A stretch of 64,000 nt of DNA from Candidatus Pacearchaeota archaeon (GTDB lineage: Archaea > Nanobdellota > Nanobdellia > Pacearchaeales > GW2011-AR1), in NCBI GenBank assembly GCA_023136775.1, contig JAGLQO010000001.1:47488-111487 (forward strand). Reading direction: 5' to 3'. The position numbers and the translations under genes were made by a program. This document shows, piece after piece, positions 1-64,000 of the stretch (positions are counted from its first letter, which is position 1; the number at the start of each line of letters is the position of its first letter). Under the pieces are notes generated by a model. That model had not been told where the DNA came from. It did not search any database and saw only the letters and a program-made list of their open reading frames with translations.

Positions 1-250
1 ATTCCACAACACCCACAAGACTACGATAAGAAGCGATATGAAGTAATGAAAGAAAGTATACCTCACCTTTTTCTGATTTAATCTTAGTCTTATAATTTTT
101 ATCTGCACCAGCTTCAAGAAGTCGTTTAACTCTGAACAAAAATGGGAAAGGCCCTTTTAGTATTGAAGCAAGTTTTTCATTTAAAACATCAGCTTCCTCT
201 TTAATGGTCCACAATGACTGAGCCCATGATTTAATTACTAAAGTACTCAT
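1..250 (-). CDS. ankyrin-repeat protein (partial, continues past left edge)
   Basis: ATG at 250-248 behind GGAGA; frame open to position 1; translation has RLLEAGADKNYKT and LLHIASYRSLVGVVE ankyrin-type motifs; absent from ORF track. Confidence 0.55.
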   Translation of the reverse strand, partial: MSTLVIKSWAQSLWTIKEEADVLNEKLASILKGPFPFLFRVKRLLEAGADKNYKTKIKSEKGEVYFLSLLHIASYRSLVGVVE

Positions 251-348
251 AATTTCTCCTTACTTGTTTTCATAACAATGCAAATAGAATTCGGACCTGC
301 GATACAAATTTTGAATTCTCAGTTTTAATCTCTCGGCAACTACTTTAT

Positions 349-513
349 TTAAATTTTATTTTTGTTATCAAAACATTTTGAATAACCCTGACAATGTGTT
401 GCACAAATTTTCCCAAGTTCTTTATCATTGAGATCTTGAAGATTTATAACCTCAACAACAATCTCAGTATGATTCGTGATGCATTGAATTATCTCATTCC
501 TACTTTTACTCAT
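349..513 (-). CDS. small hypothetical protein (54 aa)
   Basis: ATG 513-511 preceded by AAGGAGAG; below ORF-track cutoff; tandem with 525..776. Confidence 0.35.
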   Translation of the reverse strand: MSKSRNEIIQCITNHTEIVVEVINLQDLNDKELGKICATHCQGYSKCFDNKNKI

Positions 514-524
514 AGGTTCTCTCC

Positions 525-776
525 TTATCTTGAAATTTTTACTTTATCACTAATTTCATTTAAACGTATTTCGAATTCCTGTATTTCTAAAAGAATTCCT
601 GGACTTGCAATTTTTGCATCCTCTGTTATTTCTTTTAAGGATTCTTTAATATTCTTAAGAAAGATTTTTATGATTGGGCCACTTTTTGGAAGCGTACCCA
701 TCAATACAGAGGTTTCATCTAATCTCATTTTTAAGAAACCAAATTTGTTTGCGATGTTTTCCTTCCCAGTTGACAT
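525..776 (-). CDS. hypothetical protein (83 aa)
   Basis: minus-strand ORF with AAAGGA box upstream; same orientation as all neighbours; preferred over overlapping plus ORF 394..801. Confidence 0.5.
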   Translation of the reverse strand: MSTGKENIANKFGFLKMRLDETSVLMGTLPKSGPIIKIFLKNIKESLKEITEDAKIASPGILLEIQEFEIRLNEISDKVKISR

Positions 777-903
777 ATTATTTCCTTTATTTTTTATTTG
801 ATAAATTGTATGCGTTAATCTTAGCTATTGAGATACTGAATTAAAAGGTTAGCTTCCTGCAGAAAAACGGGCAGGAAGCAAACCTTGTTAAAAAGTGAAT
901 AGC

Positions 904-1311
904 TTAATGGGTTAATATCCTATATTTTAAAATCCCGGTTGAATATCTTTTTTCAGATCTTACGGTATACCTCCACCATAACTTTCTTGAAGTATATTTA
1001 ATATATTCCCAGCGCCAATATCCACCTGGGTTACATCGCCAAACGTAACCATTATACCTATACGATGATGTCCAAATGTGAGATTCATAAAGTTCGTATT
1101 TGCCAAGTATATCGGTTCCACTTCGGACAAAAATCTCAATTTTATCTGGACCTTTGTTTTCAATCCACAATCCTTCTGCAGCAACCCAGTCATAATTATT
1201 TGATTGAAATATAATTACTGGAAAATAAATTTGTCCGTCAGAAGTCATGACACATGACATAAACAAAAATCCGATTAATGTAATTACTATAAAAAATAAT
1301 TTTACTTTCAT
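904..1311 (-). CDS. putative lipoprotein
   Basis: GGAGG RBS; N-terminal signal peptide with FMSC lipobox-like cysteine. Confidence 0.6.
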   Translation of the reverse strand: MKVKLFFIVITLIGFLFMSCVMTSDGQIYFPVIIFQSNNYDWVAAEGLWIENKGPDKIEIFVRSGTDILGKYELYESHIWTSSYRYNGYVWRCNPGGYWRWEYIKYTSRKLWWRYTVRSEKRYSTGILKYRILTH

Positions 1312-1383
1312 TTTTCCTCCTATGGAAATATATCTATAAATTATTTAATGTAAAATTATCACCTCCTTTTATTTTTATAAGGC

Positions 1384-1480
1384 AAGGGCGGGTAGGACTC
1401 GAACCTACGTGTGAGTTCCCGAGAAGTCGAGCGATACAGACGTTTCACCGTTGCAACCTTACCATCTTGGCTACCGCCCC
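1384..1480 (-). tRNA. tRNA-like gene, 97 nt, isotype unresolved (long-arm or insertion-containing)
   Basis: acceptor GGGGCGG/CCGCCCT, class-II-like D arm GCCAAGATGGTAAGG, T arm GTAGG-TTCGAGT-CCTAC; I could not fold a 7-nt anticodon loop. Confidence 0.55.
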
Positions 1481-1607
1481 GCGTTTTTTACTTTTTACTT
1501 TTTGAAGATAATACATTTTGTTCTTAGTTTTATTAAGATAGTTCCTGACTCCAAATGGATATTTTTAGTTAGGAGCTGTAAAAAAGTTGTAAAGACAGGA
1601 TTTCAAT

Positions 1608-1874
1608 TTATTCGTTTAACAAATAAACTCGAGCACGCCAGATTTCATCTCCCGTAAAAAATATTTCTTCTTCTTTGAGTTCCGGTCTTTCTCCTGGCAT
1701 TGGATTCATGCGAGTAATAAGCAATTTCTTGTTTATTACTTTTGCAATTGCAGATTCTACCCCTCTTTTATCAGAGGTCTTTTTCTTGAAATGAAATCCA
1801 CTATCTTTATGCGGCTCACCAATAAAATGTTTGGCAAATTCTTTTGGACAATGGAATGTTTTGTATGTAGCCAT
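1608..1874 (-). CDS. hypothetical protein (88 aa)
   Basis: ORF with GGGGAGA RBS. Confidence 0.55.
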   Translation of the reverse strand: MATYKTFHCPKEFAKHFIGEPHKDSGFHFKKKTSDKRGVESAIAKVINKKLLITRMNPMPGERPELKEEEIFFTGDEIWRARVYLLNE

Positions 1875-2115
1875 AATTTCTCCCCTTCATTTTCATTGGA
1901 ACTAGCAAACATTTAATATTATTAAGAATTATGTTCTAGTCTTTTTTTTAATTTTGCGAATACACATTTTATTTGTCTGACTAATGTACTAAATGGATTG
2001 CCAAAAAATACAGCATCGGGTATTAGACTCATTTTTCTCCTCCTTTTTTGTTTAAAATTATTTGTATTTGACTCAAGATTATGATATCCTTTAAATCCTA
2101 AAGACTTTTTTTTAA

Positions 2116-2520
2116 TCACCTTTTCCTAATTAAAAGTTCCCATATAAATTCAATAAGGACTTCAAAATCTAAAACATAAAATTCTTCTTTGATACCAACT
2201 TCTAAATAAATTGAATCTGAGAAATCAAAGATATCAAATTTAGTTATTAAATAAAGTGATTTTTGAACAGGAAAATTATCTATATCAATTTTAAACTCAC
2301 TACCCTTAATAGAATATTCCAGAGGAATCACTGAATCATTGATATAAATAATTACATCTCCCTTTCCAGACGTGACAACAGAAATCATTTCAACAAACTC
2401 TGATGACTGTATTTTTGGTTCATCATCAATTGTCTCTAGCGAAAAATCTATATTCATTTCAGTTGGTTTTATTTCCTGAATAAATATACAACAAAAGAAG
2501 ACTAATAATATTTTTCTCAT
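2116..2520 (-). CDS. secreted hypothetical protein
   Basis: GGAGG RBS; N-terminal hydrophobic signal sequence. Confidence 0.6.
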   Translation of the reverse strand: MRKILLVFFCCIFIQEIKPTEMNIDFSLETIDDEPKIQSSEFVEMISVVTSGKGDVIIYINDSVIPLEYSIKGSEFKIDIDNFPVQKSLYLITKFDIFDFSDSIYLEVGIKEEFYVLDFEVLIEFIWELLIRKR

Positions 2521-2586
2521 AATTTCCTCCTTTAAGTAAAATTAAAATTGCCACCTCCTAATAGAAAATTAATAGGAGGTGAATTA

Positions 2587-2856
2587 TTAACTCATAACTT
2601 TCAATTGTTTTTTGACGAGGAGATTTATATTAGAGCTATTGTATAGAACAAAACATTCTCCGAATAAATCCAATACAAGATTGTTATTTGAATCAATAGA
2701 TATGGAAACATTTTCGAGTTTCGTTTTATCGGCAGTTATAATATCATAAAGCCCAAGATTATCACTTAGAAAACTTTCGTGATTAATTTTCCATCGTTTT
2801 ACTGGTTCATCAAACCATAGCCATTCGAATCCATTGTCTATGTAGTCATTACTCAT
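2587..2856 (-). CDS. hypothetical protein (89 aa)
   Basis: ORF with AGGAGG RBS. Confidence 0.55.
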   Translation of the reverse strand: MSNDYIDNGFEWLWFDEPVKRWKINHESFLSDNLGLYDIITADKTKLENVSISIDSNNNLVLDLFGECFVLYNSSNINLLVKKQLKVMS

Positions 2857-2878
2857 AATTAAACCTCCTATAATCTTA

Positions 2879-3262
2879 TTATGATTTTCTTACGGTAAAG
2901 ACATCATCCTTCTCTGTAATTTTTATCAGAAAATCTTTTACCTTTGTTTGTGAGTTAACTTTGTCAGTTGTAGAAATCTGGTAATTAAATTTCCCAGAGA
3001 AAAGCGGTTCAAATTCCAGTGTTGATATAAGCTGAACCAGAGTTTCCCCATCATAACTTCGAATCATAACTTTCTTGGTTGAAAGTAATTCTTCGATTAC
3101 TTGCCTTATCTTTTCAGGAAGTTCTAGGTTATCTACATCTCTTTTCATCTGGGAAATCTCTCTTTTCTTTTCTTTAAACCCTGTTGCTCTCTCTCTTATT
3201 CTCATAGAGGGAAGAGGCAATAACTTCGGCAATCCAAAAGGCATGTCCATTTTCTTTAACAT
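2879..3262 (-). CDS. hypothetical protein
   Basis: start moved to ATG 3262 (MLKKMDMPFGL), 8 nt behind GAGGAGA; the ORF-track start lies inside the RBS. Confidence 0.55.
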   Translation of the reverse strand: MLKKMDMPFGLPKLLPLPSMRIRERATGFKEKKREISQMKRDVDNLELPEKIRQVIEELLSTKKVMIRSYDGETLVQLISTLEFEPLFSGKFNYQISTTDKVNSQTKVKDFLIKITEKDDVFTVRKS

Positions 3263-3510
3263 AATATTTCTCCTCATGTAAGTTTCGGGGCGATAATCCC
3301 ACGCTAAAGAACAATAGCGAAGGATTCCAACGAAATAATTTTATTTTTTCTACATTGCCCCATTACAAATGTTATCTTAATAATTGGAGCATTTGAACCA
3401 GATTGGATTAACCCAGCACTTTAACTTTATTTTTTAACTTTAGATTTTTTTGCGAGAGCTCTTTTTATGAACTCATATTTTTCAGGGAATTTAATTAAAG
3501 CTAAAAGCCA

Positions 3511-3534
3511 ACCAGCTTATTACAATAAGCTGGT
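3511..3534 (-). terminator. hairpin terminator
   Basis: ACCAGCTTAT-TACA-ATAAGCTGGT stem followed by T-rich run on both strands. Confidence 0.55.
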
Positions 3535-3553
3535 GTTTTGAAAATAACAAATA

Positions 3554-4099
3554 TCATTTTTCTTCTGATGAGCTTGATTTTTTTTGAGATATTAATTGGA
3601 TTACCTTAAGAATGATAAAAATTAAGAATGAGGAAAGTATTATTTTGAATGCAAAAAATATAAACTTTGCTATAATTATTACATTTTGTGCTTTATAGAT
3701 TTCTCCAAATTTTGGAAATTCATTTTTGAAGAATTTCATTGATTTTAGTATCAAAGCTGGCTCTGCATTACCTACATCAAATTCTTCAAATTCTTTTATT
3801 AAATCTTTAACTGAAGTATGATAATTTTTAATATCGATATCTTTAATAGTTTTTATATCCAACTTGTCTGGATACATTTTTCGTTCGATATTCATTAATA
3901 ATACGTAGTGCTCTTTTGAATTAGTAGCTGTGATAATATCCAGAACGTCATTATCTATTGGCTTATAATTTCTGTCCACTATTGGAGCTGTTCCAAGCAA
4001 TAATGTTAATACAAGGACAACCACTATAACTATCATATACAATGTAATTTTTCCTACAACACTTGACAAATAGGATATAATTGATTTGTCTTTCTTCAT
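3554..4099 (-). CDS. membrane protein (N- and C-terminal TM segments)
   Basis: GGGAGA RBS; hydrophobic helices at both ends. Confidence 0.6.
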   Translation of the reverse strand: MKKDKSIISYLSSVVGKITLYMIVIVVVLVLTLLLGTAPIVDRNYKPIDNDVLDIITATNSKEHYVLLMNIERKMYPDKLDIKTIKDIDIKNYHTSVKDLIKEFEEFDVGNAEPALILKSMKFFKNEFPKFGEIYKAQNVIIIAKFIFFAFKIILSSFLIFIILKVIQLISQKKSSSSEEK

Positions 4100-4172
4100 T
4101 TCTTTTCTCCCGTAAATTTATTTGATAACTTCCTTATACAAAGAAGCAGTTAAAATTTGGCAAACAAAGCTG

Positions 4173-4604
4173 CTACAAGTTTGCTATGAAGAATGAATCA
4201 CTTATCTCTTGCGCCAGCTCATCGTCATACGGTTCTCCAAGGTCATCATAATCGTCTTTCCAGCGTTCTTCTCCCAGTGTCCTGTTGTATTCTGTTTGAT
4301 AGAATTCTATTACAGTTCTATCAATAATCGAAGAATCAAGACAATATTGTCTTGCTAATTTTCTTGCCTCTTCTTCAGCTGAATAATCACCATTGGTAAT
4401 CTTGGCAAGAACGTCTGAAAATTTTTGGTATACCTCTTCCATAGAACCTTCCCTTATAGGAATTATATTTTCTTTCTGGCTTTCTTGCAGATATTCATGG
4501 TAATCTTCAATAGTGGCTAATTTGTTCTGCCCAGAAAAGAATTCTATTGCGTTGATTGTTTCTTCTAACATTTCTCCATTACTTAGATAATTTGCATTTA
4601 ACAT
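4173..4604 (-). CDS. acidic hypothetical protein
   Basis: AAGGAGA RBS; 143-aa ORF. Confidence 0.6.
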   Translation of the reverse strand: MLNANYLSNGEMLEETINAIEFFSGQNKLATIEDYHEYLQESQKENIIPIREGSMEEVYQKFSDVLAKITNGDYSAEEEARKLARQYCLDSSIIDRTVIEFYQTEYNRTLGEERWKDDYDDLGEPYDDELAQEISDSFFIANL

Positions 4605-4755
4605 AATTTTCTCCTTGTGATTTATTCATAAAAATTTAGAAGGTTCTACTGTTTTTTATTAGTTCCTTCTTAGATATAATATCACCTCCTCATTTTAAGT
4701 TAGGAATCTGATTCTTTTTCATTCCTACATTTTTTCACTTCTGTGAGTTTTGGGC

Positions 4756-4860
4756 TGGGCGTGGCAAGATTTGAACTTGCGACCTCAAGCAGGGGTGGAA
4801 ATATTTTGGTCTGGTTATATTTCGTCCATAACTTGTGCTCTACTACTGAGCTACACACCC
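4756..4860 (-). tRNA. tRNA-like gene with ~35-nt insertion in the anticodon arm
   Basis: acceptor GGGTGTG/CACGCCC, D arm GCTC-AGTAGTA-GAGC, T arm GCAAG-TTCAAAT-CTTGC; anticodon stem halves CAAG..CTTG are separated by an insert with its own 7-bp hairpin GAAATAT/ATATTTC. Confidence 0.6.
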
Positions 4861-4896
4861 GATGAACACTTTTTTAAATAAATTCACTTTTCTTAA

Positions 4897-5205
4897 TTAT
4901 TTAATTTTCAAAAGATTGTCGAACTCCTCAAGTTCTTGTCGTTGATTTTTTTCCAACTCAAGATCTTCTTGAGAGTTACTTGTCTTAAATACAAGTTCCT
5001 GAATGGGCTCACCATCTTCATCTGCGATAAATATCTTATTTCCCTTAGCTATCTCGTTAGTTATTCTGGATAGAATAACTATAGAATTTCTGAATACTTC
5101 GCAATCTGTATTCCCGGGATGAAAGGGGCTGGCAACTATTTCATTAAAGTCATTTGCCAGTTCTTTGCTTAGAGAAATAGTTATCCTTTTATTTGCCTTT
5201 ATCAT
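4897..5205 (-). CDS. ribbon-helix-helix (CopG/Arc-like) protein, tentative
   Basis: AGGAGG RBS; N-terminus KRITISLSKELANDF resembles the RHH beta-strand/helix start. Confidence 0.5.
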   Translation of the reverse strand: MIKANKRITISLSKELANDFNEIVASPFHPGNTDCEVFRNSIVILSRITNEIAKGNKIFIADEDGEPIQELVFKTSNSQEDLELEKNQRQELEEFDNLLKIK

Positions 5206-5367
5206 ATTTCCTCCTATGCTATTGTATAAAATCTAGAGAGTGAGTCATCTCTGAGACGTATAATTTATCTATTTTGTGATTTGATAAATCTTGTATTTTT
5301 CATGCTTTCGAGCATTCCTTTCTTCTTAAAAATTTTATTTTACCCAGATTCGAGTTCGAGTTGTATG

Positions 5368-6012
5368 TTATTCTTCTTTCCCAAATTCACAGATAAGTCC
5401 AAGTATTGTTCCCGATATAAATCCAAGGGGTATAAAAATTGGTAGCGCGATTATAATCATGGAGATAAGTGTTTCAATCAAACCATAGATGGTTATGTTA
5501 TCCCAATTAAGAGTTGCGATTGTAACTGCAACAGAAATTACTATTGATGCACCAAGGGATACAAGAAAAAATAGTCCAAGATACCAAATTATTCCATGGT
5601 CTTTTATCTTATCTAAATTTCCGAATCCCTCTTTCTTCCACGCAATTAATGAAATCACAGTTACGAACAATGAAAAATAAACGAAGAGGAAATAAGCCAA
5701 GGTTGTCAGCAGTAGTGAAGCTGATGACGGAGTTTGAATCCATTTATCGAATATGTTTACCGTATAAACTACGCATGATATGGAGTGAATAATCAGCATG
5801 TAACTTAAAATAATTGGCCAAAAACTTTTGTCTGACCGCTGTCTTGTTTTCTTCGTTACTTTTAATATAATATAAATTCCTACCAAAAATACAACAGCTG
5901 CAATCATCAACGATTCCGCAAGATTCTTGGTAAATATAAAATAAAGTCCCCCATAAATTAGTCCTAATACTACTGAGAATATTATAGAGTTTGTATCAAT
6001 TCGTTTTTCCAT
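5368..6012 (-). CDS. multi-pass membrane protein, paralogue family 1
   Basis: AGGAGA RBS; about 6 TM segments; motif AWKKEGFGNL shared with 14157..14705 and 18608..19096. Confidence 0.65.
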   Translation of the reverse strand: MEKRIDTNSIIFSVVLGLIYGGLYFIFTKNLAESLMIAAVVFLVGIYIILKVTKKTRQRSDKSFWPIILSYMLIIHSISCVVYTVNIFDKWIQTPSSASLLLTTLAYFLFVYFSLFVTVISLIAWKKEGFGNLDKIKDHGIIWYLGLFFLVSLGASIVISVAVTIATLNWDNITIYGLIETLISMIIIALPIFIPLGFISGTILGLICEFGKEE

Positions 6013-6199
6013 TTTTTGTCTCCTATAGGCTTTTTATTATTTCCAGCATATCTCTATGTATCTGCTGGATTTCCTTTTCTGCATTCACCATATCCAGTAG
6101 AAGTTTGAAATGAATACCAGTGTTATCAAGTTCTGAATAAACAATATTTCTTCTTTTTATGTAAAGGCAATTCTTCCAGAAAAATATTGGACTATTATT

Positions 6200-6472
6200 T
6201 TACTGTACCATTCGAATGCAATAATCTTGAGCAAGATACATATCCGACTGACTTATCCATATAATTTTTTGCCCAACATAAATTGAATCCGAATCAAAAA
6301 TAACATGTCCTTCTCCAAGTCTACCGTCGTTCATTATCAGTAATTCTTCTTTAGTATGCCCTGTTTTAAGAGCCAGTTTATAGAATGTATCGCCCTTTTT
6401 AACAATAATAATATCAGCGAAAGTCATCACTCCGACTATAAACATAATCATTACTAAAGTTAATTTCTTCAT
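6200..6472 (-). CDS. secreted LysM-domain protein
   Basis: start at MKKLTLVMIM behind GGAGGT; IIVKKGDTFYKLALKTGHTKEELLIMN is LysM-like. Confidence 0.65.
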   Translation of the reverse strand: MKKLTLVMIMFIVGVMTFADIIIVKKGDTFYKLALKTGHTKEELLIMNDGRLGEGHVIFDSDSIYVGQKIIWISQSDMYLAQDYCIRMVQ

Positions 6473-6521
6473 TTGTACCTCCAAATACTTTAAAATTTAA
6501 AATCTATAAATGCATTTTTTT

Positions 6522-6866
6522 TTATGTTATTTTTCTATATATATTTGCAATATGCTGATTTACAGATAGCTCTATTCTGTTAATCAGCGATAACGCAATT
6601 ATTAAATGATCAAGATCTGATACACCATATTTAGATTCATCTTTTTCTTTTATTTCATTCAATATTTTTGATGCATCTTCAACATTTCCTATGAAAATAT
6701 TGAGGTCTAATTTAACATCAGACATCAATATTTTTGATGTTCCATGCCCAAAATGCCTCTCAATGACAAATTCCATCATATTAATTTTTTTGGTGATTAC
6801 TTTGCAATTAAATTTAATTTGAGCATTAAGCGAGGGCATTGGTTTAGTTTCATTGTTTTTATTCAT
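6522..6866 (-). CDS. hypothetical protein (114 aa)
   Basis: ORF with AAGGAAAAG box. Confidence 0.5.
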   Translation of the reverse strand: MNKNNETKPMPSLNAQIKFNCKVITKKINMMEFVIERHFGHGTSKILMSDVKLDLNIFIGNVEDASKILNEIKEKDESKYGVSDLDHLIIALSLINRIELSVNQHIANIYRKIT

Positions 6867-7043
6867 TTTCTTTTCCTTTTTTAAGTAAAGTTCTATTTCG
6901 TTTTTTAAGTAAAGTTCTATTTCATTTTTTTTTAAATTAAATTTTTGTTTTGAGCTAATAGTTTATTCTGTAACTCTTCTCGTGTTTTGTGGGAAGAGTC
7001 ACAGGATAGAATGCTGGGGTCGAAAATTATTGAGGACAGATGA

Positions 7044-7211
7044 TTATTTCTTTTCTTCTTCTTCTTCCCCTTGTTTACCGCATGTGGGACAAATATTATC
7101 TCCACCACAAATTATGCAATGACCTCCTTGACCGTCAGAAAAAACAGAGCTACCGTGACATGAACAACCACCTTTGCCGTGACATGTTGGACAGGGTTTT
7201 TCGTTTTCCAT
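7044..7211 (-). CDS. small Cys-rich zinc-ribbon protein (55 aa)
   Basis: AAGGAGAAT RBS plus the conserved leader cassette; CPTCHGKGG...CIICGG...CPTCGKQG CxxC pairs; below ORF-track cutoff. Confidence 0.55.
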   Translation of the reverse strand: MENEKPCPTCHGKGGCSCHGSSVFSDGQGGHCIICGGDNICPTCGKQGEEEEEKK

Positions 7212-7290
7212 GGTATTCTCCTTAAAATAAGTTTACACTCCCATACGGAATTGTATTATATAATAATTACCAATTTAATGGTTTATTAGT
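7212..7290 (-). promoter_or_regulatory. conserved promoter/5' leader cassette (copy 1)
   Basis: minus-strand order CCATTAAATTGG - ATTATATAATA - short hairpin - AAGGAG - ATG, shared with the 11599, 13324 and 14014 copies. Confidence 0.55.
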
Positions 7291-7300
7291 CTTTAAAGAA

Positions 7301-7328
7301 AACCACTCCTTAAATTTAAGGAGTGGTT
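7301..7328 (-). terminator. hairpin terminator
   Basis: AACCACTCCTTAAATTTAAGGAGTGGTT followed by TTCTTT on the minus strand; the same hairpin recurs at 7743. Confidence 0.55.
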
Positions 7329-7339
7329 GTAAAGTTGTT

Positions 7340-7663
7340 TTATTTATTCTTACTCGGCAGTGTAAGAATAAATAAATATTCCTTGCTGTAAAATTCTGCC
7401 CGATGTTCGTTGAAGTTAATAGCATTTCGAGCAATAACATTTGTTTTAATATCGCAATAACAATTAACATTGATTTTTTTAAATTCGGAAAATTCATGTT
7501 TGGATTTTACCTGAATTACAATCAGCTTTTCTTTGTCAGATAATATAGTATCCTTTTCGAAATAGAGATCACAGGCCCCTAAATCAACATGTTTTAAGAA
7601 AAATTCAGAAGCTTTTTTGACTTCATCCCATTCCTCTGGTGTTCCGCTAATAATTTTATGCAT
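7340..7663 (-). CDS. hypothetical protein (107 aa)
   Basis: AGGAGGT RBS. Confidence 0.55.
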   Translation of the reverse strand: MHKIISGTPEEWDEVKKASEFFLKHVDLGACDLYFEKDTILSDKEKLIVIQVKSKHEFSEFKKINVNCYCDIKTNVIARNAINFNEHRAEFYSKEYLFILTLPSKNK

Positions 7664-7742
7664 TTGTTACCTCCTAGTAACTTAAAGAATTTTTGTGAAT
7701 ATATATTTTCACCAATTTAATGGTTAATTATTTTCAAAAGAA

Positions 7743-7770
7743 AACCACTCCTTAAATTTAAGGAGTGGTT
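7743..7770 (-). terminator. hairpin terminator (repeat of 7301)
   Basis: identical stem AACCACTCC/GGAGTGGTT followed by TTCTTTTG. Confidence 0.55.
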
Positions 7771-7778
7771 TTGCATCT

Positions 7779-8489
7779 TTACATAGATACTTTACATTTG
7801 ATGAATGGACCAGTATACTGTCCATTTTGGTCGACGTCGTAGGAGTAGAATCCTTCGATATTATTATTTATGTATCCCTGATAGCCGATTTCTAAACCAT
7901 CGACTATCGTTATAGAGCAATTGAATTTGTACAATATTGCTGTTTCACTGTTATAGGTTCTCTTGATGATTAATTCGTTTCCGAAATTAATAGTATCCCA
8001 AAATGAAACATTGACCTCAGATAAGAGATAGGGGGTATAGTGTTTCTCTGTTTTCCTATCTTTGTATTCATAGAATATTTTGTTTATTCCCAGTTCGCCC
8101 TTAAGGTGTATTTGAAAGTTTTTTGTTGGGCTGAATGTATTGAATACGCTCAAGTGATAGGTTTCCTGCGAGCCCTCATGAGATGGAATTTCATATTCTC
8201 CGTAGATTGCTTCTGGGTGTTCACAGAAGTGTGAAAATCCAAATTCAAGATGTTTTAACCTCATTCCCATTCCGATAAAATATCTGTCGGATGTCGGATG
8301 ATAGTAAATTATTGATTTTGAGTAGAAGTTGCAGTTCATTGCTCCGGTTATGTAAAATAGGTCGAGAATTTCCGCGTCAACCTCGAATTCGGAATACATG
8401 AAATTTGATTGCTCTTCATACATTGGCACTTCGTTAAAAGATGCCCCTGATGTAAATTGTAATACTAATAATAGAAATGGTATGTTCAT
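7779..8489 (-). CDS. secreted beta-rich protein
   Basis: start at MNIPFLLLVLQF behind AAGGAGAAAAAA; signal peptide; Tyr/Gly/Phe-rich alternating pattern. Confidence 0.6.
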   Translation of the reverse strand: MNIPFLLLVLQFTSGASFNEVPMYEEQSNFMYSEFEVDAEILDLFYITGAMNCNFYSKSIIYYHPTSDRYFIGMGMRLKHLEFGFSHFCEHPEAIYGEYEIPSHEGSQETYHLSVFNTFSPTKNFQIHLKGELGINKIFYEYKDRKTEKHYTPYLLSEVNVSFWDTINFGNELIIKRTYNSETAILYKFNCSITIVDGLEIGYQGYINNNIEGFYSYDVDQNGQYTGPFIKCKVSM

Positions 8490-8572
8490 TTTTTTCTCCT
8501 TGCCCTTTGGCATTAATTTATTGTTTCTTATTTTTTCGCCAATCAAAGATTAGCTAATTATTTTCAAAAGAA

Positions 8573-8600
8573 GCCCGATGAAAAGCTTGTTTTCATCGGG
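8573..8600 (-). terminator. hairpin terminator, GCCCGATGAAAA family
   Basis: GCCCGATGAAAA..TTTTCATCGGG stem followed by TTCTTTTG on the minus strand. Confidence 0.6.
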
Positions 8601-8803
8601 TATGAGAATTGTTTTTTAAATTGTTAATTTAAATTATAAAGCCGAAGTTTAAACTTCGTTAGCTAAAGAAAAGTCTTGGATTTAAGCGATAATGTGGTTA
8701 GTATAGTTCTATTTCTATTGCTGAAGTAGTTTCCTTTTCACTGTTGCCAATATAGATAAGCTGTTAGTGCAATAGGTGGGCTTGGGCTTGAATAGAAGAT
8801 ATA

Positions 8804-10027
8804 TTAGAAGAATCTTATAGCTCGAACTTTATTTAAATGAAATTTTATGTCGGTGAATGGATAATTCCCGCTGGATTTTTTAGCCCATGTATGGTACGAA
8901 CTATATTCTGACGAACTCCAATAATAATCGTTAGCAAATTCTCCAAATCCTTGAAGAAAAAGATTTTCAAACATTAAATTAAGTTCATTCTTTGAAGGAA
9001 GAAACCAATCTTCATATTCATTATATGCTAATCTATCACATAGTGATGCCGCATTATCTGAGTTTATGCTTGGAGCAGATGCGATTAAAACTGTGTTATA
9101 TTTTCCGGATCCAACCTCTACAGTAGTTTCCTCTATGAATGTCCCATAGCTTCCCCATTCCTTAGAAGTCCATTCTGTTTCTATGGGTGCCGCTTCCAAA
9201 TAGGTCCATTCAAACTCATTTGCTTCATCAATATAAAAGATCCATCCTCCTGCAGGGCCAATATCTCCAATTTGATATATGGGGTCTATTATCAAATTCA
9301 TAATATTCTCAATTATCCTTTCTCTGGAATTATCCTCAGCCATATAACTTTCAATAAAATCGTGATTTGTGTCTTCATGACTTTCACTGTTAATTTCATT
9401 TCCAGGAAGAGTATATGGGTCTACATAAGTTCTGATTAAATTGATAACCGTATCATTAGTGAGTGTTACGTAGTCCCCATTTCCCCCGACATAATTATCA
9501 GGATTGCCAACAGAAACAATGTGAAAGTTTTCATTAGAAAGAATTTGATGAGTTTCATTGGCATAAAAATTCCCCTGAGAATGTGAGACCTCAATAACGA
9601 TTCTACCTTCATCTAATTCTTTTTGGATGATTTCTATATGACCAGCTAGGTCCTCATCTACAATGTAGGTACTCCCGTCTATATTTATTTCATTTTTTTG
9701 AATCTGTCCCATAAGTACAGAGTAAAGAACATTTTTAAGAAGTGAAGGTTCTTCTAATATTCTATCCAGAAATCCTTCTTGTTCTGCAACTTGAGCTACC
9801 TGAGTAAATGCGTTTTCATTGTGATTATAGAGAATATCATATTTAATATCAATGCCAGGAGATAGTTCTGAATTTATTCTCCTCTCTATTTCTTTTTTTG
9901 CGGCGTTAGCCTTTGCAGGAGATGTAAACATTCCATTTGCGAAGAATATAGCAAACTTTTTCTCTTCAGCTCCAATGTTTGCATATATAGACAATATAAC
10001 TATTAATAATAAAATTAGTTTTTTCAT
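8804..10027 (-). CDS. secreted alpha/beta-hydrolase-like protein with DUF1566-like C-terminal domain
   Basis: signal peptide; SHSQGN nucleophile-elbow-like motif; C-terminus WFLPSKNELNLM...YYWSSSE...VRAIRFF resembles the DUF1566/Lcl C-terminal domain. Confidence 0.6.
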   Translation of the reverse strand: MKKLILLLIVILSIYANIGAEEKKFAIFFANGMFTSPAKANAAKKEIERRINSELSPGIDIKYDILYNHNENAFTQVAQVAEQEGFLDRILEEPSLLKNVLYSVLMGQIQKNEINIDGSTYIVDEDLAGHIEIIQKELDEGRIVIEVSHSQGNFYANETHQILSNENFHIVSVGNPDNYVGGNGDYVTLTNDTVINLIRTYVDPYTLPGNEINSESHEDTNHDFIESYMAEDNSRERIIENIMNLIIDPIYQIGDIGPAGGWIFYIDEANEFEWTYLEAAPIETEWTSKEWGSYGTFIEETTVEVGSGKYNTVLIASAPSINSDNAASLCDRLAYNEYEDWFLPSKNELNLMFENLFLQGFGEFANDYYWSSSEYSSYHTWAKKSSGNYPFTDIKFHLNKVRAIRFF

Positions 10028-10039
10028 AAATTCCCCCTA

Positions 10040-10579
10040 TTATCTGTTCGAATATTTTTCACACGCTACAGCAATTTCATTAGCCGTTAATGTGTTGGGT
10101 GTTCTTTTGTTGTATAGACTATAAGCCCTGCTAGCGGCGATAAGCCTATCCCCTGTATTTAAGAGAATTCCTTCCATTTTTGTTATTATATCATAAGCAT
10201 TATCAGGATCCTCAGCATATAGGCAATCTACAGTTATATCTGAACTAAAATCTGCAATAATTTCTTCTTCCATATTCTTAAGTTCTTCATCCGATACCAT
10301 GTATTTTTGGACGTTTTTTGCATAATCTGTTAATATTGCCTGCGCAGTTTTACTTTCAATTTCTTGTGCAATGAATCTTTGAGGATCATCCCGAACTCCG
10401 TCATTATCAGAATCAATTCCTCCTACTGTTTCTAATCCCTCTTCTCCTGGGTCTGGGGGAAGCCCTTCTGGTGTTGTATCGTTTGGAATTATGTCCGTGG
10501 CATTGTTTCGACAAGAAGTCAGTGCTATTGCCGATGCAATTAAAATCACTGCAATTAGAATCATGTAAATCTTTTTCAT
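10040..10579 (-). CDS. putative lipoprotein
   Basis: GGGAGA RBS; signal peptide ending LTSC; acidic mature part. Confidence 0.6.
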   Translation of the reverse strand: MKKIYMILIAVILIASAIALTSCRNNATDIIPNDTTPEGLPPDPGEEGLETVGGIDSDNDGVRDDPQRFIAQEIESKTAQAILTDYAKNVQKYMVSDEELKNMEEEIIADFSSDITVDCLYAEDPDNAYDIITKMEGILLNTGDRLIAASRAYSLYNKRTPNTLTANEIAVACEKYSNR

Positions 10580-10697
10580 TTTGTCTCCCTTAATGAATTG
10601 TTGTTTATTATTAATAAGGCTTTTGTATATTTTATTTTTCTAGTTATTAACTAAACATTAACAATGCAAATTAACAACCAATTATTTTCAAAAGAAA

Positions 10698-10726
10698 GCC
10701 CGATGAAAATAAAATTTTCATCGGGC
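10698..10726 (-). terminator. hairpin terminator, GCCCGATGAAAA family
   Basis: GCCCGATGAAAA-TAAAA-TTTTCATCGGGC followed by TTTCTTTTG. Confidence 0.65.
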
Positions 10727-10746
10727 ATGAGAATTGTTTTTTTAAA

Positions 10747-11598
10747 TTACCAGCCTATTTTTATCGAAGCTCCTAAGAGACCGTAGTTCTCTGCTTTTTC
10801 TGTCATTATGTAGGTCCCAGAGTATGAACTTGTCAGTTCATATTCATATTCATCATGATGAATATAACTGTAATAAACTCCAAAACCTAAAGATAGGCTT
10901 TTTATGTACCACATTTTGTCTATTGCGATTTTAAACCCAAGTCCATTTTCACCTTCTCGTTCATTATTGTATATATCTCCTGTGTTCCTGTCGGTGAATT
11001 TAATATCATGCATAATATTTCCCAAAAGAAGGGCTTCTGTTCTGAGATTGAACGTAGAGGATAAGTTTCCGTTTTTTATTTTGCTACTTTCTATAATAAC
11101 CCCAATAGCTATATAGGAGTTTTTACTGATGAGGTTTATATCACACTCCTCATGTACAAACGAGTAATTTTGATTGTACATTCCAATACCTGCGAAGGGT
11201 ATGAAAAATGTAGCAGTCCTGTCGTCGGAAATTTTATTTGCACTCATCCGAACTCTTGGGCCCAGAATAATATCAGTATCGAAAATTAGCGCTTTGGCAT
11301 CAAATAAATATTCATATTCTAATTCTATATTATCGGCATAATATAAATTACCCCTTGCATTAATAAGAAAAGATTCTGACAAAAGAAATTTCCCCTCAAG
11401 GTTTAAATTTGATGCCTGGGCGTTTGCCGCTTCCTGGGTTTCATCTTCAAATTCTATTGTGTATTCGAGTGCAGAAATTCCAACTCCTGCTGTCATTTTG
11501 AATACCGGTGAATCCACATTTCTTTCTTTGGCGGCTAATGAGCCTGCAGTAACTGTAAATAAAACTAATGTGATAATGAGAATTGTTAGTTTCTTCAT
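10747..11598 (-). CDS. outer-membrane beta-barrel-like protein
   Basis: signal peptide (SLAAKE), alternating hydrophobic pattern, C-terminal ...SIKIGW. Confidence 0.6.
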   Translation of the reverse strand: MKKLTILIITLVLFTVTAGSLAAKERNVDSPVFKMTAGVGISALEYTIEFEDETQEAANAQASNLNLEGKFLLSESFLINARGNLYYADNIELEYEYLFDAKALIFDTDIILGPRVRMSANKISDDRTATFFIPFAGIGMYNQNYSFVHEECDINLISKNSYIAIGVIIESSKIKNGNLSSTFNLRTEALLLGNIMHDIKFTDRNTGDIYNNEREGENGLGFKIAIDKMWYIKSLSLGFGVYYSYIHHDEYEYELTSSYSGTYIMTEKAENYGLLGASIKIGW

Positions 11599-11680
11599 AA
11601 GAAACTCCTTGAAATAAATTTACACTTCCATGCGGAAATGTATTATATAATCACTAATTTAATGGCTTGTTGTTTTCTAA
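11599..11680 (-). promoter_or_regulatory. conserved promoter/5' leader cassette (copy 2)
   Basis: CCATTAAATTAG - ATTATATAATA - hairpin ACATTTCCGCATGGAAGTGT - CAAGGAG - ATG. Confidence 0.55.
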
Positions 11681-11712
11681 AGTTTTAAATAATTATAACC
11701 ATAACTATAATC

Positions 11713-12123
11713 ATGACAAGGGAGATAGTTAAAAGTTCCATTTATTTCAAATGGGCAGCAATTATTGGCGTACCAATGGGAATTGTTGTTTTTGCTACAT
11801 TGCTTCCTCTTTTTTTATTATATGGAAATGGTTCTATGCAAATAAGAATTGCTTCTGTAATTTTAGCAATTGGATATTTTATTATATTGAAAATTTCTTT
11901 GAAGAAATTTAAGGCTTGTTATCCATTTAGTACTCCTGTTTGGTTCAGCGATTTAGTTGGGTTTATTGTGCTTTTGCTCGGTGTTGGTCTTCCAAGTATT
12001 ATCGCAAAATCATTTATTTCTTTTGAGCTTTTTATTTCAGTCGCACTTTTTTCATATGCTGCAAGAAGATTTTATTCGAAGAGAGTTAGGGAATTATCTC
12101 AATTAAAGCCCGATGCAAAGTAA
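11713..12123 (+). CDS. membrane protein (only plus-strand gene in the left half)
   Basis: 136-aa ORF with 4 hydrophobic segments; no clear RBS. Confidence 0.4.
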   Translation: MTREIVKSSIYFKWAAIIGVPMGIVVFATLLPLFLLYGNGSMQIRIASVILAIGYFIILKISLKKFKACYPFSTPVWFSDLVGFIVLLLGVGLPSIIAKSFISFELFISVALFSYAARRFYSKRVRELSQLKPDAK

Positions 12124-12168
12124 AAAACAATGCACCGAGCTATACTTTCATTTTTTAAATAATTAGTA

Positions 12169-13323
12169 TCATAATGTGAAAGAGAGGATGTTTATTCTTT
12201 CATCATCCCCTATAACTCCACTATAACTATATGCTTCGTTTTCAATTTGAATCATGACTCCATAATACGTTGGAGAAATTCCAGAGTAATGATGGATATA
12301 AATAGTGTATTCTCCATTTGGAGCAGTCCCTTCTGCCCAGAAAATGTTTTCAGGACCATAGCCATCGGTGTCGTCGTAATCTAAGATCCCTCCATCTTCT
12401 GACCGATTACTATACCAAATATGTCCATTTGGGGTCAACATATGTAAGTCTATATCAGCAGTAGTATCCCACGTTAACGTCACTTTGATATCGCCTTCAC
12501 CTCCTCCACTAACTAAAGCTCCTTCGGCAAGTTGTATTTCGTCTTCGCGTTCTTCTTCCCATAGGGTTCCAGCTATTGAAACTGCACTTGCAACGGTAGA
12601 AATTCCAGATGTTTCTACATTAAGTGCAGTATGTGCAAGGAATAAAGCTCCACTGACAGCAGGGTCATCTATAATCAAACCTGCTAAAGAAATAAGTGCT
12701 CCTCCACAATATTTTATAGCTGCCATTCCAGCTGCAGGAGCTACGGGAGTAAACGTAGCTGCTATTGATGCTCCACAAAGAAATGAATCTATCGCAAATG
12801 TTCCAATTGCTAAAGTAGTACTTATGTCTGAGAATGCTATTCTAGCGGTATTTCTTGAAACCTCAGCATCAGCTATCAGATTTTGCATCATTGCAAAAGC
12901 ATCAGCATCTATTGGAACATCGCGATGAATTTCCATGTTGCCTTCAATATCGAAAATAACAAAATCGAATTTACCTCCTACAACATTTTCAATAACGATT
13001 GTTCCAAAGTTGCCTGATATTCTGCTTGGCCAACCGTTTTCTCCAAAAGTCATTACGACCTCAGTACCTTCATAGTCATTAAAATAGGTAACCTTATTGT
13101 CTTTGAAGAAAAGTCTTTCATTGGCTTCATTCATGCTGTATAGTACAATTTCGCCGGTGTCGTATTCGTATGCTGCGAAACCTTGATCTGCAAGTTCTTG
13201 TGCAAGTTCTTCTTTGGATGCCGATTCCGGAATTTCCGTTGGATCTGGTCCTACTGTAGGCTTACATCCTCCAATCACCATCACCATCAAAACAATCATG
13301 AGAATTATTAGTATCTTTTTCAT
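12169..13323 (-). CDS. lipoprotein with DUF2135-like C-terminal domain
   Basis: start ATG 13323 behind AAGGAG; lipobox IGGC; C-terminus VTLTWDTTADIDLHMLTPNG...LDYDDTDGYGPENIFW resembles the YfaP/DUF2135 fold. Confidence 0.6.
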   Translation of the reverse strand: MKKILIILMIVLMVMVIGGCKPTVGPDPTEIPESASKEELAQELADQGFAAYEYDTGEIVLYSMNEANERLFFKDNKVTYFNDYEGTEVVMTFGENGWPSRISGNFGTIVIENVVGGKFDFVIFDIEGNMEIHRDVPIDADAFAMMQNLIADAEVSRNTARIAFSDISTTLAIGTFAIDSFLCGASIAATFTPVAPAAGMAAIKYCGGALISLAGLIIDDPAVSGALFLAHTALNVETSGISTVASAVSIAGTLWEEEREDEIQLAEGALVSGGGEGDIKVTLTWDTTADIDLHMLTPNGHIWYSNRSEDGGILDYDDTDGYGPENIFWAEGTAPNGEYTIYIHHYSGISPTYYGVMIQIENEAYSYSGVIGDDERINILSFTL

Positions 13324-13400
13324 AGACACTCCTTAAAATAAATTTACATTTCTATACGGAAATGTATTATATGTAATCGCCAATTTAATGGTTTATTATT
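13324..13400 (-). promoter_or_regulatory. conserved promoter/5' leader cassette (copy 3)
   Basis: CCATTAAATTGG - ACATATAATA - hairpin ACATTTC-CGTATA-GAAATGT - TAAGGAG - ATG. Confidence 0.55.
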
Positions 13401-13410
13401 TTCAAAGAAA

Positions 13411-13439
13411 GCCCGATGAAAACAAGTTTTTCATCGGGC
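13411..13439 (-). terminator. hairpin terminator, GCCCGATGAAAA family
   Basis: GCCCGATGAAAA-CAAGT-TTTTCATCGGGC followed by TTTCTTTG. Confidence 0.65.
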
Positions 13440-13470
13440 ATGAGAATTGTTTTTTTAAATAGTGAGAGAT

Positions 13471-14013
13471 TTAGAATTTTTGTCCGAATCCTATATTGAA
13501 TGTCGGAAGGGAGAGTTTTCCGAAATAGTCGGTGTCTGCAATTGATTTTCCAATTGTAATTGTGAAGATGCCTCCATCGGGACCCATGTATTGGTAGCCA
13601 AATGAAAGGGAGAATCCAATGATATCTTCTTGCACAAAACATTCCTCTCCATCTGTGTATAGCCATGCAGCCTGAACTCCTATAAATCCGTATGTTGTTT
13701 CTATGACGATTCGATGATTGTCTCCCATGTATATGCGGGAACCAATAACAGTTCCGTTTGAGGATTCTGTTTCACCTATTCCGTCTATAGAGATTGATGG
13801 GAAATATCCTGCTCCTATGAAAATAGAGCTGCTTAAAAATTCATTATGGAAAAAGAATTCTCCCATAATTCCGTATCCGGCAAATGCATTTCCGTAACCT
13901 AATTCAATAGCGAAACCAGATGTTTTGTGTTTGTCTTCTATTGCTGCTTCTTCGGCAAAAAGACCTCCTATGGTTACCATAATCATGATAATGAGAATTG
14001 TTAGTTTCTTCAT
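13471..14013 (-). CDS. small outer-membrane beta-barrel-like protein
   Basis: signal peptide, Gly/aromatic beta pattern, C-terminal ...GFGQKF. Confidence 0.65.
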   Translation of the reverse strand: MKKLTILIIMIMVTIGGLFAEEAAIEDKHKTSGFAIELGYGNAFAGYGIMGEFFFHNEFLSSSIFIGAGYFPSISIDGIGETESSNGTVIGSRIYMGDNHRIVIETTYGFIGVQAAWLYTDGEECFVQEDIIGFSLSFGYQYMGPDGGIFTITIGKSIADTDYFGKLSLPTFNIGFGQKF

Positions 14014-14095
14014 AAGAAACTCCTTAAAATAAGTTTACACTTCAATACAGAAATGTGTTATATATAATTACCAATTTAATGGTTTGTTATTTTCT
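14014..14095 (-). promoter_or_regulatory. conserved promoter/5' leader cassette (copy 4)
   Basis: CCATTAAATTGG - ATTATATATAACA - hairpin - TAAGGAG - ATG. Confidence 0.55.
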
Positions 14096-14156
14096 AAAGA
14101 AGTCAAAGCTAAGTTTTGAACTGTAATAGCTTTGACTTTAGGAATTGATTTTGAAA

Positions 14157-14705
14157 TCAAGTTATTTCTTTTTTTCTTTCGCAGATGCTTCCTGCGATGA
14201 TTCCAAATAATAGTCCTAGAGATAATCCGCCGCAAAATCCTATTATGGAACTGGCTAGAAGATAATGGAAAGATTTGACTATAAATATTCCCGCTAATCC
14301 GAATGTGAGTGTTGCTGTGATTCCAAAGAAGATTCCGCTTACAAGTCCAAGTCCAAGATAGCCTATGATTCCTACTTCGTTGTTGCAATATCCTTTTAGA
14401 TTGTTCATTCCGCCTTTTCTCCAGGAATGAAAACAGATTGTGGTTGTCGAGATAAAGAGATATTCCCCTACAAAGTTTAATATTATTTGGAGCTGAGATA
14501 TTGAAGTTAGATCTTTTTTGGATAATAATCCCAACTCGTTTATTTTCCAGCAGTCCATGGTAAATAGAATGAAGGCGAGAGAAAATGTTAATGAAATAAT
14601 GGTTATGGCTAATCTTACTGCACTTTTCCAGCCATTATTTATGATGTCGTTAACCATTACCATAACTACGACAGTGATAATTGCAATTGGTAATATATTT
14701 ACCAT
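14157..14705 (-). CDS. multi-pass membrane protein, paralogue family 1
   Basis: start at MVNILPIAII behind AAAGGAGAAG; motif SWRKGGMNNLK. Confidence 0.6.
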   Translation of the reverse strand: MVNILPIAIITVVVMVMVNDIINNGWKSAVRLAITIISLTFSLAFILFTMDCWKINELGLLSKKDLTSISQLQIILNFVGEYLFISTTTICFHSWRKGGMNNLKGYCNNEVGIIGYLGLGLVSGIFFGITATLTFGLAGIFIVKSFHYLLASSIIGFCGGLSLGLLFGIIAGSICERKKEIT

Positions 14706-14799
14706 AAGTTCTTCTCCTTTTAAGAATAATTGAATAGGCATGATTGGATTTGTGTCGATTATTTAGGTATTGTTTCCAAGAGTGTATGTTTAAAGAAAA

Positions 14800-14827
14800 G
14801 AACAGTCAGTCATTTGACTGACTGTTC
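14800..14827 (-). terminator. hairpin terminator (GAACAGTCAGTCA family)
   Basis: GAACAGTCAGTCA-TT-TGACTGACTGTTC; a near-identical copy lies at 15967. Confidence 0.6.
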
Positions 14828-14835
14828 TAATAAAT

Positions 14836-15867
14836 TTATTCTAATGCAGCTTTACCAAATGGTCCGTATAGTTGAATCATTTCGTCATAAACTGGTTTGC
14901 CGACAAGGAATTCGTAAATTTCATCGGCTTTTTTACCTGGGTCGATATCGGCAAAAGAATCAGGATATAGAACTTTTCCGATGTAGTAAGCATTGGCAAG
15001 GACCGTTCCGTAGTTAGTGGTATACCAGTTGTAAGGAAGAACAAAATAAAGCTCATCATTTCTAACGGCTTTCATTAATTTTAATACTGGTTTGTTTTTG
15101 AAGTCTTCCATTACAAGATTATACCCATTGTAGTCAATGAATATTTTGTCGGCATTCCAAATAAGTAGCTGCTCGGGGTCGATGTAAGCATGTTCTGCTT
15201 CGACAGAAGAAGCAACATTGTTAGCATTAACAAATGCAAATGGAGCATAGTCTGGTTCTGTTGAGTCGATTCCGTGAGATCCTCTTTGTGAAACTCCACC
15301 GACGTAAACAGTTTCTTTGCTTTTGTTATTTTTAGTTCGGTCATCAAGATCTTTTATGGTGTCTTCAAAGAATGTTATTACTTCTTCGACTCTGTCTTCT
15401 TTATTTAAGACTTCTCCCATTAATCTTAAGGCAGCGAAAAAAGTTTTTATGTTGTTGTCTAAATCTCCGTAATCAATACAAACTACGGCGCTACCTGTTT
15501 TGTTTTGCATATTATCTGCTATCCTGCTTTCATTCATGTATGTAGTAAATATTACTTCTGGGTTTAGAGCAGCAATGGCTTCTGGGTCATTTCCCCTGAG
15601 TCCTATTGTCGGGAGTTTAAGCAGTTCGGGATGAGCAAAGGTATACGGTCTTCCACCTCTGGCAAACATTTCTTCGATACCGATAAGTAAGTCAGTAGCT
15701 TGGAGATAAACTAACAATCGAAGTGTCCCGGAATTTATCCCAATTATGCTGGTTACGTTGTCGGGTACGGTTACATTTCGATCTCTCATGTCAGTGATTT
15801 CGGCAGCACTCACCGAGAGACTTGTTATTAGCATTATTAAGATTATTAAAATTAGTAATTTTTTCAT
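14836..15867 (-). CDS. ABC transporter substrate-binding protein (Fe-siderophore/cobalamin type)
   Basis: start at MKKLLILIIL behind TAAGGAGAAC; cleavable signal peptide without lipobox; the pattern RNVTVPDNVTSIIGINSGTLRLLVYLQATDLLIGIEE is typical of FhuD/BtuF-class binding proteins. Confidence 0.75.
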   Translation of the reverse strand: MKKLLILIILIMLITSLSVSAAEITDMRDRNVTVPDNVTSIIGINSGTLRLLVYLQATDLLIGIEEMFARGGRPYTFAHPELLKLPTIGLRGNDPEAIAALNPEVIFTTYMNESRIADNMQNKTGSAVVCIDYGDLDNNIKTFFAALRLMGEVLNKEDRVEEVITFFEDTIKDLDDRTKNNKSKETVYVGGVSQRGSHGIDSTEPDYAPFAFVNANNVASSVEAEHAYIDPEQLLIWNADKIFIDYNGYNLVMEDFKNKPVLKLMKAVRNDELYFVLPYNWYTTNYGTVLANAYYIGKVLYPDSFADIDPGKKADEIYEFLVGKPVYDEMIQLYGPFGKAALE

Positions 15868-15966
15868 AAAGTTCTCCTTATGAATAGTTCGCATCCGATG
15901 ATGGATGTTGGCATGAGTTTTGCCAGACTTGTTATGCAATTAGTTTATTGATTCTGTAAGATAAAA

Positions 15967-15994
15967 GAACAGTCAGTCAAATGACTGACCGTTC
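15967..15994 (-). terminator. hairpin terminator (GAACAGTCAGTCA family)
   Basis: GAACAGTCAGTCA-AA-TGACTGACCGTTC. Confidence 0.55.
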
Positions 15995-16001
15995 TGAAAA
16001 T

Positions 16002-16595
16002 TTAATAGCAGTAAGTCCACATCAATGAATATCCGAATCTGGAATCAAATACATCATCTATACTGTTTTTAGTTGTAACTGCATCATAATGTATTTCCGC
16101 CACCAATCCCATTCCATTTACTTTTCCCGTGGTAATTAGAAAAGCTGGACCAACGCTTAAAATACTTAACGAATATTCATTAACAGAATATTTTGCAGTT
16201 CCAATATGTACTCCCATTCCCATTGAAGCCCAGTCCATACCTTTTGCTTTAAAGCTTTTTCCAAATCCCAAAATATTATCAAAAGATATTATATCCATGG
16301 CAGAATAATCTGTTCCGTAGTTGTCCATGATAAAAATTGACTTTGAAAGACTGGTAAATCCGGTGTATCCCCATTTGTCAGTAGCTGGAGCAGAGGCAGA
16401 TACAATCGCTATATCTATATTCACAAGACTGTCATTGTCGCTGTCTTTTATTGAAAGTGAATTAAGTCCCAATCCGCCACCAATTAAACAATGTCTTTTG
16501 GATTTCGTGGGAGCTTCTGTTTCTCCCCCAGCAAAAAGATTTGATGCATTTACATATGTAATCATAATCATAATAAAAATTAGTAATTTTTTCAT
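16002..16595 (-). CDS. secreted beta-barrel-like protein inside the ABC operon
   Basis: start at MKKLLIFIMI behind TAAGGAGAAC; signal peptide; C-terminal ...MWTYCY. Confidence 0.55.
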   Translation of the reverse strand: MKKLLIFIMIMITYVNASNLFAGGETEAPTKSKRHCLIGGGLGLNSLSIKDSDNDSLVNIDIAIVSASAPATDKWGYTGFTSLSKSIFIMDNYGTDYSAMDIISFDNILGFGKSFKAKGMDWASMGMGVHIGTAKYSVNEYSLSILSVGPAFLITTGKVNGMGLVAEIHYDAVTTKNSIDDVFDSRFGYSLMWTYCY

Positions 16596-16681
16596 AAAGT
16601 TCTCCTTATGAATAGTTCGCATCCTATAATGGATGTTGGCATGAGTTTTGCCAGACTTGTTTTTATTTTTTATATTCCCTC

Positions 16682-17449
16682 CTAATGATTATTTGTTTTT
16701 GGAATAACGATTATATCGTTGTTATGTTTTATTAAATCTACCTTAATTTCATATACTGCTTCTACGGTTTTTTCATTGATTACTTCTAGACCTCCCTGTG
16801 TAAAAATTTCCCCTTCTTTCATCATGATTATTTTGTTGCAATATCTCAGAGCAAGGTTTAAATCATGAATTGCTAAAATAACCAACATTCCTTTTTTGGT
16901 TAGTCCTTTCAAGACATTAAGCACTTCTATTTGATGCTTGATGTCTAAACTTGAAGTTGGTTCATCCAGTAGGAGAATATCGGGTTCTTGATTGAGAGCT
17001 CTTCCGATTATGCTTAGTTGTCCTTGTCCTCCGCTAAGTTGATGCATGTTTCTCATTGCGATATCGCCAAGGTTTAACTCTTCAAGGATTGCGGATGTTT
17101 TTTGTAAATCCGTTTCGGTCGGTTTCCATCCTGCGTAAGGTTTTCTTCCCATTAAAACGATATCAAAAATTGTTGTGGTAAAGGTGTAGTATCCACGTTG
17201 AGGAACATAGCCGATTGTTCTCGCAATTTCATTTTGACTCATTGATTTAGTAGAGATGTTGTCTACCTGAACAAGTCCATTTTTGTGGTTCAAGATTTTG
17301 TTGATACATTTTATTAATGTGGTTTTTCCTGAACCGTTGGGGCCGACTACTACTACAAAATCATTTTTATCAGCAGAAAAATTTATTTCTTTGAGGACGG
17401 GGGTTTTGCTATATGAGAACCACAAGTCTTTTACTTTTAATTTTTTCAT
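16682..17449 (-). CDS. ABC transporter ATP-binding protein (FecE/BtuD-like)
   Basis: Walker A GPNGSGKTT, signature LSGGQ, Walker B LLLDEPTS. Confidence 0.9.
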   Translation of the reverse strand: MKKLKVKDLWFSYSKTPVLKEINFSADKNDFVVVVGPNGSGKTTLIKCINKILNHKNGLVQVDNISTKSMSQNEIARTIGYVPQRGYYTFTTTIFDIVLMGRKPYAGWKPTETDLQKTSAILEELNLGDIAMRNMHQLSGGQGQLSIIGRALNQEPDILLLDEPTSSLDIKHQIEVLNVLKGLTKKGMLVILAIHDLNLALRYCNKIIMMKEGEIFTQGGLEVINEKTVEAVYEIKVDLIKHNNDIIVIPKTNNH

Positions 17450-17450
17450 A

Positions 17451-18512
17451 TTAACCCTCCTTTATACCTCTTATTAATAGGTAGAGAAATAACGGTGCTC
17501 CAAGAAATGATGTGAGTATTCCAACTGGAAGAACTATGGGCGATATTATTGTTCTTGCTATGGTGTCAGATATTAGTAAAAATAATGCACCAAAGATTGC
17601 GGAAGCAGGAATAAGAAATCTTTCATTGCTTCCGATGATTCTTCGTACAATGTGTGGAACTACAAGACCAACAAAGGCAATAATTCCGAAGAAAGAAACT
17701 ACTAAGGCTGTTGAGAGGGATGCGATGAGCATTCCCCAGAGCCTTAATCCTTTGACATTAATACCTAGGCTTTTGGCGGTTTCGTCTCCGGCGTCAAGTA
17801 CGTTGTAATTAAAACTATTTTTTATAAAATATATTGTAGACGGAACTATTACTAAAGATAGTATAATAAAATCTTTCCAGTTCCCTCGTCCTAGGTCGCC
17901 AAATGTCCAGAAGATAATTGAGGATAATTGAATGTCGTCGGCAAAGTATTGCAAAGAGGTATATCCTGCTGTTGCGAGAGAGCCGAGTGCAATTCCTGTA
18001 AGTATCATTGTTTCGGGTTTGGCTCCTTTTAGTTTTGAGATGAACAGTATAAACATGCTGCTAATCATACTAAAGGTGAATGCAGATATGGTTATGATGT
18101 AGGGATTATTAAAAATAACTGCGTCGGTGTTGCTGCTGTGAGTACTTCCAGCTCCAAGTACAATAACCGCGAAGGCTGCTCCGAAGGCGGCGGAATGAGA
18201 TATTCCGAGCGTGAAGGGAGAGCCTAGTGGATTTCTCAGAATGCATTGCATTGCTGCCCCAGATATTGCTAAGGCGGCACCTGCTAAAACTGCACTGAGT
18301 ACTCTTGGTAATCTGATATGAAAGATTATTTGTGAAAAAATTTCATTTTCACCTTTTCTGGCGATTCCTAATAATACTTCACTCAATGTCATTTTCATAG
18401 AGCCCATTGTTAGTCCAATTAAAATAAATAGGCTCAGGAGGATTGAAGTTATTAGGAGGAAAATAATATTTTTTTTAATATGTTTTTTGTAATCAGTAAG
18501 AATTTTGTTCAT
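17451..18512 (-). CDS. ABC transporter permease, FecCD/BtuC family
   Basis: start at MNKILTDYKK behind AAAGGAGAAAAC; RLPRVLSAVLAGAALAISGAAMQCILRNPLGSPFTLGIS is FecCD-typical. Confidence 0.9.
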   Translation of the reverse strand: MNKILTDYKKHIKKNIIFLLITSILLSLFILIGLTMGSMKMTLSEVLLGIARKGENEIFSQIIFHIRLPRVLSAVLAGAALAISGAAMQCILRNPLGSPFTLGISHSAAFGAAFAVIVLGAGSTHSSNTDAVIFNNPYIITISAFTFSMISSMFILFISKLKGAKPETMILTGIALGSLATAGYTSLQYFADDIQLSSIIFWTFGDLGRGNWKDFIILSLVIVPSTIYFIKNSFNYNVLDAGDETAKSLGINVKGLRLWGMLIASLSTALVVSFFGIIAFVGLVVPHIVRRIIGSNERFLIPASAIFGALFLLISDTIARTIISPIVLPVGILTSFLGAPLFLYLLIRGIKEG

Positions 18513-18607
18513 AGTTTTCTCCTTTAATTTTATTCTACTCCAGATATTAGAAGTAGTTTTCAAGACCCTCCAATAATTAAATTGAAGGGCTATGAAAATA
18601 ATTTTAT

Positions 18608-19096
18608 TTATTTAGGGTCATTATTAACAAACCCAAAAACAAACCCAAAAACAAACCCACTAATAAGCCCATAAACAAGTCCATAAACAAGTCCATAAAC
18701 AAGTCCAAAAACAAGTCCAATAACAAGCCAACCAACAAGTCCAACAACAAGTCCAACAACAAGCCCAATAACAAGACAGCTAACAAGCCCATTTTCTCCA
18801 ATCTTTTTCAACTTCCTAAATCCGCCTTTCTTCCAAGCGTAAAAACAAATTGCAGTTGAGACAATAAGGCAATATTCAATTAACAAGACTGGAATAACCA
18901 GAAGAGAAGATAGTTCTTCTGAGGAATAAAATTCCTTAAACCATTCAATGATTAGAAATCCCAGTATAATTGAGGCTGTGATGGAAATCAAACCAAGGCT
19001 GAATCGAATTGCATCTGCTAAATTTTTGCATCTGCAATAACCAATTGTAATCATAACTGTAATAATAACAAGTCCAATTGTAAAGATAATGTTCAT
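18608..19096 (-). CDS. multi-pass membrane protein, paralogue family 1, with G-L-V repeat tail
   Basis: start at MNIIFTIGLV behind AAGGAGAAAA; AWKKGGFRKLKK motif; C-terminus GLVVGLVVGLVGWLVIGLVFGLVYGLVYGLVY. Confidence 0.6.
   Translation of the reverse strand: MNIIFTIGLVIITVMITIGYCRCKNLADAIRFSLGLISITASIILGFLIIEWFKEFYSSEELSSLLVIPVLLIEYCLIVSTAICFYAWKKGGFRKLKKIGENGLVSCLVIGLVVGLVVGLVGWLVIGLVFGLVYGLVYGLVYGLISGFVFGFVFGFVNNDPK
18620..18795 (-). repeat. 12-nt-period tandem repeat inside the CDS
   Basis: ACAAGTCCATAA/ACAAGTCCAACA/ACAAACCCAAAA units readable in the sequence; encodes the (G-L/F-V-x)n tail. Confidence 0.8.
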
Positions 19097-19174
19097 AATT
19101 TTCTCCTTAAAGATTTTATTTGAGAATATTTTCTCATCTGTGTACATAATAATTATTACACACACAGAAAAGAA

Positions 19175-19194
19175 GCGGTTAATTTCTTAACCGC
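19175..19194 (-). terminator. hairpin terminator (GCGGTTAA family)
   Basis: GCGGTTAA-TTTC-TTAACCGC followed by TTCTTTTCTGTGTGTG; copies at 19719, ~27170 and 28757. Confidence 0.6.
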
Positions 19195-19201
19195 TTTGGG
19201 A

Positions 19202-19594
19202 TTATTTTGCACCATGAGATTTGAGAAGTTTAATTATTTTCTTATTGCCATACTTTGATGCAACAGTAAGCACAGTCCAGAAATTATTATCCTTAGTATT
19301 AACATCCGCCCCTTTCTCAATAAGTAGCTCAACGATGTTATCATATCCATGAAAAGAAGTCCACATCAATACAGTCCAGCCATTCTTATCAACAGCATTA
19401 ACATCAGCCCCAGCACCAATCAACATCTTAACAATGTTATCATATTCATTGCCAGAAGCCAACATCAATACAGTTCTTCCATCCTCATCAACAGCATTTA
19501 CATCCGCCCCCTTTCGTAATGCTTTTTCTGTTATTTTGATATCACCGATTCTCGCGGACATTAATAACATAGCATTAGCTCGTTCTTTCTTCAT
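19202..19594 (-). CDS. ankyrin-repeat protein
   Basis: three GADVNAVD..GxTVLMxA repeats. Confidence 0.8.
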   Translation of the reverse strand: MKKERANAMLLMSARIGDIKITEKALRKGADVNAVDEDGRTVLMLASGNEYDNIVKMLIGAGADVNAVDKNGWTVLMWTSFHGYDNIVELLIEKGADVNTKDNNFWTVLTVASKYGNKKIIKLLKSHGAK

Positions 19595-19749
19595 AACAAT
19601 CTCCTTATTTAACTACTCCGAAAAGAACCAATGATCCTAATAATTCGAAGTTAGTTTAATTTTATTTGAGAATATTTTCTCATCTGTGTATATAATAATA
19701 TTTCATATACACAGAAAAGAAGCGGTTAATTTCTTAACCGTTTTGGGAA

Positions 19750-20277
19750 TTAATAGTTTAAGCGATTCAATTTTATAAATGCCATTTCTTTAGCTTTTGA
19801 ATCTTCTTCTGCAAGTCCAATAATATCAAAAAATTGTCTCCTGTTCTTTGCTAATTTAACTGCGAGTAGAAGAATATGATTAAGAAGTTGCGGATGGGAT
19901 TTAATCTCAATAGCTATTTGGATAACTTCATCAAACTTTTCATTTTTTTCTGCCAGTTTTTCCCTTTTCTTTATGGCTTGTAAATAAATGCCTGGAAAAT
20001 TTATTTTTGAATATAAGCAAATAGCTTTTAATTCAAGATTATTTTCTGTTTGTTCAAGCATTTGTATTAATACCATCCTTAACAATCTGACATTCAATTT
20101 TTCAAGGAATATTTTTTTACTTTGACAAAATTTATCTGAGAGTTCTATTGCGTTTTCGAGTATTTTGTATCGGAGGTTTTTATATCCGAATTTGTTTTTA
20201 CATTCTTGATAAAGTTTCCAGATTTCATCAAATGTTTTAACTTTTTTTGATTGTAGTTTTATTTTTCTCTTTTTCAT
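19750..20277 (-). CDS. alpha-helical hypothetical protein
   Basis: start at MKKRKIKLQS behind AAAAGGAGC; the longer track ORF would run through the tRNA-like gene. Confidence 0.55.
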   Translation of the reverse strand: MKKRKIKLQSKKVKTFDEIWKLYQECKNKFGYKNLRYKILENAIELSDKFCQSKKIFLEKLNVRLLRMVLIQMLEQTENNLELKAICLYSKINFPGIYLQAIKKREKLAEKNEKFDEVIQIAIEIKSHPQLLNHILLLAVKLAKNRRQFFDIIGLAEEDSKAKEMAFIKLNRLNY

Positions 20278-20317
20278 ATTAGCTCCTTTTGCTTGGATTT
20301 GTTTAATAAAATGAAGT

Positions 20318-20387
20318 TGACCCCTAAAGGATTTGAACCTTCGCCTATGTCTGGTTGGACACTGCTCTGCCATTAAATGGAGGGGTC
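20318..20387 (-). tRNA. tRNA-like gene, aberrant D arm and 6-nt anticodon loop
   Basis: acceptor GACCCCT/AGGGGTC, T arm GAAGG-TTCAAAT-CCTTT; best anticodon stem GTGTC/GACAT encloses only CAACCA; D region CCATTTAATGG is non-canonical. Confidence 0.4.
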
Positions 20388-20424
20388 GTTTGTTGGAAGT
20401 TATATTTCCAACGGGATAATTTTA

Positions 20425-20721
20425 CTAGATGTCTTTTATTTTGACTATTACGAAAACAATAATGAGTAGTCCCGAAATAATTGTTTGGGGAGAAATTCTT
20501 TTTTTGCCGTCTTCGTTTTCGTAGGTGAATCCATAGATGCAAGTTATTATTACAATTACAAGTATTCCTGCGGATGCAATTGTTATGGTTTGGCTATAAT
20601 GTCGAATCCATTCTGCAATCACCTTGTATGTTCCTTCTGCAATAAATTTAAGTTCAAATGCAGCTATAAGGACTACTGTAATAATAGCTTTTAATGCCGG
20701 GATAAGTTTTTCTTTGTTCAT
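20425..20721 (-). CDS. small membrane protein
   Basis: start at MNKEKLIPALK behind AAAGGAGAAAA; 3 TM segments. Confidence 0.55.
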   Translation of the reverse strand: MNKEKLIPALKAIITVVLIAAFELKFIAEGTYKVIAEWIRHYSQTITIASAGILVIVIITCIYGFTYENEDGKKRISPQTIISGLLIIVFVIVKIKDI

Positions 20722-20816
20722 GATTTTCTCCTTTGTTATTTTCTCCTTCAAGCTATTTATTTAGAATAGCTTGAAGGAGAACAGGCTTACAATTTAATTG
20801 TAAGCCTGTGAATTGT

Positions 20817-21080
20817 TTAGTAAATTATGCGAGTTCGTGAGGTTCTTCTGCCTGGATATTTTTTCAGTAGTTTATTAACCCTTGCTTCGAAATCTCGTTT
20901 TTCTGAAAAGGAAAGGGCATTATAAATTTTCCATCCAAGAGAATTTGGTTTTGGGACTGGATTCCCATTTTTTGAGGACCAGTGTTTTTTGTTGAAACGA
21001 TTTTTTAAATAGTTGTCTGGATTGCAATTTCTGGGAAGATGCTTAAGACTGAGAGGGTTTGTGATTGTTTTGTTGCTCAT
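20817..21080 (-). CDS. basic hypothetical protein (87 aa)
   Basis: GGAGAA RBS. Confidence 0.5.
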   Translation of the reverse strand: MSNKTITNPLSLKHLPRNCNPDNYLKNRFNKKHWSSKNGNPVPKPNSLGWKIYNALSFSEKRDFEARVNKLLKKYPGRRTSRTRIIY

Positions 21081-21162
21081 TTTGATTCTCCATATAAATT
21101 TATTTTTGAGTATTCATACGAATACCCTTTATGTTTGGCAGGGTTTGATTCCTGACTGTATG

Positions 21163-21438
21163 TTAGACATGTGATTTTCTCTTGTTTGTGATTTTTATAT
21201 AAATTGTTTTTATTCCGAGGGTGATAATGATACTCAGTATGTATGATACAATAAAATAGATTATCCAGAAAAAACAATTCTTTGCAAATCCTTTTGGTAT
21301 TACATTCATGATAAAATATGAATTCTTGAAGACAATTCTTATACAGATGCCCGCAATAAATATTATCAATCCAATAAGAATTGCTATGTCTTCGAAAATA
21401 ATATCTCTATTGTGAGGTTTTTCATAATAACTTAACAT
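21163..21438 (-). CDS. small membrane protein
   Basis: AAGGAGAG RBS; 2-3 TM segments. Confidence 0.5.
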   Translation of the reverse strand: MLSYYEKPHNRDIIFEDIAILIGLIIFIAGICIRIVFKNSYFIMNVIPKGFAKNCFFWIIYFIVSYILSIIITLGIKTIYIKITNKRKSHV

Positions 21439-21563
21439 TTTTCTCTCCTTGATTAATTTTGTTTGAATGTATATTTAGTTCCTCCTTTTTATAAGTGATA
21501 TATCTCCCTTGACTTTATAATTATTGGAGATACTGTGAGCTACGTTTATGTTTAAAATAATAA

Positions 21564-21606
21564 GGTTGCGCAAATTGTATTCCTTTAGATACTACAATTC
21601 GCAACC
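21564..21606 (-). terminator. long hairpin terminator
   Basis: GGTTGCGCAAATTGTA...TACAATTCGCAACC followed by TTATTATTTT on the minus strand. Confidence 0.6.
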
Positions 21607-21702
21607 GATGACAAGCTAGTCCTTAATCTAGATGTGTTATAGGCATCTGATTACTCTAATAAAAATAAGGAAACTGTTGTACTTGAAATCCAGCAAATCT
21701 GC

Positions 21703-22407
21703 TTAAAACCTGTACATTATTGAAGCTGCGGCATAGGTTCCGTATGTTTTTGTATTGGGATCGACGTTTATACTTGTTGTATATTCGTCCCAGCTTTTAT
21801 CAGAGTAGACATATCTATCAGTTATAGAACCTTCTATTGAAGTAATCCAGCTGACACTGTAGCCAACTTCAATTCCGAATTCAAGACCTGGTACTCTTTG
21901 AAAGGGCTTAAAGTCGATACCAACAAATAGAGGAGATTCAATCATTGTAATTGATCCTTCTACGGTAATCGTGCTGCCGTATTCATCATAGCCGTATTCA
22001 CCATCGAGGTTTAGGAACATCACATTGAGACCAATACCTGTATATACATCAAAGAAATCTTCTTCAATGAAGGCATATTCTCCACGGATACCAAACCCTA
22101 TGGCAAAAAGTCCTACGCTGAGTGTTTCACCATCTACTGGGAAAATAGTTTCCGAATCTGAATTTGTATATCCAGTCGAATCTTTATAATCCGTGCTGAT
22201 CTCAATAGTTGGGTCTTTGAGGAAAAATCCATTGTTCCCAACAAGAAGTCCAAGTGTAAACCTGCCAGCTTCAAATTCTCCAGCAACGCCTTCCAATGAA
22301 CCGCTTTTTTGAATACCCACACCAAAATGAGTGTCCTGGGAAAAAGCTCCGATACTTACCAGTGCGATGAGAATAAATGAGATAATGAGAATTTTAGTAA
22401 ACTTCAT
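21703..22407 (-). CDS. outer-membrane beta-barrel-like protein
   Basis: AGGAGGT RBS; signal peptide; Gly/aromatic beta pattern; C-terminal ...IMYRF. Confidence 0.65.
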   Translation of the reverse strand: MKFTKILIISFILIALVSIGAFSQDTHFGVGIQKSGSLEGVAGEFEAGRFTLGLLVGNNGFFLKDPTIEISTDYKDSTGYTNSDSETIFPVDGETLSVGLFAIGFGIRGEYAFIEEDFFDVYTGIGLNVMFLNLDGEYGYDEYGSTITVEGSITMIESPLFVGIDFKPFQRVPGLEFGIEVGYSVSWITSIEGSITDRYVYSDKSWDEYTTSINVDPNTKTYGTYAAASIMYRF

Positions 22408-22453
22408 AAGTTTACCTCCTAAATTTTATTACACCTCATACGAGATGCTCCAT

Positions 22454-22506
22454 ATCCAGCGAGATAATGAATCTCGACTTTTCAAGTAGATACTATAGTA
22501 ATGGAT
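22454..22506. repeat. intergenic repeat family C, copy 1
   Basis: ATCCAGCGAGATAATGAATCTCGAC...GGAT, near-identical to 23627..23679. Confidence 0.75.
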
Positions 22507-22518
22507 ATTTTGAATAGA

Positions 22519-22737
22519 TTATGAATTACAAATTTTTTTAAGATTTCTTATCAATCTCTTCACTTCTATCTTTTGAAAAAATGATAAGTCGTTAAGCTGC
22601 TCAGCTTCAATTTTTTCTACTTTTTTTAGAGTAAACTTTTTTTGATTTCTTAATTTCTCTTTAATTTCAGCTTCAAATTGCTCAATTTCTTTTATAAGGG
22701 CTAAGGCTTTATCTAAATTCTCCAACTTTTCTTTCAT
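22519..22737 (-). CDS. coiled-coil hypothetical protein (72 aa)
   Basis: TAGGAGAAAAA RBS. Confidence 0.5.
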   Translation of the reverse strand: MKEKLENLDKALALIKEIEQFEAEIKEKLRNQKKFTLKKVEKIEAEQLNDLSFFQKIEVKRLIRNLKKICNS

Positions 22738-22787
22738 ATTTTTCTCCTAAAATTTTATTACTCAACTATATAGATGGGCTAACTGTA

Positions 22788-22917
22788 AATGTTATGCCGC
22801 CCTAGGCTTCTGACACCTAATTAAGAAGTACTTCTTCGGACGGAAGGCTCTAAGCCGTTAGGGAAATCATGTTCCCTTAGTTGTTTGAGTTTTGATAGAG
22901 GAGGTCTCAACCCTTCT
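22788..22917. repeat. intergenic repeat family B, copy 1 (~130 bp)
   Basis: aligns along its length with 24218..24349 (AATGTTATGCCG.CCTAGGCTT.TGACACCTAAT.AAGAAGTACTTCTTCGGACG...GAAATCATGTTCCCTTA...TAGAGGAGGTCTCAACCCTTCT). Confidence 0.8.
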
Positions 22918-22951
22918 GTGTATTAAGAATTGTTTTGCAATCCGGCTGGAA

Positions 22952-23104
22952 TTACAGACTCTGAATATACCTGCGTCTTTTGTCCCTGGCCAAATTGCCT
23001 CTTCTTTCTTCTGCAATCGTTGCAGCAGTTCTGTCATCTCTTTTCCTGTCCGAGATGTTATTCTCTTTGATTATTCTCTGCGTTGCCTCTTCTCTTTTTC
23101 CCAT
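22952..23104 (-). CDS. small basic protein (50 aa)
   Basis: ATG 23104 behind AAGGAGCGAGGAGAG; below ORF-track cutoff; Arg/Lys/Glu-rich. Confidence 0.45.
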   Translation of the reverse strand: MGKREEATQRIIKENNISDRKRDDRTAATIAEERRGNLARDKRRRYIQSL

Positions 23105-23131
23105 ATTTCTCTCCTCGCTCCTTAGAGCTAA

Positions 23132-23563
23132 TTATTCTTTGGAAACTGCTTCCATGAGCTCATCAATCTCTTTTTGAGAAAGTACTACGTCTTTAGATAA
23201 TAATGCTTCATGTAGATCTTCGAATGTTATATCTAATCCGAATACTAAGTTTACAGAATGCCTGACTTTTTCAGGGTATTCCCCAAGGCGTATATAAAAT
23301 GAGAACATTCTTACCATTGCAGCCTCGTTATCTGTCAAATCAGAGTGGATAATTAAATCCTCTATAATTTGTTTTGAATATTTCGGATCGGTCCCATTCA
23401 TAAGTAGTATTAGAAGTACTTTGACCACATAATGCGTATCCGTCCTAATATTATCTTCTAATGTCAGCAGGCCAGTCTTCGTGCCAGTATTGAGGTGGTT
23501 GAGCATTTCCAAAGCAAACTTCTTGAGTTGTCTTTTACTTTCATAGAATTTTTTTACATTCAT
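23132..23563 (-). CDS. hypothetical protein
   Basis: start at MNVKKFYESK behind TAGGGAGAAAAG. Confidence 0.55.
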   Translation of the reverse strand: MNVKKFYESKRQLKKFALEMLNHLNTGTKTGLLTLEDNIRTDTHYVVKVLLILLMNGTDPKYSKQIIEDLIIHSDLTDNEAAMVRMFSFYIRLGEYPEKVRHSVNLVFGLDITFEDLHEALLSKDVVLSQKEIDELMEAVSKE

Positions 23564-23626
23564 TTCTTTTCTCCCTAAAATTTTATTACCCAACTATACA
23601 GATGGGTTTAACAATAAATGTTATGC

Positions 23627-23679
23627 ATCCAGCGAGATAATGAATCTCGACTTTTTGAGTTGATACAATAGTATTGGAT
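23627..23679. repeat. intergenic repeat family C, copy 2
   Basis: see 22454..22506. Confidence 0.75.
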
Positions 23680-23697
23680 GCTTTTGGAATTAAACAG

Positions 23698-24180
23698 TTA
23701 CTGAAGAGCTTTTGTGGTATCAAAGTAGAATATTATTTTGCTTTGTTTCGTCTTTATTCCAAATGACCACCATCCGAATTTATTTTCAAAATCCAGTTTT
23801 TCAGCATAGCTTCTATTTGATGGAACAGTGGTTCCTGCAATACGGCTCTTGCTACCGTCTTCAGCATGGAATAAATAAAATACCGATATCTCGTCACTCT
23901 GGACTGTCTGGACAGAAATAAATGGTGGAGTTAAATCAGTCTTTTTTACATCTGAATATAATATAATATTATATTCAGTAGTGTTAGAAACACCTGGCTC
24001 AGACTCTGATTCAATTATAAGAGAAATTAAGACTACAATAGCACATATTGCACCAAGTACAAAAGCCGCATTAATTATTCTTTCCCACTTCTTTTTTTGA
24101 TTTGTATCTACCCTTTTGTAAATTCCAATTCCAAGTGTAAATAGCCCGACTCCCAAAACTGTCAATATAATAATTATCAT
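23698..24180 (-). CDS. membrane-anchored hypothetical protein
   Basis: TAGGAGAGTG RBS; two N-terminal TM segments. Confidence 0.55.
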   Translation of the reverse strand: MIIIILTVLGVGLFTLGIGIYKRVDTNQKKKWERIINAAFVLGAICAIVVLISLIIESESEPGVSNTTEYNIILYSDVKKTDLTPPFISVQTVQSDEISVFYLFHAEDGSKSRIAGTTVPSNRSYAEKLDFENKFGWWSFGIKTKQSKIIFYFDTTKALQ

Positions 24181-24217
24181 GACACTCTCCTAAAATTTTG
24201 TTACACTTCCATACGAA

Positions 24218-24349
24218 AATGTTATGCCGTCCTAGGCTTTTGACACCTAATCAAGAAGTACTTCTTCGGACGAACTAAGCTCTAGGCCATTGGGGAAATC
24301 ATGTTCCCTTAATTGTTAGAGTTTTTGTAGAGGAGGTCTCAACCCTTCT
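24218..24349. repeat. intergenic repeat family B, copy 2
   Basis: see 22788..22917. Confidence 0.8.
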
Positions 24350-24375
24350 ATAAATTAGTTAATTAACGCTCCAGG

Positions 24376-24750
24376 TTATCTAAGGTGACGAATAAGTCTC
24401 TCGAATTCCTTTATTGCTTTATCAAGATTAATGTTGTCGGTATAAATTTCATTTTCTAAATCGACAACATTAGATTTGTCTGGAAGTTCTAAATGGGTAT
24501 CCATTAGACGCCCAGTTATGGAAATAAAGAGTTCGGAAGGTTGCCCTAGAAATCCTCTTTCAACAATTACTCTGTTTATTTCTTTTCCAGAATTAACAAT
24601 CAATTCCTGAAGACGGTACTGAAGGAATATAAGTTTTTCAATTTTTATAACCTTTAGTTCTTTTTCAGCTTCTTCCAAATAATATTCGTGCGTATTCACC
24701 TCCTTTGTAGCTATTATTATTTTCCGATTTAATTCTTTTAACATGTTCAT
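24376..24750 (-). CDS. hypothetical protein (124 aa)
   Basis: TAGGAGAAAAG RBS. Confidence 0.55.
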   Translation of the reverse strand: MNMLKELNRKIIIATKEVNTHEYYLEEAEKELKVIKIEKLIFLQYRLQELIVNSGKEINRVIVERGFLGQPSELFISITGRLMDTHLELPDKSNVVDLENEIYTDNINLDKAIKEFERLIRHLR

Positions 24751-24790
24751 TTCTTTTCTCCTAAAAATTTATTTCTTTTTTACAAAAGAT

Positions 24791-24862
24791 TCCGTCTGAG
24801 TGGATTCGAACCACCAACCTTTAGATAAAAATTCTAATACTCTTGCCTCGAGCTACAAACGG
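24791..24862 (-). tRNA. tRNA-Lys(UUU)
   Basis: 72-nt cloverleaf: acceptor CCGTTTG/CAGACGG, D GCTC-GAGGCAA-GAGT, anticodon arm TTAGA-ATTTTTA-TCTAA, T GGTGG-TTCGAAT-CCACT; position 37 is U, which is unusual. Confidence 0.75.
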
Positions 24863-24877
24863 ATGATTTTTTTATAA

Positions 24878-24933
24878 GAAATCATGTTCCCTTAATGTTA
24901 GAGTTTTTTTTAAAGGAAGTCTTAATCCCCCTG
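24878..24933. repeat. intergenic repeat family B, partial copy 3 (upstream of tRNA-Lys)
   Basis: GAAATCATGTTCCCTTAATGTTAGAG...AAGGAAGTCTTAATCCCCCT matches the right half of family B. Confidence 0.65.
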
Positions 24934-25001
24934 TTAATTAAGAATATGTTCTTACAAGGAATTCGAATTAAGATTTGAATTCCTTGTAAGATATTAATTC
25001 T

Positions 25002-25562
25002 TTATTCAGAATACTCATAGGTAGTAGAATCCCCATTCCAGTCAGTCACCTTAACCAACAACCCATCCCCATATTCATAGGTAATATATAGTCCATCCCA
25101 GTAAGTCGCCTCAACCAGCAACCCATCCCTATATTCATAGGTAGTAGAATCCCCATCCTCGTCAGTCATCTTAATTAACAACCCATCCTCATATTCATAG
25201 GTAGTAGAATCCCCATCCTCGTCAGTCATCTTAATTAACAACCCATCCTCATATTCATAGGTAGTATACCATCCATTCCAGTCAGTCGCCTCAACCAGCA
25301 ACCCATCCTCATACTCATAGGTAATATATAGTCCATTCCAGTCAGTCTTTTTAACTAACAACCCATCCTCATACTCATAAGTAACAGAATATCCATCCTT
25401 GTAAGTCTTTTTAACCAGCAACCCATTTTCATACTCATAGGTAATAGAATCCCCATCCTTGTTAGTTTTTTTAATGGTCTTAATTCCCGGCTTGCATTTC
25501 AGCATAGGATTTTCATTAAGTAAAACTTTCCAAGATGTTTCTTTGTTATTAATTTTTTCCAT
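25002..25562 (-). CDS. YD-like 20-aa repeat protein
   Basis: eight tandem units of the form tYEYEDGLLVkxTDxdGdsi; period and the Y-x-Y-E/D-x-G-L-L core resemble RHS/YD repeats. Confidence 0.6.
   Translation of the reverse strand: MEKINNKETSWKVLLNENPMLKCKPGIKTIKKTNKDGDSITYEYENGLLVKKTYKDGYSVTYEYEDGLLVKKTDWNGLYITYEYEDGLLVEATDWNGWYTTYEYEDGLLIKMTDEDGDSTTYEYEDGLLIKMTDEDGDSTTYEYRDGLLVEATYWDGLYITYEYGDGLLVKVTDWNGDSTTYEYSE
25010..25450 (-). repeat. 60-bp tandem repeats inside the CDS
   Basis: adjacent units at 25141-25200 and 25201-25260 are identical as printed; other units differ at a few positions. Confidence 0.85.
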
Positions 25563-25698
25563 CTTTGACCTCCAGTCAATTTTAGTGATTTTTAACGTTA
25601 TATATAATTCCCACTTTTTTCAAAAGTGTTATTTTCAAAGTTTAAAATAAGTAGCTTCTCCAAAATTTATTTTGGAGAAGCTACTGTTAACTGCCAAA

Positions 25699-26541
25699 TT
25701 AATTCTTTATTTTTTTGAGTTCCATTAGTTCTTTTTTGGCAGCTTCACTTTCATCAACATATTCGGTAAGTTTTTCCAGCATGTCAAACCATGAATGAGC
25801 TTTTACAGTATCATAAAGTTTTTCATTTATTCCAAGAATTTCTCTCATTTCTTTATTTGAACGACTTATAAAAAAATCTTTCGAAATTAGTTTGCCATTT
25901 TTATCAAGATGTAGTTTATCTTTGACGCAGGCTTTTAATACTGAAAGGTTTTTTGTATATATTGTATATTCTAGTGGGTCTAATAATCCATTTTCTGAAG
26001 AAACAAGACCTTTGAAACTAACACTCCTTAGAATATTATAATATTTCAAGTTTCCATATCTCCCAACCCACGAAGTGATTTCATTAAGTACCGAATGATG
26101 ATATATAGAGCAATATTCAATAGCATCGATATCTATTTCGATACTTTCCATAATTTTTTCAAAGAGAAAAAGGGATTTTTCCCTTTTTATTACATTAAGT
26201 AAGGCTGTGGATACTGGGAATTTGTATTCACAAAGAAGAATCATTAATTCTTCAACTCTTCCATATACAACAGATAACTTTAAAATAGTATCCATTGTGA
26301 TATCATAGTGAGATTTAACCCACATATTTTCTGGGAGGTCGTTAAAGATTTTCTCCCAGCTGCTCCTATCTTCACATTTTGTTATGCGGTTTTTGAAATC
26401 AAATCTTGCTTTGATTATCGCTTCCTGGTTCTTTTTTCCCTGGTTTCCCCCCAGAATGCTTTTAATTGCCACAATAATAATTGTTACAATTAAACTTGCC
26501 GCAATTAAACTTGCCAATAAAACTAATAATCCTTTAATCAT
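25699..26541 (-). CDS. membrane-anchored hypothetical protein (280 aa)
   Basis: AAGGAGAC RBS; single N-terminal TM segment. Confidence 0.6.
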   Translation of the reverse strand: MIKGLLVLLASLIAASLIVTIIIVAIKSILGGNQGKKNQEAIIKARFDFKNRITKCEDRSSWEKIFNDLPENMWVKSHYDITMDTILKLSVVYGRVEELMILLCEYKFPVSTALLNVIKREKSLFLFEKIMESIEIDIDAIEYCSIYHHSVLNEITSWVGRYGNLKYYNILRSVSFKGLVSSENGLLDPLEYTIYTKNLSVLKACVKDKLHLDKNGKLISKDFFISRSNKEMREILGINEKLYDTVKAHSWFDMLEKLTEYVDESEAAKKELMELKKIKN

Positions 26542-26580
26542 AATAAGTCTCCTTGCTCTTTTTGAGCGTTTTGATATTTT

Positions 26581-26682
26581 TCTCCCGCACGAATGATATC
26601 AACGATATCAGTGCCCGAAGCAAAGACTACCAAGCTACTTTGCCGGAGAGGCACCCCGATGGTTAATAGGGGGTGCCTTTTT
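26581..26682 (+). ncRNA. GC-rich structured element ending in a plus-strand intrinsic terminator (candidate sRNA or leader)
   Basis: hairpins TGATATC-AAC-GATATCA, GCAAAG..CTTTGC, and GGCACCCC..GGGGTGCC followed by TTTTTG on the plus strand. Confidence 0.4.
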
Positions 26683-26688
26683 GTGTGA

Positions 26689-26967
26689 TTAATCTGTATC
26701 GTTTTCTATGGGTTCGTTTACCCATTTTATAGCCACCACGAGTCCCTTAAAGGCTACGTAGAGTAATAATAGTGCTAGTATTGTTAACACTATTATTACA
26801 AATCCGTGGCACCATATTCCTATTGTGGGGATGTTTTCGTTTATGCCGGGCATCTGTAAAATTCTTGTAATAATTCTGCCTGTGAAGTATGGCAGAAATA
26901 TTATTCCTGCGAAGCATTCTATTATAATACTTGTCCTGCGAAGTTTTCTTTTGATTGCTTTTCTCAT
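26689..26967 (-). CDS. small membrane protein (92 aa)
   Basis: TGGAGAAAG RBS; 2 TM segments. Confidence 0.55.
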   Translation of the reverse strand: MRKAIKRKLRRTSIIIECFAGIIFLPYFTGRIITRILQMPGINENIPTIGIWCHGFVIIVLTILALLLLYVAFKGLVVAIKWVNEPIENDTD

Positions 26968-27200
26968 TTTCTTTCTCCAATATTTAACTGCTCTAAAAAG
27001 AATCAGATTCTTATAATTAGGGTCAGTTCGTTTTATTTTACTTATTCAACTTATTCATAAGAATTAATTGAATAGTTTGAAAAGGTGCAGGCGCATAATT
27101 TTTATTTTATTGCCTGCTGTTCATTGCTTTGTTTCTTTTATCTATGCACACATAATACACATAGAAAAGAAACGGTTAGTTGATTTAACCGCTTTTGAAA

Positions 27201-27464
27201 TTACCTCTTATGAGGAATGTTAATTCGAGAACCTCCTTTATTCCAACCAGGTACAATCTTAGCTTTTTTGACATTATTAATGAATTTAATTCTTGGATCA
27301 TCCGACCTGAGATCTGTATTTGTCAAAACATAGTTCATTAACTCTACAAAATCTTTCATGGTAATTTCATAATCACCGATAAAAATTAATTTAGAAAAAG
27401 AAGTTGCAGGAGTCATAACGCGTAAATTTTCTGGCTTTGTTCCTTGATTAAGTATTAAAGACAT
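27201..27464 (-). CDS. hypothetical protein
   Basis: start at MSLILNQ behind GGAGGTAATT. Confidence 0.5.
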   Translation of the reverse strand: MSLILNQGTKPENLRVMTPATSFSKLIFIGDYEITMKDFVELMNYVLTNTDLRSDDPRIKFINNVKKAKIVPGWNKGGSRINIPHKR

Positions 27465-27521
27465 AATTACCTCCATAATAATTGTTTATTTTAGTTTTAA
27501 TTTTTTAGTTATTCTGGACAG

Positions 27522-27990
27522 AGCTATGTAAATCCACTTGTAAAATTTCGCGATTTTTTTCGCATTTTAATCTCCTTTTTGTTGGGTTGGGATTTTTTCT
27601 TTTAATCCCTCAGTTTCTTTTTGTCTTCTGATGTGAGTTTTGGACTGGGTGTGGTAGGATTTGAACCTACGACTTCTATATTTTAGTATAGTACTCTACC
27701 TCTGAGCTACACACCCTGTGAAAATATTTTTTCAATTAGAGATTTTCAATTAGATGTATAAGTCGCTGCGAAAATTATCATATGTTTTTTTGCATTTCAA
27801 TTCATTAAATCGGCTTAATTTAATTTTTGAAGATAATACAATTTGGATAGTTAGTTTTTTTAATCATAATAATAATAAGTATTAGAAAACCAATTTTTGT
27901 CAATGAATTTTTCATAATATTCTCCTGTTTTAACTGCTTTAATAAGAATCAGATTCTTGTAATTTAAAGTCAGCTTTATTATTTTACTCA
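27522..27990. repeat. duplicated ~470-bp segment, copy 1 (offset 732 bp)
   Basis: aligns with 28254..28715, including the tRNA-like gene, its trailer and an upstream mini-ORF region. Confidence 0.85.
27646..27716 (-). tRNA. tRNA-like gene with 6-nt anticodon loop (copy 1)
   Basis: acceptor GGGTGTG/CACACCC, D GCTC-AGAGGTA-GAGT, stem CTATA/TATAG enclosing CTAAAA only, T GTAGG-TTCAAAT-CCTAC. Confidence 0.5.
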
Positions 27991-28253
27991 TTCAACTTAT
28001 CTGATATATAATCAAGATAGTTTGAATAAGCGCAGGCGCATAATTTTATCATTATGGCCTGCTGTTCATTGCTAACGTGCTTCATTAATATCACAATCCT
28101 ATTTAGCAATCGGCAACTACAGAAGTATATGTATACCCCTAATTTATTTATGGCGTGTCGTTTAAGTTGAACATATAGATGTATAATTATTATATTGGTG
28201 GCATAATTTGCATTTTCTCCTTTTTTGTTTATTTTGGTTGATTAGTAATTTGT

Positions 28254-28715
28254 AGCTATGTAAATCCACTTGTAAAATTTCGCGATTTTTTTCGCATTTT
28301 AATCTCCTTTTTGTTGGGTTGGGATTTTTTCTTTTTATCCCTCAGTTTCTTTTTGTCTTCTGATGTGAGTTTTGGGCTGGGTGTGGTAGGATTTGAACCT
28401 ACGACTTCTATATTTTAGTATAGTACTCTACCCCTGAGCTACACACCCTGTGAAAATACTTTTTTAATTAGATGTATAAATCGCTGCGAAAATTATCATA
28501 TGCTTTTTTTATTTTTTTATTTCAATTTATTAAATCGGTTTAATTTAATTTTTGAAGATACTGCAGTTTGGATAATTAGTTTTTTAATCATAATCATAAT
28601 CATAAGCATTAGAAAACTAATGTTTGTCAATGAAATTTTCATAATATTCTCCTTGTTTTAACTGCCTTAATAAGAATCAGATTCTTGTAATTTAAAGTCA
28701 GCTTAATTATTTTCT
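28254..28715. repeat. duplicated ~470-bp segment, copy 2
   Basis: see 27522..27990. Confidence 0.85.
28378..28448 (-). tRNA. tRNA-like gene with 6-nt anticodon loop (copy 2)
   Basis: same as 27646..27716 apart from D-loop differences (AGGGGTA). Confidence 0.5.
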
Positions 28716-28756
28716 TTTCTGTGTATATAATAATAAATTACACACACAGAAAAGAA

Positions 28757-28776
28757 GCGGTTAATTTCTTAACCGC
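28757..28776 (-). terminator. hairpin terminator (GCGGTTAA family)
   Basis: GCGGTTAA-TTTC-TTAACCGC followed by TTCTTTTCTGTGTGTG. Confidence 0.6.
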
Positions 28777-28783
28777 TCTGGTA

Positions 28784-29140
28784 TTATTCTGCACCATACG
28801 CTTTAAGAATTTCCGCGATTTCTGAATACCCATTCCATTCGGCAAATTTCAATGAGCTTCTTCCATTTTCGTCTTTCATATTGATTTCGAGATTATCATT
28901 TTTTACAAATAGTTTTACTATCTTAATATATCCGTTATAAGTAGCATACATCAATCCAGTTCTGCCACGTGCATCTTTACTATTTATGTCCGCACCTTCT
29001 ATTAAAAGTCGCTTTGTTTTCCATGTTCTCCCATGTATTGAAGCATTGATAAATTTGATGTCTAATTTATCTGGATTCATTTTAATTTTCTTCATTTCCA
29101 TAGCATTTTGTAACATAGCATTAGCTCGTTCTTTCTTCAT
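28784..29140 (-). CDS. ankyrin-repeat protein
   Basis: LLIEGADINSKDARGRTGLMYA and a second repeat; first 10 codons (MKKERANAML) and the RBS region match 19202..19594. Confidence 0.75.
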   Translation of the reverse strand: MKKERANAMLQNAMEMKKIKMNPDKLDIKFINASIHGRTWKTKRLLIEGADINSKDARGRTGLMYATYNGYIKIVKLFVKNDNLEINMKDENGRSSLKFAEWNGYSEIAEILKAYGAE

Positions 29141-29249
29141 AACAATCTCCTCTTAATTTTTATTTTACTTATTCAACTTATTCATAAGAATTAATTGAAT
29201 AGTTTGAATAAGCGCAGGCTAACAATTAAATTGAAAGCCTGCTTCGTTT

Positions 29250-29612
29250 TTAATTCTCCTTTTTTTTTCGAAGGTAATAAATCATTTCCTTCCTTTCCTT
29301 CTCACTCAATTTGCTTGGTTTAATTAAGTGGTGGAATTTAATGTTATAAAGATATTTTACAAGATTATGTAGTTTTACATATTCCATAAACCTCATTACT
29401 TCACCTGATACTTTGGTCCCAAATCTTTTCTCTATAATTCTTATAATATCGAGAGCCGACTTGCCATGTATTCCAAAGTTAAGACTTAGAATTGTATCCG
29501 GAAGAATTTCTCCTGTTTTGTTATTCTGCGCTAGAATTTCTGAAATAGCAGTTTTTAGTACTACAAAAATCAGAATTTCCCTTGTTGAATAACTTTTAAT
29601 CAATTCTTTCAT
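29250..29612 (-). CDS. hypothetical protein (120 aa)
   Basis: AAGGGGAAAAG RBS. Confidence 0.5.
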   Translation of the reverse strand: MKELIKSYSTREILIFVVLKTAISEILAQNNKTGEILPDTILSLNFGIHGKSALDIIRIIEKRFGTKVSGEVMRFMEYVKLHNLVKYLYNIKFHHLIKPSKLSEKERKEMIYYLRKKKEN

Positions 29613-29711
29613 TTCTTTTCCCCTTCGAAAAATATAGAATTTTATAAGTTAGTTAATAACTAACAATTGAAATAATTAACGCCACACCGTTAAGATGTGA
29701 CGTTAAACTGG

Positions 29712-30287
29712 TTATTCTGACGAAAGTTCAATGGCTTCATCAAAACTATAATCGGGATGAGTGAGCGTCAATCCCAAATTCATAAAATGGTTATTATTTG
29801 ATGTCCATGCCGCACCTGATATATGTTTATTATTTCTTGAAATAACATATGTCGCAACATCATGACATTCATCATCCTCACCAACATATAGTTTTTCAAG
29901 CTGTTCAAAATCTTTAGATAATGGATAACCCATAATAGCCATATTGTCATATAAGATATTGATATGAACCCGAATTAGCTCATCATTAACAAAGTAATAA
30001 AAGACGTATGTATATATCCATAGTTTATACGGTTCAGGAAGACTTGAAAGATTCAAAGTTTCATAGTGTTGTTTCTTATGGAGCCATATTTTATTATCAC
30101 TACTACCATAAATTTCAAAGAAACCACGCTCTGCTTCAAAAGCTTTGACTTCAGACATGCTATCGCCCCAAGGTATATCTCCGTATAAGATTAAATTTTC
30201 AGTAGCAGTCGACTCCTGTGCAAAAAGTGACAAGGCAGATATAAGCATAAATACTATAACAATTACTGTAAGTAAATTCGTTTTCAT
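29712..30287 (-). CDS. secreted hypothetical protein
   Basis: TAAGGAGAAAAAG RBS; signal peptide ...LSLFAQE. Confidence 0.6.
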   Translation of the reverse strand: MKTNLLTVIVIVFMLISALSLFAQESTATENLILYGDIPWGDSMSEVKAFEAERGFFEIYGSSDNKIWLHKKQHYETLNLSSLPEPYKLWIYTYVFYYFVNDELIRVHINILYDNMAIMGYPLSKDFEQLEKLYVGEDDECHDVATYVISRNNKHISGAAWTSNNNHFMNLGLTLTHPDYSFDEAIELSSE

Positions 30288-30395
30288 CTTTTTCTCCTTA
30301 GAAAAATTTATTTATTTATTTCAAAAGCTAATTAAGGATTGACTGTAATTTGAATTAACGTCACATTGTTAAGAGGTGACGTTTGAGAAATTCAA

Positions 30396-30632
30396 CTACG
30401 GAAGAAGGGGATTATTTTTGTCAATAACCGCAGAGACTATTCGACCATTTTCAAAGGTAATTCTTTTTACCTTGTAGCCGATTTCTCTTTGTAGTTCTTC
30501 AAATACACTATCTAGTTCCGTACTATTTTTAAATATAGAGCCAATTTTGCAATTCACGCCATACTTCTTCTGAAGTTTTTTGGCTTTGATTAAGCTACGT
30601 TTTTCTTTAACTGGCCTTTCAACATTTTCCAT
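30396..30632 (-). CDS. hypothetical protein (78 aa)
   Basis: TAGGAGT RBS. Confidence 0.5.
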   Translation of the reverse strand: MENVERPVKEKRSLIKAKKLQKKYGVNCKIGSIFKNSTELDSVFEELQREIGYKVKRITFENGRIVSAVIDKNNPLLP

Positions 30633-30724
30633 AATATACTCCTATTAAAATTATTTTTACCAAATTTCTTTAGTTTTGGATTTTTTAGACACTTTTAGTG
30701 AGTTCAAAATTAAAATGAATGAAA

Positions 30725-30934
30725 TTAAATAGATATTTTATTCCATTCATTCCTTTTGAGGAAAGTTAAAATTAAACTCAAAACAATAAGGAAAATATAC
30801 AGGCAAACTGCAATGAAAAAAGTAGCTATTTGTATAACAGGGAACCATGCAGCTATAGCATCCATATTAAAGTAACCCATAGCGATTGCCATAATAGAAC
30901 TAACCATCAACATAATACCGCTAAATTTACGCAT
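30725..30934 (-). CDS. small membrane protein (69 aa)
   Basis: GAAGGAGAAAT RBS; 2 TM segments. Confidence 0.5.
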   Translation of the reverse strand: MRKFSGIMLMVSSIMAIAMGYFNMDAIAAWFPVIQIATFFIAVCLYIFLIVLSLILTFLKRNEWNKISI

Positions 30935-31000
30935 GATATTTCTCCTTCAAATTTTAAAAAAACAGGAGTCTCTTGTAAAAATAAGAGACTCCTTTTGGCG

Positions 31001-31555
31001 TTACATAACCTGCACCCAAGTTACAGATAGATCATATCCCAGAGCTTCAGCATTCAAAACACCAACATCATCATTAAGTTCCCCAGTAAAATAGTAATCG
31101 ATGGGAAGTTTAATGCCCAGGTTTTCGAAGAATTCCAGAAGTTCATTGTTGACATTTTCATAGTAAACTGGTGTTACCTTTAGTTCTGTTCCATTCAGTT
31201 CATAGATGGCAGCAATTCTGAACTTACCCATAACAAGTTTAACATACTCATGTTCAAAGATTTCTACAAAAACCGGATTAAGATACTTTTTAGGTATGTA
31301 TACCGGTTTCCCATCTTTGGTGAGTTCCAGATTGGAAGCTTGCCAGATTGCGAGAGGTTTGTGTTCTTTTTCAACAACCTCTATAGCAGGTTTGGCGGCT
31401 ACTTCTTCAACAACGGCTTTCGCAGCAACAGGTTCAGCCAGAGTTTCAACAACGGGTTCTTCTACTACGGTTTCTACTTTTTCTGTGGTAGCACAAGAAG
31501 CTAAAGCAAAAAGTAATACCAAGAGAACCAAAAAATATACTGTGTATCGTTTCAT
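31001..31555 (-). CDS. putative lipoprotein
   Basis: start at MKRYTVYFLV behind TAGGAGGTG; lipobox ALASC; Val/Glu/Ala-rich linker. Confidence 0.65.
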   Translation of the reverse strand: MKRYTVYFLVLLVLLFALASCATTEKVETVVEEPVVETLAEPVAAKAVVEEVAAKPAIEVVEKEHKPLAIWQASNLELTKDGKPVYIPKKYLNPVFVEIFEHEYVKLVMGKFRIAAIYELNGTELKVTPVYYENVNNELLEFFENLGIKLPIDYYFTGELNDDVGVLNAEALGYDLSVTWVQVM

Positions 31556-31794
31556 GATACACCTCCTATTTATCTTCACATTTTATGGAGATTATTATTT
31601 ATAAGACATCAACGATGTCTCACCATCCCCACAATTGCTTCTTGGATTTTTTAGAAGTTAAGGGACCAACCTCTTTATTCACTAAGGATAAAGAAAGTTT
31701 TAATTTATAAAATACAATTCATTCTAATGTTTTTTCATATGGTAAATAAATAACAAAAAAAGGGCTTGTTTCAAAGAAACAGCGGCCCTAATTG

Positions 31795-32508
31795 TTAGAA
31801 TTCAGATACTCCTAAAGTTATACCAATAGCGTGATAGTTTCTTTCGAAGAAGTATGCATGAGAAATACCGAGCAATATTCCAGAGGGCTTTTCACCATCC
31901 CCAAGTACAATGTTTAACCCAGATCGCATGTAGAAACCACTTCCAAGAGAATAGCTATCGTAGATTACACTATCATTTGGTGCACCACAATAATCTACAC
32001 CTCTATAATGTCCAGTAGTAATGGTATAATGATGAAATGATTGTTGGAAATAAAAGCATCTTTCAGTTCCTTTTCCCAGTCTTACAAAGTATCCTCCATA
32101 AAAGAAAAACTCGCTGAAATCAATCCCTTGGAGCCTTACTGGATCCCACCAGTCTACGGTGATAGATTTACTGGGCATCGTCGCAAGCATTGAAATCCCA
32201 ATAAGCGGACCAAAGCTGAATAAGTGATTCAACTCAAGAGCAAAAATGCCCATTTCTATAAAGATGGCATGCATACTTCTGCTGCTACCCTCGTAAAGAT
32301 CCATGCCATTGTTACTTGAGGGAATGAAAAGTAATTGCCAGTTTTCAGGGATTGGTTCATTAAAGTCATCCATCATATCATTAGGATTAAGCAAAAAACT
32401 GATTCGCATCCCCCACTTAAGATTGTCCACAGGGACAAAATTAACATCAACCGCGAAGGCATTAGCTGAAATCAAGAGAATCATAAACACAAAAAAGATC
32501 TTTTTCAT
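31795..32508 (-). CDS. outer-membrane beta-barrel-like protein
   Basis: GGAGGTG RBS; signal peptide ...ANAFA; C-terminal ...LGVSEF. Confidence 0.6.
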   Translation of the reverse strand: MKKIFFVFMILLISANAFAVDVNFVPVDNLKWGMRISFLLNPNDMMDDFNEPIPENWQLLFIPSSNNGMDLYEGSSRSMHAIFIEMGIFALELNHLFSFGPLIGISMLATMPSKSITVDWWDPVRLQGIDFSEFFFYGGYFVRLGKGTERCFYFQQSFHHYTITTGHYRGVDYCGAPNDSVIYDSYSLGSGFYMRSGLNIVLGDGEKPSGILLGISHAYFFERNYHAIGITLGVSEF

Positions 32509-32957
32509 AACACACCTCCAAAATGGTTATTTCAAATTTATAGCCAAAAAATTCTAAAGAATCTTATAATAAAAAAGTCATTCATAATATTTTTTTGTTT
32601 AGCTATCTTGAAAAGAATCAACGATTCTTGTAAATTAGAACTGGCTTAATTTACCTCCTAATATAGAATACATTAATTTTTAATCACGTATTTCACGTGA
32701 ATATCAGAAATAATTTATATGGAAATACCTTATTTAGGGTATTTCGGTAAAATAATATAGTTGCTATAAGCTTGTCGCTTGAGAATTTTTTTTGAAATAA
32801 CCTATTTCGCAAAATTTTTATTTTTCGCTTAGGGTATTTCTTTTGGGATTTTCCACTTTGTTTCTTGAGGGTTGAAAATTCAATTTTTTTATTGAATTGT
32901 TATTACTTGTTTTTATGTTTTGTTTGTGGAAATTTTTGTTTGTGTGAATGTGAATTG

Positions 32958-35009
32958 TTAGTTAGTTGGTCTGATAATTTTTTTCCAACCTTTGTCATAT
33001 TTTATTTCATTAATTTTAATTAATCCTTTTTCTATTAATGTATTTTTTACATTAGTTCCTTTTCTAGTTGAAAGATTAATTTTTCGATATACTTCAACTG
33101 TACTAAGTTCATGAACAGGATTTTCGCGCAAGAATTTCATAAAGACTTGCTCGTCATTAGTTAAGCTATTATCTTGTGAGTTGTTACTACTTTTAAATGT
33201 TACTACTAGTTGGTTTTCAAAAACTTTGTTTATCACGGTCATAATATCAAGACTAGTATACTTACCTTGAGTTTTACTTTTTTCCAAGATTTTTTCAATT
33301 TTTTCAAGTTCAATTCCAGCCTTTAAATGTTCAATTGTAAAATCATGAATCATTTGTTGAACATCGGTAAATGAATTCTTTGAATTCATGGGGGGTGTAA
33401 TTCTGCGGAATCTACTGGTCTGGGGTGAGCGGGTGAGCGGGTTGGTGGTTAGGTGAACTTCGTTCACGATTATTTTTTCGGGAACATTGTTGCGTTGTTC
33501 TTCGACGCTTGTTGATGATTGAGTTAAGTTATTTGTGGTAGGTTCTGTTTTAATTTCGATTGGTTTTTTCTTCGGTGCAAGTGGAGATTCTATTTCGGAG
33601 TTGAATTTAGTATCTACTTTTTCCCCATAGTCGTGGTTTAACATCATGGCTTGCATTCTTGCTTTTATGTCGGCATTTGATACATGTTTATCTCGCAAGT
33701 CAACATTTGGTACTTCAATTAAGAAAGGCATGGTATACCGTTCCGCTAGTTTTACAATGGCATTTCCTACGGCTAATTGTGAGAAATAATTTTTACTTTC
33801 TTTAATATCCATTATTCCACTAATATCAAAAATATCTTGGGGAAGTTGTTGTTGAAATGCTATGTGACAAGCAGAGTTTCCTTTTACTGTGTCAGAAATT
33901 TTTGAAATATGCTGGTCTAGGCAAACTAGGCTAGTTCCATATTCTCGCATTTCTCTGTATATCATATCTGTTGTTGATTCGTTTGAGAAGCTTGTCGGTT
34001 TTTTTAAGAAGATATTATGTGCTTCGTCAACTATAATTGCGTGGTCGAAAGATTGGTTGGGGTGATTTTGTCTTGCTTTTTTTAGTTTGAAAATGTAGGT
34101 TAGTACAAATTCGCAGAAGAATGTTTTTTCAATGTTTCCTAGAGAGTTTAATTCCATTACAACTTTTTTGTTTAATAAATCTTCGACGCTAAAAGAATTA
34201 GTTCCTTTGTAGTTTACAACTTTTCCAAATTCTCCAAATGTTAAAACTGTTGCAACTCTTAAGGCTGATTCAATCCAACCCGATTCTCGGTTATTTACTT
34301 TATCCATTTTTTCCTCCAATCTCCATTTAATGTGATTCCATGTTGGATAGTTTTCACTGCCGTTGTAAATTCCCCATTCTTTGAAAGCTTCATCTAGAGT
34401 TTCTAATATTACTTTATGAACTCCAAATGATGCCGAGAAAGCTTCCGTTAAAAGGTCAGTTAATGTGTTAATCCATTCTTTTGGAGCTACTCCTTTTGGC
34501 GGACGATTGATGTTTGTCTTGAATAAGTTGCTTACAGATTCGTCTCCTACGGTAAAGGTCATTATATTATTATCAATGGCAGAAAGTGGTCTGAAAGATT
34601 TTTTCCAGTCGAAAATTAAATAAGGTTTTTTGTTCGCGTTTAGTGCTTCAATTATTTTGAATGCAAAAGTTGTTTTTCCAGAACCAGACATTCCTGTAAC
34701 ACAGATATGACGTGGCCAATCTTTTTCTCGTAGTTTAAAGGGGAAAAGTTTTCTTTTGGCGTAGCTGATTGTTGCTAATTCGTATGTTCCGTTGATTTGT
34801 TCTTCTCTTGGAGGTTCTAATAAAACGCCTTTGTCAAGTAATTGATTAAGATGTTTTTGGTAAAGAGCGTTTAGAATATGTACGATTTCTTCTCTATCGT
34901 CTCGTCCTTCTGCTATGGTATATTGGAAATAAATTTCATCTACTTTTTCTCCGAAGACGGGACGCAATTTATTACAAATTTCTTCAACTGATAATGGTCT
35001 TTGTATCAT
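32958..35009 (-). CDS. FtsK/HerA-superfamily P-loop ATPase (DUF87-like) with C-terminal winged-helix-like domain
   Basis: Walker A VTGMSGSGKTT, Walker B AIIVDEAHN; C-terminus LSTVEVYRKINLSTRKGTNVKNTLIEKGLI is wHTH-like; ATG abuts the stop of the upstream gene. Confidence 0.7.
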   Translation of the reverse strand: MIQRPLSVEEICNKLRPVFGEKVDEIYFQYTIAEGRDDREEIVHILNALYQKHLNQLLDKGVLLEPPREEQINGTYELATISYAKRKLFPFKLREKDWPRHICVTGMSGSGKTTFAFKIIEALNANKKPYLIFDWKKSFRPLSAIDNNIMTFTVGDESVSNLFKTNINRPPKGVAPKEWINTLTDLLTEAFSASFGVHKVILETLDEAFKEWGIYNGSENYPTWNHIKWRLEEKMDKVNNRESGWIESALRVATVLTFGEFGKVVNYKGTNSFSVEDLLNKKVVMELNSLGNIEKTFFCEFVLTYIFKLKKARQNHPNQSFDHAIIVDEAHNIFLKKPTSFSNESTTDMIYREMREYGTSLVCLDQHISKISDTVKGNSACHIAFQQQLPQDIFDISGIMDIKESKNYFSQLAVGNAIVKLAERYTMPFLIEVPNVDLRDKHVSNADIKARMQAMMLNHDYGEKVDTKFNSEIESPLAPKKKPIEIKTEPTTNNLTQSSTSVEEQRNNVPEKIIVNEVHLTTNPLTRSPQTSRFRRITPPMNSKNSFTDVQQMIHDFTIEHLKAGIELEKIEKILEKSKTQGKYTSLDIMTVINKVFENQLVVTFKSSNNSQDNSLTNDEQVFMKFLRENPVHELSTVEVYRKINLSTRKGTNVKNTLIEKGLIKINEIKYDKGWKKIIRPTN
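33424..33515. repeat. GC-richer segment shared with 41493..41585 (lies inside the ATPase CDS)
   Basis: shared blocks GGGTGAGCGGGTT, GTGAAC-TTC-GTTCACGATT, ACATTGTTG. Confidence 0.7.
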
Positions 35010-35231
35010 TTATTTTACTCCATACAAAACTTTGGCTTTGTACATTTTTTTAAGTATACCTTCTTTAAATCCAGCTTTCTTTCCAGGGTCAAAAAATTTA
35101 GTTTGATAATTAATAAGTTTTCTTGTTGATCTACTATCTAAATCGGTTTTGTCTTCAGTAATATACTTGATGTAACATTCTCGTGCTTTATTGAGTGCAA
35201 CTCTTGCTTCTCTTCCATAATTTCTTTCCAT
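35010..35231 (-). CDS. small basic protein (73 aa)
   Basis: ORF translationally coupled to both neighbours. Confidence 0.5.
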   Translation of the reverse strand: MERNYGREARVALNKARECYIKYITEDKTDLDSRSTRKLINYQTKFFDPGKKAGFKEGILKKMYKAKVLYGVK

Positions 35232-35232
35232 C

Positions 35233-35670
35233 TTATTCAGTTAATATCTTTTCAAGCATTTCTGCTCTAGAAGTCTTTTCATTTATTTGTAGATTATGTT
35301 CACGAAGTTCTCTTTTTAGTAATGAGATATCTCTCCAACATCCTATTTTTTCATTAAGTTGTAATTCTGAAATATCTAGTTGTTTCTTTCTTAGTTCGGA
35401 TCTTTCTCTGGCAAATTCAGAATCATCTTCTCCTTTTGGGGCATTTTCTAATAGAAAATTATTGATGCTACTTTTCATGGCTTCGCCTTCTTTGATGAAT
35501 CGTCCACTTAAAGTATTTCTTTCGCCAATCATTTCTTTAATTTCTGTTACTACGTCCTTTAAAGAGTCAATCTTTGCTTGTCCTACGGAACTAAAGTTTT
35601 CAGAGGAGGTATTCCACGTATTTCCCCTAATAGGATTTTGAGGTATTTCGTTTATTTTGAGGTTTTCCAT
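35233..35670 (-). CDS. coiled-coil protein (145 aa)
   Basis: first gene of the three-gene unit; TTTATATA box ends 21 nt before the ATG; no RBS. Confidence 0.55.
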   Translation of the reverse strand: MENLKINEIPQNPIRGNTWNTSSENFSSVGQAKIDSLKDVVTEIKEMIGERNTLSGRFIKEGEAMKSSINNFLLENAPKGEDDSEFARERSELRKKQLDISELQLNEKIGCWRDISLLKRELREHNLQINEKTSRAEMLEKILTE

Positions 35671-35771
35671 GATGAAATAACCTATTTTGGCTATATAAAT
35701 GTTTCTATTTGTTGTTTCTTTAAAGGGGTAACAATTTAGATATATTTTGGATAAATCTTAGGTTATTAAGT

Positions 35772-36377
35772 TTAATCTTCTTGATTTTGAAAAATAGGAT
35801 GTTTTATTACTCTATAATAATTTCCTTCTTTTGAGTCGTTTTCAAATCCTAGAGATTCAAATAGCAACATTGACTTGTAATTATCTTCGTGAATTTTTGC
35901 TATAGTTGGAATACCTACATTTGTAATATTATTAATGAGTTCTTTTGCATGTCCTTGATTTCTGTTGTTTTCGTTAACTGCAATTATTCTAAGATATCTT
36001 CTGAATCCATTGTCTTCATAGGCAGCGGCAGCAACTATATTGTCTGATGTTAAATTATTTCTTACTATAATACTATTTTCATCTTTTTCTAGGCTTGATA
36101 CAACATGGTATCCATGATCTACTCTTGAAAATAATGAATCTATTTCTTTTTCTTCTGTTGTTTCATAAGGTCTTGTCTCGAAGTTATCGAGTCCAGCATC
36201 ATTAGTATCGTTATTAATTGCAAGATATTTGTTTGTAAGTTCTGGTGTCCATCCGCCATTTTTTTCTGCCTTTTCTATTATAGAATCTAAACTTTCTATA
36301 AATATATTATGATATTTATCTTTATAAAGTTTACTATTTGTTGTTTCTGTGAAGTAGTGACACTTATTTGAAAACCA
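35772..36377 (-). pseudogene. GNAT-family N-acetyltransferase-like ORF without a usable start codon
   Basis: I translated 201 open codons between TAG (36380-36378) and TAA (35774-35772); contains RIIAVNENNRNQGHAKELI (acetyl-CoA motif A-like); no ATG/GTG/TTG until 27 codons before the stop, so missing from the ORF track. Confidence 0.55.
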
Positions 36378-36456
36378 CTATATCTCTAGAAATAAATTGA
36401 TCTGGACGAGATTCTAAAATTGGTTTTATATAAACTTTCAATCCAGTTTTTTCTGC
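36367..36456. repeat. 90-bp direct repeat, copy 1 (detached copy of the last 30 codons of the methyltransferase gene)
   Basis: 89/90 identical to 37354..37443 by direct comparison; the single difference is synonymous (TAT/TAC). Confidence 0.9.
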
Positions 36457-36505
36457 TACCGTATGTTGACACAGATTATTTAAAGCTAAATATATTAACA
36501 ATGAA

Positions 36506-37333
36506 ATGGAAGATGGAAAGAAGTTAGTCATTTTTCAAGATAAGAAGATAAGAAGAATTTGGCATAATAATGAATGGTATTTTTCAGTAAGTGATATTAT
36601 AGCGGTTTTAACAAATAGTATTGATCCTGTAGCATATTGGAGAAAATTAAAGCAAAGGCTAAATGAAGAAGGAGATAAAACCGTGACAAATTGTCACGGT
36701 TTGAAAATGCTTGCTCCAGATGGAAAATTAAGATTTACAGACTGTGCAAATACAAGATCTCTTTTCAGAATAATACAATCTATTCCTTCAAAGAAAGCTG
36801 AACCATTTAAGCAATGGCTAGCACAAGTGGGATATGAACGAATCGAAGAAATTCAAGATCCAGAACTAGGGCAGAACAGAATAAAAGAATATTATCAGCT
36901 TAAGGGATACCCAAAAGAATGGATTGATAAAAGACTTCGTGGAATTGCAATACGACAAGAACTAACAGATGAATGGAAAAATAGAGATATTAAGATGCAA
37001 AAAGAATTTGCAATTCTGACTAACGAAATTTCTAAAGCAACATTTGGTAAAACAATTGGAGAATATAAAGATTTTAAGGGACTTGATAAAGAAAATCTAA
37101 GGGATCACATGTCTGACTGGGAACTTATTTTAACAATGTTCGGAGAAAAAGCAACAACTGATATAACAAAAGAAATTAATTCTAGGGGATTTGAAGAGTG
37201 CCAAGATTCTGCGAAAGAAGGTGGAAATGCCGCAAAAGAAGCAAGAGAAAGCGTAGAAAAACGTTTGGGAAAATCAGTTATTTCTAATGAAAATTATTTA
37301 TCGAAACAAAAAGAAAATAAGACGTTAGAATAA
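36506..37333 (+). CDS. BRO-N (Bro/KilA-N-type) domain protein
   Basis: N-terminus LVIFQDKKIRRIWHNNEWYFSVSDIIAVLTNS is typical BRO-N; A/T TATA-like box upstream. Confidence 0.7.
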   Translation: MEDGKKLVIFQDKKIRRIWHNNEWYFSVSDIIAVLTNSIDPVAYWRKLKQRLNEEGDKTVTNCHGLKMLAPDGKLRFTDCANTRSLFRIIQSIPSKKAEPFKQWLAQVGYERIEEIQDPELGQNRIKEYYQLKGYPKEWIDKRLRGIAIRQELTDEWKNRDIKMQKEFAILTNEISKATFGKTIGEYKDFKGLDKENLRDHMSDWELILTMFGEKATTDITKEINSRGFEECQDSAKEGGNAAKEARESVEKRLGKSVISNENYLSKQKENKTLE

Positions 37334-37350
37334 TAAAACTTTACAATTTT

Positions 37351-38430
37351 TCATTTGAAAACCACTATATCTCTAGAAATAAATTGATCTGGACGAGATT
37401 CTAAAATTGGTTTTATGTAAACTTTCAATCCAGTTTTTTCTGCAATTTTTTGAGCATCTGTATGAAAGTCTCTAATAGTTGGAAATGTAATTGCTATATT
37501 TGCTTTTGGTTTTTTTACTTTTGCTAGTTTAGACAGAATTGGAATCATATAAGCTTCAAAGTTTCTAATAATTTGTTTTGCTTCATTATCATTTGGTTTC
37601 TTTCTTAAAACTTTTCCTAGTGGAGTTTCGGTTGCGATTCCTGAAAATTGTAAATCAGGAGTTTTTCTTGAGTCTTTATTTTCAATGGTATACTTTGAAT
37701 TAAATTTGTAATTTTCTTTCATCCATTCCAAATTTGCAATAGCATCAATTGTAGCTTGTTTATCTTTATCTATTCCATGAACATTAATTCCTTTAATTAG
37801 AGCTTCTTGTAATATCCCGCCAACTCCACAAAACGGATCAAGCATTAAATCTCTAGGCTTAGCTCCAGACAGGTTAATTAAAATCTTAGAAAGTCTAGGT
37901 GAAATAGCTAAAAGCTCTCGTCTCATTGGTTTGTTCATATCACGATTCTTAACGTCTTTGCTGTCATATTCTTGCGTAGAAGTTCCAAAGTAAGTAACGC
38001 CAGCATCTTCATAACAAAATATGTAGAATTCAGCCTTAGGAATATTGATTTTACTTCCGTCTTGCATTTTCAATTGTTTGCTTCCGTGCTTTATCGTAGC
38101 CTTTTTCTTTCGTTCTTTAAATTTGTTTTTTAGGAGTTCTTCATCAATATTTCCAAAAATTCCGTAAGAAAATTTGTCTGCGGGAACAATTTCAATAGAC
38201 TCTAAATGTTCTTCTAACTTTTCAGGAGTCCCCTCAAAAGTAATTTCTCCGAGCCACATAATCCCACCAAATTCTTGAATGTTAAATTTTTCACCTTCAT
38301 TAGTTTCAATAATTAAAATATTATCTCTAAACATAATTTCTTTGTGCTCTCTATTTCTAGTTTTTAGAAATTCTAGTATTTCTGCCCTAGAAAGTTCAGG
38401 GTTACGACCGAGGATAAAAAAGGTTTTCAT
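37351..38430 (-). CDS. THUMP-like/SAM-dependent RNA (tRNA guanine-N2) methyltransferase, Trm11/Trm-G10-like
   Basis: SAM motif LMLDPFCGVGGILQEALIKG; family size and archaeal context fit. Confidence 0.7.
   Translation of the reverse strand: MKTFFILGRNPELSRAEILEFLKTRNREHKEIMFRDNILIIETNEGEKFNIQEFGGIMWLGEITFEGTPEKLEEHLESIEIVPADKFSYGIFGNIDEELLKNKFKERKKKATIKHGSKQLKMQDGSKINIPKAEFYIFCYEDAGVTYFGTSTQEYDSKDVKNRDMNKPMRRELLAISPRLSKILINLSGAKPRDLMLDPFCGVGGILQEALIKGINVHGIDKDKQATIDAIANLEWMKENYKFNSKYTIENKDSRKTPDLQFSGIATETPLGKVLRKKPNDNEAKQIIRNFEAYMIPILSKLAKVKKPKANIAITFPTIRDFHTDAQKIAEKTGLKVYIKPILESRPDQFISRDIVVFK
37354..37443. repeat. 90-bp direct repeat, copy 2 (3' end of the intact methyltransferase gene)
   Basis: see 36367..36456. 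Confidence 0.9.
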
Positions 38431-38476
38431 GATTATAAGAAATATTGATGATATATAAGTTTAAGCTCTTGAAGAT

Positions 38477-39028
38477 TTACGCTGTAATTGGAGTTTCGAA
38501 TTTTACAGTTTCTGTTCCAACTTTGCAAGCTAATCTTGCTTTAGAGGATTTGATTAATTTTCTAGCTTCAATTTCTTGTTTTGGTGTTTTAACCCCAATA
38601 ATATAAAGAGTTTGATTTGCTTTTACTAATGCAGCTCTTCCCATAGTTTTACCGAAAGCTCGACTCATACCAGTCTGCATACGGTCAGCACCAGCACCAG
38701 TAAGCATTTTATTTTCTCTTAAAATATGATGTGGGTGAACCTTTACTTCAAGATAGAATTCTTTTCCTATTTTAATTTGAAGAAATCTGTTATAGAACTG
38801 ACGAACAGCTTCTAGGGCATTATCTCTAATTTGGCAGTTTTCTTTAGAGGTTACATGAATTTGAATAGGGTATTCACCTTTGTCAAAGCCTTGAATATCT
38901 CCCATTTTGAATTTCACAATTTTTGCATTTGGGACTGCTTTAATATAATTTTTTGTTCTTTTTTTAGAAACTCTTGTATATGGTCTTGCGTATCTTTTAG
39001 AGTATGCTGAACCTTTTCTTAATGCCAT
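38477..39028 (-). CDS. rpl10e: 50S ribosomal protein L10e (uL16)
   Basis: MALRKGSAYSKRYARPYTRVSKK...HPHHILRENKMLTGAGADRMQTGM is a characteristic L10e sequence. Confidence 0.9.
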   Translation of the reverse strand: MALRKGSAYSKRYARPYTRVSKKRTKNYIKAVPNAKIVKFKMGDIQGFDKGEYPIQIHVTSKENCQIRDNALEAVRQFYNRFLQIKIGKEFYLEVKVHPHHILRENKMLTGAGADRMQTGMSRAFGKTMGRAALVKANQTLYIIGVKTPKQEIEARKLIKSSKARLACKVGTETVKFETPITA

Positions 39029-39029
39029 C

Positions 39030-39296
39030 TTAGTTAACCTCTACATCAGTTCCAATTGATTGTCCTGGTAATCCTCTTTCAAAGATTGCTCGAACTACTC
39101 CGTTTCCGCCGTGCGCTGAAGAAATTTTACCTGTGATTGTTTTTGGTTCTTTGCCTGTGCTAGTCCAGACTGCAGTTTTGCTTACGAACTTATTTGCCTT
39201 TTCTCTGGAGTCACATCCAGGAATTTCAATTAAGAAATGTCTAGGTTTGAATACTTTTCGTCCTCTTCGGAATTGAATAACTTTTGCAGTAACCAT
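39030..39296 (-). CDS. rpl35ae: 50S ribosomal protein L35Ae (eL33)
   Basis: start at MVTAKVIQFRRGRK; C-terminus GKISSAHGGNGVVRAIFERGLPGQSIG matches the L35Ae family. Confidence 0.85.
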   Translation of the reverse strand: MVTAKVIQFRRGRKVFKPRHFLIEIPGCDSREKANKFVSKTAVWTSTGKEPKTITGKISSAHGGNGVVRAIFERGLPGQSIGTDVEVN

Positions 39297-39341
39297 GTTA
39301 ATTGATTGAAATTTCACTTTAAAAAGCTTGTGATTAAAAGA

Positions 39342-39540
39342 TTGACATTTTCTTCTGGTGAAGAAAATCGTCAGAGGAAATTTTGCAGAATTTCTAGATT
39401 CCAGACCCCTTACCGATTTTATCGCAGATGGTCTGATATTGTGAGGGAATTTATTTTAAATTCCCGTTGTTCGAAGTGTTTGGATTGAGCAAAAAAAAAT
39501 AATCTTAAAAGTCGAGGTGAAAGTCCACTGAAAATGTCAA
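39342..39540 (+). ncRNA. structured RNA-like element, family copy A
   Basis: four hairpins (39347-39368, 39377-39394, 39402-39435, 39445-39465), plus the 11-nt terminal pairing 39342-39352/39530-39540; homologous to 56463..56700 and 63490..63604. Confidence 0.5.
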
Positions 39541-39587
39541 TTTTTCTTTACCCAAATCTTTAAAAAGCAAAATTGTTCATTATCTTT

Positions 39588-39842
39588 ATGGAAATTAAAA
39601 TTCTAAAAGATGAGAAAGATTGTCTGGATATTGAGTTGAATAATTTGACTATTGCTGAAGTTTTACGAAGCTACCTTGTAAAAGAAGATGTTAAATTAGC
39701 AGCTTGGAAAAGAGATAATCCTTATGCAAATCCTATTTTGCATATTGAAGCTAGCGATCCTAAAAAGGCTTTGAAAGCGGCAATTGTAGCTTTAGAAAAA
39801 GAAGTTGATTCTGTAGTGGAAGATTTCAAAAAACTTAAGTAG
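39588..39842 (+). CDS. rpoL: DNA-directed RNA polymerase subunit L (Rpo11)
   Basis: MEIKILKDEKDCLDIELNNLTIAEVLRSYL matches the Rpo11/RpoL N-terminus; TATA-like CTTTAAAAAG about 25 nt upstream. Confidence 0.8.
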   Translation: MEIKILKDEKDCLDIELNNLTIAEVLRSYLVKEDVKLAAWKRDNPYANPILHIEASDPKKALKAAIVALEKEVDSVVEDFKKLK

Positions 39843-39931
39843 GCTTATTTTATTTTTTATTAATTGTTATGTAATATAGATTCATCTAAAATAAAAAATA
39901 ATAAAAAATCATCTGTTTGATATTTATTTAA

Positions 39932-40144
39932 TTAATCTACCCATTGAACATTTTCGAATTCATGTTTGGTAGCAATCAAAATGATATCTACAATCCACCA
40001 GATTCCAAATCCACCAAATGTGAAAAGTTTTAACAGTCCTGTCCCAACTTTTCCCATGATAAATCTGTCGACGCCTAGAGATCCGAAAATTACGGAAAAC
40101 ACTAGGGCAACAATCCAATTTACCTTTCTTTTTGTTTTTGCCAT
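39932..40144 (-). CDS. TM2-domain membrane protein
   Basis: GVDRFIMGKVGTGLLKLFTFGGFGIWWIVD is a TM2 signature. Confidence 0.8.
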   Translation of the reverse strand: MAKTKRKVNWIVALVFSVIFGSLGVDRFIMGKVGTGLLKLFTFGGFGIWWIVDIILIATKHEFENVQWVD

Positions 40145-40233
40145 AATTATTAAATAATTTTTAGTTATATAAATATATGTAGCAGGAATAAATTTGTCGG
40201 TAATTATTTAAATTAAATTAAACTTTAATTCAT

Positions 40234-40425
40234 ATGGAATCACAAATGATAAACGTCGACGCCGATGATTTAAGGCAGCTTATATCGGATGTTAAGTTAA
40301 TGAAAGAAATTCTTTTGTCAAATGGATTGTACTCTGAAGATGAACTTAGTGATTGGGCAAAAAAAGAGTTAAAGGAATCAAGAGAAGAGAATGAGGAAAA
40401 TTATGTATCTCTTGAAAATTTATGA
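40234..40425 (+). CDS. putative antitoxin (63 aa, acidic)
   Basis: 4-nt ATGA overlap with the downstream RelE-like gene. Confidence 0.5.
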   Translation: MESQMINVDADDLRQLISDVKLMKEILLSNGLYSEDELSDWAKKELKESREENEENYVSLENL

Positions 40426-40670
40426 ATTTCGAAATAAAATTTTCATCTAGGTTCGCCAAATTTCTAAGAAGTTTACCTAATAATATTCTAAGTAGAATAA
40501 AAAATAAATTTGAAATAGTTTCTACAGATCCATTTAGATATCTTAAACATTTTGAGGGGGATGGGTATAAACTCAGGATTGGAGATTTCAGAGCAATTAT
40601 TGATGTCGACAAGGATAGAAATATTTTATTTGTTAGAATTTTTGATAGAAGAGGCAGAATTTACAAATGA
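40422..40670 (+). CDS. RelE/ParE-family toxin
   Basis: YKLRIGDFRAIIDVDKDRNILFVRIFDRRGRIY matches the RelE core. Confidence 0.7.
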   Translation: MNFEIKFSSRFAKFLRSLPNNILSRIKNKFEIVSTDPFRYLKHFEGDGYKLRIGDFRAIIDVDKDRNILFVRIFDRRGRIYK

Positions 40671-41474
40671 ATGCGTTTGAATATAAATCCTTTTAATATT
40701 GAATATTTATATTATTTCATGGAAACTGAGTCAAGAATATCTGCTGGAGCTTATGATTTGAATAAGTTTTTGGTTGGAGGATATGAAACAGATATTATAA
40801 CAACGCTTTATGGGTCGGGTGGTTCTGGCAAATCAAATTTTTGTATAATGGTTGCAGTTTCTCAAGCAAAGAAAGGAAATAAAGTTATTTTTATTGATAC
40901 TGAGGGTGGATTTTCCGTAGATAGATTTAGGCAAATTCATTCAGGAGAGGAGTCAGACATTAAGAGAGATTTGCAAAATGTTTTACTTTTGAAGCCAACT
41001 AGTTTTAAGGAGCAGGAAAAATCTTTTGAGCAGTTATTAAAACATGTGAAAGCCGGAGATGTTAATTTAATCGTCGTGGATTCGATTGCAATGCTTTATA
41101 GAATTGAGCTTGGAGAGGCTATTAATTCAAAGGATTCTTATAAAATCAGCGAAGTCAATAGAAAGTTGGCTGTTCAGCTTCGAACATTGAACGAGATTTC
41201 GCGGAAGCAAAATATTCCAGTCATTGTTACAAATCAAGTATATTCAACTTTTATTTCTGATGATCGATTACCATCTACTAATTCAACTTCTGAACCAAGG
41301 GCCTCTATGGTTGGAGGAGATTTGTTAAAATATTGGAGTAAGTGTATTATTGAATTACAAAATAATTTTGGAAAACGAAAAATAATTTTAAAGAAACATC
41401 GAAGTATACCAAATAAAGAATTTAATTTTGAAATTGTTAATACAGGGATTAAGAAGAAATCAGCATTTTTCTAA
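40671..41474 (+). CDS. radB: RadB-like recombinase paralogue
   Basis: Walker A YGSGGSGKS, IFIDTEGGFSVDRF, Walker B LIVVDSI; the true start may be METESR at 40719. Confidence 0.8.
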   Translation: MRLNINPFNIEYLYYFMETESRISAGAYDLNKFLVGGYETDIITTLYGSGGSGKSNFCIMVAVSQAKKGNKVIFIDTEGGFSVDRFRQIHSGEESDIKRDLQNVLLLKPTSFKEQEKSFEQLLKHVKAGDVNLIVVDSIAMLYRIELGEAINSKDSYKISEVNRKLAVQLRTLNEISRKQNIPVIVTNQVYSTFISDDRLPSTNSTSEPRASMVGGDLLKYWSKCIIELQNNFGKRKIILKKHRSIPNKEFNFEIVNTGIKKKSAFF

Positions 41475-41492
41475 AGAAAAATATTGATTTCT

Positions 41493-41585
41493 TGGTGAGC
41501 GGGTATGGGGCTTCGGGTGAGCGGGTTTTAAGACAAGTGAATGTTCGTTCACGATTTATTGTAAATACATTGTTGTTCGTTGTGG
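41493..41585. repeat. GC-richer segment shared with 33424..33515 (intergenic here)
   Basis: see 33424..33515; embedded in a 41.49-41.73 kb island with at least seven GAGCG-core motifs. Confidence 0.7.
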
Positions 41586-41756
41586 CGAGCTTATGGGGTT
41601 TTCGTTGTTGGAGTGTTAGTGATTAGTTGAATAAGTCGTTCGAGTGGAGTAGATACGGAGCGGTTATGAGATGAGCGGAAAGGACGAGTTCGGGCGAGCG
41701 AATAAATATGATTAGGCGCGAGCTTATCTAAATAATTTTTTTCATAATGCAAAGTT

Positions 41757-44057
41757 TTAACTATTTTTCTTTACGGTCTTTTTCTTTACGGGTTTCTTTT
41801 TTGTTGCAACCTTCTTTTTCGTAGTCTTTTTCTTTTTCGCTTCTTTGGATTTTTCGGCAGCTTTTCTTTCTTTTTCAGCCTCTTTTACATGGTCGACTAT
41901 TTTACCGTCGATAATTTCAATTTCACCTTTTGCTAATCGTTCTTTAAATTCTTTCTTTTTCTTTTGGGCTTCTTCGTTTGTTGAACACTCTGGATTAAAA
42001 CAAAGTTTCCATGGTGCTCCACCTTTTTTAAATATTGCAACTTTGGGCCATCCACATTCTTCACATTTTTCTAAAGCTCCTTCTTCTAGTCCTTTTTCTT
42101 CGCATTGTTTTTTTGAAAGTCTAGCAGGTTTTGCAACCCCCTTTGGAGGAAGTGAATAAATTGTTTTACATTTAGGGTAGGCATCACAACTTACAAAATA
42201 TCTCGAAAATCTTTTCCCGTACATTACTCTTAATTTTCCCTTGTGGCAAACTGGACATTCAGTCATTGTATTTTGTTCTTTTTCTTGTTCCCAAACAATT
42301 GCATTTGCGTCAGCTAAACATTTCCCCATTTTTTCGATATTCTTACTCATACTTTCAGCAATTTTTCTAACTTTTTCTTTTGCATCTTCTAGAATTTCTC
42401 CTTCTTTTTCTTCTAATCCATTTTCTAAAAGTTCCATTTCTTCTAATTTTTCAGTCATATCTTTTGTCATTTTTTCATTTAAAATTATTGGAGCGTATTT
42501 TTCTAAAGTATCACACATTCTCATTCCAAGCTCTGTAACTTCAATGCTTTTTTCTATTGCATATCCTCTAGAATAAAGTGTTTCAATAATATTTGCTCTA
42601 GTAGCTTTTGTTCCAAGTCCTCGTTTTTCCAGTTCCTTAACAAGTGAAGCGGCCGAATATCTTCCAGGGGGTTTAGTTTCTTTTTCCTCTGTTCTAATTT
42701 CAAGTACATCCACATTTCCATCTATCGTCGGTATTTTAGCTTCTTTAGTGGAATATGGATAAACATTCATCCAACCTTTTTCTTTTATTATGTTTCCTGT
42801 GGCAGTGAAGTTTAATCCATTTACAACAACTTTTATTCTTTTGTTTTCAACTAATCCCGCTTGCGCAAAACAAGAAATAAATCTTTTTACAATTAAATCA
42901 AATATTTTTTTATCTCTTTCTGGGACTTTTTTATTTTCTCCAGTTGGATAAATTGCAGGATGCGCAGGATCAGATTTTTTACCTTCAGTCGGTTTTTTGT
43001 TTACAGCATATTTCACTAAAGTAGTATACTTTTTCAATTTCTTCAAAATTTTATCGTAACCTATTGATTCATCGTATTTTTGAGAGGAAGTTCTTGGATA
43101 AGAAATTAAACCCGCGAGATAAAGACTTTGTGCAGTTTTCAAAGTTTGAGATGGAGTAGACCCACAATATCTATACGCTTCGGTTTGTAATGTCGTTAAA
43201 TCAAATGGAGTTGGTACTGCGACAACGTTTTCTTTAATAGTAGTTTTGGCTTTTCCACTTTTTCCTTGAAGGTGTTTGAATTTCAAAAGTTCTGATTCGT
43301 TAAAGATATCTTTTGGATGTTTAACTTCTAGTTTTTGATTTTTAATATCTTTTATTTGAAGGTATATATTCCAAAAAGGTTCTGGAATAAATGCATTTAT
43401 TTCTTTTTCCTTATCTACAATTATTTTTAGTGCTGGACCTTGGACTCGACCAATAGAAAGTATTCTAAAAGTTCCAGTAGAACTTAATGCTTTCATTAAT
43501 CCACGAGACAAATTTATACCGTAGAACCAATCAATATAATGACGAGTTTCTCCTGCAAATGCTGCTCCCCAATTGAGAGTTGGAAGTAAGTTTTCAAATG
43601 ATTCGTCTAATGCTGGTTTTGTTAAAAGTGAAAATTTCATACGTTTAGCATCTTTTTGTTTGCAAACAAATCGTACAATATTCCATCCAATAACTTCTCC
43701 TTCTACGTCAAAGTCCGTCGCGACAATAAATTCATCGGCTTCTTTTGCTAATTTTTTTAGAACACTCAAATATCTTTTCGTAAAAGCTCCACTTTTCTTT
43801 TGATGAGCAGGAAACCAACCCACTTCGAAATTTGGGAAAGGTCCTCTTTTGGCTATTTGTTGAACTCCAAATAAATGACCAACTGCACAACCTACTATGT
43901 ATCTTTTAGTTCCTTTATAAAATTCATAATAAGAAACTTTGTCTTTGTTTGTTATTTTTTCGTCGGTTGCTCCACTTAATGCTGCTGCAATTTTTTCAGC
44001 TGCTGCTGGTTTTTCTGTAATAATTAAAGTTGTATTTTTATTAACTTTCTTTGCCAT
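41757..44057 (-). CDS. topA: type IA DNA topoisomerase (TopA-like) with zinc ribbons and Lys-rich tail
   Basis: Toprim LIITEKPAAAEKIA / DFDVEGE; ISYPRTSS active-site region; CPVCHKGKL...CDAYPKC zinc ribbons; start at MAKKVNK with a TATA-like TTTAAATATAA upstream. Confidence 0.9.
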   Translation of the reverse strand: MAKKVNKNTTLIITEKPAAAEKIAAALSGATDEKITNKDKVSYYEFYKGTKRYIVGCAVGHLFGVQQIAKRGPFPNFEVGWFPAHQKKSGAFTKRYLSVLKKLAKEADEFIVATDFDVEGEVIGWNIVRFVCKQKDAKRMKFSLLTKPALDESFENLLPTLNWGAAFAGETRHYIDWFYGINLSRGLMKALSSTGTFRILSIGRVQGPALKIIVDKEKEINAFIPEPFWNIYLQIKDIKNQKLEVKHPKDIFNESELLKFKHLQGKSGKAKTTIKENVVAVPTPFDLTTLQTEAYRYCGSTPSQTLKTAQSLYLAGLISYPRTSSQKYDESIGYDKILKKLKKYTTLVKYAVNKKPTEGKKSDPAHPAIYPTGENKKVPERDKKIFDLIVKRFISCFAQAGLVENKRIKVVVNGLNFTATGNIIKEKGWMNVYPYSTKEAKIPTIDGNVDVLEIRTEEKETKPPGRYSAASLVKELEKRGLGTKATRANIIETLYSRGYAIEKSIEVTELGMRMCDTLEKYAPIILNEKMTKDMTEKLEEMELLENGLEEKEGEILEDAKEKVRKIAESMSKNIEKMGKCLADANAIVWEQEKEQNTMTECPVCHKGKLRVMYGKRFSRYFVSCDAYPKCKTIYSLPPKGVAKPARLSKKQCEEKGLEEGALEKCEECGWPKVAIFKKGGAPWKLCFNPECSTNEEAQKKKKEFKERLAKGEIEIIDGKIVDHVKEAEKERKAAEKSKEAKKKKTTKKKVATKKKPVKKKTVKKNS

Positions 44058-44100
44058 CTTTAAAGAATAAGTCTGTATTATATTTAAATGTAGTGACAAT

Positions 44101-44895
44101 CTAGCTCCTAACTAAATATTCGAGTTCCTTAATTTCTTTCACATCCCTTAATTTTTCGACTACTCTATCCTGAATTTGTCTCACTCTTTCTTTTGTAATT
44201 CCATATTGTATACCCAATTCTTCCTGACTATATTTAAAATTATCTTCATTTAGCCCAGATCTTTTTTTCAAAATGTCTGCTTCTCTTGGAGTTAACTCTT
44301 TATCGAATATAGATATTAGATCGTGTCTTAAAAAATTTTGAGTTTCTCCTGGGTTATATGTGTTATCTGGAGTGGAATCCAAAATTGTTTCCCAAGAATT
44401 AGAATTGTTATAATCTAATGAAGATATAGCATTAACATTAATTAATCTTTTAATAGAATCTATATCTTCTCCCATTTCTTGTGAGATAGTTTCAATATTA
44501 TTTCCTCTAGATTCCATAATATGTATTCTTGAAAGCTTATGGTGCTTCTTGCTAGATATTCGGATTGTTCTAGATTTTTCAATCAATGCATTAGAAATAA
44601 ATCCTTTTATGTAAGATATAGCATAGGTACTAAATTTAGTATCCCTTGATGGATCATATCTTTTTACGGCTTTTATAAGTCCACAATTTCCTTCTTGGAC
44701 AAGTTCATCATAACTGAGTCCACGCCATCTAAATTTTTTAGCTTCTTTTAAGACAAGTCCAAAATTAGAATTAATCAGAATATCTCTAGCTTCTAGATTT
44801 CCTAAATCTTTTTCTCTTCCGAGTTTTTGTTCTTCATCTTTACTTAGTAGAGAATATTTTTTAGCCTCCTTTCTATAATAATCCAGACTTTCCAT
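44101..44895 (-). CDS. sigma-70-family RNA polymerase sigma factor homologue
   Basis: region 2: LINSNFGLVLKEAKKF..LSYDELVQEGNCGLIKAVKRYDPSRDTKFSTYAISYIKGFI; region 4: LTPREADILKKRSGL...EELGIQYGITKERVRQIQDRVVEKLR. Confidence 0.85.
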   Translation of the reverse strand: MESLDYYRKEAKKYSLLSKDEEQKLGREKDLGNLEARDILINSNFGLVLKEAKKFRWRGLSYDELVQEGNCGLIKAVKRYDPSRDTKFSTYAISYIKGFISNALIEKSRTIRISSKKHHKLSRIHIMESRGNNIETISQEMGEDIDSIKRLINVNAISSLDYNNSNSWETILDSTPDNTYNPGETQNFLRHDLISIFDKELTPREADILKKRSGLNEDNFKYSQEELGIQYGITKERVRQIQDRVVEKLRDVKEIKELEYLVRS

Positions 44896-44934
44896 AAGAA
44901 TATCATTTGTTACTATTTTATAAAGGTAACTACT

Positions 44935-45528
44935 CTATATTTCTATAATTATTCCATTACTTCCAACTTGGATAACTTTTGTGTTTCCTATGATATCTTC
45001 TAATCCCTCGGCTTCGTGGATATGTGCAGATATTAGTAAATCTGGTTCAAATAATCTGACCGCTTTTTCAATAATGATGTCGCCTGGTATACCTGAGAAT
45101 TCTGCTTTCGTTCCACTAGCGTGAAGGTGTGAAACTAGAATTTGTTTCCCCATCTTCATTTTTTTCAGATTTTTTTCTATTCTTGAAAAATCATCTTCAT
45201 TTAAATTTAATGTCCAATTTGGAGATCCAATTCCTGCGATTCCAACGTCGCCATATGTTACATATTTATTATGAATACATTTGGCTCTTTTTATTAAAGA
45301 AGCTGCGTCTGTGTTGAAGTCACAGTTGCCAGGAATGAAGATAACTTTTTGTTTTGCTTTGGTAAATGGTTCTAATATATTTTTATTTCCACCTTTGTAT
45401 CCATAAATGTCTCCAGCCAAAATTACTAAATCAACTTCTTCCCTTTCCCCTTTTTTTGATAATTTTTTAGCTATGCTTAAATTTCCATGCAAATCTCCCG
45501 CGGCTAAAATTTTGAGTTTCTTTTCCAT
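44935..45528 (-). CDS. metallophosphoesterase (YfcE/MJ0936-like)
   Basis: motifs AAGDLHGN, LAGDIYG, GNCD, SHLHASG, SAHIHE. Confidence 0.8.
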   Translation of the reverse strand: MEKKLKILAAGDLHGNLSIAKKLSKKGEREEVDLVILAGDIYGYKGGNKNILEPFTKAKQKVIFIPGNCDFNTDAASLIKRAKCIHNKYVTYGDVGIAGIGSPNWTLNLNEDDFSRIEKNLKKMKMGKQILVSHLHASGTKAEFSGIPGDIIIEKAVRLFEPDLLISAHIHEAEGLEDIIGNTKVIQVGSNGIIIEI

Positions 45529-45906
45529 AATAACAATTTCTATTTTAGATTTATAGTTCTTTCCTGTATAGTGGATTTTCTCTTAGGTGTTTCAAATATG
45601 AACTATTATCGTCTATTTTTTGTCTTTGGATTTCGTTATAATTTTTCATGTACCCATTAGCAAGTATTAGAGAAATTTCCCTTATTGCCGAAATAGTATT
45701 TTGATATTTAATATCAGAATCTGTGGCAATTTTTTTTCTGGTAAATCCTCTTCAGCAATTTTAATTAATAATTTAGAAGCTTTCGTACTAAGTCTTTCTA
45801 AATCACTCTTTTCTTCTTTGTCAAATTTTATACAATAACAAAGAATAGATTCTTTATATTTTTGCCTATTCCATAATTTTTTAAACGTATTTTATCTGAC
45901 TTTCTT

Positions 45907-48267
45907 ATGGTAGAAATGGCGAAGCCCAAGAAGAAAGGATACGATTTTACAGAGGTCGAACCGAGAATAAAGGAGTTCTGGGAAAAAGAAAAGATTTTCA
46001 AATTTGATATAACTAAAGACAATATTTATTCTATTGATACTCCTCCGCCAACAGTTTCAGGAGCAATGCACATAGGACATTCATTTTCATATTCTCAGCA
46101 AGATTTCATAGCAAGGTTTAGAAGAATGAACGGCGGAGTTTTTTACCCATTCGGAACTGACGATAATGGTTTACCGACAGAAAGATTAGTTGAAAAAATA
46201 AAGAAGGTAAAAAGTAAGAACATGACTCGAGCTGAATTTATCGAACTTTGCTTAGAGACCTTAAAAGAAATTACCCCAAAATTTGTAGAAGACTGGAAGC
46301 GACTTGGAATTTCTGCAGATTATGATATCTGTTATTCCACTATTGATGAAAATTCTAGGAAGATTTCTCAAAAGTCTTTTATAGATTTATATAAAAATGG
46401 CTTAGCATATCAAAAAGAGTTTCCAACTATTTGGTGTCCAACATGTCAAACTCCAATTGCTCAAGCTGAATTAGAAGACAAAGAATCCAGCACATTTTTT
46501 ACAACATTAAAATTTTCAGTTGAGGAAAAAGATTTATTGATTGCAACAACTCGTCCAGAATTACTTCCTGCTTGCGTAGCAATTTTTGTAAATCCAGCTG
46601 ACGACAGATATAAGGACTTAGTTGGGAAAAAAGCCAAAGTTCCATTAATGGATTTTGAAGTTTCAATTCTAGAAGACGAATCGGCAGATATTGAAAAGGG
46701 AACTGGAGTTTTGATGATTTGTTCTTACGGAGATAAATTCGATGTTGATGCAATTGGAAGACATAATTTAGAGGAAAAAATAGTTTTGGGAAAAGATGGC
46801 AAGTTTATCCAAGGTCCATATTCTGGAGAAAAAATAATTGACGCAAGAAAACAGATATTAAGCGACTTAAAAGAGGCAGGTTTAATTGAAGAACAAAAAC
46901 AGATTACTCACGTTGTAAACACTCATGATAAATGTGGAACAGCAATAGAATTTATTCCAACAAAGCAATGGTTCATTAAAGTTATGGATAAAAAAACAAA
47001 ATTAATAGAGCAGGGTAAGAAAATTAATTGGAATCCTGAACATATGTTCAAGCGATATGAAAATTGGATTAATGGTCTAGCATGGGATTGGTCAATTTCA
47101 AGAGAAAGACATTTTGGTGTACCAATTCCTGCTTGGGAATGTAGTAAGTGTGGTAAGATAATTTTGCCAGACGAATCAGAGCTTCCAATAGACCCACTCC
47201 AGACGAAGCGAATTTGTCCGAATTGTAATATCGAAGCTATTCCTGAATCTAAAGTTTTGGATACTTGGGCGACTTCTTCAATGTCTCCACAAATCGCAGC
47301 ATCTTTAATCGACAATAAAATAGAAATTCCATATTCTCTTCGTCCACAAGCTCACGACATAATTAGAACATGGGCATTTTATACGATAGTCAAATCTATG
47401 TACCATGAGGATAGTATACCGTGGAAGGACATTGTTATTTCTGGGAATGTTTGTATTAAAGGCGAGAAGATGAGTAAAAGTAAAGGTAATGGAGTTGACC
47501 CTAAAAAAGTTATTGAGGATTATGGAGCCGACGCTTTGCGTTTCTGGGCAAGTGGTTCAAAACTTGGAGGTGATCCAGATTATCAAGAACAGGATTTAAT
47601 CGCTGGTAAAAAAATAGTTACAAAACTTTGGAACGCATCAAAATTTGTGTTTATGAATCTTGAAGATTTTGATGGGAATAAACCAGAAATTTTAGAAAAA
47701 ATAGATGAAGAGTTTTTGAAGAATACTGAAAGTTTAGTTAAATCTGCAACTAAGCATTTTGAAGAATATCATTATTCTTATGCGAAGGCAGAAGTAGAAA
47801 GATTTTTTTGGAGCGATTTTTGTGATAATTATTTAGAGATTGTAAAAAGGAGGGTTTACCAGGGACAAGGTGAGCCAAAAAAATCTGCACAATATGTTCT
47901 TCATAAGTCACTGCTTGTAATCTTGAAATTATTAGCTCCTATAATGCCATTCATCACAGAAGAAATTTATCAGATTTACTATAAGAAAACTGAAAATGAT
48001 AAATCAGTTCATATCTCTAATTGGCCAAAATATTCAAAAGATGCTGAGAAGTCAGAATCCTTTGATAAATTTTTAGAAGTTCTAGCAAAAGTAAGAAGCG
48101 AAAAAACTTCAAATCAAAAATCTATGAATTCAGAAATTATTTTGACTCTTGATGCTGAAGATACTTTGACTATCAAGGGAATGGAAGAAGATTTTAAGTC
48201 TGTAACAAATTCTAAAGAAATTCAATTGGGCGAATTTAACGTTGAGTTTGTTGAAAAGAGCGAATAG
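45907..48267 (+). CDS. valS: valine--tRNA ligase
   Basis: IDTPPPTVSGAMHIGH (HIGH region) and KMSKSKGN; archaeal ValRS-like layout, compact at 786 aa. Confidence 0.8.
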   Translation: MVEMAKPKKKGYDFTEVEPRIKEFWEKEKIFKFDITKDNIYSIDTPPPTVSGAMHIGHSFSYSQQDFIARFRRMNGGVFYPFGTDDNGLPTERLVEKIKKVKSKNMTRAEFIELCLETLKEITPKFVEDWKRLGISADYDICYSTIDENSRKISQKSFIDLYKNGLAYQKEFPTIWCPTCQTPIAQAELEDKESSTFFTTLKFSVEEKDLLIATTRPELLPACVAIFVNPADDRYKDLVGKKAKVPLMDFEVSILEDESADIEKGTGVLMICSYGDKFDVDAIGRHNLEEKIVLGKDGKFIQGPYSGEKIIDARKQILSDLKEAGLIEEQKQITHVVNTHDKCGTAIEFIPTKQWFIKVMDKKTKLIEQGKKINWNPEHMFKRYENWINGLAWDWSISRERHFGVPIPAWECSKCGKIILPDESELPIDPLQTKRICPNCNIEAIPESKVLDTWATSSMSPQIAASLIDNKIEIPYSLRPQAHDIIRTWAFYTIVKSMYHEDSIPWKDIVISGNVCIKGEKMSKSKGNGVDPKKVIEDYGADALRFWASGSKLGGDPDYQEQDLIAGKKIVTKLWNASKFVFMNLEDFDGNKPEILEKIDEEFLKNTESLVKSATKHFEEYHYSYAKAEVERFFWSDFCDNYLEIVKRRVYQGQGEPKKSAQYVLHKSLLVILKLLAPIMPFITEEIYQIYYKKTENDKSVHISNWPKYSKDAEKSESFDKFLEVLAKVRSEKTSNQKSMNSEIILTLDAEDTLTIKGMEEDFKSVTNSKEIQLGEFNVEFVEKSE

Positions 48268-48301
48268 CAACCTCTATAAATAAATTTCTTATATATTTAC
48301 T

Positions 48302-49396
48302 ATGAATGAAGCACAAAAATTTGAACTGGAATCTTTGATTGAAGAATTGGAAGGTTACCGAGGAAGACATACAGAATTTATTACTGTATTGGTACCAGCA
48401 GGTGCGACTTTAACCCAAACCACAAAACAACTTGAAGATGAAAAAGGGACTGCTACAAATATTAAATCTACCTCAACTAGAAAGAATGTCATTAATGCGT
48501 TGGACCGAGCTGCTAGAAAATTAAAAGAGATTGCAAGAACTCCAGAAAATGGATTGGCAGTTTTCGCTGGAAATGTAACTTTTCCAGACGGGAAAGAGTC
48601 ATTGGAAGTTTGGGCAATTGAACCTCCAAAAAAATTGAAAGTTAAAATTTACAGATGTGATCAAACTTTTGTATTAGATCCTTTGAAAGAAATGTTGGAA
48701 ACTGATGAATGTTATGGGCTAATGATTATCGAGAGAAACGAAGCGACGATTGGAATGTTGGACGGAAAACATATTAAAATATTACATCATATGACTTCTG
48801 GAATCCCTGGCAAGACAAAATGCGGTGGACAGTCAGCTCAAAGATTTGCTAGAATTAGAGAATCAGCTGCCAAAGAATTTTTTAAAAGAATTGCTGAAAG
48901 AATGAAAGATTTATTTTTTGGAAATAAAAAGTTAAAAGGAATTTTGATTGGAGGACCAATCCCAACAAAAGACAGATTCCTTGATCAGGCTCAGTTGGTG
49001 ACAGAATTAAAAAATAAAGTTATCGCTGTTAAGGATTTGGGTGGAACGGGAATGCATGGATTACATGAATTAGTCGAACTTTGTGCGGATACTCTAGCCG
49101 AACAAGAATTTACTAAGCAAAGAGTTATTCTGGATTTGTTTTTTGAAAAGCTGGCAACAGATCCGAATAAAGTTGCCTATGGCGAGGCTGAAGTTGAAGA
49201 CAGGCTGAATAGAGGAGCCGTAGAAAAATTAATTATTTCTAAAAGTCTTGCTAGGGATAAAGTTAAGCTATTGGAAAAAATGGCAAAAGAATCTTCAGCA
49301 GAAATTTATATTGTAACGAACGAAACTGCCGAAGGTGTTCAGTTTGATAATCTTGGTGGCGTTGGCGGATTACTTAGATTTGAAATTCATGATTAG
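48302..49396 (+). CDS. prf1: peptide chain release factor aRF1
   Basis: NIKS-like TATNIKSTSTRKN and GGQ motif KCGGQSAQRFARIRE. Confidence 0.9.
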   Translation: MNEAQKFELESLIEELEGYRGRHTEFITVLVPAGATLTQTTKQLEDEKGTATNIKSTSTRKNVINALDRAARKLKEIARTPENGLAVFAGNVTFPDGKESLEVWAIEPPKKLKVKIYRCDQTFVLDPLKEMLETDECYGLMIIERNEATIGMLDGKHIKILHHMTSGIPGKTKCGGQSAQRFARIRESAAKEFFKRIAERMKDLFFGNKKLKGILIGGPIPTKDRFLDQAQLVTELKNKVIAVKDLGGTGMHGLHELVELCADTLAEQEFTKQRVILDLFFEKLATDPNKVAYGEAEVEDRLNRGAVEKLIISKSLARDKVKLLEKMAKESSAEIYIVTNETAEGVQFDNLGGVGGLLRFEIHD

Positions 49397-49562
49397 CGCC
49401 GACGTATAAAATTGATAAGTGATTTATATTTTGAAATATATATTTTGTAAATTGAAGGGCTTATATCCGTGAGTAATTTTTGATTAGTATTTAATAGAGA
49501 CAGCTTTCTGATTAGTTTTTTTGGATGATTAGTTTTTTAAATTGCATTTAACTGATTTAAGG

Positions 49563-51710
49563 ATGGGTGTTGAAGAGTCGTTTTCTCCTGATTCTGGAGA
49601 ATTAGAAGAAGGGGAATTGCAGAAAAATATTGATTCCGTAGAGTTGGATAAAAAGAAATCTGAAAATAAAAGATTTTTTATCAATAAAGATATGATTGTG
49701 CAATTTTTATGGAAATTTAAATTTATAGATAAAAGAATTTTTATCGGAATTGGATTTTTTTTTACTATTGCCGTTGTTTTTTATTTAGCTTTTTTTATTT
49801 CTCATAATACGGATTCGTCTCTAATTGAAGAGGATGATATTTTTGATCCTTTTAGCGACAATATTTTAAGTAAAACTCCATTAGAAGAAAAAATTGATAG
49901 TTCTAAATTTGAGGAGGAAGATGCCAATTCGGGAAAGTTTTCTGAGTTGTCCGAGAAGATAGATTCGGTTTCTTCTTCTGAATTATTTGAGGGTGTTAGG
50001 GCTAGACTTGCTGTGGGGGATACTTTGGAACTTGATATGGATTTGGCTAGACATGAATTATCAATTGATTCTATTAATGGGGAATCTGTTGAGGTTACTA
50101 TAATGAGTGATCCAATATTTACCACGTTTAAATTTAATATTCCAAAGAAATTTGATTTGAATAAGGATGGTGTTTACGATTTGGAAATTGAACTTTTAGA
50201 GATAGTTGATAAAGAGGGAATTCTGGCTATTCAGGAAATCAAAGAGTTTTATGATGTTGATTCAGAGGAGGCTACTAGCGAATTGATTGAAACTGAGACA
50301 GGATTTGTTTATGTTTCTGTTGAAGATGTTCCGTATTCTTGTGTAAGAAAGGATGGTTATGTGGAATATTTTTATCTTAGAATTTGGAAGGATGGTGAAA
50401 ATATTTTTGATGAAAAAATGTATGGTAAAACAATTTATGATTCATGTCCAACGCATGATTCATTTATTCAATATTCTTGTGGAGAAGATAATGTATTGGT
50501 TTCAACAGATGGAAATTGCAGTAGTCGTCTTGAAACTTGTTTTGAGGGAAATTGTATAATTAGCAGTTATGAAAGAAATATGGGAAAGAGCGGAAGTCCC
50601 GAAGAGAATTATTTGGGAGAAAATGAGTGTTATTTTATTATTGGAGATACTACTTTTTGGGTAAGTAGCGAAGAAGAAATTTGTAGAAATTTATTTATTG
50701 CGGATGCTGCATATGTTGATGAAGATTTATTTGGAGAATTGCTTGAATATTATGAATATGATATTTCTATGATGGAAGATGGTGTAAGGTTGAGAGACAT
50801 ATCTGTTAGCTATGTTTCAAATTTGGATAATATAAATTATTTTGATGATATTAAGGATAAATTGGTTTCAGATAAATGTGAAACTTTGGAATTCTTAGGA
50901 ATTGATTTATATTGTTTTAACGGTGTAGATGAAGTAATTAATCATAAGCTTGAATATATGATAAACATTATAACGTTTTTCAATAATCTTAATTTAGAAT
51001 ATGATAGTTTTTTGGTTGATGTTTCGCCATATAATTTTTTAATTGATGATGATATAACTTTTATTTATGGTGCTGGTTCTGAATTTTATGATGGATTATA
51101 TTTGAATCAAGATTCGGGTTGTAGTGAAGGAGACTTATTCGCTAATTATGAGAATATTGATGGGAAAAATAATATTTTTGTTTGTGATGGGTTACTTACC
51201 TATTTAACTCCATTTTATAGAGTTGCATATGCTTCAGTTATTTATCGCGAAGCTTTGGAGATGTTTGAGGGCAGGGATGAAAAATGTTATGAATCTACAA
51301 AAATAGAATATTATACAGAAAATTTGATTTGTGATTATTGTAAAGATTATGGGACAATAGATGAAAACAATCCATTTAAAAAAGATGATATAAAAAGATG
51401 TGATAAATATGATGATTCCAATACCGATATTGAATGTTTTATTGATGATAAACCAAATGATTGTGATATTTGTAACGATTGGGAAACTCTTACAAGATAT
51501 ATTCCAAGTGAGCGTGATATTCCAGCATTTTATAATAATTTTGATAGTCTATATGGAGAATATATTAATTATTTATATGGAATGTCGCAGGATGATGGTT
51601 TATTATATGTAGATAGACAAAAATTTTATTCTTTGGCTGTTGCGGAATTTAACGATTTTGGATGTGATGATGGTCCTGATTCTGATTATAAATCTATGGT
51701 TTACCCATAA
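49563..51710 (+). CDS. large membrane-anchored, acidic, Cys-rich extracellular protein
   Basis: first ATG at 49563; single TM IFIGIGFFFTIAVVFYLAFFI, then about 630 aa rich in D/E/Y/C/N; no recognisable domain. Confidence 0.6.
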   Translation: MGVEESFSPDSGELEEGELQKNIDSVELDKKKSENKRFFINKDMIVQFLWKFKFIDKRIFIGIGFFFTIAVVFYLAFFISHNTDSSLIEEDDIFDPFSDNILSKTPLEEKIDSSKFEEEDANSGKFSELSEKIDSVSSSELFEGVRARLAVGDTLELDMDLARHELSIDSINGESVEVTIMSDPIFTTFKFNIPKKFDLNKDGVYDLEIELLEIVDKEGILAIQEIKEFYDVDSEEATSELIETETGFVYVSVEDVPYSCVRKDGYVEYFYLRIWKDGENIFDEKMYGKTIYDSCPTHDSFIQYSCGEDNVLVSTDGNCSSRLETCFEGNCIISSYERNMGKSGSPEENYLGENECYFIIGDTTFWVSSEEEICRNLFIADAAYVDEDLFGELLEYYEYDISMMEDGVRLRDISVSYVSNLDNINYFDDIKDKLVSDKCETLEFLGIDLYCFNGVDEVINHKLEYMINIITFFNNLNLEYDSFLVDVSPYNFLIDDDITFIYGAGSEFYDGLYLNQDSGCSEGDLFANYENIDGKNNIFVCDGLLTYLTPFYRVAYASVIYREALEMFEGRDEKCYESTKIEYYTENLICDYCKDYGTIDENNPFKKDDIKRCDKYDDSNTDIECFIDDKPNDCDICNDWETLTRYIPSERDIPAFYNNFDSLYGEYINYLYGMSQDDGLLYVDRQKFYSLAVAEFNDFGCDDGPDSDYKSMVYP

Positions 51711-51711
51711 A

Positions 51712-52200
51712 CTAAAATATCTTAGCCATCCAATTTTTATAAATTCCAGTGTCGTTGCAATGATAAACTCGATGTGTTAGTTGATTCCATTTATTTTGAA
51801 TTTTTAATTTGTCTTTCATCCAATCGTTTTTAGAAGTCCATCCTAAATTAGGCGGTTTAAATTTTTCAGGAGTAAATTCGAAACATTCTTCAAAATCATT
51901 GATTCCCACTTGTAAATATTCTTCGTTTTTCTCAGTCCCAAATTCTTTGTATTCGTGAGTTACTCCATGAATTGCTAATTCTTTATTCATAGATAAAATT
52001 TCTTCACACCATGCTTTGTTGTTGGAGACATTATTAAATCTTGGAATTACGTAGTAAACGTCTGCCAATTCTAATAACTCTTTTTCGCAGGGAATAGTTG
52101 AGGATACATCGTCAATTTGTGTTGGTAGGATTAATCTAGTGAAGAATAATAGAATAAAAAGTCCCATTGGAACTATTATAAAGTGCCACCTTTTTTTCAT
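51712..52200 (-). CDS. membrane-anchored DUF2334/polysaccharide-deacetylase-like protein, tentative
   Basis: N-terminal TM; LAIHGVTHEYKEF resembles the DUF2334 HGxxH motif. Confidence 0.45.
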   Translation of the reverse strand: MKKRWHFIIVPMGLFILLFFTRLILPTQIDDVSSTIPCEKELLELADVYYVIPRFNNVSNNKAWCEEILSMNKELAIHGVTHEYKEFGTEKNEEYLQVGINDFEECFEFTPEKFKPPNLGWTSKNDWMKDKLKIQNKWNQLTHRVYHCNDTGIYKNWMAKIF

Positions 52201-52250
52201 ATAAATATTATATCAACAATCTTTTAAAACTCTTTTATCTAAGTAATTAA

Positions 52251-52847
52251 ATGGAAGAGTCTGAATCTAAGGGGGATAAGGTTGAGTTTGATAATTTTTC
52301 TGTTGTTGCGACAGAATCTACGGCGGAAGAATTGGATAATGTTTTTGAGGTTAATGAACAAGATTCTGAAGATAAAGTTGAGGCTGCACTGTTTATTGCT
52401 GGGCGTTTTTTGAATTTGCAAGAATTAATTATGTTAACTGATGTTAATCCAATTATGCTTAAAGAGATTCTTCATAGACTTGAAAAAAAATATTCTGTTG
52501 GGGTTCTTCGGTTAATTAATCGAAGTAATTCTTGGAAAATGGATGTTGATGAGAAGTATCATTATTTGATAAATAAATTAGCTACGGGAAATGCTGAATT
52601 TACTAAGGCAGAACAAGAAACGTTGGCAATTATTGCATATAAGCAACCGATAAAACAGTCTGTTATAATTAGAATTCGTGGGAATAAATCTTATGACCAT
52701 ATTAAGAAATTTAGAGGTCTTGGACTTGTTACAAGTAAACAGATTGGGCATACTTTGGAATTATCGTTGTCGGAAGAGTTTTATGAATATTTTAATGTTC
52801 ATAAGGCAGAGAAAAAGAATCTCGATGAGGGTAAGCAGGAGTTGTAA
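52251..52847 (+). CDS. scpB: segregation and condensation protein B
   Basis: VEAALFIAGRFLNLQELI and TKAEQETLAIIAYKQPIKQSVIIRIRG match the ScpB winged-helix repeats. Confidence 0.75.
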   Translation: MEESESKGDKVEFDNFSVVATESTAEELDNVFEVNEQDSEDKVEAALFIAGRFLNLQELIMLTDVNPIMLKEILHRLEKKYSVGVLRLINRSNSWKMDVDEKYHYLINKLATGNAEFTKAEQETLAIIAYKQPIKQSVIIRIRGNKSYDHIKKFRGLGLVTSKQIGHTLELSLSEEFYEYFNVHKAEKKNLDEGKQEL

Positions 52848-54079
52848 TGGATTTTTTAGTTGGTTTATATTTCTTCTATACATTTATTTCTTTTTATTTT
52901 TTAATGTTGTACATTTTAACTTATGTTCAAAATAAAAAACAGATTTTTGAAGTAGTTAAACCAAATAATGTGAAATCATTGTCGATTGTAATTCCTTGTT
53001 ATAATGCGGCAGACCTTATTGGAAAAACTATCGAGGCTCAACTTAATTCTAAGTATGAGGGGTTAAAAAATATAATTGTGGTGGATGATTGTTCGACTGA
53101 TAATTCTGCAGATATAATAAAACAATATGCTAAAAAGTATAGGCAAGTTATGTATATTAAGACGCCGAGTAATACGGGGAATGCAGCTGGTGCGAAAAAT
53201 TATGGAGCTACTTTTGTTGAGACTTATCTTATAGGGTTTAGTGACGATGATTCGGTTCCGAGTAAAAATGCAATATCAAAAATGGTTGGATATTTTAATG
53301 ACAAAAAAGTTGGGGCGGTTACTTCCCGAGTTTTAATCAAAGGGAATAAAAATTTTCTTGTTCGGGCTCAAGCAATTGAATATAAGATAATTGCGTTTAC
53401 TAGAAAATTGCTTGGATTTTTGGAAGCCATTTATGTAACGAATGGACCTTTGAGTATTTATAGAAAAGAAGCTTTTGATCAGGCTGGAGGATTTGATGTT
53501 AAAAATATGACTGAAGATATTGAGATAACTTGGAATTTTGTTGCCCATGGCTGGAAAGTTCATATGGCAATTCCGGCTGTTGTCTATACTCATCCGCCGA
53601 CGACGATTAGAACTTGGTTTCATCAAAGGATTAGATGGAATGTTGGCGGCTTGCAAACTTTGAGTAAGTACAAGAAAAAAATAGCAAAGACGGGAATGCT
53701 CGGAAATTTTATTTTGCCATTTTTTGCGTTCTCATGGTTTATCGGAATTACTGGACTTTTCTTTTTAGGTTATAGATTGTTTGAGTATATTTCTATGAAA
53801 ATTTTAGTTGCTACGTATTCTGTTTCTGCGGAAGTTGCTTTAATTACAATGGATAGTTTTAAGATGAATCCGAATATTTTATTCATTTTTGGAATTGTTT
53901 TATTTACTCTTGGATTAACTTACACAATTGTTGCTCTTGCATATTCAAGAGAAAAAGGCCTAGTTATTGGACATAATATTCTAGATATCTTTATATATTC
54001 ATTTTTCTATTTGCTAATGTATCCACCGTTATTGATAGTTGCGTTTTGTAAATATTGTCGGGGGTACAATACTTGGTAA
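52847..54079 (+). CDS. family 2 glycosyltransferase (processive, QxxRW type)
   Basis: LSIVIPCYNAA, VVDDCSTDNS, DDD, QRIRWNVGG; several C-terminal TM segments. Confidence 0.85.
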   Translation: MDFLVGLYFFYTFISFYFLMLYILTYVQNKKQIFEVVKPNNVKSLSIVIPCYNAADLIGKTIEAQLNSKYEGLKNIIVVDDCSTDNSADIIKQYAKKYRQVMYIKTPSNTGNAAGAKNYGATFVETYLIGFSDDDSVPSKNAISKMVGYFNDKKVGAVTSRVLIKGNKNFLVRAQAIEYKIIAFTRKLLGFLEAIYVTNGPLSIYRKEAFDQAGGFDVKNMTEDIEITWNFVAHGWKVHMAIPAVVYTHPPTTIRTWFHQRIRWNVGGLQTLSKYKKKIAKTGMLGNFILPFFAFSWFIGITGLFFLGYRLFEYISMKILVATYSVSAEVALITMDSFKMNPNILFIFGIVLFTLGLTYTIVALAYSREKGLVIGHNILDIFIYSFFYLLMYPPLLIVAFCKYCRGYNTW

Positions 54080-54080
54080 A

Positions 54081-54734
54081 ATGTTGAAAAGTAAAAAGCA
54101 TGTGTTTTGGGAGGCTGCGGTGATTACAGTGGTAATTTTTCTCGCGGGGCTGTTATTTGGAATGTTAGTTGAGACTAGTAATTCTAGCAAAGTTAGTCAA
54201 CTTTATATTAAATCTGAAATAAGTTTAACGGATGCAATGGCTACTGCTACTTTAACCGAAGGTTTTGATTTTGATTGTAAAATTATAAAGAAAAGCAATA
54301 TTGATTTTGCGAATAGAGTTTATGAGGAGGCTATAACTTTAGAGGAATATGAAGATGCTGGACTTTTAACTGAGAATTTAATGTTTTTGCATAAAAAATA
54401 TGATTTACTTAGAACTCTTATTTGGACAAGTAATCAAAATTCATTTGATAGATGTGATAATTATGATTTGTTGATTTATTTGTATGAAGTTGAAACTGAA
54501 GACACTGTTAAACAAGCAACTCAAAATGTTTGGTCAAAAATTTTATATGATGTAAAGATAAATCATAAAGATGATATTTTGCTTCTTCCAATTGCCGCAG
54601 ATCAAAATTTAACTTCTTTGGATTTGTTGATTTCTCAATATGATGTTAAAGAATTTCCAGCTTTGATTATTAATAATGATAATGTGTTATATGAGATAGA
54701 CAGTGTGTCTGGTGTTGAATCCCTTCTAAACTAA
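54081..54734 (+). CDS. membrane-anchored hypothetical protein
   Basis: start at MLKSKKHVFWEAAVITVV directly after the GT2 stop; single TM. Confidence 0.55.
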   Translation: MLKSKKHVFWEAAVITVVIFLAGLLFGMLVETSNSSKVSQLYIKSEISLTDAMATATLTEGFDFDCKIIKKSNIDFANRVYEEAITLEEYEDAGLLTENLMFLHKKYDLLRTLIWTSNQNSFDRCDNYDLLIYLYEVETEDTVKQATQNVWSKILYDVKINHKDDILLLPIAADQNLTSLDLLISQYDVKEFPALIINNDNVLYEIDSVSGVESLLN

Positions 54735-54788
54735 TATATAGCTTCAAGTATATATTTGTTTAAAAATACTTTTTGTCTTTATTAAAAC

Positions 54789-55541
54789 ATGAGATGTACG
54801 ATTTGTAAAAAGACTAGCGATGAAACTAAGTTATATAGTGGAATTTTGGAGTCGGAGATGGTTATGATTTGTGATGTTTGTGCTGATGATTATAATGTTC
54901 CTATAATTAAGAAACCTACGACTTCTCAGTTGGAAAGAATTGATCAGAAGTACTCTGTTAGAGAGCGAATGGAAGTGATGGCAGGAATGAGAAAGAAAGT
55001 TCCTATTAGTGAAGATTTAATGAATGCTAGTGGGACTTTGGCAAAACTTAGGGCTCCTGCGAAAAAACAACTTCATGAAGATGTGTTGGATAATTATTCT
55101 TGGACTCTTTCAATGGCTAGAAGAAGACGAAAGATGACTCCGAAACAATTAGCTGAAAAAATGAGTGTTGCTCCTGAAATTATTATGGCGGTTGAGAAGG
55201 GAGTTCTTCCAAAAGATTTTGAACCACTTTTTATTAAGTTGGAAGCTTATATGGGAATTAAGTTATTGAAAGCCCAGAGAGACACTATTAATTTTGTAAG
55301 AAGAAATAATGAGGCTGAGAAAAAGATTTTGGCGAGTGTTGAGGCTAAGATGAATGAATCTCCGCGAGATGATGATTTTGAAGACGCTGATGTTGAGGTT
55401 AAGAAAGACAAGTTTAAACTTACTTTGAATGATTTGGTTGATATTAAGAAGCGACGAGAAGTTCGGATTGCTAAGCGTAAGGCTAAGGAAGAAGAGGAAT
55501 CAATGGTTGGGGATGATTTGGATATGATTGAGGAATTGTAA
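54789..55541 (+). CDS. zinc-ribbon plus HTH (Xre/MBF1-like) protein
   Basis: N-terminal CTIC...CDVC; central WTLSMARRRRKMTPKQLAEKMSVAPEIIMAVEKG HTH; charged tail. Confidence 0.6.
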   Translation: MRCTICKKTSDETKLYSGILESEMVMICDVCADDYNVPIIKKPTTSQLERIDQKYSVRERMEVMAGMRKKVPISEDLMNASGTLAKLRAPAKKQLHEDVLDNYSWTLSMARRRRKMTPKQLAEKMSVAPEIIMAVEKGVLPKDFEPLFIKLEAYMGIKLLKAQRDTINFVRRNNEAEKKILASVEAKMNESPRDDDFEDADVEVKKDKFKLTLNDLVDIKKRREVRIAKRKAKEEEESMVGDDLDMIEEL

Positions 55542-55785
55542 TTTTTTTCTGGTATATCTGTTATTTTAATGCGTATGCGATTGGTTTTTTAGTTACAGAA
55601 ATATATTAATACAAAAGGCAAATTGGCTCGCGGATTTTGGGGATTTACGGGATTCAAGACAGGGGGATTAATTTTTGGAGCGAGAATTTATTCGAGCGAT
55701 TGATTAAGAAATAGGCGGAGCCGTGAAGGGAGGAACGATATTAAATATGAGAACGAAGTTCTCTAAATAGAAAGTTTTTAGAAAT

Positions 55786-56418
55786 TTACCCTAAGTATCG
55801 AAGTCTTCCGGGTCGTGGTTCGTAGATTAATCCTTCTTCTAGGAGTTTTTTGATTTCTGCATTAATTGCGTCTGGACTGGCTTCTGTATCCATTATGATG
55901 GTGTCTGCATCGATTCCGCCTTCTGCTTCTGCGGTTTTAATTTTTTCCATAATTGAATCTTTCAAACTTGAGTTTCCAGTTGCTTGTTCGTCTGCTGGCA
56001 TGTCTTTTCTTGCATTTTGGATTTCTAATTTTCTAACTAATAACCATCTAACATCAACTTTTTTTACGACTTCTGGAATAACATAAATTTCTCCGTTCCA
56101 TTCTCGTACGTTTCCAATAACTTGAATGGTGTCGCCTTGCATTATATTTTTTAATGGTTCAATATCTTCTCCGAAAGCTTTTAATTTTAATTGTCCAGAG
56201 GCATCGTCGATTGTTAAACTTGCGAATTGTTTTTCTCCTTCTTGGATGAATTTATCTACGCAGTTTGCTAAGATATTGATTCGTACGACTTTTCTACTTC
56301 CTAATTCTAAAAAGATAAATTTTCCTTCGTCCATCATTGGGACGCCTTTCATAATATCTCCGATTCGAAGTTTATATGCTACGTTTCGTTTCCGTTGTTC
56401 CGTCCCTACCTCTACCAT
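55786..56418 (-). CDS. OB-fold ssDNA-binding protein, RPA32-like, with C-terminal winged helix
   Basis: OB core VRINILANCVDKF...LTIDDASGQLKLKAFGE...IQVIGNVREWNGEIYV; C-terminus KKLLEEGLIYEPRPGRLRYL. Confidence 0.65.
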   Translation of the reverse strand: MVEVGTEQRKRNVAYKLRIGDIMKGVPMMDEGKFIFLELGSRKVVRINILANCVDKFIQEGEKQFASLTIDDASGQLKLKAFGEDIEPLKNIMQGDTIQVIGNVREWNGEIYVIPEVVKKVDVRWLLVRKLEIQNARKDMPADEQATGNSSLKDSIMEKIKTAEAEGGIDADTIIMDTEASPDAINAEIKKLLEEGLIYEPRPGRLRYLG

Positions 56419-56462
56419 AATTAGAAATAATCTGTTTGACTTTATAAGGATTTATGGGGTAC

Positions 56463-56700
56463 ATTGACATTTTTTTCTGGTTTCCGCCTCACTGGCATGC
56501 TCTTCTGCGGAGGCACAAAAATTGTTGGAGAAAATCCACACGCGGCACTTATGCACACCTCGGCTTGTTTGAATTCTGGGGCGATTTTTAGATTCCGAAT
56601 CGCTTACTACTAAGGCCCCAGATGGTTCGATATATGTGAGGGAATTTCGTCATTTGACGCGCCCAGTTACGAATCAACGAAGGAGAAATTCCCGAGTTGG
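56463..56700 (+). ncRNA. structured RNA-like element, family copy C (expanded)
   Basis: same helix order as copy A: AAAATC(56531-36)/GATTTT(56583-88), TAGATTCC, CGAATC(56596-601)/GGTTCG(56624-29), GGGAATTTC(56640-48)/GAAATTCCC(56685-93). Confidence 0.5.
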
Positions 56701-56710
56701 GGAGTGGATG

Positions 56711-56971
56711 TTAAATTTCTAATTCGGTATCTTCCCCTAAATTGTCTTGCCAGTTTTTTATTAAACTTTTTTTGAAATTTTGAAATTCTAATATTTTTTT
56801 ATTAATTAATTCTAAGTTGTGCATATTTTTACCTATTTTTTCTTTTGACGATTGAAATTTTTCTATAACTTTTTCTATATCGTTGTGAATCTTTTCTATT
56901 TTTATTTTTAATCTATTTCTTTCTTTTCTGTATTTTGTTTTTATTTCCTGATTGCTCAATATCTTTTCCAT
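56711..56971 (-). CDS. coiled-coil protein (86 aa), co-oriented immediately downstream of mcm
   Basis: ORF starts 2 nt after the mcm stop. Confidence 0.5.
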   Translation of the reverse strand: MEKILSNQEIKTKYRKERNRLKIKIEKIHNDIEKVIEKFQSSKEKIGKNMHNLELINKKILEFQNFKKSLIKNWQDNLGEDTELEI

Positions 56972-56973
56972 TT

Positions 56974-59133
56974 TTATAAATCCATTCGTTGAATAAACCC
57001 TTTTTTGGGTCTGAACAATTCTCCAGCTTTTAATAATTTTCCAACAATTTCGTCGATCTCATCTTCTTTCATTTTTCCAGTTAATGCGTCAGTAAGGGTT
57101 TGGTATGGAATTAATTTCCCCATTGATTTTTCTAACTCTCTTAATACTTCTCTGATTGCTGCTATTTTATTTCGACCCGAGGCTGAAGTCGTCCCTTCAA
57201 TTTTGTCTATGTCGAATGATTTTGTTTTTTCATCATATCCAACTTGCATAAGGTAAGATTTTACTAATTCAATTGCGGCGGCAGAATCCTTCACTTCTAC
57301 TGTGTTGGATAGTCTCATCCTTGCGTGTGCTTCGGAGAGTCTAACGATTGCTTCAAGTTGTCTGGCTCCAATGGGTATTGGTTTACTTGGTCCGTCTCCT
57401 ATTTGTGGCATATTTCTAAGTCCTACATAAAAATCTTTCATTGCCTTTACGGCTTCATCAGTTAATAGTGGGTTGTATTTTTGTTTTGCATAACTAATGT
57501 ATTTTTTTAATAAATCTTTATCAATTACGTCGTGTTTGGCTTCTTGTTTATGTTCCAATAAAACATGATTTGCGATTGCTTCGTCGTTTTCTCTGCTTGG
57601 AATATCTCTCATAATAAAAATCGCATCGAAACGGGAAAGCAAAGAAGGAACTAGATTCACCTGTTTTGGAATTGATTGCAGCGGATCAAATCTACCAAAT
57701 TTTGGATTGGCAGCGGCGAGTACTGAAGTTTGAGAACGTAATGTAGCCTGAACTGTCGCTTTAGAAATTGTAACTGTTTGCTGTTCCATTGCTTCGTGCA
57801 TTGTACTTCTATCTTCTTCGTTCATTTTATCAAATTCATCAATACAGACAATTCCTTTGTTCGCTAAAACCATTGCTCCGGCTTCAAGTCCCCAGCCTTT
57901 TAGTATTTCGTCTTTTACAACTGTTGCAGTTAGTCCAGCTCCTGTTGCGGATTTACCCGAAACATATCTGGCTTTTGGTGCAACGCCTGCAATGAATCCC
58001 AGCATAACTGATTTGGCAACACCTGGATCTCCAACCAATAAAACATGAATATCCCCTCTCATTTTTGTTCCGTCACTTCTTGTTTTTTTAACTCCTCCAA
58101 ATAATTGAAATGCTAGGGCGGTTTTTACATTGTCATGTCCCCAAATTGATGGTGCAATACTTCCGACCATTTTTTTCATAAAGTCAGGACTATTTGCTAT
58201 TTCTTTAATCGTTCTTTCATCTTCTTCGGTTATGTCTATATCTTCGAAACTTTCTTCTAGCGGAACAAGATTATTTGATTCGATTGCTAAGTCAAATCTT
58301 GTAAGCATTGCACCTGAAGCAACAGTGATTGCAATTTCTTTTAATATTCCAATTATTTTGACTTTGCTACCAGGTGTTGTTCGCATTTCCATTGTTGGAT
58401 CTACTAAATCTTCTTTTAGAAAAACTGTCATACGTTTTGGTTGTTCTCCGCCGTGTAAGTTTTCTGAGGATTCTTCAATTGTTAATACTTGTGCGTCAAC
58501 CATATCTTTAGAGATTTCTTTAAATCCTCCTCGACGTCCACAACTACATCTACTTGGTTCTTTGAATTTTTTATCGATTTGTAAAACTGAAATTATCGTT
58601 CCACAGCTTGGGCATTCGAATTTTGCGTTGGTAACTAATGGTCTAACTTCGGATGCTTGTCTGACAATTCCTTCAATGCTAATCATTTTGCCTAGATGTT
58701 TAGAACGAATATATCTTATGAGAAGTTCTTGACTTGGAGAAATACTTGTGAATCTAACTCTTGCATCATTTGGTGCCCATTCTAATTCCTCTAAAGCTAT
58801 TTCTAAAAGTTGGATGGTTTCTTCTGGTCTTTCAATTAGGTTTTCTGCGAGTTCTGGAGTATGTGCTGAAAATTCATCGAAATTAACATGGACTACTTTA
58901 TGCTCTCCGCTCATTCCTCGAATAACATCTGCACGATTTAATTCGAAAAATTCTTTTGCTATGCTTAGTGCTTCTTCTTGGCTTTCACTGTTTTGGGCTA
59001 AATGCTGAGGTTCAGGATTATTAGAATTATTTGGATTGTTGCTTTTGAAATCTTCATTATTATTGGCATTGAAGCTATTGTCGCTAAAGTTTTTGTTATC
59101 AAAATTAGTGTTTCCGTATTCATCCGCTTCCAT
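56974..59133 (-). CDS. mcm: minichromosome maintenance (MCM) replicative helicase
   Basis: zinc motif CPSCG...CSCG, Walker A VLLVGDPGVAKS, Walker B CIDEFDKM, arginine finger SRFD; Asn-rich N-terminal extension. Confidence 0.92.
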   Translation of the reverse strand: MEADEYGNTNFDNKNFSDNSFNANNNEDFKSNNPNNSNNPEPQHLAQNSESQEEALSIAKEFFELNRADVIRGMSGEHKVVHVNFDEFSAHTPELAENLIERPEETIQLLEIALEELEWAPNDARVRFTSISPSQELLIRYIRSKHLGKMISIEGIVRQASEVRPLVTNAKFECPSCGTIISVLQIDKKFKEPSRCSCGRRGGFKEISKDMVDAQVLTIEESSENLHGGEQPKRMTVFLKEDLVDPTMEMRTTPGSKVKIIGILKEIAITVASGAMLTRFDLAIESNNLVPLEESFEDIDITEEDERTIKEIANSPDFMKKMVGSIAPSIWGHDNVKTALAFQLFGGVKKTRSDGTKMRGDIHVLLVGDPGVAKSVMLGFIAGVAPKARYVSGKSATGAGLTATVVKDEILKGWGLEAGAMVLANKGIVCIDEFDKMNEEDRSTMHEAMEQQTVTISKATVQATLRSQTSVLAAANPKFGRFDPLQSIPKQVNLVPSLLSRFDAIFIMRDIPSRENDEAIANHVLLEHKQEAKHDVIDKDLLKKYISYAKQKYNPLLTDEAVKAMKDFYVGLRNMPQIGDGPSKPIPIGARQLEAIVRLSEAHARMRLSNTVEVKDSAAAIELVKSYLMQVGYDEKTKSFDIDKIEGTTSASGRNKIAAIREVLRELEKSMGKLIPYQTLTDALTGKMKEDEIDEIVGKLLKAGELFRPKKGFIQRMDL

Positions 59134-59235
59134 AGGAAAAGCAAGAAACTTCTGTTTAAAAAATGAGTTGTATTCTAAAATATACTTTGATTATGATAAC
59201 GAAATGTTTAAATAATAAATAAGACATATCTTACT

Positions 59236-59502
59236 ATGGAAATGGCAACAACAACTCTTAGTTCAAAAGGACAAATCGTAATCCCGAGCATCATGCGAGT
59301 GGGGTTTAAAGAAGGAGAAAAATTATTATTAATTCAAGAAGACGATTCTATTATTTTGAAAAAAGTTTCCTCTCTTCAAGAAAATTTCAAAGATGATTTA
59401 GAATTTGCTAGGCGAACTAGAGAGGCTCAAGAAAGTATAGATGAGGGCGAGTATATAGAAGTAGATTCTGATAATCTGGAAGCAGAAATGGATAAATGGT
59501 AG
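59236..59502 (+). CDS. AbrB/SpoVT-family antitoxin
   Basis: TLSSKGQIVIPSIMRVGFKEGEKLLL swapped-hairpin motif. Confidence 0.7.
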   Translation: MEMATTTLSSKGQIVIPSIMRVGFKEGEKLLLIQEDDSIILKKVSSLQENFKDDLEFARRTREAQESIDEGEYIEVDSDNLEAEMDKW

Positions 59503-59744
59503 TAATTCGTTTTTCAAAAATATTTACAAATAAGTTTTCTAAAATGAAAGATGAGTTGCTAAGAACCAAAGTAAAAAAGCAGATAAGGAAAATAACAGAC
59601 AATCCTAAAGTTGGAAAGCCTATGCGAAATATTAGAGTTGGAACTCGCGAGCTTTATATTTTCCCATTTAGATTATCATATAGATATGTAGAAAATGAAA
59701 ATATGGTGGAAGTTTTAGATTTATATCATAAAAAACATCAGTGA
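59496..59744 (+). CDS. RelE/ParE-like toxin
   Basis: 7-nt overlap with the antitoxin; GTRELYIFPFRLSYRYVENENMVEVLDLYHKK. Confidence 0.6.
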   Translation: MVVIRFSKIFTNKFSKMKDELLRTKVKKQIRKITDNPKVGKPMRNIRVGTRELYIFPFRLSYRYVENENMVEVLDLYHKKHQ

Positions 59745-59789
59745 TAGTTACATAAAAAGATAGTTAAGCTGGGGATTCATTGAACAATA

Positions 59790-60593
59790 ATGGAAGAAAA
59801 TAAGTATTTATCTGCAGCTATTTTTGCAGCAAAAGAAGCCGGAAGTATGCTTATGGGTCAACTTGAATCAGCATCAAGTAAGGACGATTTAAGTAATCCT
59901 TCTGTAAAACAGGATAAGGATTCTGAGTTATTAATTTTAAAGATTTTGAAAGAAAAGTTTCCGAATCATGGATTTTTAGGAGAAGAATTCGGAGAAAAGA
60001 ATCCTATAGCGGAGTATAAATGGATTATTGACCCAATTGATGGAACTAATAATTATACTGGAGGAAGAGATTCTTTTTCTGTTTCGATTGGACTAGAAAA
60101 TAATAAAGAGATTGTTTTAGGAGTTGTTTACCTTCCAAAAAGAGACGAGTTGTTTTATGCTACAAAAGGTAATGGTGCTTTTTTAAATGAAAAACAAATT
60201 AAGGTTAGTGATAGAGAAAGTAATTTGGAATCAATAGTTACTTATTCTACATATCCAGGAGAAGAAGAAAAGACAAAAATTTTAAATGATAAAATTTTAG
60301 CATCATTTCCAAAGGTAAAATGTTTTGGATTTTCTGATAAGAAAAATTTAGACGAAACTTTTGGACGAGGTTCGATGGCAGCAGAATTTTGCTATCTTGC
60401 TTGTGGAAGAATTGACGGATTAATCAGGTTAAAACAAAAACCATGGGATGTAGCGGCTGGAAGTATAATAGCAAAAGAAGCTGGGGCGTATATGAATAAT
60501 CTTGAAGGAAAAGAATGTAGCGTGTACGAAGGAGATTATGTCGCAGCTAACCCTAAACTTTTAGATAATATTGATAAAGTTATTTTTGATTAG
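59790..60593 (+). CDS. inositol monophosphatase/fructose-1,6-bisphosphatase family protein
   Basis: FLGEE and WIIDPIDGTNNY metal-binding motifs. Confidence 0.85.
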   Translation: MEENKYLSAAIFAAKEAGSMLMGQLESASSKDDLSNPSVKQDKDSELLILKILKEKFPNHGFLGEEFGEKNPIAEYKWIIDPIDGTNNYTGGRDSFSVSIGLENNKEIVLGVVYLPKRDELFYATKGNGAFLNEKQIKVSDRESNLESIVTYSTYPGEEEKTKILNDKILASFPKVKCFGFSDKKNLDETFGRGSMAAEFCYLACGRIDGLIRLKQKPWDVAAGSIIAKEAGAYMNNLEGKECSVYEGDYVAANPKLLDNIDKVIFD

Positions 60594-61438
60594 CTATATA
60601 CGAATTCTGGTCTTCCGAAAATTATTTCCTCTGTTGTCCTTCTGTAAATTCCTATGAATTGGTCACCAGAAAATACTGCAAATCTATCATCCGTTTCGAT
60701 TCCCTTAGTCTCATTTGTTACATCTTCTAAAAATAAAGGTCGTCCTACATGAAGTCCTTTGATTGCCTTTTTTTCAATTTCTATTATTGGTAAAACTTGC
60801 TTAATCGCTGTTTCAGCTGGCATTAACATTTTTCTTAAATCTTCTTCTTTTCCGTCTTTGTATTTGTCAACTGCTGACTTGAAATCAAATAGGTTTACAA
60901 TTGTTGTTTCGTCAAATATTCCCGCTTGAGTTCTTCTTAAGTCTTCCATGTGAGCTCCATTGATTATTTCTCCGAGGTCTGAGCAAATTTTCCTAATGTA
61001 AGTTCCCCCTTCAACTTTGGCTGTGAATACGAAATTTTTATTATTTTCTCCTGCCTCGGTTAATGTCCAATTGTAAACTGTCCGTTCTCGTTCCTCTCTT
61101 TTTACGGCACTTCTATGAGGAGGCGTTTGTTTTATTTTCCCAACAAAATTATCGTTAATTAACTTTTGAAGTTCTTCAATATTTTGTTCCTTATGCGTAT
61201 GCAAAACTCCAACGTAAGTTTTATCATGTTTAATAAAATATCCAGCTAACTTACAAGCTCGTCCAAGCGTCACGGGTAAAACTCCAGTAACCTTAGGATC
61301 TAGCGTCCCCATATGAGAAGTTTTTTTTAGTCTTAATTGTCTTTTCAAAAATTCAGAAACTGAAAAACTAGTCGGTCCAGCCGATTTATCAATATTAATT
61401 AAACTAAATTGTAGTAAATCTTGAATTGGTTTTTCCAT
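60590..61438 (-). CDS. cbf5: tRNA/rRNA pseudouridine-55 synthase Cbf5/TruB
   Basis: HMGTLDPKVTGVLPVTLGRA catalytic motif; archaeal Cbf5-like N-terminus. Confidence 0.85.
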   Translation of the reverse strand: MEKPIQDLLQFSLINIDKSAGPTSFSVSEFLKRQLRLKKTSHMGTLDPKVTGVLPVTLGRACKLAGYFIKHDKTYVGVLHTHKEQNIEELQKLINDNFVGKIKQTPPHRSAVKREERERTVYNWTLTEAGENNKNFVFTAKVEGGTYIRKICSDLGEIINGAHMEDLRRTQAGIFDETTIVNLFDFKSAVDKYKDGKEEDLRKMLMPAETAIKQVLPIIEIEKKAIKGLHVGRPLFLEDVTNETKGIETDDRFAVFSGDQFIGIYRRTTEEIIFGRPEFVYS

Positions 61439-61475
61439 AAATAAAGAGGATTAATTTGACTTTTAATATTTTGTA

Positions 61476-61736
61476 TTAGCTATATACTTCATACTCAATC
61501 CTTCCAAGTATGTTTTTGACTTCATCTCTTTTTTTGTCCTTGCAATAATCGTAAGGTCTACTTCCACCAAGAGCAATATTAGAAGTATAAAACCAATCTA
61601 TTACATTTATTGATTCTTCGAAGACTTCTTTCATCTCTGTAATTAAATCATTCCCAGCAGTTTTTTTCATTTCTTTATTTAAAAAATTATCTAAGCTTTT
61701 AAATTCTGGTCGCTTGAGAATATCATTAATATCCAT
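61476..61736 (-). CDS. DUF2384-like (MbcA/ParS-type antitoxin C-terminal domain) protein
   Basis: WFYTSNIALGGSRPYDYCKDKKRDEVKNILGRIEYEVY matches the DUF2384 core pattern; no adjacent RES-type partner. Confidence 0.55.
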   Translation of the reverse strand: MDINDILKRPEFKSLDNFLNKEMKKTAGNDLITEMKEVFEESINVIDWFYTSNIALGGSRPYDYCKDKKRDEVKNILGRIEYEVYS

Positions 61737-61837
61737 AAATTATTAATAACTAGGTATTATTTAAACTTGATTATGTCTAAAACAATTAGTAATATATTCT
61801 CAAAAGCCTTTAAGTAAAATAGAATGTTAGGATTAAT

Positions 61838-62650
61838 ATGAAAGAGTGGATAAAAAAATCCGATTTAATTTTGCCTAAAAGAAAATCAGATTCTAGAAAA
61901 GGGGAAAATGGAAAAGTTTTGATTATTGGAGGTTCGCCTGATTATGTTGGAGCTTTAGCTTTAGCTGGATTATCGGCTTTGAGGTCTGGAACAGATTGGG
62001 TAACTGTGGCAGCTCCAACAAAAGTTGGATGGGCAGTTAATTGTTTATCCTCAGATTTAGTTGTGAAAAAATTCTTAGGAAATTATTTTTCTAATCGTCA
62101 TTTAAATATTCTATTGAAAGAAGAGAAAGACTATGACATAGTTTTGATCGGAAACGGAATCGGATTAAAATCCTTGAATTTTTGTAAAAATTATATTAAA
62201 AAAAGCAAAAAAAGATTAGTTATAGATGCTGATGCATTGAAGTGCGTTAATATTGATTGGGTAAATAATTCTATTTTAACTCCGAATGAATTTGAATTTG
62301 AATGCATTTTGAAAAATTCTAAAGTAAAAAATAAGAATGGATTGCAAAAAAAACTGAGAGATAATGTGATAATTTTAAAAGGTGAAGTTGATGAAATAAT
62401 AACTGGGAATAAAATATTTTACAATAAAATTGGCAACGCTGGTATGACGAAAGCTGGAACTGGAGATGTTTTGGCAGGACTTAGTTTGGGATTTTATTCG
62501 CAAAATAATAATGCTCTTATGTCAGCAAAATTAGCAAGTTATTATAACGGGTTGATAGGTGATTTATTGTTGAAAAAACATAAAGGATATTTTTATTTGG
62601 CTAGCGATATAGTTGAGGAAATTGAAAAAATTATAAAGAAAAAATTATAA
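61838..62650 (+). CDS. nnrD: ADP-dependent NAD(P)H-hydrate dehydratase (YjeF C-terminal type)
   Basis: GENGKVLIIGGSPDYVGALALAG and GNAGMTKAGTGDVLAG motifs. Confidence 0.8.
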   Translation: MKEWIKKSDLILPKRKSDSRKGENGKVLIIGGSPDYVGALALAGLSALRSGTDWVTVAAPTKVGWAVNCLSSDLVVKKFLGNYFSNRHLNILLKEEKDYDIVLIGNGIGLKSLNFCKNYIKKSKKRLVIDADALKCVNIDWVNNSILTPNEFEFECILKNSKVKNKNGLQKKLRDNVIILKGEVDEIITGNKIFYNKIGNAGMTKAGTGDVLAGLSLGFYSQNNNALMSAKLASYYNGLIGDLLLKKHKGYFYLASDIVEEIEKIIKKKL

Positions 62651-62824
62651 ATAAATCTGATTATTCAAATTCATATAGTTCAATTTTAATTAAAATATTT
62701 CTGATTTCATCTATGGTTTTTTGTTAAAATTTTTAATAGTAACTATTTCTACTATGGCCATTTTTCCCTGCATCTTTTATAACTTCATCTATTGAAATAC
62801 ACCCTAGGAGGCATTAGTGATTCT

Positions 62825-63400
62825 CTAAGCTGTTTCCTCTTCTATAATTTCTTTATATCTAAAACACGAAACTTCGTGATCGTTAATCATTCCTATACTT
62901 TCCATATAGGCATACATAATTGTCGAGCCAACAAAATTCATTCCACGTGATTTTAAATCTTTAGAAATTTGGTCACTAAGTTCGGTCGATGCCGGCATTT
63001 CCCTCCAGTTCTTCCAGGAGTTTTTTATTGGAGTTCCGTTAACGAATCCCCAAATATATTTATCAAAACTTCCAAATTCTTTTTGAATTTCAATAAAAAC
63101 TTTAGCATTCTGAATCGCAGACCTAATCTTTAATTTATTTCTAATAATTCCTTCGTTGCTCAAAAGCTCTTGTACTTTTTCTTTTTTGTAGCTTGCAATT
63201 TTATGGACATCAAAATTATCAAAAGCCTCTCTGTAATTTTCTCGTTTTTTTAGAACTGTTAACCATGAAAGTCCAGCTTGTGCGCCCTCTAATACAATTA
63301 ATTCAAATAAAAATCTATCATCGTGACAAGGTTTCCCCCATTCTTCATCGTGATATTTTTCATAAATTTCAGATCCTAAACACCAATTACATCGTTTCAT
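62825..63400 (-). CDS. tag: DNA-3-methyladenine glycosylase I
   Basis: RCNWC...YHDEEWGKPCHDDRFLFELIVLEGAQAGLSWLTVLKKR is the Tag signature. Confidence 0.9.
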   Translation of the reverse strand: MKRCNWCLGSEIYEKYHDEEWGKPCHDDRFLFELIVLEGAQAGLSWLTVLKKRENYREAFDNFDVHKIASYKKEKVQELLSNEGIIRNKLKIRSAIQNAKVFIEIQKEFGSFDKYIWGFVNGTPIKNSWKNWREMPASTELSDQISKDLKSRGMNFVGSTIMYAYMESIGMINDHEVSCFRYKEIIEEETA

Positions 63401-63489
63401 AAATATAAAATTATAAATTAAATTAAAAACTTATCGTAGAAAATTGGAAAGAATTTTTTATTAATTACATAACAAGAGTTCCATTAAAC

Positions 63490-63604
63490 GGGAATTTAGA
63501 ATAAATTCCCTCATTATATTGAATTATCTGCGACAAAGTCGGTAAGGAATTCAGAAATAAAATCTTGTGTGGATTTTTACGAAGAAAATTTCACCAGAAA
63601 TTTT
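63490..63604 (-). ncRNA. structured RNA-like element, family copy B
   Basis: minus-strand order AAAATTTC-TGGT-GAAATTTT, AAAATC/GATTTT, TGAATT/AATTCA with inner CGAC-TTT-GTCG, GGGAATTTA-TTC-TAAATTCCC. Confidence 0.45.
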
Positions 63605-63616
63605 TTCGATTTATAT

Positions 63617-64000
63617 TTACTGTTTAGTGGGATTGCTTGTAACGGGCATCTTCTTGTTTGCGTGAGCACCTTCAGTTGTATGCTTAGCGGTTTTTGCAGC
63701 TTCCTTAGCCACTTTTGCATCTTTAATGGCTTCTGATTTTGCATCTTCTTTTTCAGCTACTTTATCATTAATTCCGTCTTTATCTTTGTCGTCAAGTTTC
63801 TTATCTTCTTTATGTTTCGGAGTTTTAACTTTTGAATTTTCAGCAGCTATTTTTCTCTTATCCATTCTGACCATATGAAATTTAACAGTTTCTGGGACGT
63901 CTGCTAATTCAGCATAAACAATTCCATCAATTTTTTTAGCTTTAACTTTAATCTTACTTGCTGGTTTCTTGATGCCTCTATACCATAATTCGTTATTCAA
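63617..64000 (-). CDS. Lys-rich hypothetical protein (5' end probably beyond right edge)
   Basis: ORF open to the window edge; the codon at the edge is TTG, not ATG. Confidence 0.45.
   Translation of the reverse strand: MNNELWYRGIKKPASKIKVKAKKIDGIVYAELADVPETVKFHMVRMDKRKIAAENSKVKTPKHKEDKKLDDKDKDGINDKVAEKEDAKSEAIKDAKVAKEAAKTAKHTTEGAHANKKMPVTSNPTKQ

Follow-up and report, generated by a model that had tools for sequence, protein, structure and literature searches.

A hypervariable accessory-gene array at a fixed chromosomal site beside a conserved ATPase operon in Woese- and Pacearchaeota

In the window analysed here (a 64,000-nt stretch of contig JAGLQO010000001.1 of a Candidatus Pacearchaeota archaeon, to which all positions refer), the DNA switches at ~32.67 kb from a "bacterial-style" to an "archaeal-style" grammar of expression signals. 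The join is the genuine edge of a gene array and no assembly error. The array (hereafter the island) is the expanded form of a lineage-wide array at an orthologous locus, not a one-off import; such arrays are hypervariable and occupy a fixed chromosomal position between an ATPase gene and a PEP-synthase-like gene (PEPS) in a clade of Woese/Pacearchaeota. The interval 32,509–32,957 is the intergenic region between the ATPase operon (p145, p73, and a HerA/DUF87-family ATPase) and the first array gene, and is probably the spacer separating a conserved DPANN ATPase operon from a hypervariable accessory-gene array at a fixed site that acts as a hotspot of gene gain and loss. A first-pass annotation had placed a join of bacterial-style and archaeal-style halves at ~32.6–32.95 kb, which is confirmed by RBS, terminator, and TATA counts, and had offered two explanations: a chimeric contig, or an archaeal genome with a bacterial-derived island of >32 kb. 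From the second, the island and its bacterial-style signals stand; the one-off import does not, the link to a sigma-70 gene found no support, and the bacterial derivation is plausible for such arrays in general but unproven here. The features are as follows, with the evidence or characteristics of each in brackets.

1..32668, minus strand: accessory gene array (island) of ~55 co-directional small genes (SD, terminators, far boundary in contig L010, Pfam, orphan status, GC3)
31795..32508, minus strand: first array gene, encoding a familyless 237-aa signal-peptide protein (GGAGG at 32519–32515, 6 nt before the ATG at 32508)
32581..32651, minus strand: degenerate copy of a cassette repeat from within the array (repeat families D6 and D9)
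32666..32668, no strand: array edge and strain-level breakpoint (contig comparison)
32687..32840, minus strand: phased TGAAATACC repeats (sequence reading; cross-locus enrichment and phasing)
32958..35009, minus strand: HerA/DUF87-family P-loop ATPase of 683 aa, the anchor gene of the locus (DUF87 profile, orthologues)
35010–35231, minus strand: p73, upstream gene in the ATPase operon
35233–35670, minus strand: p145, coiled-coil protein (leaderless first gene of the operon; TTTATATA at −33 to −26)
36366..37443, plus strand: insertion of a Bro-N gene (36506–37333), bounded by 91-bp direct repeats (36366–36456 and 37353–37443)
37351..39296, minus strand: core flank with UPF0020 methyltransferase, L10e, and L35Ae genes (archaeal-style promoters; synteny kept in dozens of loci)

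Genes in the window were called by a single rule (first ATG, non-overlapping open reading frames), and an RBS was scored where GGAG or GAGG occurred 4–17 nt before the start. A GGAG-type RBS precedes 34 of the 47 genes left of 32.5 kb versus 3 of the 32 to the right, and in 80% of core genes, a TATA-like hexamer has its centre 24–29 nt ahead of the ATG; upstream of island genes, this hexamer has no positional peak. These counts agree with the first-pass description of starts behind AGGAG/GGAGG on the left and of TATA-like boxes without an RBS on the right. Terminator-like hairpins number 32 between 12.7 and 32.7 kb versus 9.5 ± 3.0 expected (3.4×), bearing out the stem-plus-U-run hairpins reported at the ends of left-hand genes, and 8 versus 9.4 ± 3.8 expected between 37.5 and 57.5 kb. 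At least ten island hairpins begin 5–15 nt past a stop codon, and strong terminators behind most array genes argue against simple polycistronic read-through. Two further observations of the annotation were reproduced: all island genes lie on the minus strand except one (11713–12123), and signal-peptide- or TM-like N-termini are abundant on the left (21 of 45 island proteins versus 1 of 21 core proteins). GC3 is 0.291 in the island versus 0.225 in the core, and RSCU correlates at r = 0.905 between the two versus 0.94–0.95 within sets, an effect that is modest in this genome. To the right of the junction, the archaeal genes MCM, L35Ae, L10e (Ribosomal_L16), RadB-like, and TruB/Cbf5 were confirmed, and an archaeal-type topA is also present.

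Contigs L002, L004, L005, and L008 cross the entire junction interval, as L007 does for the greater part, each with an identity of ≥99.9%; the spanning contigs derive from four physically separate sediment samples (RS_2, RS_6, RS_8, RS_9) and three assembly pipelines. The variants L003 and L006, which match the array at 99.1% identity, change to other upstream sequence at 32666..32668, and L009, approached from the ATPase side, stops precisely there, which narrows the switch to 32,666–32,668, 19–21 nt past the final TGAAATACC copy. The tails of these three contigs had no match among the other contigs fetched. Contigs retrieved via L35Ae end short of the variable zone. In the k-mer and codon comparisons of the two halves that the annotation had proposed, tetranucleotide usage is equally similar between (correlation 0.868) and within halves (0.861 and 0.855), and codon usage shows the modest difference given above; with GC at 0.29–0.37 across the whole window, neither tetranucleotides nor GC mark a break at the junction. 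The rest of the contig, also singled out for inspection, carries archaeal genes to either side of the SD-rich block, which forms an island of 35.6 kb mid-way in a 120.8-kb Pacearchaeota contig. The block extends ~2.98 kb beyond the left edge of the window, and there, as found in L010, the style switches a second time and archaeal-type genes return; the closest relatives of these far-flank genes belong to Woese/Pacearchaeota. An assembly chimera, i.e., a diderm bacterial contig misjoined to a DPANN contig near 32.6–32.95 kb, would account for the abrupt change of expression signals and for the three short contigs (L003, L006, L009) that break at 32,666–32,680. This reading has next to no probability, however, and is refuted because the junction is reproduced across samples and assemblers and archaeal-style DPANN genes resume beyond the far side of the island; moreover, the ATPase-then-array junction recurs in dozens of unrelated assemblies, and composition is continuous over it.

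The cargo of the island comprises orphan secreted, lipobox, and membrane proteins, ankyrin, RHS/YD, LysM, and Lcl_C proteins (Pfam), and a FecCD-type ABC importer (FecCD/ABC/Peripla_BP_2). Pfam and NCBIfam searches with the 237-aa product of the first array gene were empty; its exact sequence is found on 8 contigs. The island holds internal duplications and paralogous intergenic cassettes: copies at 27911–27985, 28638–28713, and 32581–32651 share 79–85% identity, the third being degenerate and identical with the last left-type repeat that the annotation had located near 32,613. Its five beta-barrel-like proteins, taken as a diderm signature, found no support. No OMP family was detected among island proteins in Pfam or NCBIfam, the AF2 single-sequence model of a 234-aa beta-rich protein was all-beta at a pLDDT of 42, a two-sequence profile had no PDB match, and C-terminal F/W/Y is not enriched (5 of 21 signal-peptide-like versus 3 of 24 other island proteins, p = 0.44). 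Paralogy among the beta-rich proteins was not detectable, and a PDB sequence search with the 180-aa island family gave no significant match. Five tRNA-like genes, all aberrant, are located internally and none at the island ends. In the one at 4756–4860, a 40-nt insert folds as 3 × 3 and 2 × 2 internal loops plus a 7-bp hairpin, and both a canonical bulge-helix-bulge and a U33-compatible splice are absent. The tRNA-like introns were considered as proof of an archaeal origin of the island and rejected; as a bulge-helix-bulge is missing and all five genes are aberrant, they are uninformative on domain.

On the other side of the spacer, the ATPase scores 39.7 bits against DUF87 (cut-off 23.2), with weak CedD and HerA NCBIfam matches; its match to FtsK_SpoIIIE is below threshold (E = 0.022), no FtsK or TraB similarity passes threshold, and a PDB sequence search gave no significant match. 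Residues 635–680 have one weak PHROG match (phrog_11046, "transcriptional regulator", E = 2e-5), and the C-terminal domain is possibly DNA-binding; the AF2 single-sequence model of the C-terminal 124 aa was uninformative (pLDDT 42–46). Orthologues of the ATPase share 48–84% identity across 80 metagenome loci, and those of p145 share 40–74% and are syntenic at most loci. Past the ATPase gene, TGAAATACC occurs in three forward copies (32840–32833, 32745–32738, and 32694–32687), accompanied by a variant copy (GAAATAGG) at 32808–32801 and an inverted TGAAATACC copy at 32729–32722. Across 58 loci, TGAAATACC is 27–30× enriched at +100 to +400 nt past the ATPase stop codon, and its copies are spaced at multiples of 10.5 bp (Rayleigh R = 0.77, p ~ 1e-11). 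FtsK-gamma/KOPS and Streptomyces TraB/clt are systems in which DNA translocases of the FtsK-HerA superfamily are guided by short oriented repeats, and TraB plasmids carry clt repeats at the 3′ end of traB. The present locus resembles them in its FtsK/HerA-superfamily ATPase, the extra C-terminal domain, and the 8–9-nt repeats of one orientation downstream of the gene; this is an analogy only, in which a winged-helix fold of the C-terminus and a transfer of DNA would both be hypothetical. The Bro-N insertion lies outside the conserved locus, as the methyltransferase gene of relatives adjoins p145 directly. One variant contig carries a tRNA-Cys near the locus.

The same order recurs in dozens of genomes from around the world: L35Ae, L10e, methyltransferase, p145, and the HerA-like ATPase are followed by phased TGAAATACC repeats, a variable array, and PEPS. 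Two loci (L021, L025) contain the series from L35Ae to PEPS with the array block in place, two others (L022, L023) contain ATPase, block, and PEPS, and L020 is an empty site in which the methyltransferase and PEPS genes are 48 bp apart and the entire p145-ATPase-array unit is missing. Upstream synteny is shared by 80 more loci, in which PEPS follows 0.8 to >10 kb downstream; array spans elsewhere are thus 0.8 to >10 kb, versus 35.6 kb in this genome. Arrays and core were compared over 38 non-redundant loci with naive first-ATG gene calls, which make the percentages approximate, and the 10 kb taken downstream of the ATPase at "open" loci may overrun the array end. SD sites precede 40% of array versus 10% of core genes (p = 3e-21), TATA-like boxes alone 9% versus 47%; 81% versus 58% of genes lie on the ATPase strand, 37% versus 10% of proteins have signal-peptide- or TM-like N-termini, and mean protein length is 145 versus 240 aa. 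Hairpin terminators are 2–3.5× denser in arrays (p = 0.009), and array GC exceeds flank GC in 33 of the 38 loci (p = 2e-5). Arrays of unrelated content occupy the orthologous site. Cargo of other arrays includes secretin (in L159 as a multi-gene cluster with lipoproteins), CsrA, DUF4056, PEP-CTERM, sigma-70, and Lcl_C as well as A34 tRNAs; the secretin, CsrA, PEP-CTERM, and sigma-70 genes are plainly of bacterial type. A 180-aa island protein shares 42% identity with one encoded in the L107 array, and an island membrane-protein family was found again in L110.

Where the island genes came from was addressed through their relatives. For three island families, the closest full-length relatives are found in other DPANN arrays or in the same habitat, the kind of result that the first-pass annotation itself had named as speaking against a bacterial origin. 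Bacterial homologues of the island orphans were found neither in the same metagenomes nor among 15 billion proteins, and a 283-aa island protein has zero relatives among 1.84 billion representatives. Top matches of FecCD are mixed between domains (Bacteroidales, Thermoplasmatota, Woesearchaeota, Asgard), and the named matches of Lcl_C are mostly bacterial, covering the domain only. As the island proteins are mostly orphans, there is no demonstrated bacterial ancestry for this island; for the arrays in general, bacterial ancestry is plausible. Among the traits of genomic islands, variability or absence at the orthologous site (empty L020, unrelated arrays, strain breakpoint) and atypical composition (GC3, RSCU, array GC above flank GC in most loci) were seen, the composition of this island being close to that of its host; an integrase, direct or inverted att-type repeats of ≥12 bp common to both island ends, and a tRNA target at the ends were not found. 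The sigma-70 gene reported at 44.1 kb is present (44101–44895, r2 and r4 domains). Its proposed tie to the island was not substantiated: sigma-70-type −35/−10 pairs are not enriched in the island (86 found versus 85.1 ± 10.8 expected), the best pair scores upstream of island genes (8.31 sense, 8.49 antisense) are near the shuffled value (8.39 ± 0.11), and none of 160 other loci has a sigma-70 gene within 10 kb of its array, except for two inside arrays. Sigma-70 genes in DPANN have already been published (PMC8204110).

These data also bear on a single recent transfer, in which a diderm bacterium would have donated a single 35.6-kb chromosome segment that still carries its native signals. The SD sites, intrinsic-terminator-like hairpins, lipoboxes, and Lcl_C, RHS, and LysM domains would be expected from it, as would the slightly deviating codon usage (the RSCU and GC3 differences given above). 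It is nevertheless quite unlikely: the orphans lack bacterial homologues in the databases named, tetranucleotide usage equals that of the host, there is no enrichment of sigma-70 promoters, other DPANN arrays have island families in common with this one, smaller arrays of the same style occupy the same locus in other species, and the internal duplications and paralogous cassettes show that the block has evolved in place. An integron-type cassette array (CALIN), in which cassettes lacking promoters would be taken up by site-specific recombination at attC sites, with the hairpins as attC sites and the motif region as an attI-like site, is of similarly low probability. Ghaly et al. (2022, PMC9668308) described integron cassette arrays in Archaea, including CALINs with signal-peptide-rich cassettes in GTDB Nanoarchaeota. 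The present arrays resemble CALINs in combining a fixed anchor with a variable co-directional series of small, mostly orphan genes that have their own RBS, no evident individual promoters, and a hairpin behind each open reading frame, and further in secreted-protein enrichment, cross-domain cargo, and strain variation at the anchor-proximal edge. By manual inspection, however, the hairpins are 24–36-nt near-perfect stem-loops with T tracts that fall into several unrelated classes and look like short terminators, not attC sites, and 57–141-nt imperfect palindromes with R″ (RYYYAAC) and R′ (GTTRRRY) cores were not found. A tyrosine recombinase is absent in and beside the array, and its conserved neighbour is not IntI but the operon of the DUF87 ATPase, followed by helically phased 9-mer repeats; unlike CALINs, the arrays also include tRNA genes and multi-gene clusters (the ABC importer; the L159 secretin with lipoproteins). 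An integrated virus or plasmid of an archaeon or bacterium, with the HerA/FtsK-like ATPase serving packaging or transfer, could explain why most genes are co-directional orphans, the aberrant tRNA-like genes, a weak match of the ATPase to a terminase-type PHROG, the mobile DNA nearby (the Bro-N insertion, and the tRNA-Cys of one variant), and the complete absence of the p145-ATPase-array unit from L020. Such an element is very unlikely, as capsid, portal, integrase, and replication genes were not found, PHROGs gave no structural matches, att repeats are absent, and the ATPase has no IMG/VR relatives and one weak match among GenBank phages. Rather, p145 and the ATPase (65–75%) are more conserved than neighbouring housekeeping genes and are fixed beside ribosomal-protein genes in dozens of genomes, a pattern that fits a module of the chromosomal core and not a mobile element.

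Hypervariable islands at conserved chromosomal positions, with a dominance of surface functions and an atypical composition, are known from SAR11 (HVR2) and Prochlorococcus. The DPANN arrays share the lineage-conserved location, the content that varies between strains and species, the cell-surface functions, and the atypical composition; they differ in the switch of expression mode from a leaderless, TATA-driven core to an SD-led, terminator-bounded array, in the bacterial-type regulators (CsrA, sigma-70), and in the adjoining dedicated ATPase and repeat array. A census of protein families (Castelle et al. 2021, PMC8204110) describes, in the passages searched, bacterial-type sets including sigma-70 in DPANN and agrees with the present data in finding such genes within genuine archaeal contigs of Woese/Pacearchaeota; the same passages do not describe a conserved locus, an expression-signal contrast, a repeat array, or an ATPase anchor.

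For the favoured reading, a variable array at the edge of a conserved ATPase operon, the signals suggest that array genes would be transcribed into leadered mRNAs and translated via SD/anti-SD pairing, and the core genome into leaderless mRNAs. The array would be a hotspot that gains, duplicates, and loses foreign DNA of at least partly bacterial origin, with new material probably entering at the edge beside the TGAAATACC repeats. Their phasing is consistent with sites for a protein that occupies a single face of the double helix, possibly the C-terminal domain of the ATPase; alternatively, the repeats could be the operator array of a regulator or part of the 3′ region of the ATPase gene. A recombinase, an attC-like site, or a direct repeat at the boundary was not found at the array. 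The array products may function on the outside of the cell, where they would probably meet a host or partner cell. A more far-reaching reading, which is unlikely, is that of a capture-and-display locus. The HerA/FtsK-like ATPase would load on the phased TGAAATACC repeats and drive or guide foreign DNA, largely of bacterial origin, into the array edge; captured genes would retain their bacterial translation and termination signals and be controlled by co-captured CsrA and sigma-70; and lipoproteins, secretins, and beta-rich secreted, ankyrin, and RHS proteins would serve in attachment to diderm bacterial hosts or in breaching them. If true, this would constitute a gene-capture system distinct from integrons, and evidence from genomes that some DPANN archaea parasitise bacteria.

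For genome curation, an abrupt switch of expression grammar is in itself no proof of mis-assembly or contamination, and trimming "bacterial-looking" segments from DPANN bins would therefore delete the locus. Bacterial-type genes are numerous in DPANN archaea, and it is an open question by what routes these hybrid inventories arise and how they are expressed (PMC8204110). The locus is one conserved site at which genes with bacterial-style RBS and terminators gather inside leaderless, TATA-driven genomes, in some of which secretin, CsrA, and sigma factors are part of the array cargo. The conserved ATPase, the phased repeat array, and the strain-variable insertion edge give testable handles on the locus, and its fast-evolving pool of surface proteins may tell the partners of these uncultured archaea.

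The window is contained in a Candidatus Pacearchaeota archaeon contig, DAOWHN010000028.1 (120,776 bp; assembly GCA_030641395.1; window position + 47,603 = record position), which continues for 47.6 kb on the left and 9.2 kb on the right. The reads were obtained from a sediment core of the Site-F cold seep, South China Sea (project PRJNA707313; PMC9357000). The first-pass annotation had seen a join of bacterial-style and archaeal-style DNA at 32,509-32,957 and had offered either a chimeric contig or a bacterial-derived island as its cause. Independently assembled contigs spanning the junction were retrieved by exact-protein look-up of the two genes flanking it. A Logan contig from sample RS_8 (L002) was 100% identical over window 29,179-34,668, and the junction was crossed at ≥99.9% identity by L004 and L007 (RS_9, two pipelines), L005 (RS_2), and L008 (RS_6), with L007 ending at 32,893, before the right end of the interval. 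The tetranucleotide correlation was 0.868 between the halves versus 0.861 and 0.855 within them. Past the left edge of the window, a further Logan contig (L010) carried AGGAG/GGAGG starts for another ~2.98 kb and then reverted to TTTATATA at about -28 without SD, from a PEP-synthase-like gene (PEPS) onward. Because the SD-rich pattern stops at PEPS, the nearest relatives of which (35-55% identity) are nearly all from Woesearchaeota or Pacearchaeota MAGs, the block is a 35.6-kb island mid-way in a 120.8-kb archaeal contig. An assembly chimera was thus ruled out by the spanning contigs, the absence of a tetranucleotide break, and the DPANN far flank. Separately, contig L009 (sample RS_7), with an ATPase gene 100% identical to that of the window, joins it at 35129 through positions 1-379, GC-rich DNA with a tRNA-Cys(GCA) in place of p145 and the 5' part of p73 (upstream genes of the ATPase operon); it may stem from a strain with a rearrangement or else be a short chimera.

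The contrast in expression signals was borne out. Open reading frames were taken from the first ATG, greedily and without overlap, and GGAG/GAGG was sought 4-17 nt upstream of the start. The motif preceded 34/47 genes left of 32.5 kb (those lacking it mostly had starts wrongly extended by the ORF rule) versus 3/32 to the right. Terminator-like hairpins numbered 32 at 12.7-32.7 kb (9.5±3.0 expected) versus 8 at 37.5-57.5 kb (9.4±3.8 expected), and at least 10 of those in the island began 5-15 nt past a stop codon and were followed by T-rich tracts. In 80% of core genes on the right, a TATA-like hexamer was centred 24-29 nt upstream of the ATG, as expected for leaderless transcripts of archaea; the genes of the island showed neither a positional TATA peak upstream of their starts nor an excess of sigma-70 -35/-10 pairs. 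The host is evidently able to use SD sites, since these also occur at the operon-internal core genes for L10e, topA, the ATPase, and a glycosyltransferase. The sole plus-strand ORF in the island, for a 136-aa membrane protein (11713-12123, +), lacks an SD and carries TTTTAAATAA near position -27, which is archaeal leaderless style amid an SD-led array. A 20-nt palindrome, ACATTTCC-GNAT-GGAAGTGT, followed by AAATTTATTT and an SD, is conserved ahead of five genes (starts at 11598, 13323, 14013, 24180, and 22407), often downstream of a TATATAA box and a common CCATTAAATTGGT element, and could serve a group of secreted-protein genes as a shared operator or 5' stem-loop. The cumulative GC skew has its minimum at the junction (window ~31-33 kb), probably reflecting the all-minus-strand array; since the spacer has a G+C content of 25% and carries the phased repeats, the junction might also play a part in replication.

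No credible ORF was found in the 449-bp interval between the first array gene and the ATPase gene, which by sequence reading holds the following.

Features between array and ATPase gene (window coordinates)
32,509-32,668: array side, with the RBS of the first array gene (GGAGG, 32,519-32,515) and a degenerate cassette repeat
32,694, 32,745, and 32,840: copies of GAAATACC
32,808: variant copy of GAAATACC
32,729-32,722: inverted copy of GAAATACC

Across 58 loci, the 7-mer GAAATAC occurred at 0.53-0.62 per 100 nt at +100 to +400 nt past the ATPase stop against a background of 0.02, nearly always in the orientation of the ATPase gene. Neighbouring copies of the extended consensus a-n-T-GAAATACC-Y-t (82 instances, 39 loci) were spaced at multiples of 10.5 bp (Rayleigh R=0.77, peak exactly 10.5, p~1e-11), and the repeats therefore share one helix face, as in arrays of protein-binding sites. 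The array edge is marked by strain variants: L003 and L006 match the array at 99.1% identity and at 32,666-32,668 switch to other upstream sequence, in which a divergent gene has an archaeal-style TTTAAA box, and L009, approached from the ATPase side, matches at 100% and ends exactly at 32,666. This breakpoint lies 19-21 nt past the last repeat copy.

The same locus was recovered from other Woesearchaeota and Pacearchaeota. Among the loci retrieved through PEPS, L020 is an empty site, with L35Ae, L10e, and UPF0020 methyltransferase (MTase) 60-77% identical to those of the window and PEPS 48 bp further. In L021 and L025, L35Ae-L10e-MTase is followed by orthologues of p145 (71-72%) and the ATPase, in the window a 683-aa protein of the DUF87/HerA family (65-75%), a block of 4.5 kb or about 1.4-1.9 kb, respectively, and PEPS; in L022/L023 the ATPase and PEPS enclose 6.8 or 8.9 kb. 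Small co-directional genes make up these blocks; SD sites, lipoboxes, and signal peptides occur in them, and no similarity is detectable from one block to another. Via an alignment of ATPase orthologues (48-84% identity), 80 further loci were collected from JGI metagenomes, most of which keep the order L35Ae-L10e-MTase-p145-ATPase with PEPS 0.8 to >10 kb downstream. Array (the interval after the ATPase) and flanking core were compared over 38 non-redundant loci.

Array versus flanking core (38 loci)
SD motif: 40% versus 10% (p=3e-21)
TATA only: 9% versus 47%
Same strand as ATPase: 81% versus 58%
SP/TM-like N-terminus: 37% versus 10%
Mean protein length: 145 aa versus 240 aa

G+C was higher in the array than in the flank at 33/38 loci (mean +3.9 points, p=2e-5), and hairpin terminators were 2-3.5x as dense in arrays elsewhere (p=0.009) and about 6x in the island of the window. 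A 180-aa beta-rich island protein is 42% identical (E=1e-35) to one in the array of L107, and the three-member membrane family of the island recurs in L110. The island represents, in this genome, a conserved, hypervariable array that recurs across the lineage; it has bacterial-style signals, turns over between species and strains, and is anchored by the ATPase and the phased repeats.

Signal-peptide/TM-like N-termini were found in 21/45 island proteins versus 1/21 core proteins. The proposal of five beta-barrel outer-membrane proteins was not confirmed: OMP families in Pfam or NCBIfam and a PDB search gave no match, an AF2 model was all-beta but had a pLDDT of 42, and C-terminal aromatic residues were not enriched among secreted proteins (p=0.44). 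Island proteins mostly fall into no family; for a 283-aa protein, searches of 5.8 billion clusters and 1.84 billion representatives gave no relative. The domains present (Lcl_C, RHS/YD, LysM, and ankyrin) are common in bacteria and not diagnostic, and the FecCD permease clade has members in Bacteroidales, Thermoplasmatota, Woesearchaeota, and Asgard archaea. Another contig of the same core encodes a relative with 69% identity to the N-terminal domain of the 407-aa Lcl_C protein. On L100 (RS_11, 1430 bp), a relative of the 407-aa gene (75.5% nucleotide identity over 715 bp, same RBS style) has another C-terminal domain instead of Lcl_C and is followed by another gene, which suggests that domains are shuffled in this gene family. 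The adjacent genes 14836-15939 (Peripla_BP_2 binding protein) and 16002-16622 (197-aa secreted protein) have in common a duplicated 5' region and signal peptide (MRTIHKENFMKKLLI...); their 3' hairpins (AGAAC.GTCAGTCA..TGACTGACTGTTCT) are also almost identical.

A tandem duplication of ~730 bp occupies window 27522-28713 (core 219 bp, 98% identical), each unit comprising, besides an AAGAATC..GATTCTT hairpin cassette, one tRNA-like gene and one short SD-led ORF. The repeat noted near 32,613 was confirmed as a degenerate third copy (32,581-32,651) of this cassette, duplicated at 27.9 and 28.6 kb.

tRNA-like genes in the island (all minus strand, anticodon arm abnormal in 5/5)
1384-1480
4756-4860
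24791-24862
27646-27716
28378-28448

One gene has an 8-nt loop or insert; in another, 40 nt replace the 7-nt loop and form an extra hairpin without bulge-helix-bulge; a third is Lys-UUU-like but with U37; and in two copies the loop (CUAAAA) is 6 nt long. Acceptor and D arms are shared by three of these genes. They might serve as decoys or processing signals, or be relics of integration.

The sigma-70 family gene of the core (44101-44895; regions 2 and 4) has an archaeal TATA-type promoter and adjoins an archaeal-type topA; near the arrays of 160 other loci it had no counterpart, and L111 and L178 carry sigma-70-family genes inside their arrays. Sigma-70 and other bacterial-type proteins in DPANN have already been published (PMC8204110). 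A Bro-N domain gene (36506-37333; phrog_15286, E=2e-98) lies between 91-bp direct repeats (window 36366-37443), the right-hand one being the 3' end of the MTase gene. Since in relatives the MTase is directly followed by p145, this unit is a small insertion with target duplication and without a recombinase of its own.

Free-living bacteria are known to have hypervariable islands in conserved places, in which the expression grammar stays the same; the conserved position is found here too, and the switch of grammar is the array's own feature. In architecture the nearest analogue is the integron cassette array, both defining features of which (attC, IntI) are missing here; PMC9668308 describes such arrays from Archaea, GTDB Nanoarchaeota among them. 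The passages of PMC8204110 searched contain no account of the array locus. No integrase, attC, or boundary repeats were found at the island. In the mechanism we propose, new DNA would enter at the repeat-proximal edge, the repeats would be bound by a protein (the C-terminal domain of the ATPase is a candidate, in analogy to FtsK/KOPS and TraB/clt), array genes would be expressed from leadered mRNAs translated by SD pairing, and their products would act at the cell surface.

The suggestion of a bacterial-derived island is broadly correct but is better recast as the conserved hypervariable array with bacterial-style signals; for the island itself, whose proteins mostly lack a family, bacterial origin is indicated indirectly. 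In orthologous arrays the bacterial signal is clear, with Pfam matches for only ~20/148 pooled proteins. The L159 array encodes CsrA, two DUF4056 lipoproteins, and an adjoining 1,200-aa secretin (Secretin_N, E=3e-50; Secretin; GspD-N0), in that order, after which archaeal-style promoters and low G+C return. CsrA, which acts in bacteria as a regulator by binding to GGA motifs located at SD sites, scored 73-91 bits (cut-off 27) in three distinct loci; to our knowledge, neither it nor secretin has been described in archaea. PEP-CTERM tails occur in three arrays and sigma-70-family proteins in two. Co-directional tRNA genes (ARAGORN predictions only) include several A34 anticodons (Thr-AGT, Ile-AAT, Arg-ACG), not typical of archaea as far as we know, and one TCA (SeC/opal-suppressor-like).

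CsrA and predicted tRNA genes in arrays of other genomes
L159 12996-20204: CsrA-bearing stretch
L022 5316-5552 (= L113): CsrA
L120 8556-8717 (= L122): CsrA
L023 4769-8088: tRNA
L125 15555-18873: tRNA
L108 13896-13986: tRNA
L169 20033-20104: tRNA
L151 14190-20371: tRNA
L140 18331-18405: tRNA

With this bacterial-type cargo and their raised G+C, the arrays look as though they collect foreign DNA, at least part of it bacterial. Among them, the island of the window is a large case, heavily diverged and with internal duplications.

Follow-up and report, generated by a model that had tools for sequence, protein, structure and literature searches.

A three-copy orphan family of structured non-coding elements inserted in the intergenic spacers of a Pacearchaeota genome

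What is a short intergenic sequence that recurs three times in one archaeal genome, with its unpaired joints invariant while its stem sequences turn over? Three such copies lie in a stretch of 64,000 nucleotides from a Candidatus Pacearchaeota archaeon (the window, meaning the whole stretch of DNA that was analysed). To our knowledge, the non-coding RNAs and non-autonomous mobile elements of DPANN archaea have hardly been described. Copy A spans 39342..39540 (+ strand, 199 nt), exactly as a previous sequence-only reading had delimited it; that reading had cut the other two copies short (63490-63604 and 56463-56700), and we place the whole units of copy B at 63433..63610 (- strand, 178 nt) and of copy C at 56463..56715 (+ strand, 253 nt), the 3' limit of copy C being approximate. 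The G+C content of copy C is 0.47, higher than the ~0.30 of the window.

Copy A occupies the spacer between the divergent L35Ae (with L10e behind it) and RpoL genes. Copy B comes immediately after the L31e stop codon and precedes the promoter of a Tag glycosylase gene, and copy C has on one side a small ORF downstream of MCM and on the other the beginning of an RPA-like gene. With respect to its neighbours, copy B is in the sense orientation, copy C is antisense to both, and copy A sits between divergent genes. We also observed a toxin-antitoxin-type module 0.7-2.5 kb from each copy, at window positions 40234-40670, 59236-59744 and 61476-61736; these modules comprise a small antitoxin-like ORF with ParE/RelE, MazE/AbrB with ParE, and an Xre_MbcA_ParS_C antitoxin. 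In the closest relative (L084), those beside copies B and C are missing, which suggests that the same spacers gather accessory DNA.

All three copies follow one order of helices: H0, H1, H2 with its inner hairpin, and H3. All helices and joints quoted in the sequence-only reading are present in the DNA, although several needed redrawing. In copy A (+), pair counts and RNAalifold place H0, GACAUUUUCUUC-UGGU-GAAGAAAAU-C-GUC, at 39344..39372 and H1, GAAAUU/AAUUUC, at 39377..39394. H0 is longer than had been described, being a 12 bp helix with one bulged pyrimidine on its 3' side (C in copy A) and a UGGU loop in copies A and B. Its counterpart in copy B is CGAAAAAAUUUC-UGGU-GAAAUUUU-C-UUCG, and copy C keeps the base of the helix with a bulged U. 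The joint UAGAUUC (39395-39401, +), reduced to AUUUC in copy B, follows directly after H1. Next comes the 6 bp H2 (CAGACC/GGUCUG, 39402..39435, +), which encloses an asymmetric internal loop, CCUUAC / CAGAU, invariant among the copies, together with the inner hairpin CGAU-UUU-AUCG. The sequence-only reading had given this hairpin for copies A and B, and copy C has none. The joint AUAU-UG-UGA and the 9 bp H3, GGGAAUUUA-UUU-UAAAUUCCC, together occupy 39436..39465 (+) and lead into a variable 3' domain (39466..39540, +) that ends in GAAAAUGUCAA (39530-39540). Runs of T5 follow copies A and B. The joint after H2 had been written as ATAT(T/A/-)(G/A)TGAGGG, with a shortened form; in copy C it reads ATAT-ATG-TGAGGG, which is one base longer, not shorter.

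The corresponding parts of copy B (-) are H0 at 63580-63608, H1 at 63559-63577, H2 at 63520-63553 and the joint with H3 at 63490-63519. In copy C (+), the base of H0 lies at 56466-56477 / 56514-56526, H1 at 56531-56536 / 56583-56588, H2 at 56596-56629, the joint at 56630-56639 and H3 at 56640-56648 / 56685-56693. Copy C carries three long insertions of its own on the same strand, a G+C-rich one of 32 nt (56482..56513), one of 46 nt (56537..56582) and one of 36 nt (56649..56684), and each falls exactly in a terminal loop, that of H0, H1 and H3, respectively. Of the 128 core positions, 17 belong to terminal loops, and by our own estimate the chance that three of three insertions would land there is ~0.002. 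A molecule that has to fold would be expected to take up insertions in just such places.

Short invariant strings mark the same core. The sequence TGAGGGAATTT occurs exactly three times in the 64-kb window, always in a copy. The exact pattern CTTAC-N11-CAGAT is found in the window only at the three copies with equal spacing, and its extension CTTAC-N11-CAGAT-N6-ATAT also keeps identical spacing in all three. Furthermore, the 3' end of each copy is complementary to its own 5' end. In copy A, UUGACAUUUUC (39342-39352) is complementary over 11 bp to GAAAAUGUCAA; in copy B, the 5' end AUCGAAAAAAUU faces the 3' end AAUUUUCUACGAU (63433-63445), with AUCG..AAAAUU opposite AAUUUU..CGAU; and in copy C, GGAUGUUAA (56706-56714) pairs with UUGACAUU (56464-56471) over 8 bp that include two G-U pairs. 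The terminal sequence of copies A and C (TTGACAT...) is unlike that of copy B (ATCGAAAAAATT...), and each is self-complementary within its own copy. Because the termini differ in sequence between A/C and B yet stay complementary, they co-vary, like a helix, with H0. The 5' strand is complementary both to its partner in H0 and to the 3' end, and can therefore pair with either.

Is this fold held by selection, as the sequence-only reading had proposed? We built an ungapped alignment, A5, in a manual register with every segment checked against the genome (128 columns, 37 pairs, 5 helices). Of the pair cells across the three copies, 94.6% were paired, and 17 of the 37 pairs showed changes on both sides (eight in H0, two in H1, five in H2 and one each in the inner hairpin and H3), a count taken on a structure that was read from the same three sequences used to score it, all from one genome. 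None of 500 shuffles reached the observed value on any of five measures. When the 3' partners were slid by 1-3 columns, pairing fell to 31-61% and two-sided changes to 2-4. RNAalifold, given the alignment alone, independently returned H0, H1, H2 and H3. The A-B core retains 84% identity over 61 nt, with the stems largely replaced. Covariation for a common secondary structure, the generic mark of a structured ncRNA, was therefore found on three sequences only, and it is unusually clean for that number. The copies are constrained to fold, and the proposal that selection keeps the helices paired is strongly supported.

A core covariance model, R1, was made from H2, the joint and H3. Scanned across the window with filters off, it scored copies A, B and C at 98.8, 97.4 and 49.6 bits, and everything else at ≤17.8 bits. 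We extended the search to ~82 kb of the same genome, that is, the window plus flanks of 9.2 kb and 8.7 kb (contig DAOWHN010000028.1, MAG GCA_030641395.1). The window takes up positions 47604-111603 of that contig, and pieces identical to it are present in the ENA ZHAN22-2 metagenomes; homologues of MCM, L10e and RpoL assign it to Pacearchaeota. R1 found no further copy in the two flanks, leaving three copies in the ~82 kb. A candidate degenerate copy at 45735 (TTTCTGGTAAA) was rejected, since all the other motifs are missing there.

We then compared the copies with described RNA families. At gathering thresholds, an Rfam 15 scan of the window returned only four tRNAs, and permissive scans of copies A, B and C gave a best E value of ~0.06, every match being far below its threshold. 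The sequence-only reading had recognised no known family, and at either threshold Rfam 15 has none to offer. RNase P, SRP, tRNA-like RNAs, riboswitches and self-cleaving ribozymes were rejected for lack of an Rfam match. Likenesses seen by eye, namely GAGGUGAAAGUCC to RNase P CR-I, CCUUAC/GAUGG to the 11-nt receptor and CUUACC to U1, are not conserved across the copies. Concerning the tRNAs of the window, two near-identical genes (27646-27716 and 28378-28448, -) score 62-64 bits with Rfam, and ARAGORN gives both an irregular, shortened anticodon loop ('anticodon aa'). Another (4756-4860, -) has a 40-nt insertion at the anticodon loop and is matched by Rfam with no ARAGORN call, and a gene with a four-base anticodon (1384-1480, -) is called by ARAGORN alone.

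Archaeal C/D-box sRNAs have a C box, RUGAUGA, near the 5' end, a D box, CUGA, near the 3' end, a k-turn, C'/D' boxes and guides of 10-12 nt. No RUGAUGA is present at any 5' end of the family, CUGA occurs near the 3' end in copy A only, and the best Rfam snoRNA matches reached 13-20 bits against thresholds of 30-35. Archaeal H/ACA sRNAs are recognised by a variable guide pocket, a k-turn or k-loop in the upper stem and an ACA box ~14 nt from the pocket. Here, H2 is followed by AUAU, the upper stem has 4 bp and a triloop with no G.A pairs and is missing in copy C, and the internal loop of H2 is not a guide because it is identical in all copies. No copy has the tandem G.A pairs that a k-turn at H2 or H3 would require. 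One may speculate about a pseudoknot, CCUUAC:GUGAGG, which could form in all copies with 4-6 bp including one G-U; being invariant, it offers no covariation, and it also partly competes with H3. A coding reading fails, as the 60-aa ORF over copy A is interrupted by a stop codon in copy B. Long direct repeats between the 5' and 3' ends, considered as att-like sites or terminal redundancy, were rejected as not significant, being matched by shuffles in 319/500 (A), 29/500 (B) and 116/500 (C) trials. We conclude that this is a genuine new orphan family, which belongs to the broad kind of small structured non-coding repeats or ncRNA genes but to no defined family.

The family is restricted to one lineage, with three copies as far as seen. 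The sequence-only reading had advised searching related genomes with a covariance model, and this yielded no homologue beyond the three copies: in ~820 kb from more than 50 related genomes, R1 found nothing above 16 bits (42 Pacearchaeota loci, 713 kb, and 13 closest-relative loci, 110 kb, the latter repeated with filters off). The exact core pattern, with 20 specified bases, had no match in 185,579 species genomes and none in IMG/VR. Its single metagenome match (L001, among 241 million records) lacks H2 and lies on a bacterial contig, and was set aside as chance; two matches of the H3 pattern in viral contigs both fall in G+C-rich coding DNA and were likewise attributed to chance. Searches with blastn against 83 loci, plasmids and phages gave no match. 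For a cellular ncRNA that serves a housekeeping function, such a lack of homologues elsewhere would be unusual, which counts against an RNA reading.

All three copies are missing at the orthologous sites of close relatives. At the site of copy A, two relatives whose RpoL is 89% identical and whose flanking DNA is ~95% identical (L104/L105), and a third (L106), keep the divergent L35Ae-RpoL pair and both of its TATA boxes without the element; there, 59 or 27 nt separate the boxes, versus 232 nt here. Where copy B lies, the L31e-Tag gap is 31-32 nt in L004 and L013 versus 216 nt here. Copy C is missing in the closest relative, L084 (MCM 86%), with an MCM-RPA gap of ~54 nt, and in many other relatives, several of which have gaps of ~50-80 nt. 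Across Pacearchaeota, the MCM-RPA spacer is in general a hotspot for insertions and varies in length between ~50 nt and 2.7 kb. Relatives also share a conserved block of ~30 nt, TTTATAAGtATTtATGAGATTGAGTTGAA, on the upstream side of the RPA-like gene, and several MCM genes of the L004-L045 and L084-L088 group carry intein domains.

The absence of all three copies from the closest relatives marks them as insertions and speaks for a mobile element. To judge from these comparisons, the copies appear either to have been inserted recently or to have been lost everywhere else. However, the copies differ from one another at 5/6 H2 pairs and 8/12 H0 pairs. Recent insertion combined with such deep divergence means that duplication in place followed by drift cannot produce the copies, and it points to an older, diverse pool, elsewhere in this genome or outside it. 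The best-supported conclusion is that the family is, probably, mobile or repeatedly supplied by horizontal transfer. Recent insertion at all three sites and deep, structure-keeping divergence between the copies are rarely seen together.

We next asked whether the folded strand would be RNA or single-stranded DNA. In favour of RNA, TATA-like boxes read from the sequence precede the 5' ends of copies A and C by 24 and 23 nt (TTTAAAAA, 39318..39325, and TTTATAA, 56441..56447; no strand assigned to either), copy B is sense-oriented in the 3' region of L31e, T5 runs follow copies A and B, and insertions occur at helix tips only. The G-U pairs (one in copy A, four in copy C) all lie on the strand given by the sequence-only reading and likewise count for a sense-strand RNA. 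The boxes themselves belong to neighbouring genes, however, and are kept in relatives without the element, so they are against RNA or neutral: TTTAAAAA is also placed to serve the leaderless L35Ae on the opposite strand, the other flank of copy A has a mirror TATA-like box for RpoL (39559-39566), and TTTATAA is common to the RPA-like gene on the opposite strand. Copy B lacks a TATA box of its own at the proper spacing. With mirror-image boxes on both flanks, promoters do not fix the orientation of copy A. By folding energy, the antisense strand is as good in copy A, where the two strands are equal, and better in copy B (antisense -39.2, z -3.5; sense -31.0, z -1.5); copy C folds no better than shuffles (z -0.8). 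With nearly every pair Watson-Crick (~95%) and two strands that fold about equally, the fold is compatible with RNA as well as with single-stranded DNA.

We tentatively favour a lineage-restricted mobile structured non-coding element that acts as a folded single strand, most likely as RNA in the given orientation, a reading that we hold at somewhat less than an even chance. Each unit of 178-253 nt would consist of H0, H1, H2 with its internal loop and tip hairpin, the AUAU-N2-3-UGA joint, H3, the variable 3' domain and the complementary 3' end. The helices would serve as a scaffold whose sequence is free to change while pairing holds and whose tips accept insertions. The invariant unpaired bases, namely the UGGU loop, the UAGAUUC joint (AUUUC in copy B), the CCUUAC/CAGAU internal loop and AUAU-N2-3-UGA, would be presented to a putative partner, most likely a protein. 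Copies would land in promoter-proximal or 3'-UTR intergenic spacers and survive where neighbouring promoters or read-through transcribe them, by analogy with the sRNA genes of Pyrobaculum (PMC6009581).

The strongest competitor, which we regard as unlikely though well worth weighing, is a non-autonomous transposon moved as single-stranded DNA by a Y1/HUH enzyme (an IS200/IS605-like PATE), or a small mobile repeat. The enzyme would read the shape of a hairpin, a bulged base and loop bases, so that stems could drift while they stay paired. H0 is indeed near-terminal with a conserved bulged base and loop, its pairs and those of the other helices are nearly pure Watson-Crick, and the two strands fold equally; close relatives lack all three copies, which makes them insertions, and they are intergenic, in both orientations and with no target duplication seen, as in IS200/IS605, PATEs and SMRs (PMC3119063). 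The mobilome of this genome also appears active, given an IS66 element in L097 and a Bro-N insertion. Against such a transposon, TnpA, TnpB, IscB, Y1_Tnp and OrfB_IS605 were all missing from the gene tables and Pfam scans of ~82 kb of the genome, and no transposase, reverse transcriptase or integrase was found near any copy or among the scanned ORFs of the window. The left H0 and the right H3 are dissimilar, whereas IS605-type ends are usually alike; the 5' and 3' ends are complementary, forming inverted repeats that PATEs do not have; and the left flanks (AAGA, TACA, ATAA) share no conserved target tetranucleotide. A five-helix core with four invariant joints and tip-only insertions also exceeds what end recognition would need. 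A MITE typically has many near-identical copies, shared terminal inverted repeats, a target duplication and a parent transposon, and the sequence-only reading had named many copies with terminal repeats and target-site duplications as the sign of a plain MITE. What we found are three copies in ~82 kb that are not near-identical, with termini that differ between A/C and B and match no autonomous transposon. Direct repeats are missing at the flanks of A and C, and copy B has TAA...TAA, which is at chance level in A+T-rich DNA, in a comparison where the spacers of relatives are too diverged to yield exact empty sites. Since the copies have no conserved termini in common and no duplication was seen, we consider a classical MITE of the DDE type unlikely. 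The sole transposon seen in the flanks of the source contig, the IS66 element (L097 6613-7978, about 1.2-2.6 kb beyond the window end on the same contig), has perfect 20-bp inverted repeats, CGTATCTGCTAACCAAAAAT, unrelated to the ends of the copies.

The remaining explanations are each less probable. The copies might be cis-acting intergenic modules, for example an insulator or roadblock, an mRNA 3'-end stabiliser or terminator, or an rRNA-mimic operator for ribosomal proteins: each adjoins a TATA box or stop codon of a neighbour, and two of the three lie beside ribosomal-protein genes (L35Ae/L10e; L31e). We consider this improbable, as the same genes lack the element in close relatives, the flanking genes have no function in common, the orientation to them varies from copy to copy, and known terminator or stabiliser hairpins are far simpler than this fold. 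Hardly more probable, and if anything a shade less so, are fragments of a virus, plasmid or other foreign replicon, such as a single-strand origin or packaging signal, acquired three times and non-functional in the chromosome. The G+C content of copy C and the outside or unseen diverse pool implied by deep divergence and recent insertion would fit such an origin, but IMG/VR, phage and plasmid collections gave no match, the three sites have no adjacent foreign genes in common, and the unit boundaries are equal in all three copies. Finally, hairpins are common in A+T-rich DNA and G-U intermediates are near-absent from the almost purely Watson-Crick stems of copies A and B, as one would expect if the likeness had arisen by chance among A+T-rich hairpin spacers or by mutational template switching in quasi-palindromes, with no function. 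That explanation is very improbable indeed: no shuffle in 500 reached the observed values, shifted registers fail, joints and spacings are invariant, and the three copies stand far above the ≤17.8 bits of the rest of the window in model score. Moreover, template switching cannot yield 5/6 and 8/12 changed pairs in copies younger than the ~5% divergence of their flanks.

How does the favoured mobile structured element compare with described systems? Integron attC sites are single long imperfect hairpins with R''/R' cores (GTTRRRY), found in cassette arrays beside an integrase. They are recognised in single-stranded, folded form, and there as here the structure, the bulged bases and a small number of unpaired positions stay fixed, leaving the stem sequence free to vary. 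Unlike attC, the copies have no GTTRRRY cores (GTTRRRY/RYYYAAC is lacking at the ends), form no cassette array, being single and dispersed, and have no integrase adjoining or nearby, and an attC assignment was rejected. MITEs, Correia, REP/BIME and ERIC elements are co-transcribed with their neighbours and occur as many near-identical copies with conserved terminal inverted repeats. The present family resembles them in being intergenic, hairpin-forming and found in both orientations, but near-identical copies, conserved terminal repeats, duplications and a parent transposon are unseen here. Elements of the IS605 type move through a single-stranded DNA intermediate. With PATEs and IS200-IS605 (IS1341-type) ends, our copies have in common the near-terminal hairpins, here H0, a heterogeneous non-coding family and, as far as seen, the lack of a target duplication. 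PATEs lack inverted termini, and their two near-terminal palindromes are similar to each other and to those of a resident IS605-type element (PMC3119063); the copies differ in that H0 is unlike H3, the ends are inverted repeats, no TnpA/TnpB was seen in ~82 kb, and no targeting tetranucleotide is present.

The SMR-A/B elements of Haloquadratum walsbyi are short and non-coding with no room for a transposase, and have inverted termini and no target duplication; they are strain-specific insertions that target other mobile elements, with tens of copies per genome that are >95% identical (PMC3119063). The copies described here are likewise short non-coding elements with inverted termini unrelated to known transposons and with no target duplication seen. 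They are unlike SMR-A/B in being three deeply diverged copies with compensated stems and differing termini, and in lying in promoter-proximal spacers instead of mobile elements. Pyrobaculum provides an archaeal precedent for mobile ncRNAs, with mobile C/D-box sRNA genes and MITE-like sRNA elements; its sRNA genes change intergenic site, are non-syntenic among close species, and adjoin or overlap neighbouring genes (PMC6009581). Intergenic sites, a lack of synteny with close relatives and proximity to neighbouring genes are shared by our family, whereas C/D or C'/D' boxes, a k-turn and guides are not, and the copies are multi-helical and 3-4x longer.

It is conceivable, though we think it rather unlikely, that these copies represent an undescribed class of archaeal mobile element, spread and selected purely as a folded single strand, with invariant joints in a multi-helix core and stems that evolve freely, and without transposase-type ends or duplication. 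Such a class might take the form of a retro- or recombination-mobile DPANN ncRNA gene with a protein partner and a larger, diverse pool in the source population. If a larger pool exists, the family would offer a practical way to study the spread of structured non-coding elements through reduced episymbiont genomes, and a ready covariation data set for a new RNA (or single-stranded DNA) fold; if only three copies exist, it is a curiosity.

Other repeats and mobile DNA were observed in and around the window. The IS66 element consists of a DDE_Tnp_IS66 gene (377 aa) and a 51-aa ORF. A 260-nt spacer beside it bears a loose by-eye likeness to the three-copy family that is not significant, and a fourth, degenerate copy beside IS66 (L097 6340-6600, minus strand) was rejected because its alignment scores were no better than those of shuffles. 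A 91-nt direct repeat (window 36366-36456 and 37353-37443, 99% identical, 987 nt apart) duplicates the 3' end of a UPF0020 methyltransferase gene (37351-38430), with a Bro-N domain gene (36506-37333) between its two arms. The Bro-N region looks like a recent integration that regenerated the end of the UPF0020 gene, with no integrase seen. The two near-identical tRNA genes sit in repeat units of ~730 bp (families D3, D5, D11, D18 and D20). At ~7200-29300, other conserved intergenic repeat families lie between paralogous genes, among them an 88-nt block in four copies (D4), a 79-nt block with a GGGAA..TTCCC hairpin in three copies, one of them beside tRNA-Lys (D6), and a G+C-rich hairpin, GCCCGATGAAAA...TTTTCATCGGGC, in three copies (D9). 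They may represent promoter or terminator modules repeated within a region of cassette-like or viral nature. Tandem repeats also occur within ORFs, at 18611-18790 with a period of 12 nt (12 copies) and at 24951-25535 with a period of 60 nt (7 copies).

Follow-up and report, generated by a model that had tools for sequence, protein, structure and literature searches.

The 64-kb stretch of archaeal DNA analysed here (the window) carries an intact gene for what is almost certainly a sigma-70-family protein, and this gene is a lineage-restricted, fast-evolving occupant of a variable slot between a metallophosphoesterase gene and the gene for topoisomerase TopA (Table 1). Bacterial transcription initiation is defined by sigma factors; archaea use TBP, TFB and TFE. 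We suggest, with moderate confidence, that the product descends from a bacterial sigma factor and is expressed in the archaeon as an accessory regulator whose DNA-binding activity we infer.

Table 1. The sigma gene, its parts and its surroundings in the window (aa, residues of the sigma protein)
Feature	Position	Strand	Evidence or remark
Sigma-70-family gene, 264 aa, sigma1.2-sigma2-sigma3-sigma4, no region 1.1	44101..44895	-	ATG start; profiles and model
Region 1.2, aa 3-27	44815..44889	-	Pfam Sigma70_r1_2 18.2 bits, sub-threshold; aligns with RpoS/SigA region 1.2
Region 2, aa 40-109	44569..44778	-	Pfam r2 53 bits; residue mapping
Region 2 parts: core-binding helix 2.2, VQEGNCGLIKAV; 2.3/2.4 segment, KFSTYAISYIKGFIS	within 44569..44778	-	
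Sigma3-like three-helix domain, aa 115-155	44431..44553	-	AlphaFold; aligns with RpoS/SigA region 3
Region 3.2-like linker, aa 156-182	44350..44430	-	Low model confidence, pLDDT 53-68
Region 4, aa 200-250; HTH recognition helix TKERVRQIQ	44146..44298	-	Pfam r4 40.9 bits
Archaeal-type TATA box of the sigma gene, CTTTATAAAA	44916..44925	-	TATA starts at -27 from the sigma ATG, in the 39-nt upstream spacer
Archaeal-type TATA box upstream of TopA, TTTAAATA	44081..44088	-	Inside the 43-nt sigma-TopA spacer
TATA-like box upstream of the metallophosphoesterase gene, TATAAAT	45549..45555	-	At -27..-21
TopA, archaeal type IA DNA topoisomerase, downstream neighbour	41757..44057	-	TIGR01057 topA_arch 573 bits (cutoff 458)
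Metallophosphoesterase, 197 aa, upstream neighbour	44935..45528	-	Conserved TopA partner in relatives
RadB	40671..41474	+	TIGR02237 195.5 bits (cutoff 172.4); archaeal marker
ValRS and aRF1	45907..49396	+	Archaeal core genes, syntenic in relatives

The first-pass annotation had read sigma-70 regions 2 and 4.2 in the intact ORF. Both motifs are there, and the profile search that it proposed bears the identification out. In Pfam, Sigma70_r2 (PF04542) matches at 53.0 bits (cutoff 24, E 2.9e-14) and Sigma70_r4 (PF04545) at 40.9 bits (cutoff 24.1, E 1.5e-10); the r3 and r1_1 families have no match in the protein. The NCBIfam sigma-70 superfamily model TIGR02937 gives 90.2 bits against a cutoff of 42.9. 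The RpoS and RpoD_Cterm models of NCBIfam align with the whole protein at about 140 bits, far under equivalog cutoffs of 354-379, and the protein thus reaches the level of neither a group 1 primary sigma (RpoD/SigA, TIGR02393: 136.9 bits, cutoff 354) nor a group 2 RpoS (TIGR02394: 141.5 bits, cutoff 378.7). RpoD/SigA and RpoS are its best sequence and structure matches, colinear through regions 1.2, 2, 3 and 4 (residues 6-258 in a phmmer comparison with the holoenzyme structures of the PDB), and it shares with them the QEGNxGL core-binding helix, the KFSTYA motif and the xRERxRQI recognition helix. It differs from them in having neither region 1.1 nor the non-conserved region: the N-terminal extension is absent and the protein begins at region 1.2. 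An AlphaFold run with an alignment of 77 sequences reached a pLDDT of 85.9 (only 43 from the single sequence) and placed sigma1.2, sigma2, a three-helix sigma3 (helices 115-129, 134-141 and 145-155, pLDDT about 79-92), a low-confidence 3.2 linker and sigma4 in order. In Foldseek this model matched the sigmaS and sigmaA of holoenzyme structures with a probability of 1.0. Region 1.1 masks DNA binding in sigma-70; without this auto-inhibitory region, the protein could therefore bind DNA alone.

The surroundings are archaeal, as the first-pass annotation had read them from RadB, ValRS and aRF1; profile matches bear out all three. TopA, with its ATG at 44057, is co-oriented with the sigma gene, and the 43-nt distance between the two stands. 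Its many relatives at 70-85% identity are labelled Nanoarchaeota, Pacearchaeota or 'archaeon', which makes the organism a DPANN archaeon. Farther markers (L10e, L35Ae, ScpB, an archaeal MCM, an RPA-like protein and Cbf5) extend the picture, so that markers lie on both sides of the sigma gene; archaeal TopA, RadB, aRF1, L35Ae, L10e and MCM share its contig, which places it among the sigma genes of DPANN archaea. The order metallophosphoesterase-sigma-TopA, with an identical sigma protein, recurs in four assemblies (ENA and Logan) from two samples. A bacterial contig mis-joined at this point, the outcome that would have undone the first-pass reading, was looked into, and the junction, having been assembled independently four times, effectively excludes it. 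The idea of a bacterial block transferred together with TopA fails as well: relatives that have no sigma share 82-85% identity in TopA, which is the archaeal equivalog. In composition the sigma gene resembles its host (GC 0.298; GC3 0.181, the same as TopA; 8th of 18 genes of comparable length by codon usage); it is no recent import from a compositionally different donor. Among the annotated ORFs of the window and the called genes of related loci we saw no bacterial RNA polymerase (RNAP) subunit, and in the window we found neither an RNAP subunit nor a second sigma.

One relative has a sigma gene in the same place. In MAG GCA_030639065.1, the sigma P0389 (locus L014) immediately follows the 197-aa metallophosphoesterase and has ValRS and aRF1 next to it; the DNA of the two loci is colinear over the junction, with a spacer of exactly 39 nt in each, whose core is kept as CTTTATAAA.T.GTAACA.AT. 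Strains of the window type and of the P0389 type co-occur in one sample; the source samples are SAMN18200494/95 (SRR13892604/05). The two sigma proteins are only 37% identical, against 85% for aRF1, 85% for TopA, 68% for RadB, 66% for the metallophosphoesterase and 58% for ValRS in the same pair. We suggest that the sigma gene was present in the common ancestor of the two lineages and diverged quickly; a replacement at the same slot seems less likely, and the weak tree described below (7% bootstrap for the archaeal clade, 58% for the pair) does not demonstrate one ancient acquisition.

The spacers on both sides of the gene hold archaeal promoter signals. All three co-oriented genes have a TATA-like box that ends about 20-21 nt before the ATG, and L014 has the same box at the same position with the same spacer length; a TATA at -27 precedes the sigma gene in the window, in L014 and in L013, a short contig with a further relative. 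Upstream of TopA in relatives, the TATA starts at -30 to -25 in 32 of 42 distinct sequences. A positional scan of the whole window gave a weak peak only, probably because start codons are uncertain. A TATA box at such a distance is the geometry of an archaeal promoter driving a leaderless mRNA, and it implies that the sigma gene would be transcribed by the archaeal machinery from a promoter of its own. TopA would keep its own promoter too, and co-transcription with the sigma gene need not be assumed. Sigma-70-type -35/-10 promoters match no more often near the locus than in shuffled sequences (85 matches, against 87 +/- 10), and our search for a DNA target motif of the sigma protein found none.

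In the other relatives sampled the slot is empty or holds other genes. Where TopA is 82-83% identical, relatives lack the sigma and the metallophosphoesterase gene abuts TopA, and no sigma lies within 6 kb in any of 78 other TopA-anchored metagenome loci; conservation in related MAGs, which the first-pass annotation had wanted checked, thus extends to one positional counterpart and to none of those 78. In the 41 loci with a co-oriented metallophosphoesterase gene, that gene is directly adjacent to TopA in 15, and 0.3-4.3 kb of unrelated cargo separates the two in the other 26: an alpha/beta-hydrolase, a topoisomerase-IB-like gene, a recurrent 280-aa family or, in L008, a tyrosine integrase. 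The cargo ORFs of these 26, searched with the sigma profile and filters off, include no sigma. Such diverse cargo in 26 of 41 relatives makes the junction a variable accessory slot, and it is an insertion hotspot in this lineage.

It is conceivable, given this cargo, that the sigma gene too is the freight of an element, mobile or viral, for which the junction is an insertion slot, and that it serves the element and not the cell. Its fast protein evolution would fit, as would a 182-bit match to the phage sigma family phrog_351, the tyrosine integrase directly upstream of TopA in the MAG of P0389 and the integrase near the L013 sigma. We nevertheless find this doubtful. In the window one gene makes up the whole insert, and the interval from the metallophosphoesterase gene to TopA is free of integrase, repeats and other element genes; the sigma gene is host-like in composition; viral sigmas, at 29-35% identity, are no closer to it than archaeal ones; and it has promoter and spacer in common with a diverged relative, which implies long vertical residence.

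Two further observations concern these cargo and integrase genes. The recurrent family of about 280 aa has no Pfam match, is 63-68% identical across loci and lies directly upstream of TopA (for example L032:4855-5691, L035:5097-5939 and L058:5150-5989, among L020-L097). The tyrosine recombinase genes (L008:1-810, directly upstream of TopA; L013:193-768, two genes upstream of the sigma P0241) may be housekeeping XerA or element integrases; the former, a 269-aa ORF, had been a sigma candidate by its size and was rejected as a tyrosine integrase.

Of the relatives that could be placed, the nearest are short sigmas encoded on archaeal contigs. A word-indexed search gave only bacterial primary sigmas (CPR and Bacilli) at no more than 40% identity, and a scan of reference genomes with the protein as query gave only remote bacterial sigmas (26-29%). 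An exhaustive HMMER search returned many short relatives of 260-290 aa, the best being P0241 (260 aa, 43% identity, E 1e-49). Context was checked for six of them and is clearly archaeal in five: P0389 (L014) adjoins the metallophosphoesterase gene, ValRS and aRF1; P0257 (L016) lies between Rpp14 and proteasome-alpha, with SBDS and RNase J; P0394 (L018) is near a ThrRS with the archaeal editing domain, P0419 (L019) near RFC subunits and P0259 near L7Ae, S28e and L24e. The short contig of P0241 (L013) has weaker markers only (an integrase, a TruB/Pus10-type pseudouridine synthase and an acylphosphatase), suggestive of an archaeal context, and the archaeal label of the other clade members is assumed. 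A profile of the clade scores its members at 329 bits or more and bacterial RpoD at 288 bits or less. In a neighbour-joining tree of 100 bootstraps the archaeal clade of 14 members is unsupported at 7%, and the window sigma joins P0389 at 58%; at these values the tree makes no claim on single or several acquisitions, or on a donor among CPR, Bacillota and phage. The gene probably belongs to a family of short sigma-70-like proteins (about 260-290 aa) that resides in DPANN archaea with Nanoarchaeota-, Pacearchaeota- or Woesearchaeota-type genomes and that we regard as ultimately of bacterial origin.

Phage contigs carry many sigmas of similar size. These short sigmas (phrog_351 and those of large-phage contigs in IMG/VR) have the same domain set, are about 250-270 aa long and align over the full length, and the differences are that, at 29-35% identity, they are no closer to the window sigma than its archaeal or bacterial homologues and that the window gene is chromosomal, with no viral genes adjacent. 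PADLOC and PHROGs returned generic sigma-domain matches only. The sigma component of the MZA anti-phage system, MzaA, aligns by its sigma domain (NCBIfam 134.6 bits, PADLOC 95.6 bits), but only the C-terminal third of the model is matched (positions 475-713); the window locus lacks both the large N-terminal portion and the partner genes, and with 134.6 bits against a cutoff of 800 we rejected membership.

Two archaeal contigs carry tandem pairs of short sigmas (L018:8190-9032 with L018:9001-9870, and a pair on a JGI 3300075153 contig), each a few genes downstream of a Radical_SAM/Radical_SAM_C gene, which suggests a second, conserved type of archaeal sigma locus with paralogues.

Sigma-70 genes in DPANN archaea have been published: Castelle et al. 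(2021, Front Microbiol, PMC8204110) reported them as fam00359, 'particularly prevalent in Woesearchaeota', ruled out mis-binning, found anti-sigma factors absent and called the mechanism unclear. The window sigma is therefore a fresh example of a known phenomenon, and the novelty implied by the first-pass annotation was overstated. The likeness, drawn from the description in PMC8204110, since no family sequences were found in its supplements, lies in a sigma-70 gene on archaeal-marker contigs of Woesearchaeota- or Pacearchaeota-type genomes with no anti-sigma nearby. That paper gives no locus anatomy; the present analysis adds the variable slot beside TopA, the promoter of archaeal type, a positional counterpart that diverges fast and a pattern of residues kept and lost. 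In the literature searched we found no later functional work on DPANN sigmas.

To describe that pattern we set 16 clade members against 20 bacterial primary sigmas in E. coli sigma-70 numbering, transferred via a SigA alignment; the roles of residues are those of established sigma-70 genetics and structures. In region 2.1/2.2, V387, G408, N409, G411 and L412 are each present in 16/16, and D403 and E407 in 13/16 each; L402 is replaced in 13/16, and Q406, a key beta-prime contact, is kept in only 6/16. The residues of the A-11 pocket are largely intact (position 419 aromatic in 16/16, D420 in 15/16, F427 in 12/16, Y430 in 15/16), with 13/16 members retaining W434 and 9/16 retaining W433. Base-specific contacts are relaxed (Q437 in 4/16, T440 in 3/16, H455 in 7/16, E458 in 5/16). 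Region 4 keeps R554, R562, E585, R586, R588 and Q589 in 12-15 of 16 (R562 in 15, Q589 in 14). The window copy itself has W433S, W434Y, Q437G, R441N, Y425T, H455K and R584K, of which all except the last alter -10, -12 and extended -10 contacts relative to RpoD/SigA and RpoS. As judged from these alignments, the -35 recognition helix and the core-binding helix appear largely conserved and the -12 and extended -10 contacts relaxed, the pattern of a protein constrained to keep a sigma-like fold, to contact another protein through a helix and to bind DNA by its HTH, with altered -10/-12 specificity. The region 2.2 helix contacts beta-prime in bacteria; its conservation, which a stand-alone DNA binder would not need, hints at a protein partner.

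The same residues bear on the idea that the protein is a true sigma for a bacterial-type RNAP, whether that enzyme is encoded elsewhere in the genome or comes from a bacterial partner or host, or from a phage-like element. In favour of this idea are an architecture and fold that are those of a sigma from end to end, the invariant G408, N409, G411 and L412 with D403 and E407 in 13/16, and the common carriage of same-size sigmas by phages. We think it unlikely all the same, for Q406 is lost in 10/16 and L402 replaced in 13/16, the protein shows no export signal, sigma-70 promoter matches are not enriched, and the annotated ORFs of the archaeal window and the called genes of related loci include no bacterial RNAP subunit; for DPANN genomes, PMC8204110 mentions archaeal TBP/TFB/TFE, no anti-sigma factors and no bacterial RNAP.

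A functionless relic of horizontal transfer, drifting towards loss, would also explain why 78 of 78 sampled TopA-anchored relatives lack the gene, why its sequence diverges so rapidly and why the window copy has lost DNA-contact residues (W433S, Q437G, R441N, Y425T). Yet the gene does not look like a decaying pseudogene: the ORF is intact, all domains fold confidently in the AlphaFold model, motifs are conserved among homologues that are only 35-40% identical, a dedicated promoter is kept and several assemblies have the identical protein. We therefore rate a relic as very unlikely. An assembly or binning artefact, in which a bacterial fragment was mis-joined to an archaeal contig, could appeal to bacterial primary sigmas (CPR, Bacilli) as the best named word-search matches and is effectively refuted by the common gene order in ENA and Logan assemblies of two samples, the colinear counterpart in another MAG, the archaeal TATA boxes in both the 39-nt and the 43-nt flanking spacers and the host-like composition.

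For the accessory regulator that we prefer, we propose the following. The gene would be transcribed by archaeal TBP/TFB/RNAP as a fast-evolving accessory gene, and its product would act as a sequence-specific DNA-binding transcription regulator through the sigma4 HTH and the sigma2 module. DNA binding would come from sigma4, with its -35-type recognition helix largely intact; sigma2, with a largely intact A-11 pocket and changed -12 and extended -10 contacts, would contribute altered recognition, and the conserved region 2.2 helix would leave room for a coiled-coil partner. The archaeal RNAP clamp coiled-coil, the site of TFE and Spt5, is homologous to the beta-prime clamp helices. It is a long shot, in our estimate, that the short DPANN sigmas dock on it through this helix and redirect the polymerase to some AT-rich promoters; were they to do so, archaeal RNAP docking would amount to a hybrid bacterial/archaeal initiation mechanism with a quickly evolving accessory regulator. 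An archaeal sigma with an archaeal promoter and a conserved polymerase-binding helix raises the question of its binding partner, and the locus is a clean test case, a single-gene insert between two conserved genes with a diverged counterpart at the same position. The promoter geometry gives a clear prediction, and residue-level predictions separate a stand-alone DNA binder from a polymerase-docking factor.

Some features of the flanks deserve mention. Beside RadB, a ParE-family toxin gene (40422-40670) follows a 63-aa ORF (40234-40425) with a 4-nt overlap, likely a toxin-antitoxin pair. ValRS (45907-48267) is 35% identical to its counterpart at the same syntenic position in GCA_018693315.1 (L012:2178-4556), where the adjoining aRF1 is 84% identical, which suggests a xenologous replacement of ValRS in one lineage. 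Downstream of aRF1 lies an acidic, Cys-rich ORF of 722 aa (49542-51710) without a Pfam match; a further assembly of this population, L001, splits it into two gene calls (503 and 232 aa), which may be a gene-calling difference or a frameshift polymorphism.

The first-pass annotation had also speculated about a link between the sigma gene and a bacterial-style left half of the window. Nothing there is diagnostic of bacteria: Pfam annotation of the left half gave no diagnostically bacterial gene, and it consists mostly of ORFs without a Pfam match, with an importer (FecCD, ABC and binding-protein genes) and mobile- or virus-like genes. Its tRNA genes at 1384-1480 (97 nt) and 4756-4860 (105 nt) are over-long and probably contain introns. 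Two others of 71 nt each (27646-27716 and 28378-28448), 730 nt apart, are given odd two-base 'anticodons' by ARAGORN and have good Rfam scores (64 and 62 bits). The virus-like genes include an RHS-repeat ORF (25002-25562), an ATPase resembling HerA or a terminase large subunit (32958-35009) and a Bro-N protein (36506-37333) that matches the phage family phrog_15286 over its full length at 330 bits. With many ORFs without a Pfam match and tRNA genes near, 25002-37333 is possibly an integrated viral or mobile remnant.
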